A stretch of DNA of 64,000 nucleotides. It comes from Cyanobacteria bacterium P01_F01_bin.150. GTDB lineage: Bacteria > Cyanobacteriota > Cyanobacteriia > CAKZMO01. The notes under the pieces are model-generated. The model was not told the DNA's origin and searched no databases. It saw nothing but the letters and a program-made list of their open reading frames with translations. Below, piece by piece: positions 1-64,000 of the stretch. The DNA lies in NCBI GenBank assembly GCA_039189765.1, contig JBCCYL010000023.1:1-64000 (forward strand), read 5' to 3'. The position numbers and the translations under genes were made by a program. How positions within the stretch are numbered: the stretch's first letter is position 1; every line of letters starts with the position of its first letter.

Positions 1-666
1 CTCCAGGAAGAAAATGGCGTTTTACCGCTGCTGGCGCTGGAGTTTGTCTCCAAGACCTATGGTCAGGAATATGGCAAGAAGATGACGTCCTATGCCAGTT
101 TAGGGGTCAAATACTATGTCATCTACAACCCAGAATATAGCATTAGAGACGAACACAACCCGTTTGAAGTGTACAGGCTAGTCAAGGGGGGCTATCAGCT
201 TCAAGGGGGAGAGCCGTTCTGGATGCCTGAAATTGGCTTGGGTATTGGTCGAGTTCAGGGCGAACTGGGGGGCATTCCCCAGGAATGGCTGGCATGGCAC
301 ACCAAAGCGGGTGTTGCCTATCCCATCCCCCAGGAATTGCTTCAGCAACAGGAAAAGCAGCTTATTAGAGAACGGCAACGAGCAGAGCAGGAACGGCAAC
401 GGTCTGAAGAAATGGGGCAGACCCTTGAGCAGGAACGGCAACGGTCTGAGGAAATGGAGCAGACCCTTAAGCAGGAACGGCAACGAGCGCAACAGGAACG
501 GCAACGGTCTGAGGAAATGGAGCAAACTCTTGAGCAGGAACGTCAACGAATGCAACAGGAACGGCAACGGTCTGAAGCAATGGAGCAGGCTCTTGAGCAG
601 GAACAGTTAGAAAAATTGCGGTTACTGGAACGGTTGCGGCAGTTGGAGGAGGACGGAGGGAAGTAA
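1..666 (+). CDS. Uma2/DUF820 family putative endonuclease, 5'-truncated by window edge, with repetitive coiled-coil tail
   Basis: Frame open from base 1 (LQEENGVLPLLALEFVSKTYGQEYGKK...YASLGVKYYVIYNP), typical Uma2 motifs; C-terminal EQERQR repeats. Confidence 0.85.
   Translation, partial: LQEENGVLPLLALEFVSKTYGQEYGKKMTSYASLGVKYYVIYNPEYSIRDEHNPFEVYRLVKGGYQLQGGEPFWMPEIGLGIGRVQGELGGIPQEWLAWHTKAGVAYPIPQELLQQQEKQLIRERQRAEQERQRSEEMGQTLEQERQRSEEMEQTLKQERQRAQQERQRSEEMEQTLEQERQRMQQERQRSEAMEQALEQEQLEKLRLLERLRQLEEDGGK
366..603 (+). repeat. Intragenic 21/42-bp tandem repeats (GAGCAGGAACGGCAACGGTCTGAGGAAATGGAGCAGACCCTT) encoding EQERQRSEEMEQTL
   Basis: Repeated units read directly in the DNA and protein. 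Confidence 0.9.
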
Positions 667-685
667 GGCAGAAGGCAGAAGGCAG
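667..685 (+). repeat. Heptamer tandem repeat (GGCAGAA)n, STRR-like
   Basis: GGCAGAAGGCAGAAGGCAG right after the stop codon; same unit at 62181-62205. Confidence 0.75.
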
Positions 686-689
686 TTTG

Positions 690-759
690 CGTAGGGTGTG
701 TGTAGGCGACAGCCGTAACGCACCGATACTGGAATGGGTGCGTTGTCACGCACCCTACG
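690..759. repeat. GTAG-type REP doublet (REPIN-like palindrome)
   Basis: CGTAGGGTG...CACCCTACG terminal inverted repeat with internal AACGCACC/GGTGCGTT pairing. Confidence 0.7.
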
Positions 760-767
760 GTGACGGA

Positions 768-900
768 TTAACTCAGCCGCACTTTTTTGGTTAGGACCAC
801 CATGACTTCCATGGGGGCGTCCGGTGGGGATGGGTTTACTCCATTCGTTTGGCTCGGCATAGTTCAGCTTGTACAGACACTTGATCACCGCCTGCACCAT
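768..900 (-). pseudogene. Frameshifted, probably 5'-truncated remnant of a small cyanobacterial hypothetical protein
   Basis: VQAVIKCLYKLNYAEPNEWSKPIPTGRPH continues after a 1-nt shift as EVMVVLTKKVRLS* (stop 768-770); resembles from memory a family with 'L..L.YAE..EWS..PTG...EVM..LTK'. Confidence 0.5.
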
Positions 901-914
901 GATAGGGCGATCGC

Positions 915-2030
915 CTAACCAAAGCCATCAGAAAAGAGAATCAGGCTATCATCACTGTCGTGCCAATATGCATCATCACCGCTTGTGGCCGTATTGGCTA
1001 ATCGGACTCGACCAATGCCTTGACTAATCACCTGCAAAATCCGTTTAGGCCCAAATGCCGCCAGGGCCAGAATATTGCCAGCCATAAGCCATTGATGTTC
1101 ATCTTGGGAAAGATGGCTCAGAATCTCGTCTGGTAGCTGTCTTGCCTGTTGCTTAGCGGCATCGGATGCAATCACAAAGGGATTTTTAAGCATTACGGCA
1201 TGGCGCGGTAGCAGACCCAAATCATAAATATTGATGCTGGTGTCGGGGAACCACTGGGACTGTCGCAGCATTGTAGGCACCCGCAGGCCGCTGGGAGAGG
1301 CATCATGAAGGGCATAGACGCTGAGATTAGGATTGCGCTTTAGCATGGTCATCACCGTGTCAAAAATTTCAGCAGGATAGCCATTGATGCTAACAACTAC
1401 ACAGTTGTGCTCAAAATGAAGATTGTTGGCAATAAGCATCTGGGCAATATCATCATGTTCACACACCACTACTCGGTCAAAACTGTAGTCGCTCACCTGG
1501 GGACTAATCGCCACCTGATTGACTTGCTGACGCACGGGCGCAAGCTGTCGTTGCGTGTCCCCTTTGGCACGTTGCCACTGTTGATGCCAGTCATTGAAAG
1601 TCGCCCAATTAACGGGGAATGTTTTAGGTTGCTTAAGGAGTTGTTTACGCTTTTGTCGTTTGTCCCATAACGCCAACACAATACTTATTGCGATCAGCAC
1701 CATGCCCCAACCAATTGCCGCATTGAGAAGCATAATGCCGCCAATAACTGTCCCCACAAAAGCCAGGGTGGTAAGGGGGCCAGACTGCTGAATAATCTTA
1801 CGCTCCAGACGACGATTTATAAGATAGTAGAGCTGGGCCTCCGTAAAAAACAGCGTGTCGTTAGCGGATACGTCCTCAATCAGCTGGGCAAAGAATATAT
1901 CGGTAAACTTGAACGGAGCCTTCATGGCCGTAGGTTCAAAGGCAAAGAGTTGCCGACAGTTTTTACAGCGTCCACGGTTCGCTTCACGATCTTTTAGGTT
2001 ATTGTCAACGCGACAGTTACTGCATTTCAT
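915..2030 (-). CDS. Hypothetical protein: N-terminal CxxC..CxxC zinc finger, TM hairpin, C-terminal Toprim-like domain
   Basis: MKCSNC...RCKNC; hydrophobic segment near aa 85-122; VVVCE and YALHDAS motifs. Confidence 0.7.
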   Translation of the reverse strand: MKCSNCRVDNNLKDREANRGRCKNCRQLFAFEPTAMKAPFKFTDIFFAQLIEDVSANDTLFFTEAQLYYLINRRLERKIIQQSGPLTTLAFVGTVIGGIMLLNAAIGWGMVLIAISIVLALWDKRQKRKQLLKQPKTFPVNWATFNDWHQQWQRAKGDTQRQLAPVRQQVNQVAISPQVSDYSFDRVVVCEHDDIAQMLIANNLHFEHNCVVVSINGYPAEIFDTVMTMLKRNPNLSVYALHDASPSGLRVPTMLRQSQWFPDTSINIYDLGLLPRHAVMLKNPFVIASDAAKQQARQLPDEILSHLSQDEHQWLMAGNILALAAFGPKRILQVISQGIGRVRLANTATSGDDAYWHDSDDSLILFSDGFG

Positions 2031-2073
2031 AGAAGATTTCTAGTGATCTTTGAATGGGCTGATATGGAATACG

Positions 2074-3483
2074 CTAAAAAACTTGTTGTGCGAGCAATAC
2101 AGAATAGTCTTCCCGCTGTCGAATCAGACGATGAGTGTTGGTGTCTACATTGGTTTCTACGTTGGCTTCTAGCAAGACTTCCGCAGGGCGGGGGCGGTGT
2201 AAGAAGTGGGACGACATGGCGTACCCATAGGCTCCTACATCGAGAACCGCCAGATGGTCGCCGGGCTTAAGGGCGGGTAGCTGACAATTCCGTCCCAGAT
2301 AGTCGCGGGAGTAGGTGGTGTTGCCACAGACATCGCTGGGAAATAGCTCTTCATCATCGTTTGCCCATGTTGTGATGGTGCGGTAGCCGCCGTGAACGGC
2401 TGGAACAGAGAGATTCGCCACGGTGGTGTCTACACCGATAATTTGGCGATCGCCCTGCCATTTAACAGACACCACCTCCGTCAACAACGTCGCACAACCC
2501 GCGATCGCCGCCCGCCCCGGTTCGATAATTAGCTGAATGGGGCGATTGCGCTGTTTTTGACTTAATTGATTGACGATGGGCTGATTGACCTCAAGCTGGC
2601 TGATCTGCTGGGTAATAGCCTCACCAAAGGTTGGCCAGTCAAAGGCGACCCCACCGGGACGATAGCCATAGCCAAATCCACCGCCAAAGTCAAGATATTG
2701 CCAGTCCGGAAGCTGCTGCGCCGCCGCCAGCACGGGGGCCATTGCTTGGGTAAATGATCGGGTCGCGTTGGTACCTGTTCCTCGATAAAAATGCAGCCCG
2801 CTGATCGTTAGTCCAGCAGACTGGGCAATGGACTGGGCCGTATCAAAGTCCTCTGGTCTAACCCCAATTCGACTACCGCCAGTTACTTCTGGTAGGTTTA
2901 GTCGTAGTCCCAATTTTAGTGTGGTCTCTGTGGTCTCAGATTGCTGATGATTTTGTGGCTGATTTTGAGAATGATTTTGAGAATGATTTTGGTAATGCTC
3001 CCGACATTGATAGAGTGCCGCTAGCTGTTGCACCTGCTGTACGCTGTCTAAATTAAAAGTGCGAACGCCCCAATCCAGAGCCTGCTTCATATCCGGAATG
3101 GAAAGATTGCTGCCGCTGTAAATAATTTTTTGAGGTGAAAAGCCTGCCTGTAGCCCCAGATAGATATCCCCCGGTGTATTGGCATGAAGGCCCCATCCAG
3201 CCGCACAAATTTGCTGGAGTAACGCCACATTGCCATTGGTCACCGCAGCAAAATGAAAGGTCGTCGATGGATAGGGCACCGATTGCTCAATATGGCGGAG
3301 GGTCTTATGTAGATGCGATGCCTGATACACATACAGCGGTGAACCATAGGTTTGCAACAGCTCGTTTACTAAAGGCCGGGGCAATGGCGGTGGCGAGAGC
3401 AGTGGCGATGGCTGTGACGATGGTGATGGCGGTGATGATGACGAAGACGATAACGATGGCAAATTTGACAGCAGATTAGTCAT
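2074..3483 (-). CDS. Diaminopimelate decarboxylase (LysA/Orn-DAP-Arg decarboxylase fold type III)-like protein, catalytically atypical
   Basis: YGSPLYVY, DFGGGFG, IIEPGR, GAYGYAMSS..RPRP motifs present; PLP Lys position is Val. Confidence 0.8.
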   Translation of the reverse strand: MTNLLSNLPSLSSSSSSPPSPSSQPSPLLSPPPLPRPLVNELLQTYGSPLYVYQASHLHKTLRHIEQSVPYPSTTFHFAAVTNGNVALLQQICAAGWGLHANTPGDIYLGLQAGFSPQKIIYSGSNLSIPDMKQALDWGVRTFNLDSVQQVQQLAALYQCREHYQNHSQNHSQNQPQNHQQSETTETTLKLGLRLNLPEVTGGSRIGVRPEDFDTAQSIAQSAGLTISGLHFYRGTGTNATRSFTQAMAPVLAAAQQLPDWQYLDFGGGFGYGYRPGGVAFDWPTFGEAITQQISQLEVNQPIVNQLSQKQRNRPIQLIIEPGRAAIAGCATLLTEVVSVKWQGDRQIIGVDTTVANLSVPAVHGGYRTITTWANDDEELFPSDVCGNTTYSRDYLGRNCQLPALKPGDHLAVLDVGAYGYAMSSHFLHRPRPAEVLLEANVETNVDTNTHRLIRQREDYSVLLAQQVF

Positions 3484-5674
3484 TGTCAGAGTGCCTCCTG
3501 AGGGTTTTCCAAAACCATTGGGGTATCCAAAAGGGATGGTCGAAGGAATATCTTGGGGTGGATTCTCCCAATACGTGCTGTCGCCACTGCTGCCACATTA
3601 CTAGAAGCCATAGGATTTCACCAATCCGCCGCCCGCGAATACTGCCCAACTGGCCTGACACAAGTTGTTCGGGAAATTGAGACTGCCAAATCTCATCTTC
3701 TCGCAAGCGACTAGGGTTAAGCCAACGGCCCAAGTCAGACCATAACTGATTAAAGCACCACAAGGTTAAGGGGACTCCCATCCCCCGCTTTTCTCTCCAG
3801 ACAATATCCTCCGGCAGCCACTGAGCAACTGCCTGCTTCAAAATATATTTCTCACAGGTGCCCCGCAGATAAAGCTGTTCCGATAGGCTAAAAGTCCACT
3901 GGGTCAGCTCTGGGTCACAAAAGGGCGATCGCACCCGTAACCCATGGGCAAAGGCCAATTGAGTCGCCCGAGGCTGAATATTTTGGGCCCCCTTTAGCAA
4001 CAGCGTAGCTCGACGCAGCCGATGCAGCAGCGGCTCCTGATTCGGTCTATCATCCGATTCGCCATCTGATTTATCGCGTCGTTCGTCACTTTGACCCAGG
4101 CTAGAGTATAGCCACTGGAGCGGGTCAATTTGGGCGATCGCACCTTTCACCTCAGCCGTAAACGCCTGAGACTCATAGCCATGGAGACGATGAAACGTTT
4201 TAAGATATTGTTGGGCAAAGGTTTCCGAGGCAGTGGCAGACACCAGGTTATAAAGTCCCGCCGCTATCAGGGGTTTATTGGTCCATCCGGCAAAAAGCTG
4301 GTCGCCATTTTCCCCATTAAAGACCACCGATACGTCCTTTGCTGCCGCCTGGTTAAGCAAAAATAACGGCACGGTGACGCTGTCGCCAAAGGGCATATCC
4401 AGGGCTTGAGCAGTAGCGGCGATCGCCCTCCGCACCTCTTTTGGCCCGACCTTAATTGCCACCAGCGGAATATCTAAATACTCAGCCACCCGCTGCGCAT
4501 AGGGCAGCTCTGAGGTTTTATCGTCCTCGAAATCTAAACTATAGGCCCGTACCGATACCCCAGCCTGCACCAGCAGTGCAGCCACCACTGACGAATCTAA
4601 CCCACCGGAGAGAAATACCCCCACGGGTTCGGATGGAAGCAATTCTAGCTGGCGCAACACCGCTTGTTTAAGCAGGGTTTGTAACTGTTGAACTGCGATC
4701 TCCTCATCGTCGATCTGATGGTTGGGGACATGCCACTGATTCGGCTGTTGCGTTTCGGTTATTAACGTACCGTCTTGTTGCCAGCGATGCTGCTGTCGGA
4801 CGCCTGCTGGAACGGACTGAATGCCTTGAATCGGAGTTAGGGGTGTGGGCACATAGGAAAAACAAGCGTAACCATAGAGGGCCGCTGGGTCGATTTTACG
4901 CTGACCCAGCAGCCCTGATCGCGGCCCAGATTGCCGACATGAGCGGCTATCGGATAGGTGCGATCGCTCTTCCAATCCATCTTCTAATGTATCCTTTAAT
5001 CTGCCCCCTGATCTTGCCTTTAATTTAGCTTCTAATTTGATCTCTAAAAGAGGCAGCAGATACTGAAGCTGCGATGCAAACCATAGAATTGTCCCCTGCT
5101 GCATCCAGTAAAGCGACATCCGGCCAAAGATACTGCGTTCCCAAACCAAGCTGTTATCAGCCCCGAGTCCAATCCAAAGATCTGGAGAATGGTCTAGGCC
5201 AGATGCGGAGAGTTGGGCAATAACCTGTTTGACGCGGTGGTCTTTGGGATTGTCCAGTGGAGCGTTTGTTGCAGGGTTGATCGCCCAGAAGGGCGATCGC
5301 TGAACGTCCATGTTAGATGATGACGTTGGTTTATGGAGTTTTGCGACTGCCCAGAAGGGCGATCGCTCAGAATTGCCATAGGCCACAGCATCTTGCGCTT
5401 CTTGAATAATAGGAGACTCAGATCCGTAAGAACTATTGGGAGATTGACAGATTTTTGCGGTTAGCCCGCGCAGCTTTTCGAGAGATTGCTGGTGCAAGCG
5501 TTGGTTAAGTTGGGTATCCGATGAGTTGCCCCAGTAGCCAACGATGCCCCATGGTTTATCGGGTTGAGGAGTTCCTGAGATATTCAGTTTGTTCGAAAAT
5601 TCACGAGATAGGTTCACGCAGCTTCCTGCCCTTGTTTCAACTCTTGATAGCCCCCCTAGCCCTCGATAGACCAC
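3476..5674 (-). CDS. Asparagine synthetase B-like (adenine nucleotide alpha-hydrolase) protein; true start uncertain (GTG at 5617 plausible)
   Basis: LSGGLDSS PP-loop, NGENGDQLFAG, RSPFCD, EKYILK, REKRGMGVP; stop overlaps next gene start. Confidence 0.85.
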   Translation of the reverse strand: MVYRGLGGLSRVETRAGSCVNLSREFSNKLNISGTPQPDKPWGIVGYWGNSSDTQLNQRLHQQSLEKLRGLTAKICQSPNSSYGSESPIIQEAQDAVAYGNSERSPFWAVAKLHKPTSSSNMDVQRSPFWAINPATNAPLDNPKDHRVKQVIAQLSASGLDHSPDLWIGLGADNSLVWERSIFGRMSLYWMQQGTILWFASQLQYLLPLLEIKLEAKLKARSGGRLKDTLEDGLEERSHLSDSRSCRQSGPRSGLLGQRKIDPAALYGYACFSYVPTPLTPIQGIQSVPAGVRQQHRWQQDGTLITETQQPNQWHVPNHQIDDEEIAVQQLQTLLKQAVLRQLELLPSEPVGVFLSGGLDSSVVAALLVQAGVSVRAYSLDFEDDKTSELPYAQRVAEYLDIPLVAIKVGPKEVRRAIAATAQALDMPFGDSVTVPLFLLNQAAAKDVSVVFNGENGDQLFAGWTNKPLIAAGLYNLVSATASETFAQQYLKTFHRLHGYESQAFTAEVKGAIAQIDPLQWLYSSLGQSDERRDKSDGESDDRPNQEPLLHRLRRATLLLKGAQNIQPRATQLAFAHGLRVRSPFCDPELTQWTFSLSEQLYLRGTCEKYILKQAVAQWLPEDIVWREKRGMGVPLTLWCFNQLWSDLGRWLNPSRLREDEIWQSQFPEQLVSGQLGSIRGRRIGEILWLLVMWQQWRQHVLGESTPRYSFDHPFWIPQWFWKTLRRHSDND

Positions 5675-5753
5675 CCCCTGCCCCTCCCAAGAGCCGGACG
5701 TGTATGGAGACTTCAGCTACGTTCCGGTCCCCCTCCTTGGAGGGGTTAGGGGT
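5673..5753. repeat. Imperfect palindromic intergenic repeat (CCCCTCC(C/T)(A/T)AG ... CTTGGAGGGGTTAGGGGT) with inner CCGGACGT/ACGTTCCGG stem
   Basis: Nested inverted repeats seen directly. Confidence 0.6.
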
Positions 5754-5802
5754 CGGTTCCGCCGCAAAAGCTATATAATGGATTTCCTTCTGCCGAGTGG
5801 TA

Positions 5803-6423
5803 CTAGTCTACCTGAAAGGTATGGCTATCTAAGACGCGATCGCCCAATTTCATCGTCACGGTCCACATACCCGGTTCCGCCGTCGCATTAATCTGATATT
5901 TACAGCGGGTTTGCCAAACGGGGGTAGTGACAAGATTGGTTTGATAACTATTTTGGTGAAGAATCTGGCCGCTGGGACTGGCCCAGTCACAGGTTAACGG
6001 CAGCCGTCTGCCAACGGGAGCATCAGTTAAAGAAACTTGATAAAACACTTCGGCATTGTCTTGACGATTGACCGCTGTAACGGGGTTGCCATCTCGTCCC
6101 ACGGTGACCTGCTCCGCTACCGTGTCCACCCGATTGAGTGCCTGCTGTCGCTGTTGATGTATAAAGAATAGCCCCGTTAATCCTAATGCGGCTGCGGCGA
6201 TGACCCCGATGATAATTTGTTTTCTCTGGCGAGTCTGGGCCGCCAGGGCGTCCTGTCGCTGCAGTTGGACAATGGCATCATCCAATAACTCAGACGACAG
6301 TCCCAAGTCCACCAGAATCTCCTGCACCTGCTGCCGCGACAGCTCGGATTCAGCTGAACGGGACATCCGCTCAACTTCTGCCACTACTCGAATCAGGTCT
6401 CTATCCGTTAGTCGATCAGTCAT
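5803..6423 (-). CDS. DUF3859-like membrane-anchored protein
   Basis: N-terminal helical region, single TM (IIIGVIAAAALGLTGLFFI), C-terminal beta domain with CDW.SPSG...PGMW.V. Confidence 0.65.
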   Translation of the reverse strand: MTDRLTDRDLIRVVAEVERMSRSAESELSRQQVQEILVDLGLSSELLDDAIVQLQRQDALAAQTRQRKQIIIGVIAAAALGLTGLFFIHQQRQQALNRVDTVAEQVTVGRDGNPVTAVNRQDNAEVFYQVSLTDAPVGRRLPLTCDWASPSGQILHQNSYQTNLVTTPVWQTRCKYQINATAEPGMWTVTMKLGDRVLDSHTFQVD

Positions 6424-6525
6424 GGGATTTTTTTACTGAAAAGGCCATACAATATCTGAATTAGATAGGCAAATACGCTTATTTTTTTAAGATTTACTCG
6501 CGATAGCGTAACCCATCATACCTCT

Positions 6526-6801
6526 ATGGCCAGTTCAGCCTCCTCTGATAACCCAACAAGAGCGCGATCCGTTTCTTCCATTGAACGCCTCAAGCTGATT
6601 CAGACGCTAAACAAGCTGCCAGAAGGTCAGTTTGAAGAACTGCTGGTGGCGCTAAATCCTCCTGGAGGTATTGTGCCAAAAACATCGGCTGCGCAGGGCA
6701 ACCGAACATCGGCGCTGTTGCAGTGGGTGGAAAGTCCAGCGGGTAGGGGCTTAGCCGAGCTACAGGAACTTCTAAGTCTGTTATTAAATGACCCTCACTA
6801 G
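6526..6801 (+). CDS. Small helical effector-associated-domain (EAD/death-fold-like) protein; possibly N-terminal part of a frameshift fusion with the next ORF
   Basis: RLKLIQTLNKLPEGQFEELLVALNPP..IVP..SAAQGNR..ALLQWVESPAGRGL resembles cyanobacterial N-terminal adaptor domains of NTPase conflict proteins. Confidence 0.65.
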   Translation: MASSASSDNPTRARSVSSIERLKLIQTLNKLPEGQFEELLVALNPPGGIVPKTSAAQGNRTSALLQWVESPAGRGLAELQELLSLLLNDPH

Positions 6802-6838
6802 CCCCTTCGTTATCCTCCGGCACTGAGACGGAGGGGCT
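6790..6838 (+). promoter_or_regulatory. Candidate -1 frameshift cassette: GAC CCT CAC TAG plus 11-bp stem-loop (6800-6810/6828-6838)
   Basis: AGCCCCTTCGT pairs with ACGGAGGGGCT (one G-U); the -1 frame opens at 6792 and runs into NB-ARC. Confidence 0.55.
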
Positions 6839-9257
6839 GTTTAATGTGCCCGATCGCAATCCCTTCTTTACGGCTGGAGCAGCGGTTGGTGGCGATCGCC
6901 CAACACGGGAAGACATTCTGACCCTTATGCAGGAAGTATTGCAGCACCAGCGACCAGTAGCGTTAAGTGGATTGGGGGGCATTGGCAAAAGTCAGCTTGC
7001 GGCTGAATATGCCCATCGCCATCGTCAGACGTATAAAACGGTGGTGTGGCTGCGGGAGGAAACCTCAGAAGAGCTATTTGCCAACGTAGCTGTGGTGGCC
7101 CAGGATTTAGGGTTGCCCCTACGGCAAAATGCGGACCAAACGTTGGTGGTCCAAGCCCTTAAAAACTGGCTCAAAGATCGCGATGAATGGCTACTTATTT
7201 TAGATAATGCCGATTCTTTAGATTTGGTAAAAGATTGGCTCAAGCTAAAGGAGGCTGGGCATATTGTTTTGGCCACCCGAGCGGCAGTCACGGAACCTCT
7301 GGCAAAGAAAATTGACGTGGAGACATTTGCGCCCGATGAAGGCTGCTTATTTCTATTGCGACGGGCAGGGATACTGGACAAAGCGGACGACTTGGCCCAA
7401 GCATCAGCGGCGGATCAGGATCTTGCCGTTACCCTAAATCAGTTGATGGATAGCTTACCCTTGGCCCTAGACCAGGCTGGGGCATTTATCTTGGAAACAC
7501 CATCTAGTCTCGAAGAATATTTGGCGCTCTATCAGGCTGCGGCACCTCAGTTATTGGAACAAGAGAGTCAAAACAGTCCCGACCATCCGTCAGCCACCGT
7601 TACCTTTTCCCTGGCGTTTGAACAAGTAGCAAGTCAAAACCCAGCGGCGGCAGATTTGCTAACCCTTTGTGCCTTCCTTGCCCCCGATGCGATTCCAGAG
7701 GAGCTTTTTACCGCAGGGGCGGACTATTTAGGAGAAGAATTAAGAGCTGCAATAACTGATCCTATAAAAAGACTACAACTTCTGCGAGACGTGGGACGAT
7801 TCTCGCTGCTAAGCCGCAATCCCAAAGCCCAAACCCTGGATATGCATCGGGTAGTGCAAGCGGTCTTACAATCTCGATTGAGTCCAGAACAGCAGCGGCA
7901 ATGGCGGGATCGAGCAATCTATACAGTTAATGCAGCGCTGCCAGATAGAGGTATTGAATATGCTGACTGGGTAATTTTTGAGCGCGTGCTACCCCATGCC
8001 CAAACGGTTATTGAGGAGATAGATGGGGATAGCTGTGAGTGTAAGGTCTCTGCCCATCTACTAAATCAAACCGCCGAATATCTTTGGGCACGGGGACAGT
8101 ATGGAACGGCGGAACCGTTATTTCAAGATGCTTTAACTATTCGCCAACGGATCTTGGATGACGAGCATCCAGATATTGCAGAAAGCCTAAATAATCTTGC
8201 TAAAGTTTATCGTTCCCAGGGCCGCTACAGCGATGCAGAACCACTCTACTGTGAGGCTTTAGCGATGAGGAAGCGCCTGTTTGGGGAGGAGCACCCTGAT
8301 GTGGCTCAGAGTCTAAATAACTTGGCTGAACTTTATCGTTCTCAGGGGCAACCTAGCAACGCAAGACCACTCTACCACGAGGCCCTGGAGATGAGAAAAC
8401 GCCTGTTTGGGGAAGAGCACCCTGATGTGGCTCAGAGTCTAAATAACCTGGCTGTATTCTACTACTGTCAGGGCAACTACAACGATGCGGAACCGCTCTA
8501 TCGCGAGGCGCTAAAGATGAGTAAACGGCTATTGGGTGATGAGCATCCCGATGTGGCGACGAGTCTGAATAACTTAGCTGGACTCTACGACGCTCAAGGC
8601 CGCTACAGCGAAGCAGAACCGCTCTACCGTGAGGCTTTGAAGATGAGGCAGAAACTGTTGGGTAAAGAGCATCCCAATGTAGCGACGAGTCTAAATAACT
8701 TGGCATTACTCTACAAGGCCCAAGGATATTATAGAGATGCAGAACCACTCTATCGAGAGGCCCTGGAGATGAGTAAGCGACTATTGGGTGATGAGCATCC
8801 TGATGTTGCAACGAGTCTGAATAATCTGGCATTTCTCTATGCCTCTCAAGATCGCTACAGCGAAGCAGAGCCACTCTACCGCGAGGCGTTGGAGTTGAGT
8901 AAGCGGTTGTTGGGTGATGAGCATCCCAATATTGCAACGAGTCTGAATAACCTGGCATTGCTCTACAATTCCCAAGGTCGCTACAGCGACGCGGAACCAC
9001 TTTTCCTTGATGCTTTGGAGATGAGCAAGCGGCTGTTGGGCGATGAACATCCCAATGTGGCGACGAGTTTATTTAATTTGGGGGCATTACGCTATCAACA
9101 AGGGCAGTACATAGCTGCCCAAACACTTCTTTTGCAAGCGCAACCGATCTATCTCACTGTTCTCGGTCCAGACCACCCCAGCACTCAAAATCTTCAGGGT
9201 TGGATTGATGACGTTCAAGCTGCCCTTGAAGAATCTGGCCATGATGGGGAGGCTTGA
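6792..9257 (+). CDS. NB-ARC (STAND) NTPase with C-terminal 42-aa TPR array (NLR-like); frame open from 6792, first start codon GTG at 6846
   Basis: LFNVPDRNPFFT, GLGGIGKS Walker A, LLILDNAD Walker B, LPLALDQAG, MHRVVQ; about 9 HPDVAxSLNNLA repeats. Confidence 0.9.
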   Translation, partial: PSLAPSLSSGTETEGLFNVPDRNPFFTAGAAVGGDRPTREDILTLMQEVLQHQRPVALSGLGGIGKSQLAAEYAHRHRQTYKTVVWLREETSEELFANVAVVAQDLGLPLRQNADQTLVVQALKNWLKDRDEWLLILDNADSLDLVKDWLKLKEAGHIVLATRAAVTEPLAKKIDVETFAPDEGCLFLLRRAGILDKADDLAQASAADQDLAVTLNQLMDSLPLALDQAGAFILETPSSLEEYLALYQAAAPQLLEQESQNSPDHPSATVTFSLAFEQVASQNPAAADLLTLCAFLAPDAIPEELFTAGADYLGEELRAAITDPIKRLQLLRDVGRFSLLSRNPKAQTLDMHRVVQAVLQSRLSPEQQRQWRDRAIYTVNAALPDRGIEYADWVIFERVLPHAQTVIEEIDGDSCECKVSAHLLNQTAEYLWARGQYGTAEPLFQDALTIRQRILDDEHPDIAESLNNLAKVYRSQGRYSDAEPLYCEALAMRKRLFGEEHPDVAQSLNNLAELYRSQGQPSNARPLYHEALEMRKRLFGEEHPDVAQSLNNLAVFYYCQGNYNDAEPLYREALKMSKRLLGDEHPDVATSLNNLAGLYDAQGRYSEAEPLYREALKMRQKLLGKEHPNVATSLNNLALLYKAQGYYRDAEPLYREALEMSKRLLGDEHPDVATSLNNLAFLYASQDRYSEAEPLYREALELSKRLLGDEHPNIATSLNNLALLYNSQGRYSDAEPLFLDALEMSKRLLGDEHPNVATSLFNLGALRYQQGQYIAAQTLLLQAQPIYLTVLGPDHPSTQNLQGWIDDVQAALEESGHDGEA
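8060..9190 (+). repeat. 126-bp intragenic tandem repeats encoding TPR units
   Basis: GAGCA(T/C)CC.(G/A)AT(G/A)T.GC...GAGTCT.AATAA recurs every 126 bp. Confidence 0.9.
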
Positions 9258-9277
9258 AGAGTGAGGGATCAGCTCCC

Positions 9278-9438
9278 GGTGCCCAGACTCCGGCTTGGAA
9301 CAAGGTATTTTAGATTTTGGATTTTGGATTTCCTTGGTGCCCAGACTCCGGCTGGGTGCCCTCTCAGGAGACTCTGGCTCCGCTGCCCTGTCTGAGCCAG
9401 AGTCTCAGATGGGCATTCCCAGCGGGACACTGGGAACC
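9278..9438. repeat. Palindromic intergenic repeat (CCCAGACTCCGGCTGGG...GAGCCAGAGTCTC...TTCCCAG..CTGGGAAC) with embedded ATTTT(A/G)G heptamers at 9307-9330
   Basis: Duplicated GGTGCCCAGACTCCGGCT; related copy at 59273-59379 shares GAGCCAGAGTCTC. Confidence 0.7.
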
Positions 9439-9596
9439 ATGAAACTCACCCCATCTTGTAATAAATTTCATCCTGTCTTTAACGACTCGATCAGATGCAC
9501 ATCCAGTTGGCGTTCAATCGAGATGTAAAAAGAAACTACAGGTTCAAACTAAAATTTTATCGGCACAAATTAAAGCCCATCCAACCTTGAACAATC

Positions 9597-10061
9597 ATGT
9601 TCAGAACTATCCTAAAAATTGCATTATTGGCGCAGGCATTCTTTTGCACTGGTCCTGCCGCTTTAATCCTTGCTCTTGGATCAATGTTTGCCATTAGTGT
9701 GGGCATTGCAGTGCCGGCTCTTTATCTCTTCTCCTTCCTGACTGGGCAACCCTTAGCAGAAGACTTGTTAGCCCAACACGGCATGATGATAGGAAAGATT
9801 TTTCTACCCTGGAGCTTCGGAGTTTTGGCAATTGGCAACGTTTGGTACCTCTTGTTACTTACGTTGATGGGCAAAAAGCTGATCTACACAACATTCTTTA
9901 TCATCAGCATTATTGGCGGCACTGCAACCGCCCTTATTTTTTGTATTCCCCCGACAAATATAACGTTCAACAGCATGTTGCTTGCTGGGTTTCCCTTACT
10001 GTTTGGATATCAACTATTGTTTATGCAACATAGAGGATGGTACAGATACTTTGCAGATTAG
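9597..10061 (+). CDS. Hypothetical integral membrane protein
   Basis: 154 aa, about 4 hydrophobic segments, ATG start. Confidence 0.65.
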   Translation: MFRTILKIALLAQAFFCTGPAALILALGSMFAISVGIAVPALYLFSFLTGQPLAEDLLAQHGMMIGKIFLPWSFGVLAIGNVWYLLLLTLMGKKLIYTTFFIISIIGGTATALIFCIPPTNITFNSMLLAGFPLLFGYQLLFMQHRGWYRYFAD

Positions 10062-10162
10062 GTCCCAGTATGACCTGATCAAAGGTTATAGCCCACCAGC
10101 CCATGATCTGACGGGTCAAACCATACCCAATTGCCTCCAGTACTTAACCATCACGTTTAGCG

Positions 10163-10244
10163 GCTTGTACTTTAAGGCGGTGTTGTGGGGCGCTCCGCGC
10201 TCCACAACACCATTAAATTCTTCCCGGCTTAAGTTATAAGCCCG
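10163..10244 (-). repeat. ~80-bp structured dispersed repeat, subfamily B
   Basis: Reverse complement GGGCTTATAACTTAAGCCGGGAAGAATTTAAT-hairpin-CCGCCTTAAAGTACAAGCC; close relative at 23070-23151. Confidence 0.7.
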
Positions 10245-10436
10245 TTTAGCAAAGCCGTCTCTGGCATTCGTAATTGGCTATATGGCCCTTATTTTGAACT
10301 GAACTAAACCCAAAGGAAGGTTAAGGGCACTCCATGAACCGTTTACAATAATGCTTATGCACAGTGCAAACATTAACCGTACTGTGCCACAGATAAGACA
10401 AGCATGACGTTAGACGGATGTAGGGAGTGGTAAATC

Positions 10437-11666
10437 ATGGTTGAAAAAATGCAGTGGACCAATGCCCTTTCCACCCGTCCATCGTTAGAAGCCGCCATCC
10501 AAGAAGTGGTGACCCAAGTTCAACAGACGATTTCAGGCACGTTGGATGTGGGCATTGTGTTTATCGCATCGGCCTTTGAGAGCGAATATGCTCGCCTTAT
10601 GCCCCTGCTCCAAGAAAAGCTATCCATTCCAGTGCTGATTGGCTGTAGTGGCGGCGGGATTGTCGGTATGACTGAAAATGGTGCAAAAGAAATTGAAGCC
10701 AACGTTGCCATCAGCCTCAGTGTCGGACAATTACCCGGAGTATCCGTAACGCCGTTTTTAATGCGTCCCGATGAACTCCCTGACTTGGATGGTCCCCCTC
10801 AGCAATGGGTGGATTTAGTAGGTGTCGCCCCAGAAAAGCAGCCTGACTTTATTGTGTTGGCAGACCCAATGGCCGGAGGTCTTAATGACTTTTTACAAGG
10901 CATGGATTTTGCATACCCAAGTGCGGCAAAAGTAGGAGGCTTAGCCAGTGCAGGCTCCATGTCGGCTCGAACCTGCGTCTTTTACCAGGACGACGTTTAT
11001 TTTGGTGATATTGTCGGCATTGCCTTGAGCGGCAATATTAAGCTTGATGCAATCGTTGCCCAAGGGTGTCGGCCAATTGGCCCGGTGTACCGAGTCACGG
11101 AAGGAGAGCGCAATATCATTCTGGAACTTCAAGAAGTAGACAGCGATGAGAACAGCCACCCTCCCCTAAAAATATTGCAGGAGATGCTGGAAACTCTTAG
11201 TGAGGCAGATCGTGAAAAAATCCAAAACTCCTTATTTGTGGGCATTGCTCAAAATGAATTTAAAGCAACCCTTGAACCCGGTGACTTTCTGATTCGACAG
11301 CCCATGGGAATTGACCCACGGGTGGGGGCTTTGGCCATTGGCGATCGCGTTCGTCCAGGACAGCGGATTCAATTTCATCTTAGAGATGCACAAACATCAG
11401 CGGACGATTTGGATATTCTGCTAAAACGCTATGGCCTAGAGCAATCTAGCCAGCCCTCTGCTCCCTTAGGTGCATTGATGTTTGCCTGCTTGGGACGGGG
11501 CAAGTCTTTGTATAACAAAGCAGACTTTGATTCAAGCCTGTTTACTCAAACCATATCAAATGTGCCGATTAGCGGCTTTTTCTGCAACGGTGAAATCGGC
11601 CCCGTTAGCGGCACATCGTTTATCCACGGCTTTACCTCTGTTTTTGGCATCCTAAGGCAGCCCTAA
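10437..11666 (+). CDS. FIST N/C domain signal transduction protein
   Basis: LIGCSGGG, VAQGCRPIG, FACLGRG, GFFCNGEIGP motifs. Confidence 0.9.
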   Translation: MVEKMQWTNALSTRPSLEAAIQEVVTQVQQTISGTLDVGIVFIASAFESEYARLMPLLQEKLSIPVLIGCSGGGIVGMTENGAKEIEANVAISLSVGQLPGVSVTPFLMRPDELPDLDGPPQQWVDLVGVAPEKQPDFIVLADPMAGGLNDFLQGMDFAYPSAAKVGGLASAGSMSARTCVFYQDDVYFGDIVGIALSGNIKLDAIVAQGCRPIGPVYRVTEGERNIILELQEVDSDENSHPPLKILQEMLETLSEADREKIQNSLFVGIAQNEFKATLEPGDFLIRQPMGIDPRVGALAIGDRVRPGQRIQFHLRDAQTSADDLDILLKRYGLEQSSQPSAPLGALMFACLGRGKSLYNKADFDSSLFTQTISNVPISGFFCNGEIGPVSGTSFIHGFTSVFGILRQP

Positions 11667-11728
11667 TGAAATGCAGATACAGAGCTTACTGCTGTTGGGT
11701 TTTATTGCTTCAGCCCAACCTACGTCAC

Positions 11729-12367
11729 TTATCGCACCGACGCTAGGGGAGTTCCTAAAACACAGGCATTGGTCAGGCTTGTGCCATAGAAATTGGCATC
11801 CGTGAGATTTGCACAAAGCAAATTAGCTCCATCAAAATTAGCCCCTGCAAGGTTGGCCCCCCGCAGATCGGCTTCTTCTAAGTTGGCTTCACTCAACAGG
11901 GTTCCTTGCACATTGGCCTGACTTAAGTTTGCCCCATTCAAATTAGCCCCACTTAAGTTAGCGCCCCGCAAATCCACGCCTCGCAGATCAGCCCCTTTTA
12001 AGTTTGCTCCCATCAAATTTGCACCGCTCAGAAAAGCAGCGGATGCATTGATCTTTTTAAGGTTCGTACGCATCAAATTCGCTCCTCGCAAATTTGCCCC
12101 CCGCAGATCAGCCTCTGCAAGATTACTCTGCATCAGGTTACTCCCCAGAAAGCTCCCTCTAAGGTCTGCCCCTTCCATCTGACACCCCATCATCTGAGCA
12201 CCATCAAATTTAGCTCCATTGCAGTTTGCTTGGCCTAAATCCGTTCCGGTTAAGTTAGCGCCTGTGAAATTAACCCGATTTAAATCGGCTTTAGATAAGT
12301 CTTCATCGTCTAGCTCGGCACCAACCAGATTTGAGACTTGCCCTGCCCGAATAGCTTCAAGATCCAT
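11729..12367 (-). CDS. Pentapeptide repeat protein
   Basis: Extensive A(D/N)LxG repeats. Confidence 0.92.
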   Translation of the reverse strand: MDLEAIRAGQVSNLVGAELDDEDLSKADLNRVNFTGANLTGTDLGQANCNGAKFDGAQMMGCQMEGADLRGSFLGSNLMQSNLAEADLRGANLRGANLMRTNLKKINASAAFLSGANLMGANLKGADLRGVDLRGANLSGANLNGANLSQANVQGTLLSEANLEEADLRGANLAGANFDGANLLCANLTDANFYGTSLTNACVLGTPLASVR

Positions 12368-12478
12368 TGAATACGCCCTTCTTTCCCCTTAGACACCAAA
12401 TATCAGCTTTAAACAGATTGCGGAGGCGCAATATGCCTCAACAATCGTTAAACTCGTTTCGCCCTAGAGCGATCCCCA

Positions 12479-13207
12479 TTAAAACCCCATTGTATCTAAT
12501 AACCGTGGTAAACCCTGAACCAGAGCAATACCAACAAACGCCCCACCGGCTAAACCCGCAGCTAAGCCTGCAAGACTGATAAATCCATCTTCCTCAATTA
12601 AACTGAATCCCAAAATAAATACGATCATTGCGGGCACCGTATTGGTACCTGGAATAGGAATCATCATAAAAATTCCCATCAGGATAATGACCAAGCCAAT
12701 CACAATACGACCCAGTTGGGTATTGCTGATAAACGATAGGCGAGGCTTTGATAACGTCTCTAGACGCTGGAGCCAGGGTAACCCAGCCTTGATTAAGCCT
12801 TGGGCCTGTTTACGGCTAAGGGAACTGGACCGAATTTTTTGAGGAAACCAGGGCCGGTGCAGTCCCAAGATCATCTGTGCCGAGACCAAAATAATTAAAA
12901 CCCCAAAAGGCGCTGAATAGCCTGGGGCAGGCACAGGAAGAGCCGAGGGAAGAGCCAGAAGGACAAGCAGAAAGCCAAAGGTCCGTTCACCCGCTAACTC
13001 TAAAATATTCGATAGGGTGATCCGCTCAGTACCACCATTGCCCTCCTCGATCCCCGCAGACGTATCTTCAGAGTCCTGTTCTGGCAAAGATGCAGGGAAC
13101 GCAACATCCATGGCAGATGTGGCGTTTTCGACATCATTGAGGGATGACTCGACTATGGGGGAAGGAGGGAAGAAAAAGTCTTGTAGTTCTTTAGAAAATC
13201 GTGCCAC
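12479..13207 (-). CDS. exoD: Exopolysaccharide synthesis ExoD family protein
   Basis: GERTFGFLLVLLALPSALPVP, PIPGTNT.PA, EEDG motifs. Confidence 0.85.
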   Translation of the reverse strand: MARFSKELQDFFFPPSPIVESSLNDVENATSAMDVAFPASLPEQDSEDTSAGIEEGNGGTERITLSNILELAGERTFGFLLVLLALPSALPVPAPGYSAPFGVLIILVSAQMILGLHRPWFPQKIRSSSLSRKQAQGLIKAGLPWLQRLETLSKPRLSFISNTQLGRIVIGLVIILMGIFMMIPIPGTNTVPAMIVFILGFSLIEEDGFISLAGLAAGLAGGAFVGIALVQGLPRLLDTMGF

Positions 13208-13330
13208 GGGTGTGAGGAGACCTCCTGAGCAAAGGTTAATTAAGGGAGTTGTTGTTAAACTTTACACTAAAAAAACAGCGCTCCCGGTAGAGTATGGCTG
13301 GATTCCTCTAATCTTTATCAGAACATGTAA

Positions 13331-13387
13331 GGGGTATCAACTTTAGGCGGGTAGTGGAGGCACTTCGTACCTCCCACTACCGTTAAT
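13331..13387 (-). repeat. Structured dispersed repeat, partial copy (second hairpin plus CCGCCTAAAGTTGATA)
   Basis: TATCAACTTTAGGCGGGTAGTGG...CCACTACCGTTAAT. Confidence 0.75.
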
Positions 13388-13408
13388 GTAAGGAAAGATA
13401 GAATTACT

Positions 13409-14137
13409 ATGTGTGGACGATTTACCTTAACCCAATCTAGTGAGGCGATCGCCACTGAATTTCAGGCAGATGTGCCCTTTACCGTCGAACCTCGATACAA
13501 TATTGCCCCCAGTCAGCCGTTATTAGTGATTGTATGGGACGGCCAAAGCTCAAAACGCCAGGCGACCCATTTGAGTTGGGGATTGGTGCCCTCTTGGACG
13601 AAAAACGTCAACAATAGCCGTCCAATGATTAATGCCCGTGCAGAGACCGTCTCAGAAAAACCATCCTTTCGGGCCGCATTTAAGCGGCGAAGGTGCCTTA
13701 TTCCCGCCGATGGCTTTTACGAATGGCAACAAACAAGCCAATCATCAAAATCATCAAAGTCATCAAAGTCATCGAAATCCCCAAAACAGCCATTTTATAT
13801 TCAGCCGATGGGTCTGCAACGCCATCATCCATCCCAAACGGCTCCCCTTTTTGCCTTTGCAGGCATCTGGGAGCACTGGCAAAGCAGCGATGGTAGCAAT
13901 GTATATTCCTGCGCCATTTTGACCATGCCAGCCAATGATGCAATGAATCCGATCCATCACCGTATGCCCGTGATGTTAACCGCCCAAGAGTACGACCAAT
14001 GGCTAACGGTGTCCAATACGGCGGTGGAGACTTTTATGGCGGCATCAGAGGCGATCGCCCTTAAACTCACTCCCATCAGCTCTGCGATTAATAGCCCCCG
14101 CACGGATAGCCCAGACTGCATAAAGCCGTTGGCATAG
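13409..14137 (+). CDS. SOS response-associated peptidase (SRAP/YedK/HMCES) abasic-site protecting protein
   Basis: MCGRF N-terminus, RYNIAP, WGLVP.W, INARAET, RCLIPADGFYEW, IHHRMPV. Confidence 0.92.
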   Translation: MCGRFTLTQSSEAIATEFQADVPFTVEPRYNIAPSQPLLVIVWDGQSSKRQATHLSWGLVPSWTKNVNNSRPMINARAETVSEKPSFRAAFKRRRCLIPADGFYEWQQTSQSSKSSKSSKSSKSPKQPFYIQPMGLQRHHPSQTAPLFAFAGIWEHWQSSDGSNVYSCAILTMPANDAMNPIHHRMPVMLTAQEYDQWLTVSNTAVETFMAASEAIALKLTPISSAINSPRTDSPDCIKPLA

Positions 14138-14206
14138 GTTCAAGGAGCAAGATTAGGCCAGTGGAGTATGAAATAAGGTCACAAAGCCCTCGAAAAAGTA
14201 GGCAAG

Positions 14207-14262
14207 AAAAAAACTCTCCCCAAAGAGGAGAGAGCCAACACACACAAAGAGGAACAACATTT
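14207..14262 (-). ncRNA. Candidate ~55-nt small RNA
   Basis: Extended -10 TGcTACATT (14269-14277, minus strand), CU-rich UUCCUC 5' part, 8-bp stem plus U7 terminator (14207-14234), no ORF. Confidence 0.5.
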
Positions 14263-14532
14263 CTCTTTAATGTAGCAAGCCCTTGCGATCAATGGTAGAA
14301 GTTCATATGAACCATTCAACTAATATTCATCCATTTGAGTCACTCGGTAGAAATGCTACAAGCGTTAACTGGCGGTGATGATAGCTAAAAAACAGGGGCG
14401 ATCGCTGGCTAATTTACCAACCGGAAAACTGTTTGAGACTGCAAGGAAAATTATTGACCTTGGAAAAGCTAAAAAAATAAGCCAAATCGGGAATCCTTAG
14501 CTTCTACCTCGTATTTTTAAATTATTGTTTTC

Positions 14533-14612
14533 TGGAGTTGCGATTTAAGTCGCAGCTCCATTGACGGTAGTGGGAGCATGAAGCGCCCCCACCCCCCGCC
14601 TAACGTTGATCT
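14533..14612 (+). repeat. ~80-bp structured dispersed repeat
   Basis: TGGAGTTGCGATTTAAGTCGCAGCTCCA hairpin, then ACGGTAGTGGG..CCCAC..CCGCCTAACGTTGAT. Confidence 0.7.
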
Positions 14613-14730
14613 CCTGTTTTCTACATCTTTAGTGCAGATTTCGCCTGAAGACCGATTCGAATAATCAATAAGTGGCGGTGGGCAAATACAATTTTCCCGC
14701 TATTCAATTAAAGACATGCAAGGAGAACCT

Positions 14731-16191
14731 ATGGCAACTTTAAATGGCGTTATGATGCAGTATTTCCACTGGTATAGTCCAGCGGATGGCAGTTTATGGA
14801 ACCAGGTAAACGCCAATGCCAAAGATTTAGCCGATGCAGGCTTTACAGCGATGTGGTTACCTCCCGCCTACAAAGGGTTTGGAGGCGGCTATGACGTGGG
14901 CTACGGCGTCTACGATATGTTCGACTTGGGCGAATTTGACCAGAAGGGCAGTGTACGCACCAAGTACGGTAACCGTCAGCAGTATCTGGACGCGATCGCC
15001 TCCCTCCATGACAACGGCATCCAAGTCTATGCTGATGCGGTCCTCAATCACCGCATGGGCGGGGATAAAACCGAAACCATGAAGGCAACCCCTTTCCCCC
15101 AAGACAATCGTCTCCAGCCAAAGGGGGATTTACACGAAATTGAAAGCTACACTCATTTCACCTTTCCCGGTCGTCAGGGCAAATATTCTGAGTTTGAGTG
15201 GCACTGGTGGCATTTTGATGCGGTGGACTACAACACCCGTGGTAGCGATGGCAATACGGTCTATTTGCTTGAAGGAAAAGTGTTTGACGACTACGTAGCC
15301 CTTGAGAAGGGCAACTTTGCCTATCTGATGGGCTGTGACCTAGATTTTCAGAATGAATGGGTGCGTGGTGAAGTGACCCATTGGGGACAGTGGTATCTGG
15401 ACACTACGGGAGTAGATGGCTTCCGCCTAGACGCCATCAAGCATATTTCTTCCTGGTTTTTCCCACAATGGATCAAGGCCCTGGAAGACTATGCCAAGAA
15501 AGATTTATTTGTTGTTGGCGAGTATTGGTACAACGATTTAGGCACCCTTCTGTGGTACATCGATGCGGTCCAGGGCAAAATGTCTGTTTTTGACGTACCT
15601 TTACATTACAATTTCCATCAAGCTAGTAAGGCCGGCGGTCATTACAATATGGCCACTCTTCTTCACAATACTGTGATGCAAGCCCGACCTACCCATGCCG
15701 TAACCTTTGTGGAAAATCACGATTCCCAACCGTTGCAGGCCTTAGAGTCTGTGGTGGAACCTTGGTTTAAGCCCTTAGCCTATGCCATTATTTTGCTGCG
15801 TCAGGAAGGGTATCCCTGCGTGTTCCATGCGGACTACTATGGGGCGAACTACAGCGATCGCGGCTATGACATCTATATGCCCTCCCACCAATTCCTGATC
15901 GATAAGTTTCTGGACGCCCGTCGTAATTATGCTTACGGTCCCCAGTATGACTACTTTGACCATTTCAATACCGTTGGCTGGACTCGTTTGGGCGATAAGG
16001 AACATCCCAAATGTATGGCGGTGCTAATGAGTGATGGTCCCTTTGGGGCCAAGTGGATGGAGGTCGGAAAGCCCAACGTCAAACTGGTCGATATTACCGA
16101 GCATGTCAAAGACCCGGTGTACACTAACGATTGGGGCTGGGCCGAGTTTCTCTGCAATGGGGGTTCGGTGTCCGTCTGGGTAGAAGTCTAG
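14731..16191 (+). CDS. amyA: Alpha-amylase (GH13, bacterial liquefying/AmyA type)
   Basis: NGVMMQYFHWY, WLPPAYKG, DVGYGVYD, DGFRLDAIKHI, VGEYW, FVENHDSQP; GGAG before ATG 14731. Confidence 0.92.
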   Translation: MATLNGVMMQYFHWYSPADGSLWNQVNANAKDLADAGFTAMWLPPAYKGFGGGYDVGYGVYDMFDLGEFDQKGSVRTKYGNRQQYLDAIASLHDNGIQVYADAVLNHRMGGDKTETMKATPFPQDNRLQPKGDLHEIESYTHFTFPGRQGKYSEFEWHWWHFDAVDYNTRGSDGNTVYLLEGKVFDDYVALEKGNFAYLMGCDLDFQNEWVRGEVTHWGQWYLDTTGVDGFRLDAIKHISSWFFPQWIKALEDYAKKDLFVVGEYWYNDLGTLLWYIDAVQGKMSVFDVPLHYNFHQASKAGGHYNMATLLHNTVMQARPTHAVTFVENHDSQPLQALESVVEPWFKPLAYAIILLRQEGYPCVFHADYYGANYSDRGYDIYMPSHQFLIDKFLDARRNYAYGPQYDYFDHFNTVGWTRLGDKEHPKCMAVLMSDGPFGAKWMEVGKPNVKLVDITEHVKDPVYTNDWGWAEFLCNGGSVSVWVEV

Positions 16192-16200
16192 GGCGCGATT

Positions 16201-16875
16201 ATGGCTATCCTCGATGCTAAAAAGTCATACACCTTTAGCCAACTTGGTAAGCTGACAGTGCCGACAGACGAGTTGCTAGCAGAATTTGGCTACCAATTTA
16301 GTCGTCGGCACATTGAGCTACCCCAAGCAACAGGCGATTTAAAGGAAACGTTAGCGCAAATCGAGGTTACCCGACAGCGAATCGATCGCATTCTTCCCCT
16401 CGCTGACCTGGCGAATGAAACGTCCCGCCGTGAAACTCTAATTGCGCCTGTAATCACTGATGTGGCAATTAATAGCCAGGCTCAGCTACGGATTGAATAT
16501 GCGATCGCGGTCTCCAACTGGCTCCAGGGCGTGTTTGATTATTTGCTGATTAAAGCCTCTAGCCCTCAGTCTTTCAAATCCCCTTTCGGTCCGCTCCTGG
16601 TCGTAGAAGCTAAACAAGAGGATTTGACCAAGGGGTTTAATCAAATGGCGGTGGAACTAATTGCCCTGGACCAATGGGAAAAAAGCCCATCGGTTGATGC
16701 ATATCCGTCTTTTGTTGGTGCCGTTACCACCGGAGATATTTGGCGATTTGGCTGTCTAGATCGGGTCAACAAGTCTATCATTCAACATCTCTCCCTATAC
16801 AGAGTCCCCGAGGATCTTGAAGCAGTGGAGCGAATTTTAATCGGTATTTTAAGTAATTGGACACAATTAATTTAA
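16201..16875 (+). CDS. Conserved cyanobacterial hypothetical protein, PD-(D/E)xK/HsdR-N-like fold
   Basis: NETSRRETLIAP, GVFDY, VVEAK, GAVTTGDIWRF. Confidence 0.7.
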   Translation: MAILDAKKSYTFSQLGKLTVPTDELLAEFGYQFSRRHIELPQATGDLKETLAQIEVTRQRIDRILPLADLANETSRRETLIAPVITDVAINSQAQLRIEYAIAVSNWLQGVFDYLLIKASSPQSFKSPFGPLLVVEAKQEDLTKGFNQMAVELIALDQWEKSPSVDAYPSFVGAVTTGDIWRFGCLDRVNKSIIQHLSLYRVPEDLEAVERILIGILSNWTQLI

Positions 16876-16880
16876 TAAAA

Positions 16881-16916
16881 GTTGAGATGTGCGCTCCGGA
16901 GGGGCGCATATCTCAA
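16881..16916. terminator. Hairpin between convergent genes (TTGAGATGTGCGC..GCGCATATCTCAA), possibly a bidirectional terminator
   Basis: Inverted repeat with A-tract flanks. Confidence 0.5.
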
Positions 16917-16943
16917 TAAAAATAATGTTGTCTAGGTGCTTAA

Positions 16944-17282
16944 TTACATGATTTGAAAGGGGCTGACGATATTTAGAAACTTGCGGATTTGCAGGATAAA
17001 AATTAGGTGTTGAGTCTCAGCGTTGAGTGAGGGGGGATCATCCGATTCTGCCAGGTCTTGCTGTAGCTCCACATATTCACTAGCCGTTAACGGTTCCCCA
17101 TCAACGGGCGATCGCGCCTCCAGAATAATCTCCGTCCGCAAAATCTCTTCGGGCGTATCCTCTGGTGGCGGCAGAGCCACAGTGGATTGGGAGAATGGCA
17201 GCGTGGCGATCGCCACGCTGCCGACGATTCCCATCACAATATGCTTTGGCAAACAACAGAAATAGAACTTACAGTTATTCAT
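16944..17282 (-). CDS. Conserved cyanobacterial hypothetical protein
   Basis: ALPPPEDTPEEILRTEIILEARSPVDGEPLTA motif. Confidence 0.7.
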   Translation of the reverse strand: MNNCKFYFCCLPKHIVMGIVGSVAIATLPFSQSTVALPPPEDTPEEILRTEIILEARSPVDGEPLTASEYVELQQDLAESDDPPSLNAETQHLIFILQIRKFLNIVSPFQIM

Positions 17283-17284
17283 CT

Positions 17285-17335
17285 CTATTTCTTCTCGACA
17301 ATCTTACAAAGGACTTTTCCAGAGACTGATTTCAT
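17285..17335 (-). pseudogene. hicA: Truncated HicA toxin (16 aa)
   Basis: MKSVSGKVLCKIVEKK* matches a HicA N-terminus; lies downstream of hicB; the GSH-containing remainder is absent. Confidence 0.65.
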
Positions 17336-17396
17336 AGTGGGAGTTCCCCTTGGAGTTGATTGAGACTATTAAATCAGGTCAGCTTCGGCATTGGTC

Positions 17397-17600
17397 TCAT
17401 AGCGAGAGTTCCACTAACTGCTTTTCTGGGTCAATTGGCTCTTGCTCACTAGCAACCTCCAGCCAGCCCTCAACCGCTTCTTCTAGCATCTTCACTAACT
17501 CGTCATAGCTCTCTCCCCAAGTGTGACAGCCCGGTAATGCAGGAACCGAGCCACACCACACCCCGTCCTCTTCTTTCCAAATGACTGCTTTAAGTTTCAT
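17397..17600 (-). CDS. hicB: HicB family antitoxin
   Basis: MKLKAVIWKEEDGVWCGSVPALPGCHTWGESYDE..MLEEAV. Confidence 0.88.
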   Translation of the reverse strand: MKLKAVIWKEEDGVWCGSVPALPGCHTWGESYDELVKMLEEAVEGWLEVASEQEPIDPEKQLVELSL

Positions 17601-17710
17601 TTCTGAGACCTTGAACATCAACTTGAAGATTTCTGGTCTAATTGTGGCATGGGGTGCGATCGCTACCAACCCCCATACTCTTCAGACAACATTGGTGCTG
17701 CCACTAGTGG

Positions 17711-18628
17711 CTAAGCTGCCACCGAATTCGGCACCGAATCCAGCAGCTCCTGTACCAAGGTTTTGGCTCGATGACCGCTACTGGGAATTAGGCGGTGGGC
17801 TAGAACTGCAATCGCCAATTCCTTTACATCGTCCGGGATCACAAAATCTCGCCCTTTCAAAAAAGCTAGAGCTTGGCTGGTCCGATGAAGTGCCACAGTG
17901 CCCCTGGGACTGACTCCCAATCGAATATCGTTATGATCACGGGTCGCTCGGACCAAGGCTAAAATATAGCGCTGAACATTATCCTTAACTCTGACCTGGG
18001 CACAGGCATCCCGTAATTGTTTCACCTCTGCTAGCGAGATACATGGCTCAATCTTTTGGGACGCTTTGCCATCCTGCAACCGCTGTAGCATCTGTAATTC
18101 TTCTGATTCCGACGGATAGCCCAAACTCAACGAGAGGCTAAAACGATCCATTTGGGCCTCAGGCAGAGGAAACGTCCCTTGATACTCCACTGGGTTCTGG
18201 GTGGCAATGACAAAAAACGGTTCAGGCACAGAGCGAGACACGCCATCCGTTGTCACCTGGTGTTCTTCCATCACCTCTAGCAATGCAGACTGGGTACGAG
18301 GAGTCGCTCGGTTAATCTCATCCGTGAGCAATATGTTTCCAAAGACTGGTCCCTGTAAAAACTCAAACTCTCCGGTCTGCGGATTCCAAATATTAGTTCC
18401 AGTAACATCAGTCGGTAACAGGTCTGGAGTACACTGCACTCGCTTAAAAGAACCATCAATTGAGCGAGCTAAAGACTTAGCCAGCAGGGTTTTGCCCACA
18501 CCAGGTACATCTTCTAACAAAACATGACCGCCAGAAAAAAGTGCGGTTAAAACAAGCTGAATCTCTTGCTCTTTACCAACAATGGCACGACCTAAATTGC
18601 TGATTAAGCGTTCAATACTCTCTCTCAT
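17711..18628 (-). CDS. moxR: MoxR family AAA+ ATPase
   Basis: LEDVPGVGKT, QCTPDLLPTD, DEINRATPRTQSALLE, ATQNP, PLPEAQMDRF. Confidence 0.92.
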   Translation of the reverse strand: MRESIERLISNLGRAIVGKEQEIQLVLTALFSGGHVLLEDVPGVGKTLLAKSLARSIDGSFKRVQCTPDLLPTDVTGTNIWNPQTGEFEFLQGPVFGNILLTDEINRATPRTQSALLEVMEEHQVTTDGVSRSVPEPFFVIATQNPVEYQGTFPLPEAQMDRFSLSLSLGYPSESEELQMLQRLQDGKASQKIEPCISLAEVKQLRDACAQVRVKDNVQRYILALVRATRDHNDIRLGVSPRGTVALHRTSQALAFLKGRDFVIPDDVKELAIAVLAHRLIPSSGHRAKTLVQELLDSVPNSVAA

Positions 18629-18910
18629 ATATTCTCCTCATATGATCCTCTTCATAAAGGTTTCACCTCGAACAGGATTGCCATTGTGATAGTTGTGTGG
18701 AGATCACCTAAATCGCAACGAGGAAAAACATACGAGTCTAATTTATCTAAATACTGATATGACCTGAACTAGCCAGGCAGTAATCAGGAACGGTGTCCTT
18801 TCTCCCAGTATGGTCACGCCACGTAGGTAGCGTAGGCCATTTAAATAAGATCCATATGATCCGGGCTTTATCCTCGTTGTGACAATGACCCTACTGGAGA
18901 GAGTACCCAA

Positions 18911-19090
18911 TTACTCATCATCATCGTCATCTTCATCGTCTTCAGGATAGACAAAGCTAGCAGACTGGCCGGTTAGAACAGACTTGCCTTGGGACAGTGC
19001 CCTCTCTGCTTGAAGACGAGCCTTTCCTTTCCAGACAGCACGACGCATACTGCGCTTAGATTTAGACGTTCGTTTCTTTGGAACTGCCAT
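18911..19090 (-). CDS. rpmF: 50S ribosomal protein L32 (absent from the ORF track, 59 aa)
   Basis: [41 protein letters not shown]...acidic tail. Confidence 0.95.
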
Positions 19091-19187
19091 GATTTAGTGG
19101 GTTAGTTGACAACCTTTCAATAATAGAGCATCGGGTCTTCTCTTGCCACATAAAAATCAACTTGCTACCCTGACCTAAGTAAGCAGG

Positions 19188-19268
19188 CGGGATTTCGTTT
19201 TAAGGCGAAACAGAATTAACGGCGGTATGGACGCGACGCGCCCACACCGCCCGCCTAACGTTGATACC
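19188..19268 (+). repeat. ~80-bp structured dispersed repeat (reference copy)
   Basis: GGATTTCGTTTTAAGGCGAAAC-AGAATT-AACGGCGGT..GCGACGC..ACCGCCCGCCTAACGTTGATACC. Confidence 0.8.
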
Positions 19269-19284
19269 CGGCAGGAGGGCACTG

Positions 19285-20160
19285 GTGAAAACAGCAGGTA
19301 ATACAGTCATCTTAGGCTGTGGATATGTGGGACAAAGAGTTGCCCAGACTTGGTTAAATCAAGGGTTAGGCGTAGTCGTAACCACCACCACAGCGTCTAA
19401 AGTGTCAGAGTTAGAAGCGATCGCGAGCAATGACAATCGTCATCCCACAGCAGTTGTTATGCAAGGCAACGACGCCAATGCCTTAACAAAGCTATTGTCA
19501 GGACAAGACACGTTACTGGTGTCATTAGCGCCCCATAGAGGCGGGTCCTACAAAGATACCTATTTAGCAACGGCCCAGACCCTAGCCCAGGTGCTCCCTC
19601 AAACATCAATCAAGCAGGTGATTTACACCAGCAGCTTTGGCGTCTATGGCAACCATGGAGGCCATTGGGTCACTGAAGAAACGGCGATCGCCCCCACTAC
19701 GGACAGTCGTCAAATACTTGCCGACTCTGAAAAGTATTTGTTAGACATCGCTTCTGAGAAACTACTGGTGTGCATACTACGCTTAGGTGGCATCTACGGT
19801 CCTGGCCGCGAGCTATTGAGAATTTTCCAACGGCTGTCTGGCACCACAGCAGATGGGGATGGAAAATCGCCCAGCAACTGGGTTCATGTGGATGATATCG
19901 TCGGCTCAATTGATTTTGCGCAAGCCCATCGCCTCAGAGGTATTTACAACGTGGTTCAGGATACAATTTTGAGCCGTAGAGACCTGTTGGATCGGCTGTT
20001 TCAGACGTACAATCTACCAGGGGTGGAGTGGAATCCAAGCGTTGCGGGGCAGCGATCGCTCAACGTTAAAGTATCCAATCAAAAGTTAAGAGATGCAGGC
20101 TACTCTTTTATTCACACTGATTTCTGGATTCCAGCCGACTACAAACTTCCTCAAACGTAA
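19285..20160 (+). CDS. NAD-dependent epimerase/dehydratase (atypical SDR)
   Basis: ILGCGYVG, YTSSFGVYG, LRLGGIYGPGR, VHVDDI; AGGAGG before GTG 19285. Confidence 0.85.
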   Translation: MKTAGNTVILGCGYVGQRVAQTWLNQGLGVVVTTTTASKVSELEAIASNDNRHPTAVVMQGNDANALTKLLSGQDTLLVSLAPHRGGSYKDTYLATAQTLAQVLPQTSIKQVIYTSSFGVYGNHGGHWVTEETAIAPTTDSRQILADSEKYLLDIASEKLLVCILRLGGIYGPGRELLRIFQRLSGTTADGDGKSPSNWVHVDDIVGSIDFAQAHRLRGIYNVVQDTILSRRDLLDRLFQTYNLPGVEWNPSVAGQRSLNVKVSNQKLRDAGYSFIHTDFWIPADYKLPQT

Positions 20161-20163
20161 CTC

Positions 20164-21183
20164 ATGAAAATTGTTTATTTTGGTACCCCCCAATTTGCCG
20201 TCCCGAGCCTAGAAAAACTGTTCGAAGTTCCTGACATAAATGTGGTTGCTGTAGTGACGCAACCTGATAAACGGCGAGGACGAGGCAACAAATTAATTCC
20301 ATCCCCCGTGAAAGCGATCGCCGTTGCCCACGATATTCCCGTATGGCAGCCCAAAAGCGTCAAAAAAGATGATGCAACGTTGGAACAGTTAGCGGCAGTC
20401 CAAGCGGATGCATTCGTGGTAGTAGCCTATGGCCAAATTTTGTCCCAGCAAATTCTAGATATGCCTCGGCTAGGCTGTATCAATGGTCATGGCTCTATTT
20501 TGCCGGAGTACCGAGGAGCCGCGCCGATTCAGTGGTGTTTAGTCCACGGCAAATCAGAAACGGGGATGACCTCCATGCTGATGGATGCGGGCATGGATAC
20601 GGGACCCATGTTGCTTAAACGCACCGTACCCATTGGCTGGCTTGATACCACCTTAGACCTGGCGAAATCTTTGTCTGCTCTATCTGCAGAGCTGTTAGTG
20701 GAGACGCTCAATGGTTTAGACCAGGGCACCATTGAACCAATCCCCCAGGATAATGCTCAGGCCACCTATGCTCCGTTGATTAAAAAGGAGGACTACGGTT
20801 TGGACTGGTCCAAGTCGGCGATCGCCCTCCATAATCAAATTCGCGGCTTTTATCCCAACTGCGTCACCACGTTTCGAGACCAGTCTCTCAAAATTAAGGA
20901 ATCGCTGCCCATTCACCCATCGATTGCAGACGATCTGACCCAAACCCTACCGGAAACATTTACTGAGGCAATTTCCCAAGGCTTAGACCTTCTGCCCACT
21001 CTCGATTCGAGCCAAATCAAGCCAGGGACAGTGGTGGCTTTAGTTAAAAATACCGGAGCACTTGTTTGCACGGGCGATGGGCTGTTGCTGATTCGGGAGG
21101 CACAACTGGCAGGGAAGCGATCGCAATCCGGCTGGGATTTTGTCAACGGCACTCGCTTGGAGGTAGGGGAAAAGCTTAATTAA
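20164..21183 (+). CDS. fmt: Methionyl-tRNA formyltransferase
   Basis: [42 protein letters not shown]. Confidence 0.96.
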
Positions 21184-21189
21184 ATTTAC

Positions 21190-22182
21190 CTAAGCTGATT
21201 TAGGTAATATTTCTGTAGGGGATAAAGAAACTGACTCCACAGAAGCAGTCGGCAGATCGGGCGAGGGCTGCAGCCTTCCATCTTCCAGGTAGGTAATGTG
21301 GTCAGCAACATCTTTGATACGGGGATCGTGAGTGACCATCAAAACGGTGCGATCGCCTTCTTTCGCCAATCTACACAGCATTTCAATCACCATATGACCG
21401 CTGTGGGAGTCCAACGCCGCAGTTGGCTCATCAGCCATGATTAAAGGAGGATTTCCAGCCAAGGCCCGGGCGATCGCCACCCGTTGCTTCTGCCCACCAG
21501 AAAGATTTTTCGGCAAGTGATTAGCTTTATCTCCCAACCCAACTTGTTCTAACCAGTACAGCGCCTCTTTACGAGCTTGTCGAGGGCGAATGCCGCGCAT
21601 TTTAAGGGCAACCACGATATTCTCAGTGGCAGTCAAAGCATCAAACAAATTGAAGCCTTGGAAAATAAAGCCAATGTTATTGAGACGAAACTTGGCTAGC
21701 TGCCGTTTGGACAGCTTAGTGATGTTTGTGCCCAAAAGGTTAACGTTACCCGCTATCGGGCTGAGGATGCCGCCTAAAATTGACAGCAGGGTAGTTTTGC
21801 CTGAACCTGATGGCCCCATCAGCAGCTGAACTGTGCCGGGTTGAATGCCCAAATTTACATCGTGGAGTACCGTCTGTGATTGGCTACCCGTCTGATACGT
21901 CATGCGGATATTGTGAGCGGCGATCGCATTCCCACTAATTGGAGTAGGCATTATAGAGGCGCTAGATACTACTAATACATCAGACTCCCGCCTCGAAGAG
22001 GCTTCATCAATATGGGGTAAGCAAGTAACCTGGCCATTTGCCATAACGTCATGCACTTTTACAGTATTGGATGCAGGAATAGAAGAACGCATTGGGTTAA
22101 GAGCATTTACTGACCCAACAGGGCGGCGTCGAAGCAGCCGAGGAAATAGTACTGACGAATGAGTCATCGTTCTGGCACCCAT
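21190..22182 (-). CDS. ABC transporter ATP-binding protein (DevA/LolD-like) with N-terminal extension; start uncertain
   Basis: [30 protein letters not shown]. Confidence 0.88.
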
Positions 22183-22536
22183 AGTAAAAACGTTATAAAA
22201 CCAAAGTAATCATGCATAAAGCACTCTAATATTCATTAGTCTGCGCAATGAGAAGAACGATGTTCAACAGTATACGCAAGGAAAAAAGGTTTGCTATCCC
22301 CTGACAGCAGGACTCCATTCGGTGATTTCAGTAGCTGAATCGATAAAGCAAGGAACCAATAGAGGCAAAAAACCTAGAACTTTAACTAAAACGCTACACA
22401 TGAATACCTCAAATAAAGAATCTGCTCCAATAGGAACAGATAAAATCAACATTGAATCAACCATAACTATAATCAAGCCTCAAGCTGAGACGTGGCTATT
22501 CCAGAAATGAGATTGTCCTGAATATTTTGCCAAAAT

Positions 22537-22616
22537 CGGGTTCCGCTCTAAAGTGGACTGATCAAATAATGGTGTGGGCACAAAGCACCCACACTACCCG
22601 CCTAAAATTGATACCC
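22537..22616 (+). repeat. ~80-bp structured dispersed repeat
   Basis: GGGTTCCGCTCTAAAGTGGAC...GGTGTGGGCAC..GCACCCACACTACCCGCCTAAAATTGATACC. Confidence 0.7.
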
Positions 22617-22970
22617 CAAAAATCTACATTAGGAAAATCTATCCTGGGAAAAACCACATACCCTTGTTTTTGCCAAATCTACCTTGACCACGAAAAATGC
22701 TGATCCCTGCTGCTGGAAATTACGCAAATTCTGAGTCTTATCTCGATGCATGTAAGTTTACTCACGCCATACTCATTAAGAATTGAGTATTTTCTTGGAG
22801 GTAATCTCTGGCATTGATCGCAGAAACTTAATATCAGCTATGACAATACATAGATTGACATGGCTTTGCTACCATTAAATTTGCGCAGACAGGTATGACT
22901 CGAAATTCTTTGTGGAACTTAGAGTTCAGAGTCCGTTCGATATCTCAGCATCGAGATTTATCTAGCCAGT

Positions 22971-22996
22971 AAAAAAGCCTGACAGAAGGTCAGGCC
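22971..22996 (-). terminator. Rho-independent terminator-like hairpin (minus strand), no obvious upstream ORF
   Basis: GCCTGAC-CTTCT-GTCAGGC-TTTTTT on the minus strand. Confidence 0.6.
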
Positions 22997-23069
22997 ATAC
23001 AAGGTGTTTTCTACCCTATGCAAGGTGTCTGATTCAGTGTTCCCGGTCTTATCTCTCAAATTGCAATTT

Positions 23070-23151
23070 AGGGCTTAAAACTTAAGCAGGGAAGGATGTA
23101 ATAGGATACTGGGGCGCTTTGAATCCCAGTATCGCGTTAAAATACAAACCC
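23070..23151 (+). repeat. ~80-bp structured dispersed repeat, subfamily B
   Basis: GGGCTTAAAACTTAAGCAGGGAAGGATGTAAT-GATACTGGG..CCCAGTATC-GCGTTAAAATACAAACC. Confidence 0.65.
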
Positions 23152-23384
23152 AATTTAGGCGAGTTTCGTTGTGAAGTAGGCCCTAATTGACAATGGAAAC
23201 GCAAGCGTTACTGCTTTCTAGCTGAGTCGGTATTTTTAGGGCGGGGGGCGGGGCAAGAACCAGGGTATCCCGTCCATTTTTGCATTTTCTAGAAAATGCT
23301 TGGAGTATCCATTGCTGACGATTGCCCGATGGACGTTAGTATAATGAGTGTTCATATTCTCATTCCCAACGGGGGCAACGCGTC

Positions 23385-24269
23385 GTGCTGTCAATGCTAG
23401 CTGCTGATTTTCAGATTATTTTTGATCGCGATCCTGCGGCTCGAAACTGGATAGAGGTTTTACTTTGCTATCCAGGACTCCAAGCCATTATGCTTCATCG
23501 CTTAGCTCACAGCTTCTATACCCTCAAACTTCCGGTTATTCCTCGTTTAGTGTCTCACCTGTCGCGCTTTTTAACGGGGATTGAAATTCATCCTGGTGCA
23601 GTCATTGGCAAAGGGCTATGCATCGACCATGGGATGGGAGTGGTAATTGGGGAGACTGCAATTTTGGGAGATTACTGCTTAATTTATCAAGGAGTAACCC
23701 TTGGAGGAACCGGCAAAGAAACTGGAAAACGTCATCCTACCCTGGGCGATAACGTCGTCGTTGGGGCAGGCGCAAAAGTTCTTGGAAATCTGCAAATCGG
23801 GAATAATGTCCGGGTTGGCGCTGGATCTGTTGTACTAAGAAATGTACCTTCTGACTGTACCGTGGTTGGAGTCCCAGGGCGTATTGTTTACCGCTCTGGG
23901 GAGAAAACAGGGCCGCTGGAACATGGTCGGCTTCCTGATTCAGAAGCGCAAGTCATTCGATTATTGCTCGATCGCATTGAAACGCTGGAGCAACAAGTCC
24001 AATCACTTACCCATCAAACCACGACTGTTAATGGCAATATTAATGGTAATAATAGTCGTGGAGGTGCTGCTTATGACACAGAAGTCTATGAGAAAAGAGG
24101 CATCTCATCCCATGAGGATGTTCATATTGAAAAAAAATCAACCGCTCTTGCAGCGAAGTCTCCTATCATTGCTAATAAAATGCCCGTGCCGTCGCGCCCC
24201 AAAGTAACTCAAAGCTGTCAGATCAAGGATAAAGTAATCGAACAGTTTCTAGATAGTTCGGGGCTATAA
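23385..24269 (+). CDS. cysE: Serine O-acetyltransferase
   Basis: RDPAAR, GIEIHPGA, IDHGMGVVIGET, GVTLGGTGKE.GKRHPT; TATAAT at 23340-23345 upstream. Confidence 0.95.
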   Translation: MLSMLAADFQIIFDRDPAARNWIEVLLCYPGLQAIMLHRLAHSFYTLKLPVIPRLVSHLSRFLTGIEIHPGAVIGKGLCIDHGMGVVIGETAILGDYCLIYQGVTLGGTGKETGKRHPTLGDNVVVGAGAKVLGNLQIGNNVRVGAGSVVLRNVPSDCTVVGVPGRIVYRSGEKTGPLEHGRLPDSEAQVIRLLLDRIETLEQQVQSLTHQTTTVNGNINGNNSRGGAAYDTEVYEKRGISSHEDVHIEKKSTALAAKSPIIANKMPVPSRPKVTQSCQIKDKVIEQFLDSSGL

Positions 24270-24284
24270 AGTCAACAAAGCAAC

Positions 24285-24869
24285 ATGGCCATTCAGAAAT
24301 CACAGTACGAGGAACTACTAGCAACCTACACGGATCATCAGGGCATGCTCCTGCTGCTCAAAAGGTTTCGTCCGTACCTAGAAATGTTGCCTAGCATGCG
24401 TCGCCCAGGAGAGAGTTTGATTACCATTCCCCTCCCTATTGTTCGGGTGCGAGAGGCAGCCCCAGCAAGCAGCCTCAATACCTCTACATTAGCTCCGGGT
24501 GACGCAGTTCGCTTACCCTGCGATGTTGCAGTGTTGATGTGTGACCCAGACTGGAAGATAAAAACGGGAGTCGAGATTTTCGTATTTATTCATCGCCCCA
24601 ATGAAGATTTCTCAGACTTGCTTGGGCGATGGCGGCAAACTCAACTGTGGCTTAACAAAGGCTATGATTGGAATATGCCTCCCCGATACCGACACATTTT
24701 TAGTGAAGGCGCAGAAGAATCCTACGCCCTATTCGTTATTTTGCCTGAAACGCCTGAGCGTATCCGACGAGGTCTTAATGGAGCTGCCCTGCCATACGTT
24801 TTGGAAAATGTGCCTGTAGCCAAGGACAATAGCGAAGAAGAGCCTTTGGAGCCGGAATTGATTGATTGA
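24285..24869 (+). CDS. Conserved cyanobacterial hypothetical protein
   Basis: Operonic with cysE; PYLEMLPSMRRP, LMCDPDWKIKTG.EI. Confidence 0.75.
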   Translation: MAIQKSQYEELLATYTDHQGMLLLLKRFRPYLEMLPSMRRPGESLITIPLPIVRVREAAPASSLNTSTLAPGDAVRLPCDVAVLMCDPDWKIKTGVEIFVFIHRPNEDFSDLLGRWRQTQLWLNKGYDWNMPPRYRHIFSEGAEESYALFVILPETPERIRRGLNGAALPYVLENVPVAKDNSEEEPLEPELID

Positions 24870-25060
24870 TATGTTAACGACGAAACCAAAACTTGAATAC
24901 ATACCACAATACTTTAACGCCATCACGCCAATTGATTTTCTTTCCGGCTTCGTATAAACGACCGTAATAAATATGAGATGCCTGTCTCATATATCCGCCA
25001 GAGACGACGGGAAAGAGCTACTTTCATCGTAAACTCTACTTCAAAAGTTAAACCGGATTG

Positions 25061-27586
25061 TTATGAGCCAACTAAGGACTTTATCTTCATCCAAAGCGAT
25101 CGCAGCTTCCAAAATTTGCTAGATTGGATGGCCTCAAGCTCCACTCTCAATTTTTGATTATCATCATTGAGTCTTTGAATAGAATTTTTAAGGTTTCGAC
25201 AGTTCCTAGCGAGAGCTTTTCTTTTATCTCTAACTCTGCGAAGATCTGCTCGCTTTCTCTGCATTTTCTTTCGAGTCAGAGCTTGTTCTTGCTCTAGTTG
25301 TTTCTGAACAATATTTAAACTAGTTTTTAAGCTCAAAATATGATCTTCCATCGCTGATAGTGCATATTTTGAATCATTTAAATCAGCTTCTAATTCTACA
25401 GTTTCTGCTTGATGACTTACTTTATATTGGTCTTCTTGTTCCTCTTTTTCGGTGACATCTTGCGCTTCAGTGAGTACAGCCATTTCTTGTTGCACGTCTG
25501 CTGTTTCACTGCCGGGACTTGCATCAATATCCTCCTTAACCTTTGCTTCCGTACCGGAGTCTAGATTCAGACTATTGCTATCCTGTCCGTTTTCAAGGGA
25601 TAGGGCCTGAAGCAATGTATTGGCCTGGCTCTGCGCAACGAGCTTCATAGCAGAGCAAAAACCATTAGCTTCAACAATGTGTGGAAGCGTATTGTCTCCA
25701 CCCTTCACTTTGGTTGCGACCAGTTCATTAAACTGAGTATCCGAAGAAATAAGAATTTGTATGGTCTTGAGATGGTCATCCACGTCCTCTAGCGTTCCTT
25801 CTAAGGCCGAATATGTGGATAAAATGCAGCAATTCGGCAACCATGAATAAAACTGCTGCTGATTGCTGGGAACAATTAAGGATAAAGAAACTTGAAACTG
25901 ACTGATTCGGCCCACAATATCCAGTACATGATCTAGATCAGACGAAACTAATGCAGTCAGACTCTTTTGGTCTTTAAACACTGTTTTCATGAGTGTTTCA
26001 ATGCCATAGGATTCAAGCAAAATATCACAGTCATGAGCTACCGCTCCTACATTGTCCGGAGTCAAGGTAAACTCTCTGACTCGAAAGAGATTTGCATCAT
26101 CCGTTACATGTCTGGTTTCCAAAATAATCTCTACAAAGAAAGTTTGCCCACATTCCACCAAAGCACCATGCTCAGAGCTTAGAGGAATAGAACAGCGATG
26201 CCACACTCCCCGCGGAAAGCTATTCGAGAAAATCTTTTCAGAATTAATGAGAACAGAAATAGAGGGAGTATCGTCATCAGAAACATAAGGAATTAAGAAT
26301 TCTAGCTGTAACTGTATTGAGGAGGCCGATTCCGTACGGAAAAATAACCTTGCTCTCTTGTACGCTATTCGTGATTTTTCCCCATCTTTCTGCATCTTCC
26401 ACCCATTAAGGAGTCGAAACTTGGGCAATTCCTTACTTAAAAGAGGCAAATTTAAATAATTTTCAGGAATAAATTCGACCAGCCAGCTAATCCCTAGGGT
26501 CTGGTTTTGCAAGTGCTTTGTATACAAACCCGGTTGAACATCACCCTCAGGAAGGCTAATATTCGGTATCTTGATATCCTCCCGCTTAAATACTTGAAAA
26601 TTGACGTCACCATTAGCATTTGAGAGAACTTCAAGGGCATCGTCAAAACTCCACTCACGGGGATGGGGAGAAACCTCATTCACAAAATTTGTAAAAACTC
26701 TAACACCAAGTTTAGAAGAATGTTCTTCAAAAGTCTGAACAAAGTCAGAGAACACTGGAACTTGTTCATTAATTCCACGCAAAACATCTGGATGGTCATT
26801 AAAAATAGAGGCTTCTACTTCTTTTGATAAATGATTGGCTCGGAATGGATCACTCATGGTCAACAAGTATCCACCAGGCTTCATCACTCGGAGACATTCC
26901 TGTAGCGATTGTGGAATATCTGATAAATGATGTAAGGCAGCGGTTGCAACGACAATATCAAAGTGATTATCCGGAAATGGTAAGTTTCGAGATGACCCCC
27001 CAAACCAGTGTAGTTGAGGATAATCAAACTTTCCTCGCATACAAAGTAAGGGACTAAACTCCAGGCATGTCACGTCCGCACCGTACGAATAGAACTTGAG
27101 GCTGTCGAACCCCAGCCCCGCGCCAACGTCTAAAACAGATTTCCCCTCCAGTGAAATGCCATTGGTTACAGTTTTGAAGAGTAAGTGTTCACGATAGCGA
27201 TTCTCAAACCAAGCGGGTTTACTTGGAATTCCCTTTTCTGCTAGAACCTGATTTTTATTTAGAGCATGAGTGTACTCGTCAAGGAGATCAATCCAAAATA
27301 CAAAATCCCGATCGCTCTTAAGTTTTTCCTGAGGGCTTTCATCATTCAAAAGAGCAGCACTGCTGTCGGTGTTTGCCGAAATTTCAATTAATCCCAAAAC
27401 ATCATCTGAAAAAAAAGTTCCTAGGTAGGGAACTCCATAAATCAGATCGTAGCTTCTATCACAACAGTCACAGCAAATGGCATTAAGATGGACACCATTT
27501 GATGAAACGTCAGGATTATACTTGAGTGCTGAAGAATTACACGCAGGACATTGGGTATTTTCTAGACTAATTAATGTATTCAACAT
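25061..27586 (-). CDS. Class I SAM methyltransferase with N-terminal Cys-rich Trm112-like region and C-terminal coiled coil
   Basis: CPAC..CCDCC, VLDVGAGLG, LPFPDNHFD, RVMKPGG; C-terminal SSKFWKLR. Confidence 0.8.
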   Translation of the reverse strand: MLNTLISLENTQCPACNSSALKYNPDVSSNGVHLNAICCDCCDRSYDLIYGVPYLGTFFSDDVLGLIEISANTDSSAALLNDESPQEKLKSDRDFVFWIDLLDEYTHALNKNQVLAEKGIPSKPAWFENRYREHLLFKTVTNGISLEGKSVLDVGAGLGFDSLKFYSYGADVTCLEFSPLLCMRGKFDYPQLHWFGGSSRNLPFPDNHFDIVVATAALHHLSDIPQSLQECLRVMKPGGYLLTMSDPFRANHLSKEVEASIFNDHPDVLRGINEQVPVFSDFVQTFEEHSSKLGVRVFTNFVNEVSPHPREWSFDDALEVLSNANGDVNFQVFKREDIKIPNISLPEGDVQPGLYTKHLQNQTLGISWLVEFIPENYLNLPLLSKELPKFRLLNGWKMQKDGEKSRIAYKRARLFFRTESASSIQLQLEFLIPYVSDDDTPSISVLINSEKIFSNSFPRGVWHRCSIPLSSEHGALVECGQTFFVEIILETRHVTDDANLFRVREFTLTPDNVGAVAHDCDILLESYGIETLMKTVFKDQKSLTALVSSDLDHVLDIVGRISQFQVSLSLIVPSNQQQFYSWLPNCCILSTYSALEGTLEDVDDHLKTIQILISSDTQFNELVATKVKGGDNTLPHIVEANGFCSAMKLVAQSQANTLLQALSLENGQDSNSLNLDSGTEAKVKEDIDASPGSETADVQQEMAVLTEAQDVTEKEEQEDQYKVSHQAETVELEADLNDSKYALSAMEDHILSLKTSLNIVQKQLEQEQALTRKKMQRKRADLRRVRDKRKALARNCRNLKNSIQRLNDDNQKLRVELEAIQSSKFWKLRSLWMKIKSLVGS

Positions 27587-27637
27587 GTTTCACACCGATT
27601 CATCTTGCAGTTTTTAGAGGTTTACCTAGCTAATCAC

Positions 27638-29020
27638 TTATCTTCCCAATAATCCTTTTAATTGAAACCATCGCGTTCTCAATTTCCAAAATTTACTTGA
27701 TTCCATCTCTACTATTTTTTCCTCTAAACCCTTAACAGATTGAGAGGCCTCACTTAGACTTTGAGATAGCTCAATATTTTTGGTCTTTTCTGCACTAACT
27801 GTATCTCGAAGAGAAGTAAGATGCACTTTTTGATTATCAATAAGAGTTTGCTTTTGCGTGAGATTATCCTGAGAGAGGCGAAGCTTTTCTCTAACTTCTC
27901 TAAGCTGTATTTGTTTGCGACTTAGGCTATTTTCAGAGTCCCTTAGCTGCTGCTGTAAAGTAGAGGTCTCCAAACGCTCTTTTCCGAGCTGTTTTTGATG
28001 CTCCTCTAGTTGATCCCTCACAATCTCCAGTTGCGATCGCTCAAAGCATAGGTGAGTATTAAGTTCATTGAGCTTTGAGTACTGTTCTTCAAGCTGTTGT
28101 TCCGCATCTTTCACCTGAACCTTTAGTTTGCCAGCTAATGCCTGTAGGGAGACAAGTTCTCCGCGAGTAGCATCTAGCTCATTGCATGAGGCATTCAAGG
28201 CCGCATTGAGACGATCTCGTTCACTGTCTACCTGTTGTTGGGAACTCTTCAATTCTCTACGGGCTGATTGCAATTTCTCAGGAAGACTACTGTATAACTT
28301 AGGGATATTGGTCAGTGAAGGAAAGGCCAAAAAGTTTTCATAAAATGCATCAGAACCTGTAACCGATTCGCCAAGTTCACCATCGCTTAAAATTCGATGA
28401 CATTGGTATCCATAGCTAATAAGTAAATCAAAAACATCTTGAGCCGTGCGGTTAACACCATCCAGCATGTTCTTTGAAATTTCAAATTGAATATAATGCA
28501 GCGCCTTGTTACTTAGAAGAGTTGATGCCCCTTCCAATACATCTCGTTCAACGCCTTCTACATCAATCTTGATAAAATCAATTTTACTAATATTATTCCT
28601 TCCACAGAATTTATCTAAGGAGATAGCCTGTACCCAGTTTTCCTGGGCGATATGGACTCTCTTTGAAGGATCTTCTGGCTCCATCATAATCGGGTCTCCA
28701 AGGGAATTCCAGGCAGAGTAACCTATCGGAAATTCTCGGATTAGGACCTCTTTTTCATCAGCAAAAACCGCATTTTGATGGAGAATAATATTGCGACAGT
28801 CATATTGATCAACGCGCTTCTTTAGAGTCTCAAAAGTTGTCGCTGTAGGCTCAAAAGTATAGACCTTTCCTGTACTGCCAACCAATTGACTTAGAAGGAT
28901 CGAATAGTCTCCAATATGGGCTCCAACATCAAAGACAACCATACCCTCTTCAACTATCTTATTAACCAACAATTGCTCTGCAACCTCGGTATCAAAGACA
29001 TAGTTATCTTGATCGGTCAT
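27638..29020 (-). CDS. FkbM family methyltransferase with long C-terminal coiled coil
   Basis: FDVGAHIG, FEP, IKIDVEG.E..VLEGA; C-terminal ESSKFWKLR. Confidence 0.88.
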   Translation of the reverse strand: MTDQDNYVFDTEVAEQLLVNKIVEEGMVVFDVGAHIGDYSILLSQLVGSTGKVYTFEPTATTFETLKKRVDQYDCRNIILHQNAVFADEKEVLIREFPIGYSAWNSLGDPIMMEPEDPSKRVHIAQENWVQAISLDKFCGRNNISKIDFIKIDVEGVERDVLEGASTLLSNKALHYIQFEISKNMLDGVNRTAQDVFDLLISYGYQCHRILSDGELGESVTGSDAFYENFLAFPSLTNIPKLYSSLPEKLQSARRELKSSQQQVDSERDRLNAALNASCNELDATRGELVSLQALAGKLKVQVKDAEQQLEEQYSKLNELNTHLCFERSQLEIVRDQLEEHQKQLGKERLETSTLQQQLRDSENSLSRKQIQLREVREKLRLSQDNLTQKQTLIDNQKVHLTSLRDTVSAEKTKNIELSQSLSEASQSVKGLEEKIVEMESSKFWKLRTRWFQLKGLLGR

Positions 29021-29228
29021 TGAACGCTTAACTCCTTTGACTTGGCTGAAGGTAACTATTACGCTTTGTTGACTAAATAATTAGTCAGGGCTAGATCTGA
29101 TGGCCTCACATATTTTTTGAAGGAAAGCTAACTTCAATATGAATTTTTACCGTGTGCAAGACTTAACTATCAACTATCTAGCGTCCACATTTTTTTCATT
29201 GGTACCAACATGATATAGCGAATACGGA

Positions 29229-32200
29229 CTATTCATGACTAGTGGGTAATCCTAAGGCTCTACGAATCTTGAATGAAGCCGAGCGCAAACGCCAAAACTT
29301 ACTTGTCTTCATTGCAGCAATCGTGCCTTCAGCATCTAGCAGTTGGCTGCTTGCTTTGCTCAATTGGGTTTCAAGTTCCTGAGTTCTACCCTCTTTCTCT
29401 TGTAGTCGCCCTTCAAGATGCTGAAGGGTGTTGGCTTTCTCTTGTAGCTGTCCTTCGAGAGATTGGATACGCTCTAATAACGAATTATCGGTTGCACGAA
29501 TAGTACTGACGTTGCTATGACTATCGTTACCAGCATTGCTACTGATGTCGCTGGCGATCGCATTCCCATCACGTTGAAGCTTTCTAAACGTTTCCCAGAT
29601 ATATGAACCCACCTTGGGTGACTGATTTTCCAATTGCTTTCCAGTGTCCAAGAGGACTTGAGAGACGATCTTTGCCATATTTTCCCAAGAAAACTTTGCA
29701 CACTGTTCAAATCCGGCCTGGACAAAATGTTGCCGGATCTCAGGATGCTGAACTTTGTATAGCGCATCAATCAGTTCGTTAATACTTGAGGTGTCCACAT
29801 AAATAACTGCATCACCTCCCACCTCTGGAATAGAAGAGTGACGACCAGTAATCACAGGACAGCCACAGGCCATTGCCTCAGCGATTGGCAACCCAAATCC
29901 TTCATAAAGAGATGGATACACCAAAGCGATCGCCCCTGAATAGGCGGCCTTTAAATCCTCGTCACTTAAGCCAATAACAACCGTCTCAATACCATCGGAC
30001 AAAGTTTGCAACTCTGGCTCTAGCTGAGGCTGACCACCCACGCAAACTACCGCAAACTCACTTTTATTAAGCAGTTGCGATAAAGCTCGAAAGAAGAAAA
30101 CAGCATTTTTGTATCCATTAACGCCAGTCCGATCCCCTACCATCAGGAAGTAAGGCTTATCAACACCGATCTTAGCCCTAACCTGCTGAATCTCATCCGG
30201 GCTAGCTGGAGAAAACACCTGCTTGATACCACAGTGGGCAACAGTCACAGTCTCTGGATCAATCGCAGGGAAGAACTGACATAAATCCTTCGCCGTACTT
30301 TGGGAGATAGTAATGTAGCTAGAGGCATGAACAATACCTAAATGCTTTTCCTTCCAGCCCGTCTGGGTTAAGTCTGCCCCGATGACTTCAGGAATCATGT
30401 CGTAGGCCATGAAAACTGACGGCGTTGTTAAAGGAGTGGTGTAGTAGCTAGAAATAAACAGGTCAGCACCTTTTTCATCACAGATTTCCTGCAACATTTC
30501 AGCATCAGCAGCAGTTTTATCGTAATCATAGGCACGCACAGGGCGATATCTTAACCCTGGGATTCTAGGAGCAGTACCGTCTCTATCTAAAATGACTAGA
30601 TGCTCAGCAAAGCCTGTTTTAACCCATTCCTTCATCAAAGAACGCCACACCTGGGCAATACCTGATTCACCAAACTGGAAGAACACACCATCAATTACGA
30701 TCTGGGGAAATGGCTTCTTTATGGTCTGACTACGATGCTGCATCTCTTCAAAAGTCAAAAATGTCCAATTATCTGATTCAGGCTCACGTGCAAGTAAGGG
30801 AACAATTCCGCTGGTCTGTGCGGGTTCGACTAATGTGTCATCATCAACCCAACCAAAATAATCGCGCAATAACACTGGGAAATCTTGCTGCTGTTGAAGC
30901 GTTTTCCACTGTGCAACTGCATCACTATAACCATAGTAGGATTCTTTGAATTTGAGCTGCATTTCTGTCACATAAGCAAAGTGCTGAAACACTAAATTTG
31001 CCCGTAGAGTTTCAGCGTGCAGAAAAGGCTTGACTCCAGCAACATCTTCCTCATCCCCATTCGGCAGAACACGAACAAGCTTTGGTGGCTCATGGGCAGC
31101 CCACTTCATTCCTGGCTCATACCGCCATACCCGCAACCATTCTTGAGCAGGATTTTGCGCATAACAGTTGCGACTGCTGATGATGAGCTGCTCTCCCACA
31201 AAATAATTACACCAGAAATATGCTGCTGTTTTGTCAGGACGATCGACAAACATTTGCCACAACGTATTGATTTGCTCTACAGTCCAAAGCTCATCAACAT
31301 CAATCTGCCATAGTAAACAGCCTTCTTGAATGGATTGGAGCGGAGCATTAACCATCTCTCGCTTACCGTCCCAAAATTCGCCCTCAGGCTTTCGATAAAT
31401 GGAAATGCTGTCAGGATAAGCTTCCGCTAGCTCATCAAGATACTCCTTTGTTCCATCATGACTGCGCCCCTGATGATGAACGTCATCAATCACCTGACCA
31501 CCAAGGTCAACACTCCAAGCCGTATCGTGCTTTAAAGCCGCAACTCCCTCAACAATATGCCAGTGCCACCGGAACGGAAGCTGCTTTAGAACATCCAGGT
31601 GATAACGGATAAACGGCTCACCATTGAGAACAATAGTAAAAAAATGAATAGGCATATCCGATTGGGAAGGTTGAGGCGATCGCAGTATTGGATATTGCTC
31701 AACCCGTTCAAAAATCGAATAGCCATTGCGCAACGCAATGTTTTGCTCTATCAGGACGTAATTTGGATCATTTAAGAGACGATGATGACTGTTATAGTTT
31801 TTATAAGTGCAGATATCATCTAACAGTATGAACTTTGATCCGTAGACCTGCTCTAATTCTACCTCTCCTGTAAATTCTGAACCATCAATCAGCACTAAAT
31901 CAAACCGCTCGATATTCCGCTCTTTCTTAATAAGCTGAATTCCATTAGCAGAAACGCCGGAATTTCTAACATAGTTAACGTCTTGCTGCAACCAACCCAC
32001 CACTTGTTCAACAGGATATTGATTGAGGGGAGTTTGCTTTGAATGATAGAACTGCTCAACCTGAAGTGGATCCGGAAAAGCCTCTAAATCAACCGAAGAA
32101 ACGTTATAGCAATGCACAAACGAGTCGCTTTCGTAGTGGCTTTTCAGTGATTCAAAACGCGGCTTCGAGACCTCCATACAAAATAGTTGAGGAGAATTCG

Positions 32201-32381
32201 GATTTTTTCTCAAGCCCTTAACAAATGCTTCGGTGCTACCTTGCCCAGAGGATGAACCAATTTCTAAAACAGTCTTGACACTCGGGTCACAAGCAAATCG
32301 CTGGATCGCCTGATAAAAATCATCATTTTTAATTTCAGGCGCAATAATATTATTAAGTTCTGAGTCAGATACTGAATTCAT
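29229..32381 (-). CDS. Multidomain glycosyltransferase: methyltransferase-like, GT-A-like and GT4 (GT-B) domains plus coiled coil
   Basis: VLEIGSSSG, WQIDVDE, YPSLYEGFGLPIAEAMACGCPV; C-terminal TSKFWRLR; ATG 32381 preferred over 32450. Confidence 0.85.
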   Translation of the reverse strand: MNSVSDSELNNIIAPEIKNDDFYQAIQRFACDPSVKTVLEIGSSSGQGSTEAFVKGLRKNPNSPQLFCMEVSKPRFESLKSHYESDSFVHCYNVSSVDLEAFPDPLQVEQFYHSKQTPLNQYPVEQVVGWLQQDVNYVRNSGVSANGIQLIKKERNIERFDLVLIDGSEFTGEVELEQVYGSKFILLDDICTYKNYNSHHRLLNDPNYVLIEQNIALRNGYSIFERVEQYPILRSPQPSQSDMPIHFFTIVLNGEPFIRYHLDVLKQLPFRWHWHIVEGVAALKHDTAWSVDLGGQVIDDVHHQGRSHDGTKEYLDELAEAYPDSISIYRKPEGEFWDGKREMVNAPLQSIQEGCLLWQIDVDELWTVEQINTLWQMFVDRPDKTAAYFWCNYFVGEQLIISSRNCYAQNPAQEWLRVWRYEPGMKWAAHEPPKLVRVLPNGDEEDVAGVKPFLHAETLRANLVFQHFAYVTEMQLKFKESYYGYSDAVAQWKTLQQQQDFPVLLRDYFGWVDDDTLVEPAQTSGIVPLLAREPESDNWTFLTFEEMQHRSQTIKKPFPQIVIDGVFFQFGESGIAQVWRSLMKEWVKTGFAEHLVILDRDGTAPRIPGLRYRPVRAYDYDKTAADAEMLQEICDEKGADLFISSYYTTPLTTPSVFMAYDMIPEVIGADLTQTGWKEKHLGIVHASSYITISQSTAKDLCQFFPAIDPETVTVAHCGIKQVFSPASPDEIQQVRAKIGVDKPYFLMVGDRTGVNGYKNAVFFFRALSQLLNKSEFAVVCVGGQPQLEPELQTLSDGIETVVIGLSDEDLKAAYSGAIALVYPSLYEGFGLPIAEAMACGCPVITGRHSSIPEVGGDAVIYVDTSSINELIDALYKVQHPEIRQHFVQAGFEQCAKFSWENMAKIVSQVLLDTGKQLENQSPKVGSYIWETFRKLQRDGNAIASDISSNAGNDSHSNVSTIRATDNSLLERIQSLEGQLQEKANTLQHLEGRLQEKEGRTQELETQLSKASSQLLDAEGTIAAMKTSKFWRLRSASFKIRRALGLPTSHE

Positions 32382-32406
32382 AGGTTCAAGGATTGGGACT
32401 TGAGTA

Positions 32407-33279
32407 CTAGAAATTGGCAGGGTTGCCCAATTCCCCCCTAAGTTTCTCATACTTGGTGCACAATTCTTGATGTTCTGCTACGAGAGCTTCGTACTGTGCT
32501 TTCACTGCATCCCTCTCAGCTTCAGCCGATGCGAACCACTCCCGTAAATTGACTACAAATTCTTGAAACTTGAGCAATCTTCGATTAACCCAATATGATT
32601 CCTTGTAGAGGGGAAAATTATTTTGAATGCGATAGGACTCTGGAACAGCTAGACGGATTTGACTAGATAGGCCACCCGCATAATAAGAGGCCAACGTTCG
32701 AGGATAGTGACAGAGTTTTACAGACTCACTGTAGACCATGCGTAAGAACCATTCATAATCGGATGAAATACGATAGCTTTCATTGAACATGCCCACTCGT
32801 GACGAAAACAAGTTAGCTCTGGCTAAACTTGCTTGATGAGGAAGGCACCCGCAGATCATTTCATCAGGAATACTTTCGGGAGGTGGTGGCTCAACCAAAA
32901 TTGTTTTCCCAGATGGATAACGTACTTCCAAGTTTCCGTATAGGAAGTCACAAGTTGGATGCTGAGATAGAAACGATGCAGCATCTTCAATAGCTCTTTC
33001 ATCCTGAAGATAATCATCAGCATTGAGAAATCCGATAAAGTCTCCGGCTGCATATCGAATCCCTTTATTCATCGCTTCATAAATTCCTCCATCAGGTTCA
33101 CTAATAAAGCAACTAATGCGGTGAGCATACTTTTGAATAATTTCTTTGGTGCCGTCGGTGGAATTTCCATCGACAACGATATATTCAGTATTAGGAAAGG
33201 TTTGATCAACGACACTCTTAATCGCTGTTTCTATAAAATCCTCTGCATTTCTACATACAGTGATAATCGAAATCTTCAC
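32407..33279 (-). CDS. GT2 family glycosyltransferase (WcaE-like)
   Basis: KISIITVCRN, VVDGNSTDGT, SEPDGGIYEAMNKG, FLNADD; GGAG before GTG 33279. Confidence 0.9.
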   Translation of the reverse strand: MKISIITVCRNAEDFIETAIKSVVDQTFPNTEYIVVDGNSTDGTKEIIQKYAHRISCFISEPDGGIYEAMNKGIRYAAGDFIGFLNADDYLQDERAIEDAASFLSQHPTCDFLYGNLEVRYPSGKTILVEPPPPESIPDEMICGCLPHQASLARANLFSSRVGMFNESYRISSDYEWFLRMVYSESVKLCHYPRTLASYYAGGLSSQIRLAVPESYRIQNNFPLYKESYWVNRRLLKFQEFVVNLREWFASAEAERDAVKAQYEALVAEHQELCTKYEKLRGELGNPANF

Positions 33280-33703
33280 AGGATAGTTAATCTCCAGTAG
33301 CAAGAGGAACAGAGCAATCATCACTAGAAGAGGTCTGAAAAGTTTTTAACTGTCAAAAGTTTTTGTCAGTGATACATGGATCCGCTCACACGTATTAATA
33401 CGAAGACAGGCCCAATACCAGCAAAGTTTAGATATGCGATACCAATCTATCTGCTACCAATATCACCAACCCTTCTCAGATATCTTCTTTATACCGAAAG
33501 TTGACCTTACGTCATATCTCTAATCTACACCAAAACCTATTTTTTCTTTAAGCACGGACCAAAGCCTTTGCCATTTCCTGGATTTACTACTTTGCACAGA
33601 TGCTATGGTACTAACGGGCTTCTACTTTTACATTTCTATTTTTATTTCGCCCTTTAGTGCTTTCTCCTCATGTAGCAATAATCGATAACGTCCCTAATTG
33701 CGC

Positions 33704-33782
33704 GAGTATCAACTTTGGGCGGGTAGTGGGGGAGGGGACATTCATACTACCGCCAACTGTGTTTCGCATTAAAACGAAACCT
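33704..33782 (-). repeat. ~80-bp structured dispersed repeat
   Basis: Reverse complement GGTTTCGTTTTAATGCGAAAC..GGCGGTAGT..ACTACCCGCCCAAAGTTGATAC. Confidence 0.78.
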
Positions 33783-33952
33783 CTTCCGATGTATGCTGAG
33801 CTAACTGTCTTTGTGCATCAGTTAGTCGTTCTTCAAGTCATCTAACAACAGTCAGACCACAAAGTATTCCATCAATGAATGATATTTGCCGCCAAATCCT
33901 TGAAACTTAAAATTGCCATTTTCAGAGAAAGCTGCTTTGCCAATAGCTCTGT

Positions 33953-35839
33953 TTACTCAACACTCTCTAAATATATTTGCTCTGACAAATCCTTTCGAAT
34001 AAAAATTCTCAAATTTGGGATATCAGCCTTTATCTCAGCATAACAAGGATTTATCTTGCAAAAATTTGGCATGGTAACGTGTTGTTCATAAGCCTCTTTC
34101 GCCTTCAACAACTGTGGATAGGAGGCAGATGTTGAATCAATCGATTGAGTAGGAACCGTCTTGTTTGTCATGACAACCACGTCATGTTGAGCCTCCCATT
34201 CGCTAAAAAATCCCCAGAATAGTGTTATTGTCCATTTCTCGTTAGAGGATACAAAAAACAGGGATGGATCATATGTAATATTGATGTGCCGATCTAGTTG
34301 TATTGAAATTTTATTAAATAAGCCAATTAAGTAGTCATATTCTGCTTTCTTAGATTTAAATTCATATGTTTCTGAACGTTGTGAGTACTGAGTAAGCTTA
34401 TGCTTAGTCTCAGCTAGCATATATGATGTAGCTGCTATTTGAAGGATGATAAATAAAATAAAAACAGCAAATTTTATGTTGCTTACCGATTTATTTTTTT
34501 TAAGGTATAAATATGATTCTAATTCATAGATTTTTAGTAATCCTATGATAAAAAATACGATGCCAATATGGAGATAAAATCCCCAGAGTCTATCTACCAA
34601 GATAATGATTGGTAAAATAGAAAAAGATGACAATGTGACCAACACTAGACCGGGATACTGAGTCGGATTTGCTAAGAATTTTAACCTTGATTTTATTAGC
34701 GATATTAAAATTAAAAGAATACCCAATATGAAAATAATAAATAGAATGGCGGAGGGCACCTCAGACCAATCATCAAGAATAAATTCTGCCCAAGATAAAA
34801 TACTAACTCTGCTATCATCTGCTCCATGCCCAGTACTTAAGAATGTCCATTGCAACCAGGCTGAAGTTCCCGTAGGTATCTTTAAGACAGCAACGGGAAC
34901 CGCTATAGCAAATCCAAATATAAAGACTCCGATAGTTTTAAGCCATGTTGATGGAAACCTCAAGATTTTATTTTTATCCATGAGGTGGGTAAGGCCAGGG
35001 CTTAGTATGCAAAATACTCCAACTAGAATTGGGAGAAGTGTTGTTAATGTTTCTTTCGATAAATGATTTTCAATGCTGGGGATTTTTGTGCGATATTCTA
35101 GCAAACCATATGCAATCTCATAGATTCCAAACCCTATAATAACAACTGGCAGTAAGAATTTATTGATATTTCTATTGCCGCAGATATTTGGAAATGACAC
35201 CCATTGATTGAGCTTAAACTGTTGGATTAAAGATAATCCTATGATGAAGGGTAATGATGTAAAAACAGAAATTTTTGAGCCAAATGCTAAGCCGAAAAAT
35301 ATCCAGTAGTATCCAAATTTAAAGGAGTGTTTAAATGCCAGTATAAGGAATATAGAAAAAAACAAAAGTAATATTGGTTCAGGCTTAGGCATCGTTGCAT
35401 AGTAGGATGTTGCCGGAAGAACCGTTAAAGTCCACAATCCTATTCCTCGAACGATCCAAGATTTGAGAAAATACAACGATAATATGATGTAAGCAGCTAG
35501 TTGGAATATTACCTGGGCCATCCGAGTTGCATAGATTTGCCCACTTGCGCCAAAGAGACGCTCTGGGATAGCGGCAATAAGGGCGGATGCATTCCATAAA
35601 ATCCTCCCATATCGATGATCGTCACCATCAATAACGGTATCAATCCAACTGTTCAAGTCTGATGGGTGGAGTAGTCTGTCCACACCGTCAAACGTAATGA
35701 TTTCATCCATGAACAAGACATAGCGACCATGTAGTAAATCCGAGTTAGCCTGATGGGATAGATACAGAGATACGATTAAAGCACCTGCAAAAAGTGCCAC
35801 TCCAAGGAACCGATCAATTTTAGACAGTGAGTTGGTCAT
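33953..35839 (-). CDS. Polytopic membrane protein, putative GT-C fold glycosyltransferase (AT-rich)
   Basis: Many TM segments, acidic DE motif after TM1 (FMDE), RYG, PKPEP, GSK. Confidence 0.6.
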   Translation of the reverse strand: MTNSLSKIDRFLGVALFAGALIVSLYLSHQANSDLLHGRYVLFMDEIITFDGVDRLLHPSDLNSWIDTVIDGDDHRYGRILWNASALIAAIPERLFGASGQIYATRMAQVIFQLAAYIILSLYFLKSWIVRGIGLWTLTVLPATSYYATMPKPEPILLLFFSIFLILAFKHSFKFGYYWIFFGLAFGSKISVFTSLPFIIGLSLIQQFKLNQWVSFPNICGNRNINKFLLPVVIIGFGIYEIAYGLLEYRTKIPSIENHLSKETLTTLLPILVGVFCILSPGLTHLMDKNKILRFPSTWLKTIGVFIFGFAIAVPVAVLKIPTGTSAWLQWTFLSTGHGADDSRVSILSWAEFILDDWSEVPSAILFIIFILGILLILISLIKSRLKFLANPTQYPGLVLVTLSSFSILPIIILVDRLWGFYLHIGIVFFIIGLLKIYELESYLYLKKNKSVSNIKFAVFILFIILQIAATSYMLAETKHKLTQYSQRSETYEFKSKKAEYDYLIGLFNKISIQLDRHINITYDPSLFFVSSNEKWTITLFWGFFSEWEAQHDVVVMTNKTVPTQSIDSTSASYPQLLKAKEAYEQHVTMPNFCKINPCYAEIKADIPNLRIFIRKDLSEQIYLESVE

Positions 35840-36028
35840 TCTACTTGCATGGTCTCCTGAAGAAAAGCAAAAATCTTGTAAAGTAGTCCAAACTGAAGTC
35901 TGAAGCAGTATTGACTGTTCTTAGCATCAGCAGTTCTCCGATGACGCAAGAAACTGTCCTGCGTTTTTTGCATCTCAAATATGATATTAATTAAGAGCAA
36001 TATTACTCTTTAAAGCGCAAGTATAGTC

Positions 36029-38185
36029 TTGACTATGAGCTTTTGGTTGGCCCTTCAATCTAATATCCCTATCACTGTTGAAGAAAAGCGATCGCTTCGA
36101 ACCCTTCATTTCAGCCCTTTCTTCGTGATGGGATTAGGCATTCGTTTGCTCTTAATCTTAATAGCGTTTCCAAAGACACAGCAAGATTGGTTTCTACCCT
36201 TTATCTCTACCCCACTTGCCTCCAAAATCCCAGCACTTTTGAATCCTTGGGGCACGTATCTCAGTTCTGGGGGAAATGCGTTGTCATTTCCCTATGGGAT
36301 CATCATGTATTTGGCTTATTTACCTTTAACAGGATTGGGATGGCTGGTTGATCAAGGGTTACACATCAATTGGTTGGCGAAAGTCGGTTTTGGCCTGACA
36401 TCGCTACTGTTTGATTATGGGGTACTGATTGGCATTGCTTGCTTGGCTCGCAAGTATTCGGAAGGGCTTTTACTACTTACATACTGGTGCTCTCCAATTG
36501 TCATCTTCATTCTTTACTGGCATGGGCAATTAGACGTACTGCCCGTGCTGCTGCTTGTTTGGGGGCTGTGCCTGCTTCAATGGAATAGCCCAGTTGCAGG
36601 AGGTATTGCTTTAGGGTTTGCGATTTCTAGCAAGTTCAGCATGCTGATTGCGATACCCTTTATCCTAATTTATCTTTATCGCAATCTACGACTACGGGAA
36701 CAGCTTTGGACCCTAGCTGGAACAACTCTCATAACGGTTCTATTAACCATTGTCCCTTTTTTACAATCACCTGCATTCGTTGAGATGGTGATGCAATCGC
36801 GCGAAATACAGCGCATTTATACCGTTCATTTGAGCTATGGTGATGATTTAAAATTATTTTTGTTGCCGTTTATTTACATTCTTTCTCTCTATCTTGTTTG
36901 GCGCCTAAAACGCATTACTCTTGACCTGTTTATTATTTCAGTTGGGTTGGGTTTCTTTTCCCTGCTTTTGCTGCTACCGCCGGGGGCAGGGTGGTTCTTA
37001 TGGATTATGCCCTTCTTAACGTTTTATCAGCTACGGTCACGGGGTGACTATTTGTGGATTACCTTCCCATTTTTTGGCCTGTACCTCAGTTATGGCCTCT
37101 TGTATTCCACGGGTGCAGATATTCCACTGCTAAACCTTAATTTAAGCGATTCTCTGGCTATCAATACTGTTTTATCGACTTCGATCAATCGCTCTATCTT
37201 ATTCACTCTGTTGCAAGCATTCGGGCTGCTGATTTGCGCTCGGATGTATGCATTTGGCATACGGCGTAATAACTACTATCGAATGAGTCGCCGACCGCTT
37301 GCCATTGGAATCAGCGGTGATTCGGGCTCTGGCAAGGATACTCTCGTTCAAGGGATTGCAGACATATTGGGCACAAACGCAATCAGCCCTGTTTCAGGTG
37401 ATGACTATCACAAGTGGGAGCGAAATCATCCGATGTGGTCGGCACGAACTCACCTTAATCCCAATGCAAATAATCTTTCGCGTCTTACTCAAGACATCTC
37501 TGTTCTATTAGATGGTCAGTTCATCTGGAAGCGAGAGTACGACCATTCAACCGGAAAATTCACGAACCCGATAAAAATACCAAGTCGTGATTTTGTTATC
37601 GTTAGCGGTCTGCATACGCTGTATCTCAAGAGACTTAGGGAGCAACTGGATCTGAAAATTTTCCTTGATATTGATGAGGATTTACGGATTCACTGGAAAG
37701 CGAAGCGTGATCAGATAGACAGAGGACACAACCAGGCAGATGTGGCTGTTGCGATCGCCCAGCGCCAGCCAGATAGTCAGCAATTTATTCATAGTCAATC
37801 GCGCTATGCCGATCTGATTTTTAAGTTAGCTCCCGTCAATCCTAATTATCTGGAGGCTTATGGGCGATCGCCGCGATTAAAGCTCTTTGTACAGATGGCA
37901 AATGGATTTTTTCATGAAAGCCTCGTACATAATCTTGTTGCTTTGTGCGGGATGCATGTTGATGTTGAGCAGTCTGAACACTTAGACTTCATTCATCTTT
38001 GTATTGAAGGCGACGCTGATAAAGATGACATCTCAGAAATTGCTAGACTCTTGATTCCAAATTTAGATGACTTGGTCGTTAGGCAGCCAAATTGGTATGA
38101 GGGATGTTCTGGTTTAATGCAGGTTATTGTTCTGGCTCATATCTCAGATCGTCTACACCAAGGGAGAAACTACCGCCATGCTTAA
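36029..38185 (+). CDS. Fusion: GT-C-like polytopic membrane domain plus C-terminal phosphoribulokinase/uridine kinase family domain
   Basis: FPYG, DYG, WHGQLD..P, SSK in the TM part; GISGDSGSGKDT, GDDYH, NPNANN, GLHTLY, WK.KRD..DRGH. Confidence 0.8.
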   Translation: MTMSFWLALQSNIPITVEEKRSLRTLHFSPFFVMGLGIRLLLILIAFPKTQQDWFLPFISTPLASKIPALLNPWGTYLSSGGNALSFPYGIIMYLAYLPLTGLGWLVDQGLHINWLAKVGFGLTSLLFDYGVLIGIACLARKYSEGLLLLTYWCSPIVIFILYWHGQLDVLPVLLLVWGLCLLQWNSPVAGGIALGFAISSKFSMLIAIPFILIYLYRNLRLREQLWTLAGTTLITVLLTIVPFLQSPAFVEMVMQSREIQRIYTVHLSYGDDLKLFLLPFIYILSLYLVWRLKRITLDLFIISVGLGFFSLLLLLPPGAGWFLWIMPFLTFYQLRSRGDYLWITFPFFGLYLSYGLLYSTGADIPLLNLNLSDSLAINTVLSTSINRSILFTLLQAFGLLICARMYAFGIRRNNYYRMSRRPLAIGISGDSGSGKDTLVQGIADILGTNAISPVSGDDYHKWERNHPMWSARTHLNPNANNLSRLTQDISVLLDGQFIWKREYDHSTGKFTNPIKIPSRDFVIVSGLHTLYLKRLREQLDLKIFLDIDEDLRIHWKAKRDQIDRGHNQADVAVAIAQRQPDSQQFIHSQSRYADLIFKLAPVNPNYLEAYGRSPRLKLFVQMANGFFHESLVHNLVALCGMHVDVEQSEHLDFIHLCIEGDADKDDISEIARLLIPNLDDLVVRQPNWYEGCSGLMQVIVLAHISDRLHQGRNYRHA

Positions 38186-38960
38186 ACAACTTAATGGCGA
38201 CAAATCATCATTGACTAGACCCGATGCGGTTCTGTTTGATACGGACAACACGCTTTACGCATATCCTCCTGCCAAAAAAAAGGCAGATCGTGCGGTAGAA
38301 GAGAAGGCTGGTAACTTGCTGGGTATCACGCCAGAAGTATTTCGAATGGCCTATAAACAAGCAAGGCGTGAAATTAAAGACCAGTTAGGGCATACGGCCA
38401 GTAGCCATAGCCGCTTACTCTACTTCCAGAGAATGCTAGAACTGCTTGGATTTAAGGCACAACTGCTTATTGCCCTTGACTTAGAGCAAACTTTCTGGCG
38501 TACGTTTCTGGCTAACGCGCCATTGTTTCCAGGGGTTATGGACGTATTGGATGATTTACGCAGTAACAATATTCCGATTGCAATCGTCACCGATCTAACC
38601 GCCCATATTCAACTTCGGAAGCTGACCTATTTTCATCTTGAAGAAACCTTTGATGCGGTGGTGACATCTGAGGAAGTGGGAGCTGATAAACCTGATCCAC
38701 GAAATTTTGAACTAGTCCTTAAAAAGTTGAGCATAAGCTCTTATACTCAAATCTGGATGGTGGGAGATAACCCCGCAACAGACATCGTAGGGGGACGGCA
38801 TATTAATGCAGTCACATTTCAGAAAATTCATTCTGGTGTCCGCGTAGGAACAGGCAATGAAACGCCTGACTTTACATTTGAAAATTTTAATGAGTTAGGA
38901 CGATGCATTATGGATGTATTGTCTAGCACCGATTCTCAAAAGAAGGAACTTGCAAGATAA
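38178..38960 (+). CDS. HAD family hydrolase (phosphatase)
   Basis: FDTDNTLY, IVTD, DKPDP, MVGDN..TDI; ATG overlaps the upstream gene. Confidence 0.88.
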   Translation: MLKQLNGDKSSLTRPDAVLFDTDNTLYAYPPAKKKADRAVEEKAGNLLGITPEVFRMAYKQARREIKDQLGHTASSHSRLLYFQRMLELLGFKAQLLIALDLEQTFWRTFLANAPLFPGVMDVLDDLRSNNIPIAIVTDLTAHIQLRKLTYFHLEETFDAVVTSEEVGADKPDPRNFELVLKKLSISSYTQIWMVGDNPATDIVGGRHINAVTFQKIHSGVRVGTGNETPDFTFENFNELGRCIMDVLSSTDSQKKELAR

Positions 38961-39040
38961 GGGGATTCGTTTCAAAGTGAAACAAACTCAACGGTAGTGG
39001 AGGCGCTCCGCGTCCCCACTACGCGCCTAAAGTTGATATT
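38961..39040 (+). repeat. ~80-bp structured dispersed repeat
   Basis: GGGATTCGTTTCAAAGTGAAAC..AACGGTAGTGG..GCGCTCCGCG..CCACTACGCGCCTAAAGTTGATA. Confidence 0.8.
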
Positions 39041-39073
39041 CCAAGATAATAGCGATGTTAGTAATCGTGAATG

Positions 39074-39661
39074 CTAAAGTATCCATCGCTCAGGCATTTT
39101 GGTACAAACTGCATCCATAATCATGTCTTGCTTTGTCAGCTCTAACTGTAAAGACTGGAGCATTTCTGGTGGATGGCTCTGTAGCTCAGGGGAGACTAAA
39201 CATAGACGGAAGCCTGCGTCTTTAAGACGCTCATAGTCTTGCTTGGTAAGCGGAAATCGAGTAAATACATCAACCCATATCCATTGCACCATTCCCGCCA
39301 GGGTTAACGCAGTTTCAATCGACTCATATTCAGACACTCTGACCGCACATCGGGATTCCCCTAAGCGGGCAGTCTTAATCAGAAAAGGAAAGGACTGATC
39401 CAGAAAAAAGAAATCTTGGATATTATGCTTGTCCATTAACGCTAGCAGTCGGTCTTCCAGTCCCTCTTCTTTTACGTTTAAGATAATTAATCCATGCTGA
39501 TAGCCCATTAACCATTCTTCCAGCGCGATCGCCTCCACAAACGGGTCGTGATGAACAACTAGCTTATCCCCATAGCTGCGAATATCAATTTCTACACCCC
39601 ATTCGGGTCTGGTGTCTTTGAGCAAATCTAGAGTATTACGTCGATGATGAATAATAAGCAT
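39074..39661 (-). CDS. Glycerophosphodiester phosphodiesterase (GDPD/PI-PLC-like) family protein
   Basis: HRRN, GVEIDIRS, VVHHDP, LNVKE, VCTK. Confidence 0.8.
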   Translation of the reverse strand: MLIIHHRRNTLDLLKDTRPEWGVEIDIRSYGDKLVVHHDPFVEAIALEEWLMGYQHGLIILNVKEEGLEDRLLALMDKHNIQDFFFLDQSFPFLIKTARLGESRCAVRVSEYESIETALTLAGMVQWIWVDVFTRFPLTKQDYERLKDAGFRLCLVSPELQSHPPEMLQSLQLELTKQDMIMDAVCTKMPERWIL

Positions 39662-39766
39662 AGGTTGGCCACGAATGGAATGTCATATACTGTTGATTGG
39701 CTCATATATTGAGGTACTCTACACCCCAATATCTTGTTAAATTCTTCTTAAACCTTGGATTGAGAA

Positions 39767-40486
39767 TTAACGGCTCTCTATAAGCTGTAGGCGGCGACGC
39801 AATTCCCAGGTAAAGTCAATTGTACGTTTAATGAACTTTAGCTTAGCTTTCCAATTAATATTCCATCGAGAAATTCCGTGCGCTCGTTCCCCAAAACGAA
39901 CCTCAAATCGAATAATTTTAAACTTACTTTTGAGGGCCAGATAATAGCAATACAAGTCAAGGGAAAAATCATAAGGAGGATCCTGCCAACGGTTAAAAAA
40001 GCTAGCTGAGAAAAGATTAGGCTGGGCATTAATTTCCCATAGTGGAACCCGTAAAACTATCGTTTCAAATATAGCCATCCCAATGGTAAAAAATACGTCA
40101 CTCAATGGACGCCCTTTTCGAGAGCCTTTGACATAAGTTTGCTCAGGATCTGCACTTTTTTCAAGCAGCCGTAATCCATCTAAAACATCTTTTGGGTCAG
40201 TCTGCATATCGGCATGAGTCCAACCTAAAAACCGAGAGTTAGCAGCTTTTAGCCCTGCTAAAATTCCATATCCGTAGCCCTGATTAACCTCAACAATTAC
40301 GGCCCTAGCAAAAGGGTAACTTGGCAACAGGTCCGCAAGCACAACCTGCGTATCGTCCGTCGAACCATTATCAACCAAGATGACTTCAACATCATCCCTA
40401 TTCATCACCTGGGCAAAACGTTCCAGGATTAAAGGGATGTTTGGAGCTTCGTTGTAACATGGCAGCACAAGGGACAGCGTTTTCAT
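39767..40486 (-). CDS. GT2 polyprenol-phosphate glycosyltransferase (DPM1/GtrB-like)
   Basis: LSLVLPCYNE, VDNGSTDDT, NQGYGYGI, HADMQTDP, R.HG.S.W. Confidence 0.85.
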   Translation of the reverse strand: MKTLSLVLPCYNEAPNIPLILERFAQVMNRDDVEVILVDNGSTDDTQVVLADLLPSYPFARAVIVEVNQGYGYGILAGLKAANSRFLGWTHADMQTDPKDVLDGLRLLEKSADPEQTYVKGSRKGRPLSDVFFTIGMAIFETIVLRVPLWEINAQPNLFSASFFNRWQDPPYDFSLDLYCYYLALKSKFKIIRFEVRFGERAHGISRWNINWKAKLKFIKRTIDFTWELRRRLQLIESR

Positions 40487-40554
40487 GCTGATTAAAAGGT
40501 TATAGATGCTAAAGATCAAGATGTGAGTAGCATAGCATCCGTTTGGCCTCGTTT

Positions 40555-40980
40555 CTAAGGACGATATTTTTGAGAGATATTCCGAGCATTCGGAGCCTTG
40601 AAGACAAGCAGCTTCATCCCCAAAAAATTGAGTAAGGCTGAGATGGAAGTGGAAACTAAAAATGCAATATTGATGCGAAATGAAAGACTAGTGGGCAGTA
40701 GCGACAGCATGTAAGCATTAACGCCAACGTTTACCACCAAGTTAGTTCCATAAACGGCAATAAATCGAAGAGCCTGTCTAATATTGGCAGATCCCGCTGA
40801 GAAGGTCCATGTGCGATTGACTTGATATGCGTAAGCCGTGCCGCATAGAAAACTGATTGCCTTGGCAAAAGATGGTGGCAACCAGAATAAAAGAGTTTTG
40901 TAGACCAATAAGTCAATAAGAACAGTACTGCCTCCTGTTAGGAGAAAGCGAAATAGCTGGGTGCGGGTTGATCTTGCCAT
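40555..40980 (-). CDS. GtrA family flippase
   Basis: RFLLTGG, NRTWTF, four TM segments, NFLGMK..VF. Confidence 0.9.
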   Translation of the reverse strand: MARSTRTQLFRFLLTGGSTVLIDLLVYKTLLFWLPPSFAKAISFLCGTAYAYQVNRTWTFSAGSANIRQALRFIAVYGTNLVVNVGVNAYMLSLLPTSLSFRINIAFLVSTSISALLNFLGMKLLVFKAPNARNISQKYRP

Positions 40981-41016
40981 TGGTCAGAGCATCTGCAAAT
41001 AAGGAAAGTCAGCGGT

Positions 41017-42675
41017 CTAAGATAGGGAGGGAGTAAGACGACTGGGGCGCATGGGTTCTAGGGCTGGCTGGCTCAGATTTGTTTTCTCTGAAGCATGCCA
41101 ACGGTCGCCCTCCCACCGATAGGGATGGCTGTCCCATTTATGAAAGCAAGATTGCCAGTACTCAAACGTTTTCAGGTCACTGGGTGTTCCCCAACAGAGA
41201 TAATGATCAATCTCAAAAGTGACGCACTGGTAGCCGAGGGCGATCGCATCTTCAATGCAGCTATCAACATAGAACTCACCGTTTACGCGGCCATCTCGCT
41301 CAATCATCCGCTGGGCCGCAGCCTTAAAAATCTCTGTTGACCGGAAGGTAAAGGTACCTATGATGATAGGATCAGTCGCAGGGTCAGCTAACGGCTGTTT
41401 AACCGACACCCCTGTCACCCTATCACCCTCCGTTTTAACCCAGCCGTACATCTCTGGATGCTGAACTGCACCAGGATGACCACGCGTTACCCAGACAATG
41501 CAATCGACCTCTGGCCTATTGACGACCTGGGAAAATTGTTCTGGGTCAAATAAAACGCCATGATCGCAAGCGCTAATAGTTAAAGGCGCGGCATTGTCAA
41601 TTTGATCGAGGGCCGCTAAGCAAGTCCGGGCTTGACCATCGGTCACAGCATCCAGCAGTGTAAAGGTGGGGTCAGTAAACTGTTCCTTAAGGATTCGGGT
41701 CAAGCCTTCGTTCGTTGCAGTGTGTTCTTTTAGGCAAACAAAGGCATAGTGCTGAGTTGCGGGTAAGCTATCTACAGCCTGCGCCACCATCGGCTTGACA
41801 GACACTGGAATTAATGGCTTAGGGACCGTGTAGCCTGCGTTACGGAAGCGACTGCCGTGACCAGCCATGGGAATTAAAGTCGTTCCAGGCAACGGTTGTG
41901 CTGACGACGGTACAGACGTTATCAAATCTCGAAAGGCATTGGACCAGCGCTGGTATTCTTCTAGATCCTGGGGCGTGCCCCACTGCATAAAGTGCTGTAG
42001 TTCATAGACAGAGACGGATAGTCCGGCCTGCACCATTAGGTTATAAACAACGCTGCAATAATATTCTCCTTTGACCTGAATATCCCGCTCCATCGTTTCC
42101 GTGAAAAAACGTTTTACGTAGCGCCCTTTGGCAAAATAGTAGGTGCCGCTGGAGGCAAACTCCTCCATTTTGTTATCTGTAAAGGGTTGCTTTTCCTGAA
42201 TTTCTTGCATCCACCCGTTTTCAACTCGCATAAATGCATAGTTGGTTTTTCCTAGAGAATGGGGATGAAATCCTTTATAAGCAGGCACACAGCCATCGGC
42301 TTGGCAGTCTTTGACCCACTGCTTAAAGTGATGGAAATCCCAATAGCAAGTAAAGTCGCAATAGTTAACGATGGTCGGCGTTTCATCATCGATAACATCA
42401 AACGCCTGACTTACCGCATATACGGGACCTTTCTTGTGAGGGGCGATCGGCACAATTTTTCCGGTGGGACAATACCGATACAAAATATCGGTCATTGCCG
42501 TGGTTTCCAAATGGTCTTGATTACAGATAAAAACAACATCAGTTTCCCCAGGAAACATATCCACCACATGGGCAATAATGGGCTTGCCTTCAACCTCAAT
42601 CAGCGGTTTTGGCACTGTGTAGCCTGCTCGCCGAAATCGTTCCCCAAACCCTGACATTGGAATAATAATTTTCAT
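41017..42675 (-). CDS. Tandem two-domain sugar nucleotidyltransferase
   Basis: Two IPMxGxGxRF..AGYTVPKPLI motifs, each domain with GE(Y/F)Y and WGTP.DL. Confidence 0.88.
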   Translation of the reverse strand: MKIIIPMSGFGERFRRAGYTVPKPLIEVEGKPIIAHVVDMFPGETDVVFICNQDHLETTAMTDILYRYCPTGKIVPIAPHKKGPVYAVSQAFDVIDDETPTIVNYCDFTCYWDFHHFKQWVKDCQADGCVPAYKGFHPHSLGKTNYAFMRVENGWMQEIQEKQPFTDNKMEEFASSGTYYFAKGRYVKRFFTETMERDIQVKGEYYCSVVYNLMVQAGLSVSVYELQHFMQWGTPQDLEEYQRWSNAFRDLITSVPSSAQPLPGTTLIPMAGHGSRFRNAGYTVPKPLIPVSVKPMVAQAVDSLPATQHYAFVCLKEHTATNEGLTRILKEQFTDPTFTLLDAVTDGQARTCLAALDQIDNAAPLTISACDHGVLFDPEQFSQVVNRPEVDCIVWVTRGHPGAVQHPEMYGWVKTEGDRVTGVSVKQPLADPATDPIIIGTFTFRSTEIFKAAAQRMIERDGRVNGEFYVDSCIEDAIALGYQCVTFEIDHYLCWGTPSDLKTFEYWQSCFHKWDSHPYRWEGDRWHASEKTNLSQPALEPMRPSRLTPSLS

Positions 42676-42695
42676 AGTCCCGTTATTTTTATCCG

Positions 42696-43757
42696 TTATG
42701 CGGCCATTTCCAACGCTTTACGATACTTTTCTGCATCCCAATCGGTTAGTTCTAAACATTGCTGATCCGACAGGAGATGCACATCAGTCCCACATGGCAC
42801 CCGAAGTAAGACATCTGCCTGGGCTTGTAGCATTGCTTCGGTCGCAGGGGATGCACCGTTCAACAAAATCACGCCTACCTTGGGAATAATCACGTAGGTA
42901 ATGTCTTGCTGCCACTTTTCAGACACGGTTGCCACATAGTCTGGGATGTTGTTGGTTTCAGTTGCAACAACAGGTCGTACACCACAAAATACAACATGGT
43001 CGGGATAGGCAGGATTGCATTGTGCTAGCTCAAGGGTCCGCTCATCGGTGGCGATCGCCTGAATAACGGGTGCTTTAGGTAGAAATGCACCAGGAATAGT
43101 GTCCACCACAGCCTGAAGCTGGCTTAAATCAGGCGGGGAATACGATCTGGGTTCAAGATGTAAGCGCTGAATAACTTCTGCCTGCAAAGCTTCAGCCGAT
43201 TGCAGAGTGTCACCCCCAACCACTAGTCCATGATTTTCTAGGATTAACACATCGACTCTTGCGTCACCTTTGACGGTGCGAGTATCGCCCACAACAGAGG
43301 CGATCGCCCTCGTCAAAGGTTTACCAGGTCGGCAGTAGGGAATCCACTGCCACGATAGTCCCCGTAGCTTCTCTGCCATCCTATCCTGACTGCCCATCGG
43401 TAACGTATGGGCAATAACGTCTACAGAATGGCAATGCAAAACAGCGCGATGGGGCATTAACGTATGTAGCGTCGTTTCAATGGAGGGCCGCAGGGATGAA
43501 CCAGACAATGATTTAAAGGGTCTGCTAAAGCTAGATGGACTCTCTATTTCATCCCAAATCTCTGCCAAATCTAGCGGAAGGAAAATGTCGTCAGTCAAAG
43601 CATTGGCCAACGACTTCCCTGATGCTTTAACCCATAACACTCCATATTCTTTGATAGATGTGTTGCCACCAGAGGCTTGAATTAATGACGAATCAGCCCC
43701 CATCTGAGCGGAGACTTCTCGAAGATACTGTAGATCTTCAGGCTCTTTAATATCCAT
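42696..43757 (-). CDS. Class II aldolase/adducin family protein
   Basis: GGNTS, KASG, RPSIET.LH, HCHS, LENHG. Confidence 0.85.
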   Translation of the reverse strand: MDIKEPEDLQYLREVSAQMGADSSLIQASGGNTSIKEYGVLWVKASGKSLANALTDDIFLPLDLAEIWDEIESPSSFSRPFKSLSGSSLRPSIETTLHTLMPHRAVLHCHSVDVIAHTLPMGSQDRMAEKLRGLSWQWIPYCRPGKPLTRAIASVVGDTRTVKGDARVDVLILENHGLVVGGDTLQSAEALQAEVIQRLHLEPRSYSPPDLSQLQAVVDTIPGAFLPKAPVIQAIATDERTLELAQCNPAYPDHVVFCGVRPVVATETNNIPDYVATVSEKWQQDITYVIIPKVGVILLNGASPATEAMLQAQADVLLRVPCGTDVHLLSDQQCLELTDWDAEKYRKALEMAA

Positions 43758-43852
43758 AACGACTGCGATAAGCAAACGCCTCGCTGATTTTGGTGCAAAT
43801 CTTACCACACCAGAGTGGTGACCGCTACAGATTTTCTTAAGAAACCTCACGA

Positions 43853-45826
43853 TTAGGCAGGATAAATGCGGAGGCGACGATTGGGTTCCTCGCCAAAACT
43901 GGATGACTTGAGTCGATAGTGCTCAATCAGTTCATGCTGCATCTTGCGGATATTGGCCGAACGGGGTAGAAGTTCCACGGGTTGTCCCTTGGGCAGGACA
44001 ATTTGTTCAACCGCCAGACGAGCTTCTTCCAAAGCTTCCAGCTCATTTTCATTACCATTTCTACTGAACAGGGTTAGGTTAATTGGCTCGTCAACTCCAC
44101 CCTCATCGATTCGTAGGATCCGCCGTAGTGCCCGAATCATCTGGGGCATATTGTTCGACTTAACGGTGTAGATCGGCAACTCCCGAACCTTTGCTAAATG
44201 ACGCAGTTTGGAGTGATTTTTGACGTGACTCCTTAGCGCCAGTACGGCATCTGCACTATCCAGATCTTTAGTCAGAACTACAGGCATTTCCAATGTTTGA
44301 ATCACTTGTTCAAGACTATGACGACTTACTGCGTAGGGATAGACATGCAGCGGCAAATCTTCGCCATTGGGTCCCATCTCTAACCCGTCTTGAGCAATGG
44401 GAGTAGAGTCTTGCTCAAGCGTTTGCCCTGTTGAAGCCTGGGATGATCGAACTGAATTTCGAGCGGCAAAGGATTCACTCAATAACTTATCAAACTGCTG
44501 ATGGGGACTAGCGTACTGGGGTGGCACCACCGCAGTAGATAACGGCACACCGTTAAACCCAGCCTGGTCAGAGGCAGGCAGAGGATTCATGCGGCCTGAA
44601 ATGCGCCAACCCTTTTTTCTTTTCGATCGTTTTCCATTAGACCAGCCCACACTTGAGGCTGGCGCAGTGGGCGGATAGGGAACATCAGGCTGCTCACGAG
44701 TGACTTCTACCTTGCCAGACTCTTTAACTGCCCGTACCTGAGGGTTAGGCAATCGCCCCCTCAACAAACTATCCACGGTATTGGACACATTATCGTGAAC
44801 CGTCCAGCGATATCGCTCCAACATTTCAATGGCAATCTCAAAAGTAGGAGGAGCCTTACGCTCTAGGACACTCTTCTGGCTACCCCGGCGGCGGGCCTCA
44901 TCATCACCGAGGGTGACAGACTGGATTCCCCCCACTAAATCCGATAGGGTTGGATTTTTAATCAGGTTTTCAATCTGGTTACCGTGGGCAGTCCCTACAA
45001 GCTGAACCCCTCGCTCGGCAATCGTACGAGCCGCTAAAGCTTCTAATTCGGTGCCAATTTCATCAATAACCACGACCTCAGGCATGTGATTTTCCACGGC
45101 CTCAATCATCACCTGATGCTGTAGCTCGGGACGGGCCACCTGCATACGACGGGCACGACCAATGGCAGGGTGGGGAATATCACCATCTCCAGCAATCTCA
45201 TTAGAGGTGTCAATGATAACGACTCGCTTGCCCAAGTCATCTGCCAAAACTCGGGCAATCTCCCGTAAGGCAGTCGTTTTACCTACGCCAGGGCGACCTA
45301 GAAGAAGGATGGACTGGCCTAGACCCACCAAATCCTGAATCATGCCGATGGTGCCAAAAATAGCCCGTCCCACTCGACACGTCAGACCAATAACCTCCCC
45401 TGCTCGGTTGCGCATGGCGCTAATTCGATGCAAGGTACGCTCAATTCCCGCCCGATTATCGCCACTAAACTGGCCAATTTGATCGACACAAGCATTTATA
45501 TCGTCTGCCGTAATCAGGGTTTCGGAAATATATTCAGCACGATCAGGAAAGCGAACTTCGGGCAGACGCCCTAAATCCATGATCACTTCGACTAAACGGT
45601 CTTTATCCGGATGGTCCACGATCGCTTTACGAATATGAGCTGGAAAAATGGCAAGCAGCTGCTCTAAGTCATCTGCAGCCACTCGCTCGACCATTTCTAA
45701 ATTGTCTAAAGGGTTATTTTCCACAGCCATCTCCGGCGTAGAATCTCCTTCAGAGTCGTTAGCAATGTTTTTTGAAAATCGAGCATCAGGGCGGGAATAG
45801 GACGAATCGTGACGGTTTAAGGCCAT
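43853..45826 (-). CDS. Ycf45-like AAA ATPase with R3H domain
   Basis: GIERTLHRISA, GRPGVGKTT, DTSNEIAGDGD, C-terminal RKMQH..FGEEPNRRLRIYP. Confidence 0.9.
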   Translation of the reverse strand: MALNRHDSSYSRPDARFSKNIANDSEGDSTPEMAVENNPLDNLEMVERVAADDLEQLLAIFPAHIRKAIVDHPDKDRLVEVIMDLGRLPEVRFPDRAEYISETLITADDINACVDQIGQFSGDNRAGIERTLHRISAMRNRAGEVIGLTCRVGRAIFGTIGMIQDLVGLGQSILLLGRPGVGKTTALREIARVLADDLGKRVVIIDTSNEIAGDGDIPHPAIGRARRMQVARPELQHQVMIEAVENHMPEVVVIDEIGTELEALAARTIAERGVQLVGTAHGNQIENLIKNPTLSDLVGGIQSVTLGDDEARRRGSQKSVLERKAPPTFEIAIEMLERYRWTVHDNVSNTVDSLLRGRLPNPQVRAVKESGKVEVTREQPDVPYPPTAPASSVGWSNGKRSKRKKGWRISGRMNPLPASDQAGFNGVPLSTAVVPPQYASPHQQFDKLLSESFAARNSVRSSQASTGQTLEQDSTPIAQDGLEMGPNGEDLPLHVYPYAVSRHSLEQVIQTLEMPVVLTKDLDSADAVLALRSHVKNHSKLRHLAKVRELPIYTVKSNNMPQMIRALRRILRIDEGGVDEPINLTLFSRNGNENELEALEEARLAVEQIVLPKGQPVELLPRSANIRKMQHELIEHYRLKSSSFGEEPNRRLRIYPA

Positions 45827-45853
45827 AAATTCAAGGACTAATAGTCGATAGAC

Positions 45854-47311
45854 TTACAGATGGACAGAAGAACCGACATGGGAGGACATGCCACTGGCAG
45901 GCATGTCCCTCGCTTCAGACATCGGGACCGGTATCGTAGAAGCAATAGGATGATTAGTCCCATTACTCTGTGTGAGTGTTTTGAGCGGAGAAATAAGTGA
46001 AGATGCGATTTGAACGGCTTCACTCAATAGCTCTGGCACAGTCTCTAGACAATTAGGCGAGTATTCATTGGATAAGCGAAAGGACGATGATAAAGGGGGC
46101 TGTCGAGGGCTGGCTGATTGACTATCCGCATGGGTGGGATAGTTGGCCAGTGCCTCTAGGACCGGAGCAAGGCGTTTACGGGCATAGCTGCCGTAGGCGA
46201 CACCCGCCAGTGGGGGTCGAGGTAATAGATCTAGGCGTCGTAGGGTGGGAACGGTATGATCATTGGTTCCTCCTGCTAACTGAACAAACCCTGGGAGATG
46301 AGCTGCGATCGCCTTTTGGGCGAGCTGAACCGTCGCCCGAGTAGCACTTTTACCAATATCCCCACTCATAGGCCGACCGTCGGTTTGCCATAGTAAGGCT
46401 CCCGGTAAGGGCTGTCGCCCACCGTCCGTCATGATGTGGTGGAGCGATCGCAAATAACCTATGTAAGGATCATTATCACTGTAACTATCCGGACTTGCAC
46501 TATCCCCTTGGGCCTTGGGCACATCTGGGCAACTAATTGCCACCAACTTTAGGTGGTCAATATGGGGCCGGAGTTGACGCCAAAGGGTCCGGAATTGCTC
46601 AGTTCGGCCTACCTGTGTATGGATCTCAATAGCATCCACCTGAGGCAGCAGCGTTGGTGCAATCACAGCCGGTGACACCATGTAAGACTGGGCCTCAATA
46701 TGTTGAATTGGGCACACCGGCATACAGCGACCACAGCCGTAGCAACGCTCGCGAAGGACGCCCACCGGCAATGAAGCGGCACCTAAGTCTGATGCCTGTG
46801 CTCCTGACTCCAATATTGATGGTAAAGAGCCTGCCACTGATGACCCTGGTGACCAATCGGAGGGAAAGACAATGGCATCAGCAGGGCAAATGCGCTCACA
46901 TGGACGGCGGCAATCCGGAGGGCATCGTTCCGGATCAAAAGCTGCTTTACGGAAGTGAGGATCTTCACCATCGTTGAGGCTCACCATCAACCAAGGGGAT
47001 TGAATGGTTATATCCGAACTAAACTCAGGAGCAGAAGAATCTTGTTCAAACGGGCCGTAAATCCAGGAGCCAAGCAGATGACTAACGGATTGCTCCCTGA
47101 CTAGAGCCTTCATTGCTCGAATTCCTTCACGAGCAGACGCGACAACGGCAGGGTCGGCAGCGACGTCGATACAGTCAGCGCCCGCCAAAGCGTAAGCCAA
47201 TGTTAAATTTCTAACGTCGGGTAGATGCTGAAAGCTTGCACCACAGATTAGCTTAAACCAACAGCTATCCTGCAACGATTGTAGAGGATGAGAATATAGC
47301 AAATTAATCAC
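45854..47311 (-). CDS. ldpA: Circadian input 4Fe-4S protein LdpA
   Basis: WFKLICGASFQHLP, DGEDPHFRKA, CPPDCRRPCERICP, CYGCGRC..VCP, WQTDGRPMSGDIG. Confidence 0.92.
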   Translation of the reverse strand: MINLLYSHPLQSLQDSCWFKLICGASFQHLPDVRNLTLAYALAGADCIDVAADPAVVASAREGIRAMKALVREQSVSHLLGSWIYGPFEQDSSAPEFSSDITIQSPWLMVSLNDGEDPHFRKAAFDPERCPPDCRRPCERICPADAIVFPSDWSPGSSVAGSLPSILESGAQASDLGAASLPVGVLRERCYGCGRCMPVCPIQHIEAQSYMVSPAVIAPTLLPQVDAIEIHTQVGRTEQFRTLWRQLRPHIDHLKLVAISCPDVPKAQGDSASPDSYSDNDPYIGYLRSLHHIMTDGGRQPLPGALLWQTDGRPMSGDIGKSATRATVQLAQKAIAAHLPGFVQLAGGTNDHTVPTLRRLDLLPRPPLAGVAYGSYARKRLAPVLEALANYPTHADSQSASPRQPPLSSSFRLSNEYSPNCLETVPELLSEAVQIASSLISPLKTLTQSNGTNHPIASTIPVPMSEARDMPASGMSSHVGSSVHL

Positions 47312-47450
47312 CCTTAGCGGGTAATCACGACTCAGAACACCCATTGGGATGCCCCTTATGGTCAGTGTACTACGATCTCCAAAAGTTCTGCACGGAGGGC
47401 TTAGCATTTCGTCAAGCGTTTACCCTGGCCGTATTCCAGAATACACCGAA

Positions 47451-49841
47451 CTATTGGGCCATCCGTCGACCAATGGCTGTTGCCCAGCGATCGCCCATCG
47501 TCTCTACTCCCACATTAACCAGCTCTACTCCATCACTGGTTTTAATGCTGAATGATTGAGTGTCTCCAACCATCCCCAGGCTTTCCCAATGTTCCTTCAG
47601 ATTTTGGCTTAGATAGGTTTCCCAATCAGCAACATGCTCAGGAGCAACCGAGACGATAATTCTCGCCCCGCCTTCACCAAAGAGGACACGGTCCCAGCGT
47701 TGAGAAGCAGTGGAGGCGATCGCCAGCTTAATTTCAGCACCTTTGCGTTCACCGGAACCCAAACTAGCAATACACGATTCAGCCAGAGCAACGGCCAGCC
47801 CCCCCTCTGAGCTATCATGGGCCGACCGAATCCAGCCATTGGCAATACCCTCTCGGCAAGCAGTTTGCACCTGTTTTTCCAAATCAACATCCACCGTCGG
47901 TGGCTGGCCAGTTACCTTATGGTGAACAGTTGCTAGATATTCAGAACCGCCCAGTGTGATTAGCGAATCGACGGTTCCACCATCACCGACCGTCCATCCA
48001 GACCCTGCTCCCAATAGATAAATGATGTCTCCAGTTTGGTGCCAACTTTGGCCACAGGATTGACGTACATCGGTTAACAAACCCACCATTCCGACAACCG
48101 GGGTGGGATAAATTGGCTGAGGATTGCCATCAGAATCGAGCGTTTCGTTATACAACGAAACATTCCCCCCCGTAACGGGAGTGGAAAAGACCTCGCAGGC
48201 TTCAGCTAATCCTTTACAAGCATTAGCCAACTGCCAGTAGCCGATGGGCTTTTCAGGACTGCCAAAGTTAAGATTGTCCGTGACCGCCAAAGGCTCAGCC
48301 CCCACACAGCTCAGGTTACGAGCCGCTTCTGCCACCGCCATTTTTGCCCCCTCATAGGGATTTAAATAGACATAGCGAGGATTACAGTCCAGCGTCGAGG
48401 CAATACCGCGTACACAGTCTTGAGGGTTAGCCGCAGGGGTAATGGATTGGGGCCGAATGCGGACAACAGCCGCATCAGCCCCTCCCGGAAAACACACCGT
48501 GTTGTTTTGAACCTGATGGTCATATTGGCGATAGACCCACTGCTTAGAAGCAACCGTTGGGCTATCCAGAATAGTTAACAATACCTCAGACCAAGATCTA
48601 TTTTGACCATCAACTTGAATCCCCTGCACCGTCGCATCTGGCAGCTGATCATCGGTCCATTTCCATGCCGATTGAGCGTAGGCAGGCGGTTCCGCCATAA
48701 GCTCATGGTGATAAATTGGCGTATTATCAGCCAAGGCTGTTGCCGGAATTTCAGCCGCCACCTCATCTTCAAATAAAATACGCACAACTGGCTCTTCAAT
48801 CACCGTTCCAGCCACCACAGCATGGAGTTCCCAACGATGAAAAATATCAATTAGCTCCTGTTCACGGCCTTTTTCCGCCACAAACAACATACGTTCCTGG
48901 GACTCGGACAACAGATATTCGTACGGCACCATGCCCGTTTCTCGATTTGGAATCAAATCAAGGTCCAGTTCAATCCCCAAATTTCCCTTTTGGGCCATTT
49001 CGGCGGTGGAGCAGGTAATTCCAGCCGCCCCCATGTCTTGAGCGGCTACCACCGCTCCGGTCTTGAAAGCTTCCAAACAAGCTTCAATCAAGGATTTCTC
49101 TAAAAACGGATCGCCTACCTGCACCGCTGGCCGATCATCCATCGATTCATCAGTCAACTCTGCACTAGCAAAGCTGGCTCCACCCATACCGTCTCTACCG
49201 GTGGTCGAACCGACATACAGAACTGGATTGCCCACTCCCGACGCTCCAGCCTTAACAATTTCATCCGTTTCCATCACACCAATAGCCATGGCATTTACCA
49301 ATGGATTGCCGCTATAGGCTGGGTCAAAAAACACTTCTCCTCCCACTGTTGGGACTCCTACGCAGTTTCCATAATGGGAGATACCTGCGACCACACCACT
49401 AAATAAACGACGAGTGTTGGCATCATCTAAAGATCCAAAGCGCAGGGAGTTTAGAACAGCAATTGGCCTAGCCCCCATGGTGAAGATGTCACGGAGAATG
49501 CCGCCTACGCCAGTGGCAGCTCCCTGAAACGGCTCCACTGCGGAGGGATGGTTGTGGGATTCAACCTTAAAGGCAATCCGATAGCCATCACCAGCATCAA
49601 TTACCCCAGCATTTTCTCCGGGACCAACCAGAATGCGATCGCCCTCAGTGGGAAATTGACTCAGCAAAGGCCGAGAATTTTTATAGCAGCAGTGCTCAGA
49701 CCACATCACTCCAAACATACCCAATTCGGCCTTGTTCGGATGGCGCCCTAACCGCTGAACAATATCTTCGTACTCAACGGGCTTAATGCCTTCGGATGCA
49801 ATTTCTTCAGGAGAGAACGGTGCAGTAGCGAGTGCAGACAT
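47451..49841 (-). CDS. purL: Phosphoribosylformylglycinamidine synthase subunit PurL
   Basis: [46 protein letters not shown]. Confidence 0.97.
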
Positions 49842-49968
49842 ATCAAACCTCTGGAACCCTGGGTGATAAGCAAACAAGGTTCCATTTTATAGGAAACATG
49901 ACAAGAACCTGACCACAACATAGAACATATCTATTGCGTAAGCCTTCTTCATAATCACTCACTCTTTA

Positions 49969-50048
49969 GGGGTTCCAACGTAAAGCGGAACAGGTTGGTG
50001 GGAAATGGGGGCACGACGCGCCCCCATTTCCCGCCTTAAGTTGATACT
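49969..50048 (+). repeat. ~80-bp structured dispersed repeat
   Basis: GGTTCC..GGAAC hairpin; GGGAAATGGGGGC..GCCCCCATTTCCC hairpin; GCCTTAAGTTGATAC. Confidence 0.78.
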
Positions 50049-50360
50049 CGCCTTTAGCAAGCAAAATTATATCTAGCCATACGCAGTAATAAATATCCAA
50101 TTTTCCTGACATTTAATTGCAGAATTGAACAATGAGTAGGAAATGTACATATCTGAAAATACAAGCAAGAGTAGAATGGCATCATCGTTCTGCCTTTGCC
50201 CCTCGACTGCTAGCGCCATAGCAACAGTCTCTTGTCAACGCTGTGGCGAATCTATCCATCAAGAGGTATTATGTTTTATTAACGTTTGTGAAGTTAAAGT
50301 CTACAATATGCAATTGCTAGTGGACTAGTCGGTGTATCAATTTATCTGACCTTTTATTTC

Positions 50361-51533
50361 TTGGAAATTAATAGTTTGATAGTCAAGTTTACTCGCAATG
50401 CTAAGCATCCATTTCTTCTATGGAGCAGTCTTGTAATCAGTACTGCTGTAAGTGTCTGTTTAATAGCTCCAGCCCAGGCTCAGAGAGCATCCTGGAGAAT
50501 AGCTCAAGGCACATTGGAAACGACGCAGGCCGCACAGAGTAGCGAAGGGCAGATTAATGAGCAGATTAACGATTTGTTGCGCCAAGCTCGTGAACTAGCA
50601 GATTCTCAGCAATTTGCGCAAGCACTGGAACTCTATGAGCGTGCTTCTATTTTGGAGCCTGATAATGCCCGTATTTTTTCAGGTATTGGGTATTTACAGA
50701 CTCGGCAAGATAATCATCTTGCCGCGATTGCAGCCTACCAGAGAGCGATCGCCATTGAACCTGATGACGTGCATTTTTTGTATGCTCTAGCTCATAGTCT
50801 TGCCTGGGCTGGAGATGACGCCGAGGCAGCCCAATCTTATCAACGAGTGTTAACCCTGGACAATGAAAATGTAAATGCATGGCAGGGGCTTGGCGTTGTG
50901 GCCATGCGACTCAATGATTTTGACACTGCCATGACAGCCTTTCAAAAAGTGGCAGAGTTACAACCAGACAATGTAGATGTTCAAGAGTTTATTGCAGCAC
51001 TTCTAATTAAGCAAGAGCTTTATGAAGATGCCATTAACATCCTAAAGCAAGCAGAGTCTGTCGTTCCCCGTCGAGGCAGCATTCATCTGAACCTTGGAGT
51101 GGCTTGGGTCAACTTAAATGATATTGACGCTGGATTAGAGGCATTCCAGCGAGCAGCGGAAGTTTCTCCTTTAGATCCACGCCCTCACTTACAAATCGGG
51201 GACATTTTGCGTGCTCAAGATGACTTGGCAGGAGCAGTTCGTTCTTACCAAAGAGCAGCAGCCTTAGATCCAACATCCATTGAGGCTCAAGCATTGGTCG
51301 GAGACGTTTACTTCCAAAAAGAAGATTATTTAAGAGCAGTCGTTGCCTATCGTGAAGTTATTACTCTAAACCCCAATGAACCAGAGGCTTATTATCAGCT
51401 AGGGCGAGCACTCCAAAAGCGCGATCGCACGGATGAAGCAATGGAGGCATATAGTCGTGCCCGTCAACTTTTTGAGCAGCAGGGCAAACAAGATGGCGTC
51501 GAAAGAGTTGAGGACCGACTCGCAGATTTTTAA
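50361..51533 (+). CDS. Exported TPR repeat protein (start uncertain)
   Basis: Signal-like segment ending AQA; multiple 34-aa TPR units. Confidence 0.85.
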   Translation: MEINSLIVKFTRNAKHPFLLWSSLVISTAVSVCLIAPAQAQRASWRIAQGTLETTQAAQSSEGQINEQINDLLRQARELADSQQFAQALELYERASILEPDNARIFSGIGYLQTRQDNHLAAIAAYQRAIAIEPDDVHFLYALAHSLAWAGDDAEAAQSYQRVLTLDNENVNAWQGLGVVAMRLNDFDTAMTAFQKVAELQPDNVDVQEFIAALLIKQELYEDAINILKQAESVVPRRGSIHLNLGVAWVNLNDIDAGLEAFQRAAEVSPLDPRPHLQIGDILRAQDDLAGAVRSYQRAAALDPTSIEAQALVGDVYFQKEDYLRAVVAYREVITLNPNEPEAYYQLGRALQKRDRTDEAMEAYSRARQLFEQQGKQDGVERVEDRLADF

Positions 51534-51764
51534 CTTTTGTTGCGAATCATAACATCATGTGGCAACTCTAGACAATTCTTATATGCTCTGAGCCAATTTG
51601 CTTGGTATCCTTTACAGGCGCATGGATCGTTATCTGCTTGCAAAGTGAATCACAATCCTGCGAGAGGAGTTCTGATTTCCGATATTACTTTGCGGCAGAA
51701 ATGCGACATGTGATTGACAGGCTTATAGTCTGCATCGTATGCGAACATATAGGGCAAGCAAGCA

Positions 51765-52844
51765 ATGGTAGATTCTCTCAAAAAACCAGCAGAATTTGAT
51801 GAGATGCGTCCTGGAGTGAAGGCTCCAGCGAAGGAAACAATTCTTACGCCTCGTTTTTACACAACTGACTTTGAAGAAATGGCCGCAATGGACGTCTCTA
51901 TCAATGAGGACGAACTGCGTGCGATTTTGGCAGAGTTTAAGGTTGACTACAATAGACACCACTTTGTTCGAGACGAAGAGTTCAATCAATCCTGGGACCA
52001 CATTGATGGTGAAACTCGCAGGCTATTTATTGAGTTTCTGGAGCGATCCTGTACGGCTGAATTTTCAGGATTCTTGCTCTACAAGGAGCTGTCTCGTCGT
52101 CTCAAGAAAACAAATCCTCTGTTGGCAGAGGGCTTTAAGCTGATGTCTCGTGATGAGGCTCGTCACGCTGGATTCTTAAACAAGGCTCTTGCTGACTTTA
52201 ATCTAACCTTGGATTTGAGCTTCTTAACAAAGAACCGTAGCTATACCTTCTTTAAGCCCAAGTTCATCTTCTATGCCACGTTTTTGTCGGAAAGAATTGG
52301 CTACTGGCGCTATATCACTATCTATCGTCACCTAGAGGCAAGCCCTGAGAACCGGGTTTATCCTATCTTCCGCTTCTTTGAAAACTGGTGTCAGGATGAG
52401 AACCGTCATGGTGACTTTTTTGATGCGGTAATGCGTGCCCGTCCTGATATCTTGAACGACTGGAGAGCACGCCTATGGTGTCGGTTCTTCCTACTGTCGG
52501 TATTTGCCACGATGTACTTGAACGATATTCAGCGTTCAGGATTCTACGAGGCTCTGGGTATCGATGCCCGTGAGTACGATATGTTTGTAATCGAGAAAAC
52601 AAACATAACTGCAGGGCGAGTATTTCCCGTCATTCTAGATGTTAACCATCCTCAGTTTTACGCTCGTCTAGATACCTGTACGGAAAATAATAGTCGTTTG
52701 GCTGAGATTGCTGAGTCAGATGGGTGGAAACCTGTGAAGTTCCTCAGAAAACTGCCACTTTATCTGTCTAATGCTTGGCAGCTAATAATGCTCTATTTCA
52801 TCAAGCCTCTTGATCCAACAAAGCTTGAAGGAGAAGTGCACTAA
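51765..52844 (+). CDS. acsF: Mg-protoporphyrin IX monomethyl ester oxidative cyclase
   Basis: [47 protein letters not shown]. Confidence 0.97.
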
Positions 52845-52929
52845 ACAAGTACGTTTCTAGGAGATTAAATAGCGGAGTAATATTACCCCGTTATTTCATT
52901 CCATCTTGCTTAGGATAGAAGCCAAGGTA

Positions 52930-52997
52930 AGGAGAAACAAGTTTGCGGGGAATAGGACGCACATTGCCCTCCATTTCCGGCCTTAGTTTGACGTCCC
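52930..52997 (+). repeat. Degenerate copy of the structured dispersed repeat
   Basis: GAAAC..GGGGAATAGGACGC..GCCCTCCATTTCCGGCCTTAGTTTGAC resembles the 49969 copy. Confidence 0.45.
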
Positions 52998-53291
52998 CCT
53001 TCTTAGTCATAGAGCACAGGCAATGTATGGATTGTGCCAAATTTATTTCTCCATGGCGCATGTTATCATCTTTAGAAAAGATAAAATCCTCTGGAAAGCT
53101 TTAGGGTCCAGGGGATTTTATGTGAGATGGGTTCAATACAGAGCAGTACTAGCGATTATTAAGCCGGTTAAAATTCCTCAATAAAGGGGTTTGGTTCTAG
53201 GGTGAAATTAAGCATAGACGGTAATCGAAGCTCAATAGCCCTTACCCCAGCGTTCAACTTTGATATTAATGTACGACAAGGAGCAAATAAT

Positions 53292-53618
53292 ATGGATGGA
53301 ATTGGAGTATGGGTGGCGATCGCCTACGGAGTCCTTGCCGCCGTTGGAGGCGTAGTCGGCTATCGTAAAGTCAAAAGTAAAATGTCGTTGATTTCTGGAT
53401 TAGTCAGCGGTATTTTACTGATTGTTAGTGGAGCGATCGCTCAAAGTGGCATCATGTTGGGCTACTGGTCTGCTATAGTCGTGACGTCGCTTCTATTAGT
53501 CGTATTTTCCATGCGTCTGATCAAGACTAAGAAATTTATGCCTGCGGGGGTAATGCTGATTGCGGGCATTGTTACCCTTGCAACCTTTGGCTGGGATAAG
53601 CTATCGGCAATCAGCTAA
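53292..53618 (+). CDS. TMEM14 family small membrane protein
   Basis: AYGVL..VGG..GY.K.KS..SLISG, KKFMPAG. Confidence 0.88.
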   Translation: MDGIGVWVAIAYGVLAAVGGVVGYRKVKSKMSLISGLVSGILLIVSGAIAQSGIMLGYWSAIVVTSLLLVVFSMRLIKTKKFMPAGVMLIAGIVTLATFGWDKLSAIS

Positions 53619-53641
53619 GCCTAAGCCCTTGCAAAAGAATT

Positions 53642-53686
53642 AAACAGGCGGTGTGGATGAGAGCCATTCACACTGCCTGTTTTTTT
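53642..53686 (+). terminator. Rho-independent terminator
   Basis: AAACAGGCGGTGTGGATG..CATTCACACTGCCTGTTT followed by a T-run. Confidence 0.75.
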
Positions 53687-53955
53687 ACATTTAGCTTTAC
53701 GTAAAAACTGCGCTTACATAGATTGCTATACACATCGATCCGGAATCTTAAGCTCTTCCCCTGAAGCATATCGTGGAATGAATTGGCAAGATGAACATAG
53801 TACAAACAAATACAAGCGTGAAGATAATTCTATAAATGGACAGATGTGTCCATAAGAAGTGCCAATTTCAATACAGACAATGGAACGTGGAGGCGGGCTT
53901 CGCCCATCTCCACGTTCCAAAATCAAACCGGATCACTATACATGAGGTAAATAAT

Positions 53956-54195
53956 ATGTCTGCCCCTTTTTCACCTCTGCAACGATTTGCGATTGGTGCT
54001 GGATTAAGTAGCGTCATGGTTCTGTTCTTTTTCTTGACTTCCATGTATGCGACTCACAAGTCTTTAGGAGATATGGGAAGTGTTCAAGTGGGCGTGGCGA
54101 TCGCCCTCCCTCTTTTCTGTGGAGTTATTGCAGCCATCAAAAACGACAAGTTTCTTGAGCGTTTGGCTAACGTCTTAGAAAACTTACACCTATAG
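53956..54195 (+). CDS. Small hypothetical membrane protein
   Basis: GAGG before ATG 53956; two TM segments. Confidence 0.6.
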   Translation: MSAPFSPLQRFAIGAGLSSVMVLFFFLTSMYATHKSLGDMGSVQVGVAIALPLFCGVIAAIKNDKFLERLANVLENLHL

Positions 54196-54299
54196 CGGAT
54201 AGCTGTAGACACTTTTATTAAGATGAGACGTTTCTGTGGGGGATTGAAGCCTCCACAGAAAGACGCCCTAACCAATGTGACCATAGCTATTTCAACCGG

Positions 54300-54378
54300 A
54301 GAGTTTCGCGTTAAAACGAAACCAAATGAACGGTCTTGTGCGACCTTCGCACTCTACGATTGGCCTAAAGTTGATCCC
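54300..54378 (+). repeat. Structured dispersed repeat copy with first hairpin in inverted orientation
   Basis: GTTTCGCGTTAAAACGAAACC..AACGGT..GCCTAAAGTTGATC. Confidence 0.65.
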
Positions 54379-54458
54379 CCTTCAACATGGTAGATTAAAA
54401 CCCTAATGACATAATAAAGAGGATACCCATTATTTAATCATTAGGACATCCTTCTCCC

Positions 54459-55133
54459 GTGACAAACTTGCCGACAAACCCCTCTACTCTCCTTCGTCCG
54501 GGGCAACGGACAAAGTTAGACGAATCAGACGATACTCTGTTCTATGACTATCCTCGGTTTGTTACCCATGTTGATGATGGATTTATTCAACAATTGACCG
54601 CGCTGTATCGCGATCGCCTCCAACCTCAATTTCATATTTTAGATATGATGAGTAGCTGGGTCTCACACTTGCCTGACGATGTAGAGTTTGATTCTGTGAT
54701 TGGTCACGGTTTAAATGAAGAAGAATTAGCTCGTAACCCCAAATTCGATCGTTACGTCGTTCAAAACCTAAACCAGAGTCAAACCCTACCCTTTGGGGAT
54801 CAACAATTTGATGCGGTACTCAACGCCGTGTCTGTTCAATACCTCCAGCAGCCTGAGGCAATTTTCGCTGAGATTTATCGAGTCCTAAAGCCAAATGGAA
54901 TTTCGATTATCAGCTTTTCCAATCGGATGTTTTATCAGAAGGCAATCCAGGCATGGCGAGACGGTTCTGAACGCCAGCGGGTAGGATTGGTCAAAAAATA
55001 TTTCCAGTCTGTTAAAGGCTTTACGGAGCCTGAGATCCTTGCCAAAACGTCATCAGTTCCTATCATTTTACAAATGATAGGGATGGGGGGAGGTGATCCA
55101 TTCTATGCAGTAGTGGCCCGTAAAGGCTCCTAG
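54459..55133 (+). CDS. Class I SAM-dependent methyltransferase (conserved in cyanobacteria)
   Basis: FYDYPRFVTHVD, LDMMSSWVSHLP, SFSNRMF..KA. Confidence 0.88.
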   Translation: MTNLPTNPSTLLRPGQRTKLDESDDTLFYDYPRFVTHVDDGFIQQLTALYRDRLQPQFHILDMMSSWVSHLPDDVEFDSVIGHGLNEEELARNPKFDRYVVQNLNQSQTLPFGDQQFDAVLNAVSVQYLQQPEAIFAEIYRVLKPNGISIISFSNRMFYQKAIQAWRDGSERQRVGLVKKYFQSVKGFTEPEILAKTSSVPIILQMIGMGGGDPFYAVVARKGS

Positions 55134-55207
55134 AAGATGATAGTTATGATGACACATCATCTAATCCCCTATTTCAAGAGGCAGAGCAGATATTTGTACT
55201 GAGAACC

Positions 55208-55519
55208 CTACAGATACGCCTGGATGTCTTCACCACAGGTATCAGCCAAATAACATAGGGCGCGGAAGCGAAGACCTACAAGCTGATCATACAAAGGATT
55301 CAATTTGCAGAGGGGTGGAATATAGAACAGAGTACGTCCCATAACGTTAACGTCTCGCTCAAAAGGACACTGGGAAGGGATCAGGCGAGCAAAACGATGG
55401 GCAGCCCTAGGGTCTTGAATCTCAATACTGTCGATCCAATTGCGGATAGGAGCCAAGGGGTCAAAGATTTTTTTCCAGGGAATCAATGCAGACTGCGATC
55501 TGACTATTGAAGAGCGCAT
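55208..55519 (-). CDS. Mo-dependent nitrogenase C-terminal domain-containing protein
   Basis: IPSQCPFERD, IPPLCKLNPLYDQLVGLRFRALCYLAD. Confidence 0.88.
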   Translation of the reverse strand: MRSSIVRSQSALIPWKKIFDPLAPIRNWIDSIEIQDPRAAHRFARLIPSQCPFERDVNVMGRTLFYIPPLCKLNPLYDQLVGLRFRALCYLADTCGEDIQAYL

Positions 55520-56050
55520 AACTTCAGTAACCTCGATACGTTGTATGTTGAAGAGAAATGTACGTTCCTATATTGAAGATACAAACAGAACATGCCTATT
55601 TCTTGAAGGAATTTGAAAATCTCACCAGTCTTTTCTAAAGCTCAGATAAATTATTCAAACCTCATAAATGCACCAAGCCTATTACCCTCAAGATACACTC
55701 CTAAAGCTATTAGGAACCCGCGATATTTACGGATGTATTTAACCTAAGTTTGCCCGCTATGTCAGCTAGGGTAAACCTTAGCATCCTGTACACAATCCTA
55801 TATTGACGGATCTATCGCTTTCTGAAGATAAGACTGGCTGATTATCGACTTGCGATCACATTTGCCAGAAAAAATACGCATTAGTTACTTAAAAAGATAA
55901 GGGTATTTTTTGTATCAAAGACAACATTTTTCAAACCAATATTGGCTCAAGTCCGTCTCTTCTTCGGACATAAAGCACAATCTTCCCGTCTTACATTATA
56001 TTTAAGTCCATTTTTTATTCTGTCATCTGTTTGACAAAATGAGCCTAAGT

Positions 56051-56131
56051 CCGGATTTCATTTTAAGGCGAAATAAAATTAACGGTAGTGGGGCGCGATG
56101 TGCCCCCACTACCCACCGAAAGTAGATATCC
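56051..56131 (+). repeat. ~80-bp structured dispersed repeat
   Basis: GGATTTCATTTTAAGGCGAAAT-AAAATT-AACGGTAGTGGGG..CCCCACTACCCACCGAAAGTAGATATC. Confidence 0.78.
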
Positions 56132-56168
56132 CTAAATTCTAAAAATCTTTGGAAAAGGGGTTTCAAAT

Positions 56169-56197
56169 AAAAACCGCAGAGGAATTTCCCTCTGCGG
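56169..56197 (-). terminator. ileS terminator
   Basis: CCGCAGAGG..CCTCTGCGG stem followed by a T-run on the minus strand. Confidence 0.75.
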
Positions 56198-56233
56198 CCT
56201 GCTCAAACATAACACTAAAGTTGCCAGAAGCGA

Positions 56234-59128
56234 TTAATAGCTGCGCTTTAGGGCTTTAACGCATCGTTCACATAGAAAAGGATGCTCGGCAGTTTGTCCG
56301 AGTTTAATGTAATAATTCCAGCAACGAGCGCATTTCTGGCCATCTGCATCGGTTACGCCAATAGCCAAGCTATCGGAAAAGGAATGATATTTCATCTTTT
56401 TCACCGGGTCTGCACTTTCAGTCAGCTCCACTTGAGAGGTGAGGAAGAGATAGCGCAGTTCATCAATGCTATTTCCGCTTAGATCTCCAGGATTCAGGTG
56501 TTGCAGTTGAGCAAGCAGATCAGCATCTGCTACATAGATCAACACTTTTGCATCTAAAGAGGAGCCAATAGCTTTATCAGCACGGGCCTGTTCCAGCACC
56601 TTATTCACTTCATCTCGAATTGTGCGTAGCTTAGCCCAGGACTCCACGAGATCAGGCTGACTCCACTGCTGCTCCATTTTGACCCAACCGGCCTGAAAAA
56701 CAGAACGATGGGAGGTGTCATAGGGTAAGAACTGCCAGATATCCTCCGCCATATGGGACAGGACAGGGGCGATCGCCCTAGCCAAATTTTCGATAGCCAC
56801 GGCCAGAACAGTCTGGCAACTACGACGACGGTGGGAGTTTTCGCTACTGATATAGAGACGGTCCTTGGCAATATCTAGATAGAAGTTAGACAGATCGACC
56901 ACACAGAAGTTTTGAATCGTTTGGAAAAAGCGGAAAAACTGGAAGGACTCAAAGGCATCGGTGACTTCCGCAAATACCTCCGTAATTCGATGCAGCATGT
57001 ACTGATCCAGCTCTGGCAGATCTTCGTAGGCGATCGCATCCGTAGCTGGGTTGAAATCGTGCAGATTACCAATTAGAAACCGAGACGTGTTGCGAATCTT
57101 GCGATATACATCAGCCATTTGCTTCAAAATATTTTTGCCCAGGGGCACATCGGAGGAATAGTCCACGGACGAGACCCATAGTCGTAGCACATCGGCTCCA
57201 TAGGGCGGCTCTTGCTTTTTATTATTGCCTCCTTCAATCACCACCTTGGGATCAACCACGTTCCCCAAAGACTTACTCATCTTGCGCCCGTTTTCATCCA
57301 GGGCAAAGCCGTGGGTCAGAACGGTCTTGTAGGGCGCACAATCATTTGTAGCGACGCTGGTAAGCAAGCTGGACTGGAACCAACCGCGATGCTGGTCTGA
57401 GCCTTCCAAATACATATCGACGGGATACTGGAGGCCTTCCCGCTGACGGGCGACCGCTGCCCAGGAGGAACCGGAGTCAAACCATACGTCCATGGTGTCG
57501 GTGCCGCGACGGTAGGTTTTGCCGTTGTTGCGATAGGATTCCGGCAGAAGATCGTTAATATCCATTTCCCACCAGGCATCGGCCCCGTGTTCGCGAATAA
57601 TCGCCTGAATATGGGCGATGGTCTCTTCATTCATCAGCACATCCCCGGTGGCTTCGTCATAAAAGGCGGGAATGGGAACGCCCCAGGTTCGCTGACGGGA
57701 AATACACCAGTCAGAGCGATCGCCCACCATGGCAGTAATACGATTTTCGCCTTGAGCCGGGATCCATCGAACATCGGAAATAGCCTGCATGGCCTGATCC
57801 CTGAATCCTTCCACCGACGCAAACCACTGTTCAGTGGCCCGGAAGATCGTTGGTTTTTTGGTACGCCAGTCATAGGGATAGCGGTGACCATACGGTTCCT
57901 GCTTAAGTAAGGATTTTGCCTCTTCCAACGCAGTGATAATGGCCGCATTAGCGTCCTTCAGCACGTTTAGACCTTCAAATGGCCCCGCCTCTGCGGTCAT
58001 CACCCCCGCCTCGTTAACCGGACAAAGGATCGGCAAGCCATAGCGTTGACCCACCGCAAAGTCATCCTGACCGTGGCCAGGAGCAGTATGCACTAGCCCT
58101 GTACCGGATTCGGTGGTAACATAATCCCCACCGATAACCACCGGACTTTCCCGATCATAAAGGGGATGACGATAGGTCGTATGCTCTAGCTCCTGGCCCT
58201 TGAGGACGGCTTTTTCCACTAGCTCCACTCCAAATGTCGCGGCAAGGGATTCAATTAAATCCTTGGCTACAATTAGGTGGGAAAAAGCAATGGTATCGGC
58301 ATTATCACCTGTGACCTCCACCACGGAATAGGCCAAATCAGGGTTTAAGGCAACGGCTAAGTTAGCAGGAATGGTCCAGGGCGTTGTGGTCCAGATCGCC
58401 ACGCCAAGATTATCCAAATATGGAGTCAGAGCCGCGCTAGCAGCATCCGATGCCGCAACGACGGGAAAGGCGGCATAGATACTCTGAGAGGTATGCCCTT
58501 CAGGATATTCTAATTCTGCTTCTGCTAAGGCTGTACGAGAGCTGGGACTCCAATGGACGGTCTTTAAGCCTCGATAGATAAAGCCCTTGAGGACCATCTC
58601 ACCAAAGACGCCAATTTGGGCCGCTTCATATTCCGGCAGCAGAGTGAGGTAAGGAGTATCCCAATCCCCCCAAACCCCATACCGTTTAAAGCTTTCCCGC
58701 TGCTGATCAACCTGCTTTAAGGCCCATTCCTTCGCTTTTTTCCTGAGTTGGATCGGCGTTAACTCTCGACGCTCGGAGGACTTCATCGCCTGGAGCACTT
58801 TTAGCTCAATCGGCAACCCGTGACAGTCCCACCCCGGAATATAGCGAACCTTCCGCCCCTGCAAAAGCTGATATTTATTAATGGTGTCCTTTAAAATCTT
58901 GTTGAGGGCGTGACCAATATGCAGTGCTCCGTTGGCATAGGGAGGACCATCATGCAGCACAAATGGTTCTCCAGGATTTTCAATGGCAAGGGTCTCGTAA
59001 ATCTTTTCTTCCGCCCAAAACTTTTGCAGTTCAGGTTCTCGCTTGACGGAATTGGCCCGCATAGAGAAGTCAGTTTTAGGCAAGTTTACGGTGTCTTTGT
59101 AGCTTACTGCTTGTGTCACGATTGCCAA
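56234..59128 (-). CDS. ileS: Isoleucine--tRNA ligase (IleRS1 type)
   Basis: HDGPPYANG.LHIGH, WTTTPWT, GTGLVH.APGHG, KMSKS, C-terminal CARCW..CERC zinc finger. Confidence 0.98.
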   Translation of the reverse strand: MAIVTQAVSYKDTVNLPKTDFSMRANSVKREPELQKFWAEEKIYETLAIENPGEPFVLHDGPPYANGALHIGHALNKILKDTINKYQLLQGRKVRYIPGWDCHGLPIELKVLQAMKSSERRELTPIQLRKKAKEWALKQVDQQRESFKRYGVWGDWDTPYLTLLPEYEAAQIGVFGEMVLKGFIYRGLKTVHWSPSSRTALAEAELEYPEGHTSQSIYAAFPVVAASDAASAALTPYLDNLGVAIWTTTPWTIPANLAVALNPDLAYSVVEVTGDNADTIAFSHLIVAKDLIESLAATFGVELVEKAVLKGQELEHTTYRHPLYDRESPVVIGGDYVTTESGTGLVHTAPGHGQDDFAVGQRYGLPILCPVNEAGVMTAEAGPFEGLNVLKDANAAIITALEEAKSLLKQEPYGHRYPYDWRTKKPTIFRATEQWFASVEGFRDQAMQAISDVRWIPAQGENRITAMVGDRSDWCISRQRTWGVPIPAFYDEATGDVLMNEETIAHIQAIIREHGADAWWEMDINDLLPESYRNNGKTYRRGTDTMDVWFDSGSSWAAVARQREGLQYPVDMYLEGSDQHRGWFQSSLLTSVATNDCAPYKTVLTHGFALDENGRKMSKSLGNVVDPKVVIEGGNNKKQEPPYGADVLRLWVSSVDYSSDVPLGKNILKQMADVYRKIRNTSRFLIGNLHDFNPATDAIAYEDLPELDQYMLHRITEVFAEVTDAFESFQFFRFFQTIQNFCVVDLSNFYLDIAKDRLYISSENSHRRRSCQTVLAVAIENLARAIAPVLSHMAEDIWQFLPYDTSHRSVFQAGWVKMEQQWSQPDLVESWAKLRTIRDEVNKVLEQARADKAIGSSLDAKVLIYVADADLLAQLQHLNPGDLSGNSIDELRYLFLTSQVELTESADPVKKMKYHSFSDSLAIGVTDADGQKCARCWNYYIKLGQTAEHPFLCERCVKALKRSY

Positions 59129-59272
59129 TTTGAATAAGGTGGACGAATTTTTAAAGATCAGCCACCATTATCAACCACAACCTCCCAATGCTACAAGGTC
59201 TCCATATGCTTAACGGGAGAATAGGCCGTTTCATGTCCTACTTCTCCCGTCGCAAAGACCTCTATTTATATT

Positions 59273-59379
59273 CTCGCTCCCAGCGTCCTGCGGGGAATGC
59301 CATCTCGATCCAGAGTCTCAGGATGGCCATTGGAGCCAGAGTCTCCAATAGCAGTTCCCAGTCTCCGGCTAGGAACTAG
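59273..59379. repeat. Palindromic intergenic repeat related to 9278-9438
   Basis: CTCGCTCCCAG..GGGAATG..GAGCCAGAGTCTC..GTTCCCAGTCTCCGGCTAGGAACTAG. Confidence 0.65.
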
Positions 59380-59415
59380 AGGCAATGAGCAAAGGCCTCC
59401 ACTAAAACATAAGCA

Positions 59416-59895
59416 CTAATCTTGATGAGACGCCATATAGCGAATAATGTCACCTCGGGTCAAAATGCCAACGACTTCTTTCTGGTCATTGACTACAATT
59501 AGGCGATGAACATTTCGACGGTGCAGTAATTTGGCCGCAGCTTGCAGGGATTCATCCGATTGAATGGTGATCACTGATTTAGTCATTACGTCTCCCACCA
59601 ACTGCCCCAGAGCCTTGTGGAGTTCTTTTTCAAAGGTAGCCGGATTTTCCAGATAGATTACGCTATCAAGCACCATGATGTAGGGCGGTGGATTAGCACC
59701 CGTTTCTTGCCACATCAAATCGCCTTCAGAAATAACGCCTACCAGTTGATTATCCTCATCAATCACAGGCATCCCACTGATGCGATGGTCCGCAATTAAT
59801 TTAACCGCAGTGCGTAAAGGCGTGGCGGATGTTACCGAAATAGGGTTGGATGTCATCACATCCGTCACAGCGGGAGCAGTAGTTAGGGTCAACAT
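59416..59895 (-). CDS. CBS domain pair protein
   Basis: DVMT, ISGMPV, GVISEGDL, GILTRGDI. Confidence 0.9.
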   Translation of the reverse strand: MLTLTTAPAVTDVMTSNPISVTSATPLRTAVKLIADHRISGMPVIDEDNQLVGVISEGDLMWQETGANPPPYIMVLDSVIYLENPATFEKELHKALGQLVGDVMTKSVITIQSDESLQAAAKLLHRRNVHRLIVVNDQKEVVGILTRGDIIRYMASHQD

Positions 59896-60061
59896 AAGCA
59901 AAAGACCGGTGAACGGTACCCACAATACATCTTTATCCTTATTGTAAGAACGGATGCTTGGGGAACCGGCAACGCCACACGTTTCTACATATTTGTTTTG
60001 TTACATTACCACGCTCCTAGGGCCCTGACCTCACCTTTTGGGGTAGGCGATAAACAGTTGT

Positions 60062-60111
60062 AGACCCCTGGATTCTAAGAGCCTAGGCGATCGCCAAGAT
60101 CCCAGGGGTCT
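60062..60111. repeat. Inverted repeat AGACCCCTGG...CCAGGGGTCT containing HIP1; left part near-duplicates 60147-60179
   Basis: Seen directly. Confidence 0.6.
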
Positions 60112-60144
60112 TACCTCATGCTTCTTGGGGGGCAATAAACGTTT

Positions 60145-61248
60145 TTAGACCCCTGGGATCTGAGAGCCTACGAGATCGCGCCCATGCTGATCCCAAAGAT
60201 TATCGATATCTGGACCTCGGGGAATAATTTGCCCCGGGTTGAGGGGAAACAGGTTACCGTAATAGTCTCGCTTCACTGCATCGAGATCGCAGGTCTCAGC
60301 CACCCCTGGTAGCTGATACATATCTCTCAGATAAGGGCCAAGGTTTGCATAGTCCTGAATGCGACGCCGATTGCACTTGAAGAGGCCGTAGTAGACAATA
60401 TCGAAGCGAAACAGGGTCGTAAACAATCGCACATCGGCAAGGGTCACAGTCGGCCCACACAAGTATCGCTGATGGGTGAGAGCGGTATCAATGTCATCTA
60501 ACATGGCAAATAGCTGATCACAGGCTTGGTCGTAGGCAACTTGGCTTTGGGCAAACCCACAGCGGTATACGCCATTATTTACAGCATGGTAGATCTTCTT
60601 ATTCCAATCATCGATGATGGGTTTAAGGGCATCGGGATAGAGATTGAGGGAGGGATTTTGGGCGATCGCATCAAATTCCCCATTGAGGATCTCAATAATC
60701 TCAGCACTCTCGTTATTAACAATAGTTTGGGTCTGACTATCCCACAGCACAGGCACAGTGGAGCGACCATCGTATCCAGTTTGAGCGAGGCGATAAAATT
60801 CTTTAAGCGTACGACAGCCCCTTGCAGATGCCTGGGTTTGATCCTCAAAAACCCAACCGCCATCGTTCACAGATGGCTCCACAACGGTAACGGGAATTGA
60901 TTCTGCCAGACCTTTTAAGGCTCGTACCACCAAGGTTCGATGTGCCCAAGGACAGCCCATACCGACATAGAGGTGATAGCGCCCCGCTTCAGTTAGGTAT
61001 GACATATTGCCAGAATCAAGCTCCTGATCCTCTCTTTTCGCTCGAACCCAATGCCGAAATTGACTCTCAGGCCGAAGATAGGCCCCTGATTTACTCCGGG
61101 GCGCAATTTGGGACATCATCGTATGCCACATGGTGGACCACACCCATTTTCCGGTTTGGACAATCAACCGACCGGGAAGAGCAACGTTAACGTTAGGCCG
61201 CTTTGATTTTGACGGAGACAGGTTGGAATTAGAGCGATTTTGAGTCAT
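60145..61248 (-). CDS. Glutathionyl-hydroquinone reductase (GST Xi/YqjG family)
   Basis: CPWAHRTL, TVPVLWD, IVNNESAEI, NNGVYRCGFA, RFD.VY..LFKCN. Confidence 0.9.
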   Translation of the reverse strand: MTQNRSNSNLSPSKSKRPNVNVALPGRLIVQTGKWVWSTMWHTMMSQIAPRSKSGAYLRPESQFRHWVRAKREDQELDSGNMSYLTEAGRYHLYVGMGCPWAHRTLVVRALKGLAESIPVTVVEPSVNDGGWVFEDQTQASARGCRTLKEFYRLAQTGYDGRSTVPVLWDSQTQTIVNNESAEIIEILNGEFDAIAQNPSLNLYPDALKPIIDDWNKKIYHAVNNGVYRCGFAQSQVAYDQACDQLFAMLDDIDTALTHQRYLCGPTVTLADVRLFTTLFRFDIVYYGLFKCNRRRIQDYANLGPYLRDMYQLPGVAETCDLDAVKRDYYGNLFPLNPGQIIPRGPDIDNLWDQHGRDLVGSQIPGV

Positions 61249-61633
61249 AACGTTCGTAGAGTTCCAACGGCAGAGAATCGGGGTCTTGAAAGAAGGTAAA
61301 GCGCTTTCCAGTCAATTCATCAAAGCGAATGGGTTCGGTTTCAACTCCTGCTTGGTTGAGGTGGGCGATCGCCCCTTCCAAGTCATCCACCGCAAACGCC
61401 AAATGCCTTAGACCACAAGATTCAGGAAAGCTAGGACGTTCCGGCGGCTCAGGGAAAGAAAAGAGTTCAATCTGCGCACCATTGCCCACAGCCAAATCCA
61501 ACTTATAGGAATGACGGGCAGACCGGAAGGTTTCTTGGATAATGGAAAACCCAAGAATCTCAGTATAGAAATATTTGGATCGATCGTAGTCCGAACAAAT
61601 AATCGCAACGTGGTGGATCTGACGAATCTTCAT
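61229..61633 (-). CDS. VOC/glyoxalase family protein (YaeR-like)
   Basis: IHHVAIICSDY..SK.FY, IELFSFP, GLRHLAF, DPD.LPLELYE. Confidence 0.9.
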   Translation of the reverse strand: MKIRQIHHVAIICSDYDRSKYFYTEILGFSIIQETFRSARHSYKLDLAVGNGAQIELFSFPEPPERPSFPESCGLRHLAFAVDDLEGAIAHLNQAGVETEPIRFDELTGKRFTFFQDPDSLPLELYERYDSKSL

Positions 61634-61665
61634 GTTTATAGTGAAGTGAGAAATAGCCATATACA

Positions 61666-61698
61666 AGATCCCCGAGTTCTCCAAGAACCCAGGGATCT
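61666..61698. repeat. Short palindrome AGATCCCCGAGTTCT..AGAACCCAGGGATCT downstream of ccmK
   Basis: Imperfect inverted repeat seen directly. Confidence 0.55.
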
Positions 61699-61723
61699 GA
61701 TGCGTATTTCGTACCATAAAAGC

Positions 61724-62086
61724 CTAGCTACCAGGAAGGCTAGGAGAATTATTTGCCATCACCAAAGGTTCTTCCACGGCCCGGCGATACTGCTCAACCT
61801 CTTCCGTGTATTCAATCGGTAGAACCCCAACAACGTTTTCGTGGGGACGAGGAATGATCACCCAGGTTTCCAAAACGCCACCAGGAGCATTTTTAGCGGC
61901 TTCCACTCCAGCCGCCATTGCAGCCTTAACTTCAGCCACATCTCCCCGAATATTGATGCAAAACCGAGCACTTCCAGCTCGGATATAGTTAATTAGCGTC
62001 ACACGACCCGCCTTTACCATCGCATCAGCGGCCGCCAATACTGGGGGAAATCCTTTCGTCTCTAGTGATCCAACTGCCTGTGGCAT
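61724..62086 (-). CDS. ccmK4: Carboxysome shell BMC-H protein, CcmK4-type
   Basis: AVGSLETKGFP.VLAAADAMVKAGRVT...YIRAGSARF..NIRGDV.EVK, IIPRPHENV. Confidence 0.85.
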   Translation of the reverse strand: MPQAVGSLETKGFPPVLAAADAMVKAGRVTLINYIRAGSARFCINIRGDVAEVKAAMAAGVEAAKNAPGGVLETWVIIPRPHENVVGVLPIEYTEEVEQYRRAVEEPLVMANNSPSLPGS

Positions 62087-62180
62087 TCGTTATCTCCTCT
62101 AATAAACGCCCGTTCTAAACCTTACACCCTAACGTCCACACTCTTAAACAAATTCTTGAGGAGGGCGGAGGAGGGAAAAA

Positions 62181-62281
62181 GGCAGAAGGCAGAAGGCAGA
62201 AGGCAAAAAAGCTAACTCCCTCCCCAACTCTCGAACTCCCTAACTCCCTAATGCCTTAACGCCCTAACGCCTTAACTCCCC
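62181..62281 (+). repeat. STRR-like tandem repeats: (GGCAGAA)3+ and octamers TAAC(T/G)CC(C/T)
   Basis: Seen directly. Confidence 0.8.
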
Positions 62282-62302
62282 AATTCTTCAATCCAAAATG
62301 CC

Positions 62303-62905
62303 CTAGACTTTCGTCAGCGTGGGAGTATTCTTCGAAGCAATCACCCGTTCACACCATGAGTCCGGCCATGCCCACTGGTAGTGACATTCCTTAGGTGTTC
62401 CCCAACAAAGCGATAGATATAGCTCCGATTGCCCCACATCCAGTTCCACCCACTCCGCATCCGCCGCCAACCGTTCTACATCGCTAATCCCCACTTGGGT
62501 TGGCTCAGACTGCTTACGCGATTCTCCAGTGAGCCATAGCAACATGCCGTCAGTGCCTTGACGCCAAAAGTCTAGTATTGAAGACTTAGCATCCATCATC
62601 ATCCTTTTATCGGCTTCAATGGGGATCAATTGGCCATGAATCTCAGGAACCTCTACTGTTTGCCCCCGAAACTGACGAGTTTGCCAGATAATTCCTGACA
62701 CCTCGTGTTCTCGCTGATAATCATGGATCTGCCGCCGAAAATCCTGATAGGCAAACACTTTGCTCAGCTTTTCCGTGCCTAATGCTTTAGCCACCACTGG
62801 ATTACTCAATCGTTGATCCGAAGACATAACGATCCGTTCTCCCTTCCAGGTTGCCCGGAGTTCATTGTCTAAAATTTCAATCAACTGCTCAGTGGTGTAG
62901 CTCAT
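62303..62905 (-). CDS. Conserved cyanobacterial hypothetical protein
   Basis: MSYTTEQLIEILDNELRATWKGER..FAYQDFR.QIH.YQ.EH.VSG. Confidence 0.75.
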   Translation of the reverse strand: MSYTTEQLIEILDNELRATWKGERIVMSSDQRLSNPVVAKALGTEKLSKVFAYQDFRRQIHDYQREHEVSGIIWQTRQFRGQTVEVPEIHGQLIPIEADKRMMMDAKSSILDFWRQGTDGMLLWLTGESRKQSEPTQVGISDVERLAADAEWVELDVGQSELYLSLCWGTPKECHYQWAWPDSWCERVIASKNTPTLTKV

Positions 62906-62972
62906 GGGATTTCCTGTATTGTTGCCCCTTTTAGCCCATCAACCCTTCAGCGGAAGCATTTACGCAAAAAGC

Positions 62973-63173
62973 TTAATCCAAGTAGCCCAACATGTCATCC
63001 ATATCTTCCGTTGTATTACTCGCAATGGGTCGATTCTGCGGTAAAGGTGACGGCTTGGGCCGACGGATATCAATTTTGCCTCTGGTCGGGACAGCAGCGA
63101 TGTTGCCTCCGGCAATAGCGATGTCCCCTTGAGAATCTGGGGCAGGAATCAGATCTCGTGGATCAGATGACAT
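62973..63173 (-). CDS. Small hypothetical protein
   Basis: AAGGAGG before ATG; LP.NRPIAS...MLGYLD C-terminus. Confidence 0.6.
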   Translation of the reverse strand: MSSDPRDLIPAPDSQGDIAIAGGNIAAVPTRGKIDIRRPKPSPLPQNRPIASNTTEDMDDMLGYLD

Positions 63174-63344
63174 GATGGCCTCCTTATTTAACGCACATTT
63201 TTGTGCTTTTCGTATGAATGTTTAGTAAGGGTAACTATAGGATTGACTCTATTGCTACATGCCCATTGTCCTACAAAAGACTACGGTCTTGCATCGACAT
63301 TTGTTATGCGATCGCCTTAAAAAAGTTATCGTTCTATTACGTAA

Positions 63345-63998
63345 TCATAATTCTCTTTGGAGCCAGATCCCTCGCAGTCCCGCCGCTGTTGCACCTTCAT
63401 AGTCTTCTTTGAGGCTATCACCAATATGCCATGCCTGACCAGGAGAACATTGATGCTTCTCCAAAGCTGCATTGAAAATGATTACGCTTGGCTTAGCCGC
63501 TCCCACATCGGTAGACACTGTAATCGAGTCAAAAAAGCCTGTCAGTTCCAGCGCCAACAATACTCGATGAATTCGACTGTCAAAATTCGACACAATTCCC
63601 ATTGCAACTCCCTGTTGCCTATAGTGCATCAGGGTTTTAAGCGTATCTTCATAGATAAACCATGGAGCAGCAGTGGCAAAGTGCTCGTAAAGCGTATCGA
63701 AGAAATGGTCAAAGTGAGTAAACTGCTCCAATACTCCAACCCTTTGAAAGGTTTGCTGGGCAATCGCCTTCCACCACTCAAACTCACGCGCAGGAATACT
63801 ATATATGTCAACATCAGGAAATGCCATCGGTGGAGCCGCTTTAAACGCCTTGTAAAAAGCATCATCAATCGCCCCAGCATCCCCATGAACGCCATAGGGA
63901 CGAGCCAGCTCTGCATAGATTTCACCAACGCTGCCCTTCACACCAAATAAGGTTCCAACAGCATCAAAAAAGATAACCTGCGGTGGATCGTAAACGGA
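63345..63998 (-). CDS. HAD-IA hydrolase (REG-2/HDHD3-like), 5' end beyond window
   Basis: Frame open to the edge: VIFFDAVGTLFGVKGSVG; VSNFDSR, AAKP, HIGDS..EDY.GA. Confidence 0.9.
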   Translation of the reverse strand, partial: SVYDPPQVIFFDAVGTLFGVKGSVGEIYAELARPYGVHGDAGAIDDAFYKAFKAAPPMAFPDVDIYSIPAREFEWWKAIAQQTFQRVGVLEQFTHFDHFFDTLYEHFATAAPWFIYEDTLKTLMHYRQQGVAMGIVSNFDSRIHRVLLALELTGFFDSITVSTDVGAAKPSVIIFNAALEKHQCSPGQAWHIGDSLKEDYEGATAAGLRGIWLQREL

Positions 63999-64000
63999 TT

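What the first reader, a model, noticed from the sequence alone, without database searches (positions are those of the whole stretch)
6526..9257. Candidate programmed -1 frameshift fusing an EAD-like adaptor to an NLR-like NB-ARC/TPR protein
Seen: ORF1 ends AAT GAC CCT CAC TAG (6787-6801). The -1 frame has TGA at 6789-6791 and opens at 6792 (CCC TCA CTA GCC...), reading PSLAPSLSSGTETEG-LFNVPDRNPFFT into NB-ARC, so any shift must fall in a 9-nt window where a Pro tRNA could move from CCU to CCC. Four nt after the CCU codon an 11-bp stem begins (6800-6810 with 6828-6838), where a -1 frameshift stimulator would sit. The first in-frame start (GTG 6846) falls inside the 'LFNVPxRNPFFT' pre-NB-ARC motif. 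Known: STAND/NLR-like conflict proteins in multicellular bacteria often carry N-terminal EAD/death-like adaptors. Inference: one locus makes both a free adaptor and a lower-abundance adaptor-NLR fusion, so recoding sets the stoichiometry of an immune-like signalling system. The site is not a canonical X XXY YYZ heptamer. Alternative: the stem hides a GGAGGGG SD (6830-6836) for GTG 6846 that terminating ribosomes unmask (translational coupling).
Basis: partly seen in the sequence, partly recalled or inferred. Interest (0 to 1): 0.85.

Follow-up and report, generated by a model that had tools for sequence, protein, structure and literature searches.

The report
Split adaptor–NLR-like gene in a cyanobacterium
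A bacterial immune-receptor-like gene that is one piece in its closest relatives is here cut into a small free adaptor and a large ATPase/TPR protein by a one-base frame change next to a strong RNA hairpin; inherited gene splitting explains it better than programmed frameshifting.

Summary
ORF1 (6526-6801, 91 aa) stops at TAG 6799-6801. The -1 frame is closed by TGA 6789-6791 and open from 6792, its first start is GTG 6846, and it runs to 9257 as an NB-ARC/TPR protein. A strong hairpin (6799-6839) has the stop codon in its base.

New evidence: 7 of the 8 best relatives of ORF2 are in-frame fusions that carry the ORF1 domain at their N-terminus. The window is therefore a split of a formerly single gene, cut exactly at the domain/linker boundary. 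Two other proteins (82% and 60% identical to ORF1) end at the same residue (…GDPR-stop). This argues for an inherited split and against an assembly error.

Programmed -1 frameshifting is weakly supported. No X XXY YYZ site exists, and only a P-site tRNA-Pro slip (C CCU) is possible. The 18-codon extension is neither longer nor more linker-like than chance allows. I could not reach the DNA of the relatives.

Best reading (0.5): two separate proteins, a solo EAD7-like adaptor and an NLR-like protein started weakly at GTG 6846. Rivals: decaying gene (0.25), recoding (0.1), assembly error (0.07).

The parts
6526..6801 (+). ORF1, 91 aa, free EAD-type adaptor; stop TAG 6799-6801
   Evidence: No Pfam or NCBIfam hit. 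Family of 779 representative proteins at E<=1e-3.
6577..6789 (+). Four-helix adaptor domain (residues 18-88 of ORF1)
   Evidence: AlphaFold2 with a 141-row alignment: mean pLDDT 87.6, helices 18-30, 33-43, 57-69 and 76-88. The block of residues 81-90 averages pLDDT 89, and the last residue scores 49. Nearest Atlas clusters carry EAD7.
6789..6801 (+). Frame-change window. TGA 6789-6791 closes the -1 frame. CCT (Pro) at 6793-6795 is the last codon collinear with fused relatives and the only codon whose tRNA could re-pair in -1 (CCC 6792-6794). TAG is at 6799-6801.
   Evidence: Slip logic is read from the sequence.
6792..6845 (+). 18 open codons of the ORF2 frame upstream of its first start (PSLAPSLSSGTETEGLFN); remnant of the ancestral linker
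   Evidence: Not significantly linker-like. Being open is not unusual.
6799..6839 (+). Stem-loop, 12+3 pairs, with the stop codon in its base and the SD in its 3' arm
   Evidence: Not terminator-like. No Rfam family.
6814..6834 (+). Alternative inner hairpin: CCUCC 6814-6818 pairs with GGAGG 6830-6834
   Evidence: fold of 6812-6860.
6830..6836 (+). GGAGGGG, Shine-Dalgarno-like, 9 nt before GTG 6846 and 7 nt before ATG 6844
6844..6921 (+). Competing ATG in the ORF1 frame, overlapping GTG 6846 (AATGTG); 25-codon ORF
6846..9257 (+). ORF2, 803 aa from GTG: NB-ARC + DUF7779 + TPR array (NLR-like STAND NTPase)
6873..6905 (+). 33-nt, 11-codon insertion (AGAAVGGDRPT) that splits the pre-P-loop F.GR motif; contains GCGATCGC at 6892-6899
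6948..7577 (+). NB-ARC match (residues 53-262 of the 6792 translation); Walker A GLGGIGKS
8013..9188 (+). TPR_12/TPR_10 array

Best explanation
This is a split version of an adaptor-NB-ARC-TPR (bacterial NLR-like) gene. Relative to its in-frame relatives the reading frame drops by one base immediately after the Pro codon CCT 6793-6795. That codon sits at the boundary between the four-helix adaptor domain and the flexible linker.

The upstream part terminates two codons later and yields a 91-aa solo adaptor of the EAD type, nearest EAD7. The downstream part remains an intact 803-codon NB-ARC/TPR gene.

The split is most likely inherited rather than recent, and the two parts are most likely made as separate proteins. 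ORF2 would be started inefficiently at GTG 6846. Its SD (6830-6836) is sequestered in the hairpin whose base is ORF1's stop codon, so passage or termination of ORF1 ribosomes is the likely route by which ribosomes reach the start.

Shown: the anatomy, the ancestry from a fused gene, the recurrence of the same end in two other proteins, and the strength of the hairpin. Inferred: separate translation, coupling, and the role of the solo adaptor in homotypic docking or competition with effectors that carry the same domain.
For: 1. Ancestral fusion. Of the 8 best non-self hits to ORF2's first 300 residues, 7 (P0007, P0009-P0014; 54-57% identity, 518-805 aa) start with a domain 54-57% identical to ORF1. 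They run in frame through a 15-aa linker into LFLAPRRNPFFTGRE and the P-loop. The window is collinear with them...LLNDP | SLAPSLSSGTETEG-LFNVPDRNPFFT.

2. The cut is at the domain edge. The fold ends at residue 88, and fused relatives have G-E-P where ORF1 has N-D-P.

3. The end is shared. P0003 (80 aa, 82% identical) and P0171 (109 aa, 60% identical) end ...TGDPR-stop at the same aligned residue as ...LNDPH-stop. The three group together (SH-aLRT 89, quick tree of 163 rows).

4. An 803-codon frame without a stop, with Walker A and the NB-ARC, DUF7779 and TPR matches intact, is what selection on ORF2 predicts if the split is old.

5. Solo and domain-terminal forms are natural in this family. 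In 14 of 163 family proteins the domain is the C-terminal end of a longer protein, and 4 are solo. A finished plasmid of Gloeothece verrucosa PCC 7822 has an annotated 87-aa solo gene, WP_013335084.1.

6. An SD-like GGAGGGG lies 9 nt before GTG 6846. The hairpin lies exactly between stop and start, which is where stable hairpins between genes are usual.
Against: - I could not see the DNA of P0003 or P0171. It is therefore unproven that an NB-ARC ORF follows them in the -1 frame.
- Initiation at GTG 6846 looks poor. The SD is paired in the main stem and can re-pair with CCUCC 6814-6818 once the 5' arm is opened. ATG 6844, a stronger start codon (recalled), overlaps in the other frame.
- A start at GTG removes the conserved aromatic residue two positions before [VI]P. 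Natural short N-termini in this family keep it, for example MWNIPF... and MVWNIPY....
- ORF2 carries a unique 11-aa insertion in a motif ([FY].G[RH]) present in 110 of 110 relatives examined. This hints at relaxed constraint.
- No second copy of the adaptor domain exists in the 64-kb window, so no partner is in view.
Confidence: 0.5

Rival explanations
1. Programmed -1 ribosomal frameshifting. A fraction of ribosomes decoding CCU 6793-6795 slip to CCC 6792-6794, stimulated by the hairpin. The locus then yields both the free adaptor and a full-length adaptor-NLR in a fixed ratio.
For: - The frames, the 9-nt window and the lack of a start in the extension are as described.
- The hairpin is in the top 0.26% of the window.
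- The same end (DP[HR]-stop) occurs in three proteins down to 60% identity.
- H versus R at the last residue could be a single A/G change that is silent in the -1 frame (UCA/UCG Ser). This is an inference from the amino acids only.
- Independent initiation of ORF2 looks handicapped.
- The product would restore the architecture of the closest relatives.
Against: - There is no X XXY YYZ heptamer. The A-site tRNA-His cannot re-pair on UCA, so only a single-tRNA slip is possible, and CAC is not a stop or a known slow codon (canonical rules recalled).
- The stem starts 3-4 nt after CCU, closer than the usual 5-9 nt spacer (recalled).
- The extension is no more linker-like than 185 of 1000 shuffles, and the 0 frame scores the same.
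- Its openness has P = 0.41.
- G-[ED]-P is conserved in fused relatives too, so the 'DP' is a domain feature and not a slip-site signature.
- There is no Rfam match.
- The base rate is low: 146 recoding clusters among 19,430 clusters of frame transitions (abstract of PMC3711429).
Confidence: 0.1
2. Gene decay. A frameshift mutation inactivated the receptor. ORF1 survives, as a useful solo adaptor or by chance, while ORF2 is no longer made and is on its way to being lost.
For: - A one-base change next to a short C run is the commonest kind of lesion.
- There is a second unique lesion: an 11-aa insertion in a motif kept in 110 of 110 relatives.
- The start context for ORF2 is poor.
- Pseudogene clusters are 4010 of 19,430 frame-transition clusters (abstract).
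- No partner effector lies in the window.
Against: - ORF2 is stop-free over 803 codons with all its domains scoring normally; NCBIfam FxSxx_TPR gives 466.7 bits against a cut-off of 300.
- If the split predates the divergence from P0003 and P0171, an unselected ORF of this length should have collected many stops (inference).
Confidence: 0.25
3. Assembly or sequencing error. The true gene is in frame and one base is missing at 6792-6795.
For: All the closest full-length relatives are in frame. The change is a single base next to a run of C.
Against: Two other, clearly different sequences (82% and 60% identity) stop at the same residue. The run is only 3-4 bases long.
Confidence: 0.07

Closest known systems
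EAD-coupled STAND/AP-ATPase conflict systems of multicellular bacteria (Kaur, Burroughs, Iyer, Aravind; eLife 2020 PMC7159879 and eLife 2021 PMC8195603; passages read)
   Same: - A small non-enzymatic helical domain sits at the N-terminus of a core NTPase.
- The same domain is fused to TIR, CHAT, trypsin-like and FGE-sulfatase (FGS) domains elsewhere.
- It is also fused to TRADD-like_N/pentapeptide proteins.
- It can occur in tandem, with 5 and 7 copies in P0126 and P0127.
   Different: - Here the adaptor is detached from the NTPase by a frame change.
- No Pfam EAD model matches the domain: 0 hits for ORF1, and 0 of 20 family members match EAD7 at E<=1.
- No second copy lies in the window.
In-frame homologs P0007, P0009-P0014 (named by their sources as tetratricopeptide repeat proteins of Nodosilinea, Tildeniella and Leptolyngbya)
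   Same: They have the same domain order and are 54-57% identical to both halves. The linker is 15 aa against 17 aa in the window.
   Different: They form one continuous ORF and have an intact F.GR motif. The window has the frame change, the hairpin and an 11-aa insertion.
Cellular -1 programmed frameshifts such as dnaX and copA (dnaX: abstract of PMC3711429; copA: passage of PMC5009743)
   Same: They yield two products with a common N-terminus from 0/-1 overlapping frames. A downstream structure acts as stimulator (recalled).
   Different: Those use canonical slippery heptamers (recalled), and none is present here. In copA the frameshift makes the short product, whereas here it would make the long one.
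Solo genes of the same domain, e.g. WP_013335084.1 on plasmid Cy782202 of Gloeothece verrucosa PCC 7822
   Same: It is an 87-aa protein consisting of the domain alone, annotated in a finished genome.
   Different: It is followed by a non-coding stretch and a gene on the opposite strand, not by an NB-ARC ORF. Its C-terminal tail is different.
CARD-only and pyrin-only decoy proteins of mammalian inflammasomes (recalled, not from a call)
   Same: A free copy of the adaptor domain of an NLR pathway could compete for homotypic contacts.
   Different: This is an analogy only. The PDB fold search gave no significant match, although PYD, DD and CARD chains head the list at TM 0.35-0.49.

Membership tests
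Programmed -1 ribosomal frameshift site | Upstream ORF overlapped by a -1 ORF that has no start of its own near the overlap | tested here: met
   The first ATG, GTG or TTG lies 18 codons inside the open frame.
Programmed -1 ribosomal frameshift site | Slippery heptamer X XXY YYZ allowing both tRNAs to re-pair (rule recalled) | tested here: not met
   Only GAC CCU CAC UAG is available. CCU to CCC is possible, CAC to UCA is not.
Programmed -1 ribosomal frameshift site | Stable structure about 5-9 nt downstream of the slip site (rule recalled) | tested here: inconclusive
   The hairpin is strong but starts 3-4 nt after CCU and 0-1 nt after CAC.
Programmed -1 ribosomal frameshift site | Slip site, frame arrangement and structure conserved in relatives | tested here: inconclusive
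   The protein end is conserved in 3 sequences.
Programmed -1 ribosomal frameshift site | Trans-frame protein actually made | not testable with these tools
   Needs a reporter assay, mass spectrometry or ribosome profiling.
Effector-associated domain (EAD) as defined by Kaur et al. 2020 | Small, non-enzymatic, mostly alpha-helical domain | tested here: met
   Four helices over residues 18-88, pLDDT 87.6.
Effector-associated domain (EAD) as defined by Kaur et al. 2020 | Terminal position on a core component and, in other proteins, on effector or signalling domains | tested here: met
   21 of 163 family proteins have it N-terminal to a P-loop. Architectures seen: TIR-, CHAT- and trypsin-[domain] and [domain]-FGE-sulfatase. 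Census: Pentapeptide 27, TRADD-like_N 19, TIR_2 16, NACHT 8, NB-ARC 7 of 141.
Effector-associated domain (EAD) as defined by Kaur et al. 2020 | [quoted passage not shown] | tested here: inconclusive
   There is one copy only in the 64-kb window, and the rest of the genome was not available. The Gloeothece plasmid locus has two copies 300 bp apart.
Pfam EAD7 (PF19960) | Match to the Pfam model | tested here: not met
   ORF1 and P0003 have no family at E<=10. 0 of 20 family members match at E<=1. The only lead is the Atlas: the nearest cluster scores 0.94 with EAD7 on 25% of its members, and structural TM is 0.62-0.69 to EAD7-bearing clusters.
Pfam EAD1 (PF19955) | Profile similarity to EAD1 domains of paralogous NB-ARC-TPR proteins | tested here: not met
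   hhalign of A2 against A4 gave probability 0.5%. Both alignments are shallow, so this is a weak negative.
Death-fold superfamily | Structural match to DD, CARD, PYD or DED | tested here: inconclusive
   0 PDB matches at E<=0.001. PYD, DD and CARD chains dominate the top ranks, but at TM 0.35-0.49 and E>1. The model has four helices, not six.
NB-ARC/AP-ATPase STAND NTPase with TPR sensor (NCBIfam FxSxx_TPR NF040586) | NB-ARC and TPR profile matches above curated cut-offs, and Walker A | tested here: met
   NB-ARC 36.6 bits (cut-off 23.5), TPR_12 437 bits, NF040586 466.7 bits (cut-off 300). Walker A is GLGGIGKS.
NB-ARC/AP-ATPase STAND NTPase with TPR sensor (NCBIfam FxSxx_TPR NF040586) | Contiguous pre-P-loop motif [FY].G[RH] | tested here: not met
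   It is present in 110 of 110 relatives examined; of 119 hits, 7 were dropped for no Walker A match by my pattern and 2 for too little upstream sequence. The window has FFT-AGAAVGGDRPT-RE.
Translationally coupled gene pair | SD and start of the downstream gene close to the upstream stop, with the SD masked by a structure that upstream ribosomes open | tested here: inconclusive
   The SD is 9 nt before GTG, the stop is 44 nt before GTG, and the stop lies in the stem base. An alternative stem can re-mask the SD, and ATG 6844 competes.

The most novel reading that the evidence does not exclude
The split is a conserved recoding device. A non-canonical single-tRNA -1 slip (tRNA-Pro, C CCU) in front of a stop-embedded hairpin lets one locus make an abundant free adaptor, acting as a decoy or buffer like CARD-only proteins. 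It also makes a rare full-length adaptor-NLR, setting the stoichiometry of a bacterial NLR-like pathway. The evidence does not exclude this: the same DPx-stop end persists down to 60% identity, ORF2 is intact, and its own start site is handicapped.
Probability: 0.1. Interest if true: 0.85.

Novelty: new member of a known kind. Interest (0 to 1): 0.35.

Why it matters
As it stands, this is one more NLR-like STAND gene of a cyanobacterium, in a split state. Such genes turn over fast and broken copies are expected.

Three things lift it slightly above routine. The cut falls exactly at the adaptor/linker boundary. The same end recurs in two diverged relatives. A strong hairpin holds both the stop codon and the next gene's ribosome-binding site.

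If the solo adaptor is functional, it would be a natural test of the 'EAD principle', in which homotypic adaptors recruit effectors, and a possible bacterial counterpart of adaptor-only decoys. If recoding were shown, it would to my knowledge be the first programmed frameshift in a bacterial NLR-like gene. My two literature searches turned up none; none of the 10 papers listed out of 905 held the phrase 'programmed ribosomal frameshifting'.

Tried and rejected
- **DNA of the two proteins that share the stop (P0003, P0171).** Not obtainable. Conservation of the slip site, the -1 frame and the hairpin therefore stayed unchecked.
- **Linker-homology test.** The -1 extension scored against a profile of 9 fused linkers gave 0.4 bits, 185 of 1000 shuffles did as well, and the 0 frame gave the same score. 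It carries no signal.
- **Terminator reading of the hairpin.** The consensus scan did not list it.
- **Known RNA family.** None at E<=1 in 6400-7000.
- **EAD1 relationship.** hhalign gave no match.
- **Death-fold membership.** The PDB Foldseek search found nothing significant.
- **Self-association of ORF1.** Complex prediction with 2 copies of residues 14-91 returned 'no answer' (score 0.00). This is no evidence either way.
- **Ribosome hopping from CAC 6796 to CAC 6821.** The next codon would be TGA (read), so I rejected it.
- **Transcriptional slippage.** There is no long homopolymer at the site, so I rejected it.
- **Plasmid collection search with ORF1.** It gave only 2 distant hits, useful solely for the solo-gene example.
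- **Careful tree search.** It did not finish, so the quick tree is what I cite.
- **A literature search with a term starting with '-'.** It was a syntax error and I did not repeat it.
Full report
**1. Observation**

ORF1 runs 6526-6801 (91 aa) and ends AAT GAC CCT CAC TAG. The -1 frame has TGA at 6789-6791 and is open from 6792. It reads PSLAPSLSSGTETEGLFNVPDRNPFFT... and continues without a stop to 9257. The first ATG, GTG or TTG in that frame is GTG 6846, giving 803 aa.

RNAfold pairs 6799-6810 with 6828-6839: 12 contiguous pairs, two of them G-U, plus three inner pairs, at -20.6 kcal/mol. The UAG stop is the base of the stem and GGAGGGG (6830-6836) lies in the 3' arm. In a 76-nt context the energy is -22.9 kcal/mol, z = -2.07, and 2 of 200 shuffles fold as well. 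Only 0.26% of 21,319 45-nt windows of the + strand are as stable, in 17 regions in 64 kb. The hairpin is therefore a real feature and its position next to the stop is unlikely to be chance.

The open 18-codon extension is a different matter. At this window's stop-triplet frequency it has P = 0.41.

**2. What the two ORFs are**

ORF2 matches NB-ARC (36.6 bits, cut-off 23.5), DUF7779 and a long TPR_12/TPR_10 array. It also matches NCBIfam FxSxx_TPR (466.7 bits, cut-off 300). It is an NLR-like STAND NTPase.

ORF1 matches nothing in Pfam or NCBIfam, even at E<=10. A profile of it nevertheless finds 779 representative proteins at E<=1e-3. With a 141-row alignment AlphaFold2 gives a confident four-helix domain over residues 18-88 (mean pLDDT 87.6), and confidence drops at the very C-terminal end.

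The domain occurs in these architectures:
- TIR-[domain]-EAD9.
- CHAT-[domain]-EAD9.
- Trypsin-[domain].
- [domain]-FGE-sulfatase.

A Pfam census covered P0001 plus 140 of the 150 listed hits. Seven long proteins were left out for the size limit, and P0003, P0004 and P0097 were also not included. It gives Pentapeptide 27, TRADD-like_N 19, TIR_2 16, EAD1 8, NACHT 8, NB-ARC 7 and EAD9 7.

This is the architectural signature by which Kaur et al. define effector-associated domains (passages of PMC7159879 and PMC8195603). The ESM Atlas places ORF1 nearest to clusters in which a minority of members carry EAD7: score 0.94 with EAD7 on 25% of members, and structural TM of 0.62-0.69. Pfam's EAD7 model matches 0 of 20 family members tested, and hhalign against EAD1 domains is negative. 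A PDB fold search has no significant hit, though PYD, DD and CARD chains head the list at TM 0.35-0.49. I therefore call it an EAD-type adaptor, nearest EAD7, and not a demonstrated member of any Pfam EAD or of the death fold.

**3. The two ORFs were one gene**

I searched with the first 300 residues of the 6792 translation. Of the 8 best non-self hits, 7 (P0007, P0009-P0014; 54-57% identity, 518-805 aa) begin with a domain 54-57% identical to ORF1. They continue in frame through a 15-residue linker into LFLAPRRNPFFTGRE and the P-loop.

The window is collinear with them. ORF1's ...LLSLLLNDP aligns with ...LLSLLLGEP. The -1 frame's SLAPSLSSGTETEG-LFNVPDRNPFFT aligns with NPAAINTANANP-LFLAPRRNPFFT. 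The frame change therefore sits directly after the Pro codon CCT 6793-6795, at the domain/linker boundary. It is equivalent to the loss of one base.

**4. Is the split old?**

P0003 is 80 aa, 82% identical, and not flagged partial by its source. P0171 is 109 aa and 60% identical. Both end ...TGDPR-stop at the residue aligned with ORF1's ...NDPH-stop. The three group together in a quick maximum-likelihood tree of 163 rows by 75 columns (SH-aLRT 89; the careful search did not finish).

This makes an assembly error unlikely and suggests one inherited event. If so, the intact 803-codon ORF2 argues that it is still under selection; that step is an inference.

Two cautions apply. G-[ED]-P is also conserved in the fused proteins, so 'DP' marks the end of the domain rather than a slip site.

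Solo or domain-terminal forms are otherwise common. In 14 of 163 family proteins the domain is the C-terminal end of a longer protein, and 4 of 163 are solo. P0255 (92 aa) stops inside a linker that continues in frame in its relative P0097. A finished Gloeothece plasmid has an annotated 87-aa solo gene next to a 180-aa paralog.

**5. How ORF2 could be expressed**

(a) Own or coupled initiation at GTG 6846. The SD-like GGAGGGG is 9 nt upstream, but it is paired in the main stem. When the 5' arm is removed, as under a ribosome terminating at UAG, GGAGG re-pairs with CCUCC 6814-6818. ATG 6844 overlaps GTG 6846 in the ORF1 frame and opens a 25-codon ORF. Initiation is thus possible but looks deliberately or accidentally weak.

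Three of the 119 listed relatives (P0038, P0045, P0058) are also predicted to begin at the [VI]P of the motif. This shows that gene callers fall on this codon; it does not show that it is used.

(b) A -1 frameshift. Only tRNA-Pro on CCU can re-pair, on CCC. The following tRNA-His cannot. The site is not X XXY YYZ, is not next to the stop, and the stem begins 3-4 nt after CCU (sequence; rules recalled). The extension scores no better against a profile of fused linkers than 185 of 1000 shuffles. The base rate of recoding among conserved frame transitions is under 1% (146 of 19,430 clusters; abstract of PMC3711429).

Points in its favour are the hairpin, the shared stop, the poor alternative start, and the retained F-N before V-P.

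**6. A second lesion**

[FY].G[RH] precedes the P-loop in 110 of 110 relatives examined. Of the 119 hits, I dropped 7 for lacking a Walker A match to my pattern and 2 for too little upstream sequence. The window has FFT-AGAAVGGDRPT-RE, a clean 33-nt insertion (6873-6905) that carries a GCGATCGC palindrome. This keeps the frame but hints at relaxed constraint, and it is the main support for the decay rival.

**7. Verdict**

Programmed frameshifting is possible but not favoured.

My ranking of explanations:

| Explanation | Confidence |
|---|---|
| Inherited split expressed as two proteins, ORF2 started weakly or by coupling at GTG 6846 | 0.5 |
| Decaying gene | 0.25 |
| Conserved -1 recoding | 0.1 |
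| Assembly error | 0.07 |

The decisive data are the DNA around the stops of P0003 and P0171, read support at 6792-6795, and a reporter or proteomic test.

**8. Context**

The neighbours are ordinary chromosomal genes: asparagine synthase-like, PLP decarboxylase, FIST, pentapeptide, ExoD and SRAP. No effector with the same adaptor lies within the 64 kb. GCGATCGC occurs 60 times against 0.63 expected, a cyanobacterial signature (label recalled). This agrees with the cyanobacterial titles of 7 of the 8 loci found.

Noticed in passing
window 6873-6905: An 11-codon in-frame insertion (AGAAVGGDRPT) splits the pre-P-loop F.GR motif, which 110 of 110 relatives keep. It contains GCGATCGC flanked by TTGG...CCAA, so it looks like a small palindromic insert.
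   Followed up: partly
window 1-64000; 6900-11340: GCGATCGC occurs 60 times against 0.63 expected. ORF2 holds only one copy, inside the insertion, and none lies between 6900 and 11340, a gap about four times the mean spacing. This may reflect the repeat-rich TPR region or a different history of this gene.
   Followed up: no
window 6844-6921: ATG 6844 in the ORF1 frame overlaps GTG 6846 (AATGTG) and opens a 25-codon ORF (MCPIAIPSLRLEQRLVAIAQHGKTF). It would compete with the ORF2 start for the same SD.
   Followed up: partly
proteins P0255 and P0097: P0255 (92 aa) ends ...FTPDPPQAG-stop inside a linker that continues in frame (...FTPDPPQPIRPL...FTGRE, P-loop) in its relative P0097. This may be a second, independent truncation of the same adaptor-NB-ARC architecture at another linker position, or a fragment.
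   Followed up: no
L009 5965-7063 (Gloeothece verrucosa PCC 7822 plasmid Cy782202): Two convergent genes 300 bp apart both carry the domain: an 87-aa solo and a 180-aa protein whose tail has no Pfam match. They sit among IS transposases, with an FGE-family gene 1.7 kb away.
   Followed up: partly
L003 and L004 (contig JBCCNE010000001.1, 15492-27746 and 52025-64279 reversed): The same 610-aa CHAT-[domain]-EAD9 protein is encoded twice in inverted orientation on one 79.8-kb contig. This is either a large inverted duplication or an assembly palindrome.
   Followed up: no
proteins P0126 and P0127: Proteins with 5 and 7 tandem copies of the adaptor domain. Such arrays could act as multivalent hubs.
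   Followed up: no
window 17711-18628 (- strand): A MoxR-type AAA_3 ATPase with a weak bpMoxR match. MoxR-vWA pairs are cores of the EAD-using ternary systems described by Kaur et al. I did not check for a vWA partner next to it.
   Followed up: no
window 915-5674 (- strand): A run of three genes in the same direction: a protein with a Toprim-domain match, a PLP-dependent Orn/DAP/Arg decarboxylase-like protein and a 732-aa asparagine-synthase-like protein. The last two overlap by 8 nt. This may be a small biosynthetic operon.
   Followed up: no

Follow-up and report, generated by a model that had tools for sequence, protein, structure and literature searches.

Gene content and genomic context

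The window, a 64,000-nucleotide stretch of cyanobacterial DNA, carries eight intact genes between positions 33953 and 43757 (Table 1), in agreement with the gene set named in a first-pass annotation. Seven of the eight constitute a cassette comprised of an aldolase-fold enzyme, a tandem nucleotidyltransferase (NTase), a GtrA-family protein, a GT2, a GDPD-fold phosphodiesterase, a GT-C/kinase fusion and a HAD phosphatase. With its likely start at the ATG at 38178, the HAD gene shares 8 nt with the end of the fusion gene. Homologues support the aldolase start at 43757, with an alternative GTG start possible at 43850.

Table 1. Genes of the cassette and its neighbour, with the basis of each assignment
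Feature	Position	Strand	Basis and remarks
Class II aldolase-fold enzyme, 353 aa from ATG	42696..43757	-	PF00596 (Aldolase_II)
Tandem sugar-phosphate nucleotidyltransferase, 552 aa	41017..42675	-	two PF00483 (NTP_transferase) stretches
GtrA-family small membrane protein	40555..40980	-	PF04138
Dpm1/GtrB-like GT2 without C-terminal membrane helices	39767..40519	-	PF00535; likely start ATG 40486
Minimal GDPD-fold phosphodiesterase, 195 aa	39074..39661	-	predicted model; family without Pfam model
GT-C-like membrane domain + PRK-type kinase fusion, 718 aa	36029..38185	+	PF00485
HAD-IA phosphatase	38127..38960	+	PF00702; likely start ATG 38178
Polytopic membrane protein, 628 aa, ArnT/PMT_2-like GT-C candidate	33953..35839	-	protein atlas neighbours

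The source genome is metagenome-assembled, with 350 contigs and a contamination of 4.7%. The cassette lies within a low-GC polysaccharide island, the GC fraction being 0.37-0.48 over 34-44 kb vs approximately 0.50 in the flanks, and the adjacent polysaccharide locus is of the ABC-transporter type. As previously annotated, domain searches found no dehydratase or epimerase gene inside the block; a single gene of the NAD-epimerase family is located beyond it, at 19261-20160. Full-text literature searches turned up no paper on the cassette, and the gene set is widespread yet unstudied.

Gene order, fusions and distribution

Using the fusion protein as query, 80 metagenome loci were collected, many of them on truncated contigs. 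Partners detected by tblastn were the 195-aa gene (71 loci), GT2 (69), HAD (64), NTase (53), aldolase (43) and GtrA (37), mostly in the colinear order aldolase, NTase, GtrA, GT2, 195-aa gene, fusion, HAD. Among the 23 loci flanked on both sides, seven genes were present in 12, six in 10 and four in one. Complete cassettes were found on Escherichia coli plasmid NZ_CP145712.1 and on Azospirillum brasilense plasmid NZ_CP032350.1, the latter adjoining ABC-transporter, gmd and fucose-synthase genes. The association is far above chance; the first-pass annotation had named a failure of these genes to co-occur as grounds for abandoning its proposal, and they co-occur strongly, across many lineages, in the 80 loci and on the plasmids. 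Of 5426 complete E. coli genomes, only two yielded the cassette in DNA searches, which are of limited sensitivity at that level, and it was plasmid-borne both times. No match to the membrane domain of the fusion was found in 40 relatives of the source cyanobacterium; matches to the fusion outside genome G000 all begin at query residue 369 or beyond, and their targets are PRK-sized open frames save for a few weak partials.

The soluble genes are able to travel without the membrane genes. In 35 viral contigs, the carriers being giant-virus contigs, both NTase halves (NT1 and NT2, each in 34), the PRK domain (25), the aldolase (24) and the HAD (17) were detected, and the GT-C domain, GT2 and GtrA were each present in only two. 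One locus, L105, encodes NT1, NT2 and GT2 as a single 758-aa protein. Twenty longer proteins carry the 195-aa domain; six of these have NTase Pfam domains, two NTase plus GT61, five GT61 alone, one GT87 and one is named as a pyrophosphorylase, with nothing further in the remaining five. These fusions (NTase-NTase-GT2, NTase-GDPD and GDPD-GT61) link the soluble enzymes to a single nucleotide-sugar product.

Variant locus L107 encodes a 1293-aa protein combining a P-loop kinase with class II FBP-aldolase-like and ribulose-phosphate 3-epimerase-like domains (2fli, 1.4e-17); it adjoins a tandem NTase, the 195-aa gene, GtrA and GT2, and stands in for the kinase, HAD and aldolase genes. A distant split module (L108-L112) has a HAD of another, beta-phosphoglucomutase-like subfamily, and BLAST found no kinase or aldolase within 20 kb; the core of two NTases and the GDPD-fold enzyme can therefore use other precursors.

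The 628-aa protein has no family match in Pfam or NCBIfam; its protein-atlas neighbours are PMT_2/ArnT-type GT-C clusters (score 0.98, TM 0.52-0.59). The gene is divergent from the fusion gene. A neighbour of at least 400 aa carrying at least seven hydrophobic segments was present at 16 of the 23 loci with both flanks, and the 628-aa protein occupies the position that such large, variable membrane proteins take next to other cassettes. The ArnT/PMT-like neighbours uphold its earlier description as a second GT-C-like gene. It does not belong to the conserved set, and tblastn found it in none of the 80 loci.

Kinase, phosphatase and aldolase

The fusion protein consists of a GT-C-like membrane domain (residues ~1-410) and a PRK-type kinase with a C-terminal extension (~418-718). 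Its ALG3 match of 21.1 bits lies under the Pfam cut-off of 23.6, and the GT-C signal of the window's own protein is thus sub-threshold. The fusion has 353 full-length relatives; among 26 aligned members of the family, domain matches were to PRK in 24, GT87 in nine and ALG3 in five. The kinase matches PF00485 with 118.9 bits at residues 426-604 of 718 and the NCBIfam PRK model NF005655 with 210.6 bits, below its curated cut-off of 236. The best PDB sequence matches are 9qkn (1.4e-42) and the PRKs 6kev and 6hzk (1.1e-41). Identity to the PRK of cyanobacteria and plants and to a second, 'cyanobacteria-specific' PRK-like protein (6kev, 6hzk, 9qkn and 9qko) is 36-40% over ~185 residues; catalytic and ribulose-5-phosphate (Ru5P)-binding residues are common to the cassette kinase and cyanobacterial/plant PRK, and the C-terminal extension aligns with 9qkn through query residue 269 of 311. 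Unlike known PRKs, the cassette kinase follows a membrane domain of ~410 residues in the same polypeptide and scores under the curated cut-off.

Aligned to cyanobacterial PRKs, with residue roles as assigned in the available text of bioRxiv 10.1101/422709, the window kinase has the P-loop Lys, DDYH and equivalents of R64, Y103, H105, R159, D160 and R164; it retains, on alignment, the PRK residues for Ru5P binding. D169, K202 and S204 are invariant in the 26 aligned members. The P-loop Lys is absent in five of the 26, and other kinase residues are present in just 17-21; kinase activity is therefore not needed everywhere. This degeneracy in about a fifth of members would suit a conventional hexose or amino-sugar donor, with the PRK-like domain acting as a nucleotide-binding or regulatory module or as a nucleoside kinase and the HAD and aldolase having side roles. 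The family is indeed labelled 'uridine kinase' by sources, and uridine-kinase models do match, but at 91.9 bits, less than half the score of the PRK model. Given also the Ru5P-binding residues of the window protein, the company of HAD, aldolase and NTases that the kinase keeps in viral contigs lacking any membrane genes, and the additional domains of the L107-type variant, a conventional donor seems quite unlikely.

The HAD protein matches PF00702 with 80.7 bits, and 56 sequences share its conserved DxDxT and GDxxxD motifs. Its top NCBIfam model is the RuBP 5-phosphatase NF053830 (181.3 bits over residues 3-231 of 234, missing the cut-off of 330), the runner-up family scoring 95 bits; by this measure it is nearest to the haloarchaeal RuBP 5-phosphatase. 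According to the available text of PMC9700705, that enzyme yields ribulose-1-phosphate and its haloarchaeal partner is a FucA-like ribulose-1-phosphate (Ru1P) aldolase.

The aldolase matches PF00596 with 64.7 bits; its N-terminal part is a Zn aldolase domain, and its C-terminal half (~150 aa) has no clear structural match. A PDB profile search placed 3m4r first (1.5e-31) and FucA next. Structure comparison of the predicted model (pLDDT 93.1) gave Z scores of 23.9 for 3m4r, 19.7 for FucA, 17.3 for RhaD and 15.1 for AraD, the L-ribulose-5-phosphate 4-epimerase. E94, H108, H110 and H176 are invariant in 34 sequences, and the enzyme retains the FucA-type Glu and three His that form the Zn/Glu site of ketose-1-phosphate aldolases. 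The class II aldolase fold proposed earlier is upheld, whereas the suggested link to L-ribulose-5-phosphate 4-epimerase gives way to the closer FucA/RhaD-type similarity.

Kinase, HAD and aldolase might instead form a catabolic or salvage route from RuBP through ribulose-1-phosphate to DHAP and glycolaldehyde, the glycosylation genes being chance neighbours. The haloarchaeal pathway is built from these three enzyme types, as far as the available text of PMC9700705 goes, and the aldolase weakly matches the NCBIfam Ru1P aldolase model (E 0.0058). Such a coincidence is nevertheless extremely improbable in view of the fixed arrangement alongside NTases, GT2 and GtrA over 80 loci and plasmids of three bacterial classes, the physical fusion of the kinase to a GT-C domain and the location of the cassette in polysaccharide loci.

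Phosphodiesterase, nucleotidyltransferase and glycosyltransferase

The 195-aa protein has no match in Pfam or NCBIfam, even at E<=10, nor in a PDB sequence search. Its AlphaFold model (pLDDT 94.4) nonetheless bears out the earlier 'GDPD-like' label, giving Z scores of 15.2-17.2 against solved GDPDs (2o55: Z 17.2, rmsd 2.5, 186 residues aligned) and a Foldseek match to 3ks6 (E 1.9e-7). The TIM-barrel is shared with the GDPD/PI-PLC/sphingomyelinase D superfamily, in which the cyclising PLD/SMase D (Z 12-15) and PI-PLC (12-13) relatives rank below the GDPDs. Some members of this superfamily form and open cyclic phosphates. Forty-three columns are invariant in 33 sequences, including H6, R7, E24, D26 and H38, and the His-Arg, Glu-x-Asp and His motifs sit at the strands expected for the superfamily. 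Unlike GDPDs, the protein is small and lacks the GDPD insertion and a Pfam model match, and its links and fusions are always to NTases or glycosyltransferases rather than to glycerol-phosphate metabolism. At E<=0.001 the family includes 2014 cluster representatives, falling to 327 at E<=1e-30; of 401 genomes in the phylum, 4 have strong profile matches.

The tandem NTase is divided into NT1 (residues ~1-262; 41890-42675) and NT2 (~263-552; 41017-41889), which share 31% identity (E 2e-41). Both match RmlA/GlmU/AglF-type NCBIfam models, with every score below cut-off, and both keep the GxGxR...PKPL motif (46 sequences). RmlA-like nucleotidyltransferases normally use anomeric aldose-1-phosphates. 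A ketose-1-phosphate is not anomeric, and a pathway proceeding through one therefore needs an extra, hypothetical step.

That substrate preference would be satisfied by an aldopentofuranose donor (D-arabinofuranose or D-ribofuranose), in which ribulose-1-phosphate is isomerised to an aldose-1-phosphate, one NTase carries out the activation and the second NTase is regulatory. The evidence for a Ru5P start fits equally, catalytic/regulatory NTase pairs exist (a weak PDB match, 7d72, is such a case, the GMPPA/GMPPB complex), and one marine bacterium bears both a D-arabinofuranan and a xylulose-containing glycan (PMC8707391, available text). The cassette, however, holds no MtnA or R15P-isomerase-type gene, the catalytic signature is present in both halves, each with its own separate-gene orthologue (L109-L112), and the invariantly linked GDPD-fold enzyme would be left without a role. 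This donor is accordingly rated an unlikely, if credible, alternative.

GtrA matches PF04138 with 67.6 bits; family F3 in other loci represents divergent GtrA copies. The GT2 matches PF00535 with 72.1 bits and, weakly and below cut-off, the ArnC and PpgS models of NCBIfam. Its 'THADxQTD' and 'VDNGSxD' motifs are conserved in 61 sequences, and it belongs to the Dpm1/GtrB type, whose members build polyprenyl-P-sugars starting from anomeric NDP-sugars. A GT2 of this type argues against a teichoic-acid-style product, that is, a phosphodiester-linked ketose or alditol phosphate made from a CDP-1-pentulose donor, with the GDPD-fold enzyme trimming or uncovering the phosphodiester after transfer. Such a product is considered very unlikely, the cassette also having no reductase by domain search and no CDP-alcohol phosphotransferase or LicD/TagF-type enzyme by Pfam/NCBIfam, despite the weak IspD-type matches at the NT1 N-terminus and the GDPD-GT61 fusions (5 + 2 of the 20 longer proteins). 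Known NTases do make CDP-6-fructose using CTP together with fructose-6-phosphate, a precedent for a non-anomeric ketose phosphate as substrate (PMC10918830, available text).

Proposed pathway

On balance, and at slightly better than even confidence, the block appears to represent a horizontally mobile cassette, present as an intact copy, which synthesises the sugar donor that it then uses to decorate a surface glycan outside the membrane. Starting from a sugar phosphate of the Calvin cycle, the gene set probably makes an unusual five-carbon sugar in activated form and attaches it to the cell surface. The cytoplasmic PRK-type domain would add a phosphate at C1 of Ru5P or a close ketose phosphate and the HAD phosphatase would take off the distal one, relocating phosphate from C5 to C1 via RuBP to give a ketose-1-phosphate. 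The aldolase-fold enzyme could then reset stereochemistry by retro-aldol and aldol reactions, or rebuild a pentulose-1-phosphate from DHAP and glycolaldehyde. The two paralogous NTases and the GDPD-fold phosphodiesterase would produce the nucleotide-activated sugar, for which the most economical chemistry may run from NDP-1-ketose through a 1,2-cyclic phosphate and ketose-2-phosphate to NDP-2-ketose. The Dpm1-like GT2 would load the sugar onto polyprenyl phosphate, GtrA would aid membrane crossing, and the GT-C domain and/or the adjoining ArnT-like protein would pass it to the polysaccharide of the ABC-transporter-type locus.

The origin of a ketose in Calvin-cycle or pentose-phosphate intermediates, as first annotated, is favoured by the Ru5P residues of the kinase, the RuBP-5-phosphatase-like HAD, the ketose-1-phosphate aldolase site and the L107 variant. 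Joint occurrence of the two NTases with the GDPD-fold enzyme, also in fused form, is what the putative cyclic-phosphate route suggested at that stage would require. We infer that the sugar may be xylulose, ribulose or another pentofuranose, and that a cyclic-phosphate step may be involved.

Xylulofuranose is present in E. coli O95 and O97, yet no precursor genes are reported for the O-antigen clusters of either in the available text of a 2019 review (PMC7685785). This counts against the pathway set out above, as do the sub-threshold PRK, RuBP-phosphatase and ALG3 scores, the loss of kinase residues in part of the family, the extra step that a non-anomeric ketose-1-phosphate demands, the split module, the rarity of the cassette among complete E. 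coli genomes and the contamination of the metagenome assembly.

Comparison with known systems

Three-component extracytoplasmic systems include GtrA/GtrB/GtrC of Shigella and Salmonella phages, ArnC/ArnT and mycobacterial PpgS/Rv3632/Rv3779. Within the cassette, GtrA, the Dpm1-like GT2 and a GT-C-type membrane domain are neighbours, in keeping with the three-component logic previously annotated, and its variable large membrane protein beside a conserved core resembles the type-specific GtrC beside GtrA/B. Whereas Gtr systems use the housekeeping UDP-glucose pool, the cassette has five or six donor-synthesis activities of its own; fusion of the GT-C domain to a kinase and a GT2 devoid of GtrB's membrane helices also set it apart, and no prophage context was seen here.

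In the decaprenyl-phospho-arabinose route of Corynebacteriales, PRPP and a UbiA-type transferase are used, with epimerisation on the lipid. Shared features are a lipid-linked pentofuranose derived from pentose phosphate, its use by GT-C transferases on the outer side of the membrane and the inclusion of a phosphatase, but the cassette relies on nucleotidyltransferases and a GT2, without DprE-like oxidoreductases.

The NDP-heptose pathway employs GmhA, the HldE/HddA kinase, the HAD phosphatase GmhB and the HldE/HddC nucleotidyltransferase. In both, a kinase would generate a sugar bisphosphate, a HAD enzyme strip the distal phosphate and a nucleotidyltransferase activate the remaining one. The cassette differs in having a PRK/uridine-kinase P-loop kinase rather than a GHMP or ribokinase-like one, two NTases, GDPD-fold and class II aldolase-fold enzymes and a predicted pentulose phosphate start.

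The combination of a RuBP-5-phosphatase-like HAD with a class II aldolase recalls the haloarchaeal non-carboxylating pentose bisphosphate pathway (Sato et al. 2022, PMC9700705), which is described in the available text as catabolic and fed by R15P isomerase; in the cassette, RuBP would come from the PRK-type kinase and the product go to a glycan. Unlike the haloarchaeal FucA-like enzyme, the window aldolase belongs to a 3m4r/RhaD-N-terminal-like subfamily with an extra C-terminal half.

Gene organisation and genomic setting

Eight intact ORFs were recovered in 33953-43850, confirming that the gene block described in the first-pass annotation is real; the ketose-glycosylation interpretation attached to it there is supported in part. 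The seven cassette genes are arranged here as two convergent units, in contrast to the single-strand order usual elsewhere. Alignments of homologues suggested shorter true starts for the aldolase (43757), GT2 (40486) and HAD (38178) genes. A promoter and terminator scan of 35700-39200 gave a signal no higher than that of shuffles.

Coordinates of the cassette genes, their surroundings and features of related loci (window coordinates unless a locus is named)
Feature	Coordinates	Strand	Remarks
ABC-transporter-type polysaccharide locus, left of cassette	19261-33324		NAD-epimerase-family gene; formyltransferase; ABC-transporter ATPase; hexapeptide transferase; 841-aa methyltransferase; 460-aa FkbM methyltransferase with coiled-coil tail (chain-terminator-like); 1073-aa GT4 protein; 305-aa GT2
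628-aa polytopic protein	33953-35839	-	divergent from fusion gene
GT-C-like/PRK fusion, 718 aa	36029-38185	+	PRK/uridine-kinase 118.9 bits, residues 426-604
HAD phosphatase	38127-38960	+	HAD motifs; top family NF053830
195-aa protein	39074-39661	-	no Pfam or NCBIfam match
GT2, 250 aa	39767-40519	-	PF00535 72.1 bits
GtrA	40555-40980	-	PF04138 67.6 bits, cut-off 26.1
Tandem NTase, 552 aa	41017-42675	-	PF00483 59.1 bits, two stretches
Class II aldolase-fold protein	42696-43757	-	PF00596 64.7 bits
C-terminal half of aldolase-fold protein	42696-43300		residues ~205-353
Right flank	43853-49877		R3H/AAA/PTPase-domain protein; LdpA; PurL
470-aa protein, locus L106 (genome G325)	10297-11709		no Pfam or NCBIfam match
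901-aa protein, locus L106 (genome G325)	13846-16551		no Pfam or NCBIfam match
1293-aa protein, locus L107 (genome G413)	11828-15709	-	P-loop kinase start; PF01116; PF00834
Cassette of locus L113 (E. coli plasmid NZ_CP145712.1)	6022-17325		with 586-aa hypothetical protein, beside IS26 transposase

The source genome is metagenome-assembled (10.6 Mb in 350 contigs). The genes of the right flank directly adjoin the island, and the R3H/AAA protein, LdpA and PurL found there identify the contig as cyanobacterial chromosome. The G+C content is 0.37-0.48 across the block against approximately 0.50 in the flanks. When the fusion protein was searched against 40 relatives, the kinase domain alone was matched; matches outside genome G000 begin at query residue 369 or later and, save for a few weak partial ones, represent PRK-sized open frames. 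Of the 401 genomes searched from the phylum, 14 were matched by a profile of the 195-aa protein at E ≤ 1e-10, four of them strongly (G000, G382, G325 and G413). The cassette is an island in this lineage. The polysaccharide locus to its left probably makes the acceptor glycan.

Conservation of the cassette

Relatives of the fusion protein numbered 353 among the candidates scored, and nearly all of the best 120 of these 353 are full length (~680-740 aa). Their source names include Cyanobacteria, Pseudothioglobus, Magnetococcus, Magnetofaba, Alphaproteobacteria, Dehalococcoidia and Bryobacteraceae. Scanning contigs with the single fusion protein as query returned two distant GT-C relatives of 26-28% identity; a metagenome contig scan using the fusion alignment yielded 432 confirmed stretches, from which 80 loci were kept, many of them on short contigs. 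Using tblastn with the window proteins, the 195-aa gene was located in 71 of the 80 loci, GT2 in 69, HAD in 64, the NTase in 53, the aldolase in 43 and GtrA in 37, and the R3H gene in none. The genes most often run along a single strand as aldolase, NTase, GtrA, GT2, 195-aa gene, fusion and HAD. Where at least one flanking gene was present on each of the two sides (23 loci), all seven genes were found in 12, six in ten and four in one. Co-occurrence of the cluster genes in other genomes is thereby borne out.

The flanks of these loci are of polysaccharide type, with Polysacc_synt_2/epimerases, GT4, DegT aminotransferases, UDP-glucose dehydrogenase, ABC transporter and asparagine synthase genes. 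In 16 of the 23 loci the cassette has, within two genes, a neighbour of at least 400 aa with at least seven hydrophobic segments; flippases or polymerases may be among these proteins. The 628-aa protein of the window is one such large membrane neighbour. It falls among PMT_2/ArnT-type GT-C clusters in the protein atlas, a lead rather than proof that it is an ArnT/PMT_2-like GT-C. The first-pass annotation counted it with the cassette as a second GT-C-like gene; the GT-C relationship survives as that lead, but membership of the conserved cassette was rejected, tblastn having found the gene in none of the 80 loci.

Variant loci and separable modules

Several variants differ in which genes are present or joined. 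In genome G382, both NTase domains and GT2 form one protein of 758 aa. Longer proteins containing the 195-aa domain (n = 20) carry an NTase Pfam domain in six cases, NTase with GT61 (PF04577) in two and GT61 only in five; of the remainder, one has GT87, one bears the name of a pyrophosphorylase and five are listed without any domain. More distant loci L108-L112 (genomes G252, G224, G249, G064 and G259) contain a 195-aa-like gene, a beta-phosphoglucomutase-type HAD and separate NT1 and NT2 genes, corresponding to the two halves of the tandem NTase; searches around these loci for kinase, aldolase, GtrA and GT-C found none. In 35 viral contigs with the 195-aa gene, many of them labelled as giant-virus bins, NT1 and NT2 are each present in 34, a PRK domain in 25, the aldolase in 24 and HAD in 17, and the GT-C domain, GT2 and GtrA in only two each. 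On the evidence of the variant loci and of viral contigs without membrane genes, the cassette therefore consists of two separable modules, a soluble donor-synthesis set and a membrane delivery set.

WavE-family (PF07507) genes adjoin the four-gene module in L109 and L110, and L109 also has a GT8 gene. The 470- and 901-aa proteins of L106 sit among HAD, aldolase, NTase, GtrA, GT2 and 195-aa genes, and no GT-C/PRK fusion was found in that locus by BLAST. Genome G413 (1.6 Mb, cyanobacterial) carries GT2, GtrA, the 195-aa gene and the tandem NTase beside the 1293-aa protein, which contains a class II FBP/tagatose-bisphosphate-aldolase-like segment (E 1.3e-7) and a C-terminus resembling ribulose-phosphate 3-epimerase (90.5 bits; PDB 2fli, 1.4e-17). 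Approximately 600 residues in the middle of this protein have no domain assignment. It was rejected as a fused homologue of the window fusion, hhalign aligning the P-loop alone with a probability of 1.8%.

Membrane and kinase domains of the fusion protein

The N-terminal 410 residues of the fusion, a putative GT-C domain, are polytopic with approximately nine hydrophobic segments. The window protein scored 21.1 bits against ALG3, under the cut-off of 23.6, and among 26 aligned relatives GT87 was matched in nine, ALG3 in five and Alg6/8 in one at E ≤ 0.001. All 26 aligned fusion proteins share D169, K202 and S204 in the membrane domain.

The kinase domain reaches the Pfam PRK/uridine-kinase family but not the curated NCBIfam score for phosphoribulokinase. 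It scored 210.6 bits against the PRK model NF005655 (cut-off 236), compared with 91.9 bits for the uridine-kinase model, and 29.5 bits against NF011997 (cut-off 362); curated assignment to EC 2.7.1.19 was accordingly rejected. Among solved structures, 9qkn and the cyanobacterial PRKs 6kev/6hzk come closest (E ~1e-42). Gurrieri et al. (bioRxiv 10.1101/422709) describe R64, Y103 and H105 of PRK (Chlamydomonas numbering throughout), which bind the Ru5P phosphate, as strictly conserved, and place D160, R159 and R164 in the catalytic loop. All six residues are identical in the window kinase in a pairwise alignment to 6kev, in which the P-loop and catalytic Asp are conserved as well. In the alignment of 26 fusion proteins, 17-21 retain these Ru5P-binding and catalytic residues, and 21 retain the P-loop lysine.

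In about one fifth of the aligned proteins the P-loop lysine has been lost along with further kinase residues, whereas the membrane domain is unchanged; from their sequences these look like a pseudo-kinase subset. Most of the cyanobacterial relatives (G001-G040) possess two PRK-like genes. The fusion kinase with its C-terminal extension fits the second, "cyanobacteria-specific" PRK type (PDB 9qkn, 9qko) best, to query residue 269 of 311; a full-text search found no literature on the function of this type.

HAD phosphatase and aldolase-fold protein

The catalytic motifs of the HAD family are present in the cassette HAD. The best of 37 NCBIfam families was the haloarchaeal RuBP 5-phosphatase NF053830, matched over positions 3-231 of 234 with 181.3 bits, the next family scoring 95 bits. 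Assignment as the curated equivalog was rejected, as its cut-off is 330 bits. The haloarchaeal enzyme is reported to be specific for RuBP and to yield ribulose-1-P, and its gene to adjoin that of a FucA-like ribulose-1-P aldolase (PMC9700705).

The solved sequences nearest to the aldolase-fold protein are 3m4r and then the L-fuculose-1-P aldolases. The order is similar in structural comparison, with Z scores of 23.9 for 3m4r, 19.7 for FucA, 17.3 for RhaD and 15.1 for AraD (1jdi; rank 14, rmsd 4.6). Residues E94, H108, H110 and H176 do not vary across 34 sequences; by analogy with FucA, we take E94 to be catalytic and the three histidines to bind Zn. The Pfam score and this site agree with the class II aldolase/adducin superfamily, and the invariant Glu and His residues together with the nearness to 3m4r and FucA indicate that the protein is a ketose-1-phosphate/DHAP-type Zn enzyme, not specifically AraD. 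Of the fold and the L-ribulose-5-P 4-epimerase relationship raised in the first-pass annotation, the former therefore holds and the latter does not: AraD ranks below FucA and RhaD in structure and is absent from the 24 NCBIfam families (E ≤ 0.01) and 28 PDB sequences (E ≤ 0.1) that match the protein, and an AraD-type epimerase was rejected as its specific identity.

The C-terminal half of this protein was modelled confidently (pLDDT mostly >90) and contains conserved P252, D253, E343 and R346. No structural match to it exceeded Z 3 in a wide search that barely covered this part.

A GDPD-fold protein outside curated families

The 195-aa protein had no match in NCBIfam or, at E ≤ 10, in Pfam, and its best match among PDB sequences reached only E 2.1. 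Membership of the GDPD sequence family PF03009 was ruled out on this basis, and judged by sequence the protein lies outside every curated family. Thirty-three homologues, which share 43-77% identity with the window protein, align readily and have 43 invariant columns that include H6, R7, N9, E24, D26, R28 and H38. Among 1.84 billion cluster representatives searched with a profile, 2014 members were found at E ≤ 0.001, of which 1268 reach ≤ 1e-10 and 327 reach ≤ 1e-30; tblastn against 50,697 phage records gave no match.

The AlphaFold model (pLDDT 94.4, pTM 0.90) placed the protein among the glycerophosphodiester phosphodiesterases, which were the top solved matches in Foldseek (3ks6, E 1.9e-7, probability 1.00). 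After VIA re-alignment the best 28 rows (Z 15.2-17.2) are of GDPD fold, and all but three, namely 7ww4/7wwc (a multidomain glucanase) and 9yd8 (a phospholipase D), are glycerophosphodiester phosphodiesterases; the best is 2o55 (Z 17.2, rmsd 2.5, 186 residues aligned). Further phospholipase D and sphingomyelinase D entries (Z 12.3-13.9) and PI-PLC (11.8-13.1) follow, with generic TIM barrels below. The GDPD TIM-barrel fold is accompanied by a His-Arg / Glu-x-Asp / His pattern, formed by H6/R7, E24-x-D26 and H38, which are presumably the GDPD catalytic motifs. The earlier label "GDPD-like" is thus right for the predicted fold and the presumed catalytic motif, given the Foldseek and VIA matches and the invariant residues. 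If a role in donor synthesis were confirmed, the GDPD fold would gain a new enzymatic use.

Nucleotidyltransferases and GT2

Both halves of the tandem NTase, NT1 and NT2, keep a GxGxR...PKPL motif and a mid-domain Asp in 46 sequences, and match the RmlA-like NTases in Pfam family and GxGxR...K signature. The two are 31% identical and are old paralogues. The best equivalog, Arch_glmU, scored 76.7 bits against a cut-off of 292, and no equivalog cut-off was reached.

In GT2 a "THADxQTD" segment with the pattern "xADxQxD" is conserved in 61 sequences, which we take to be the Dpm1/GtrB/ArnC-type motif. Scores against ArnC (38.8 bits) and PpgS (24 bits) are both far under cut-off, and the protein lacks the C-terminal membrane helices of GtrB.

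Proposed pathway

GtrA of the cassette scores well above its family cut-off, a feature shared with Gtr-type systems. Those systems draw their donor from the housekeeping NDP-sugar pool, whereas the cassette carries dedicated donor-synthesis genes. They also have a serotype-converting prophage context, in contrast to the cassette, around which no phage genes were found in the window annotation; searches for tRNA in the window and for island-flanking repeats likewise found none. Since curated thresholds are not reached or defining features are missing, the cassette is not classed as a plain Gtr system, nor its proteins as PRK, RuBP phosphatase, AraD or a GDPD-family enzyme. It would instead work like a Gtr/Arn-type three-component glycosylation system, fed by a dedicated, undescribed donor pathway from a pentulose phosphate. 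Full-text searching, with few subscription journals covered, turned up no description of the cassette, of a PRK-GT-C fusion or of an NDP-pentulose pathway.

From the gene set, folds, co-occurrence, modular split and fusions observed, we infer the following route. The kinase and HAD would together shift the phosphate of ribulose-5-P from C5 to C1, a relocation paralleled by the kinase, GmhB and nucleotidyltransferase logic of NDP-heptose synthesis. The aldolase-fold enzyme could then epimerise or rebuild the pentulose-1-phosphate; FucA-type stereochemistry leads to the D-ribulose configuration, RhaD-type to L-xylulose and FBP-aldolase-type to D-xylulose. Extra activation steps are proposed because a Dpm1-like GT2 requires an anomerically activated donor, which a ketose-1-phosphate is not. 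NT1 would convert the ketose-1-phosphate to an NDP-1-ketose, and a precedent for non-anomeric nucleotidyl transfer has been reported in CDP-6-fructose (PMC10918830). The GDPD-fold enzyme would form and then open a 1,2-cyclic phosphate to give the ketose-2-phosphate, which NT2 might activate to a donor at the anomeric C2. Passage from NT1 through a 1,2-cyclic phosphate to NT2 is the sole scheme conceived that uses both NTases and the invariantly linked GDPD-fold enzyme, and it spells out the cyclic phosphate proposed in the first-pass annotation; we nevertheless regard this specific route as improbable. The phosphodiesterase could alternatively salvage a labile donor after spontaneous cyclisation, or could uncover a phosphodiester after transfer, a role in keeping with the direct fusions of the GDPD-fold domain to GT61 seen among longer proteins.

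Candidate product sugar

Under the route through NT1, the cyclic phosphate and NT2, the soluble half would supply the missing path by which a pentulofuranose is activated with a nucleotide, xylulofuranose being the most plausible sugar, and the phosphate would be relocated twice (C5 to C1 to C2); this is a speculative reading and doubtful as a whole. Xylulofuranose, here a candidate product, has been reported from E. coli O95, Yersinia enterocolitica O:10, C. jejuni RM1221, Eubacterium saburreum T15 and Devosia submarina (PMC8707391). E. coli O97 is a further reported source, and a 2019 review of E. coli O-antigens, where it treats these sugars, describes the O95 and O97 clusters as without precursor genes and the genes for NDP-Xulf and NDP-Ribf as not known (PMC7685785). 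Among viruses, chloroviruses MT325 and TN603 are reported to bear the sugar on their N-glycans; a review of giant-virus glycans from 2022 lists xylulofuranose but gives no pathway in its treatment of ribulose and of these two viruses, and the word "phosphoribulokinase" is absent from it (PMC9614988). The giant-virus contigs with the soluble module would fit a xylulofuranose product. D-arabinofuranose or ribofuranose is possible as an alternative.

The cassette is widespread: the source names of full-length fusion relatives span several phyla, and it is also present on plasmids, among them those of E. coli, and in giant-virus contigs. The proposed route could close a gap in glycobiology, namely how neutral ketoses or rare pentofuranoses are activated for transfer, and if true would represent a novel mode of ketose activation for cells and giant viruses. 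It would also link a Calvin-cycle or pentose-phosphate intermediate directly to surface-glycan variation, which matters for how phages and grazers recognise marine cyanobacteria and other plankton.

Plasmid-borne copies

A tblastn search of plasmids found the fusion at >90% coverage on three: Azospirillum brasilense MTCC4039 plasmid p5, a 33-kb E. coli IncR plasmid and a plasmid of Hirschia baltica ATCC 49814. The first two carry the whole cassette, each with an extra hypothetical protein (547-586 aa), and the Azospirillum copy adjoins ABC-transporter, gmd, fucose synthase and GT1 genes. Among 5426 complete E. coli genomes, a DNA-level search (megablast and blastn), beyond whose reach divergent homologues lie, detected the plasmid cassette in two, both times plasmid-borne and at 100% identity. 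Owing to this rarity, the cassette is unlikely to be the general xylulofuranose route in E. coli. A copy identical to that of L113 is on a second E. coli plasmid, from a different host.
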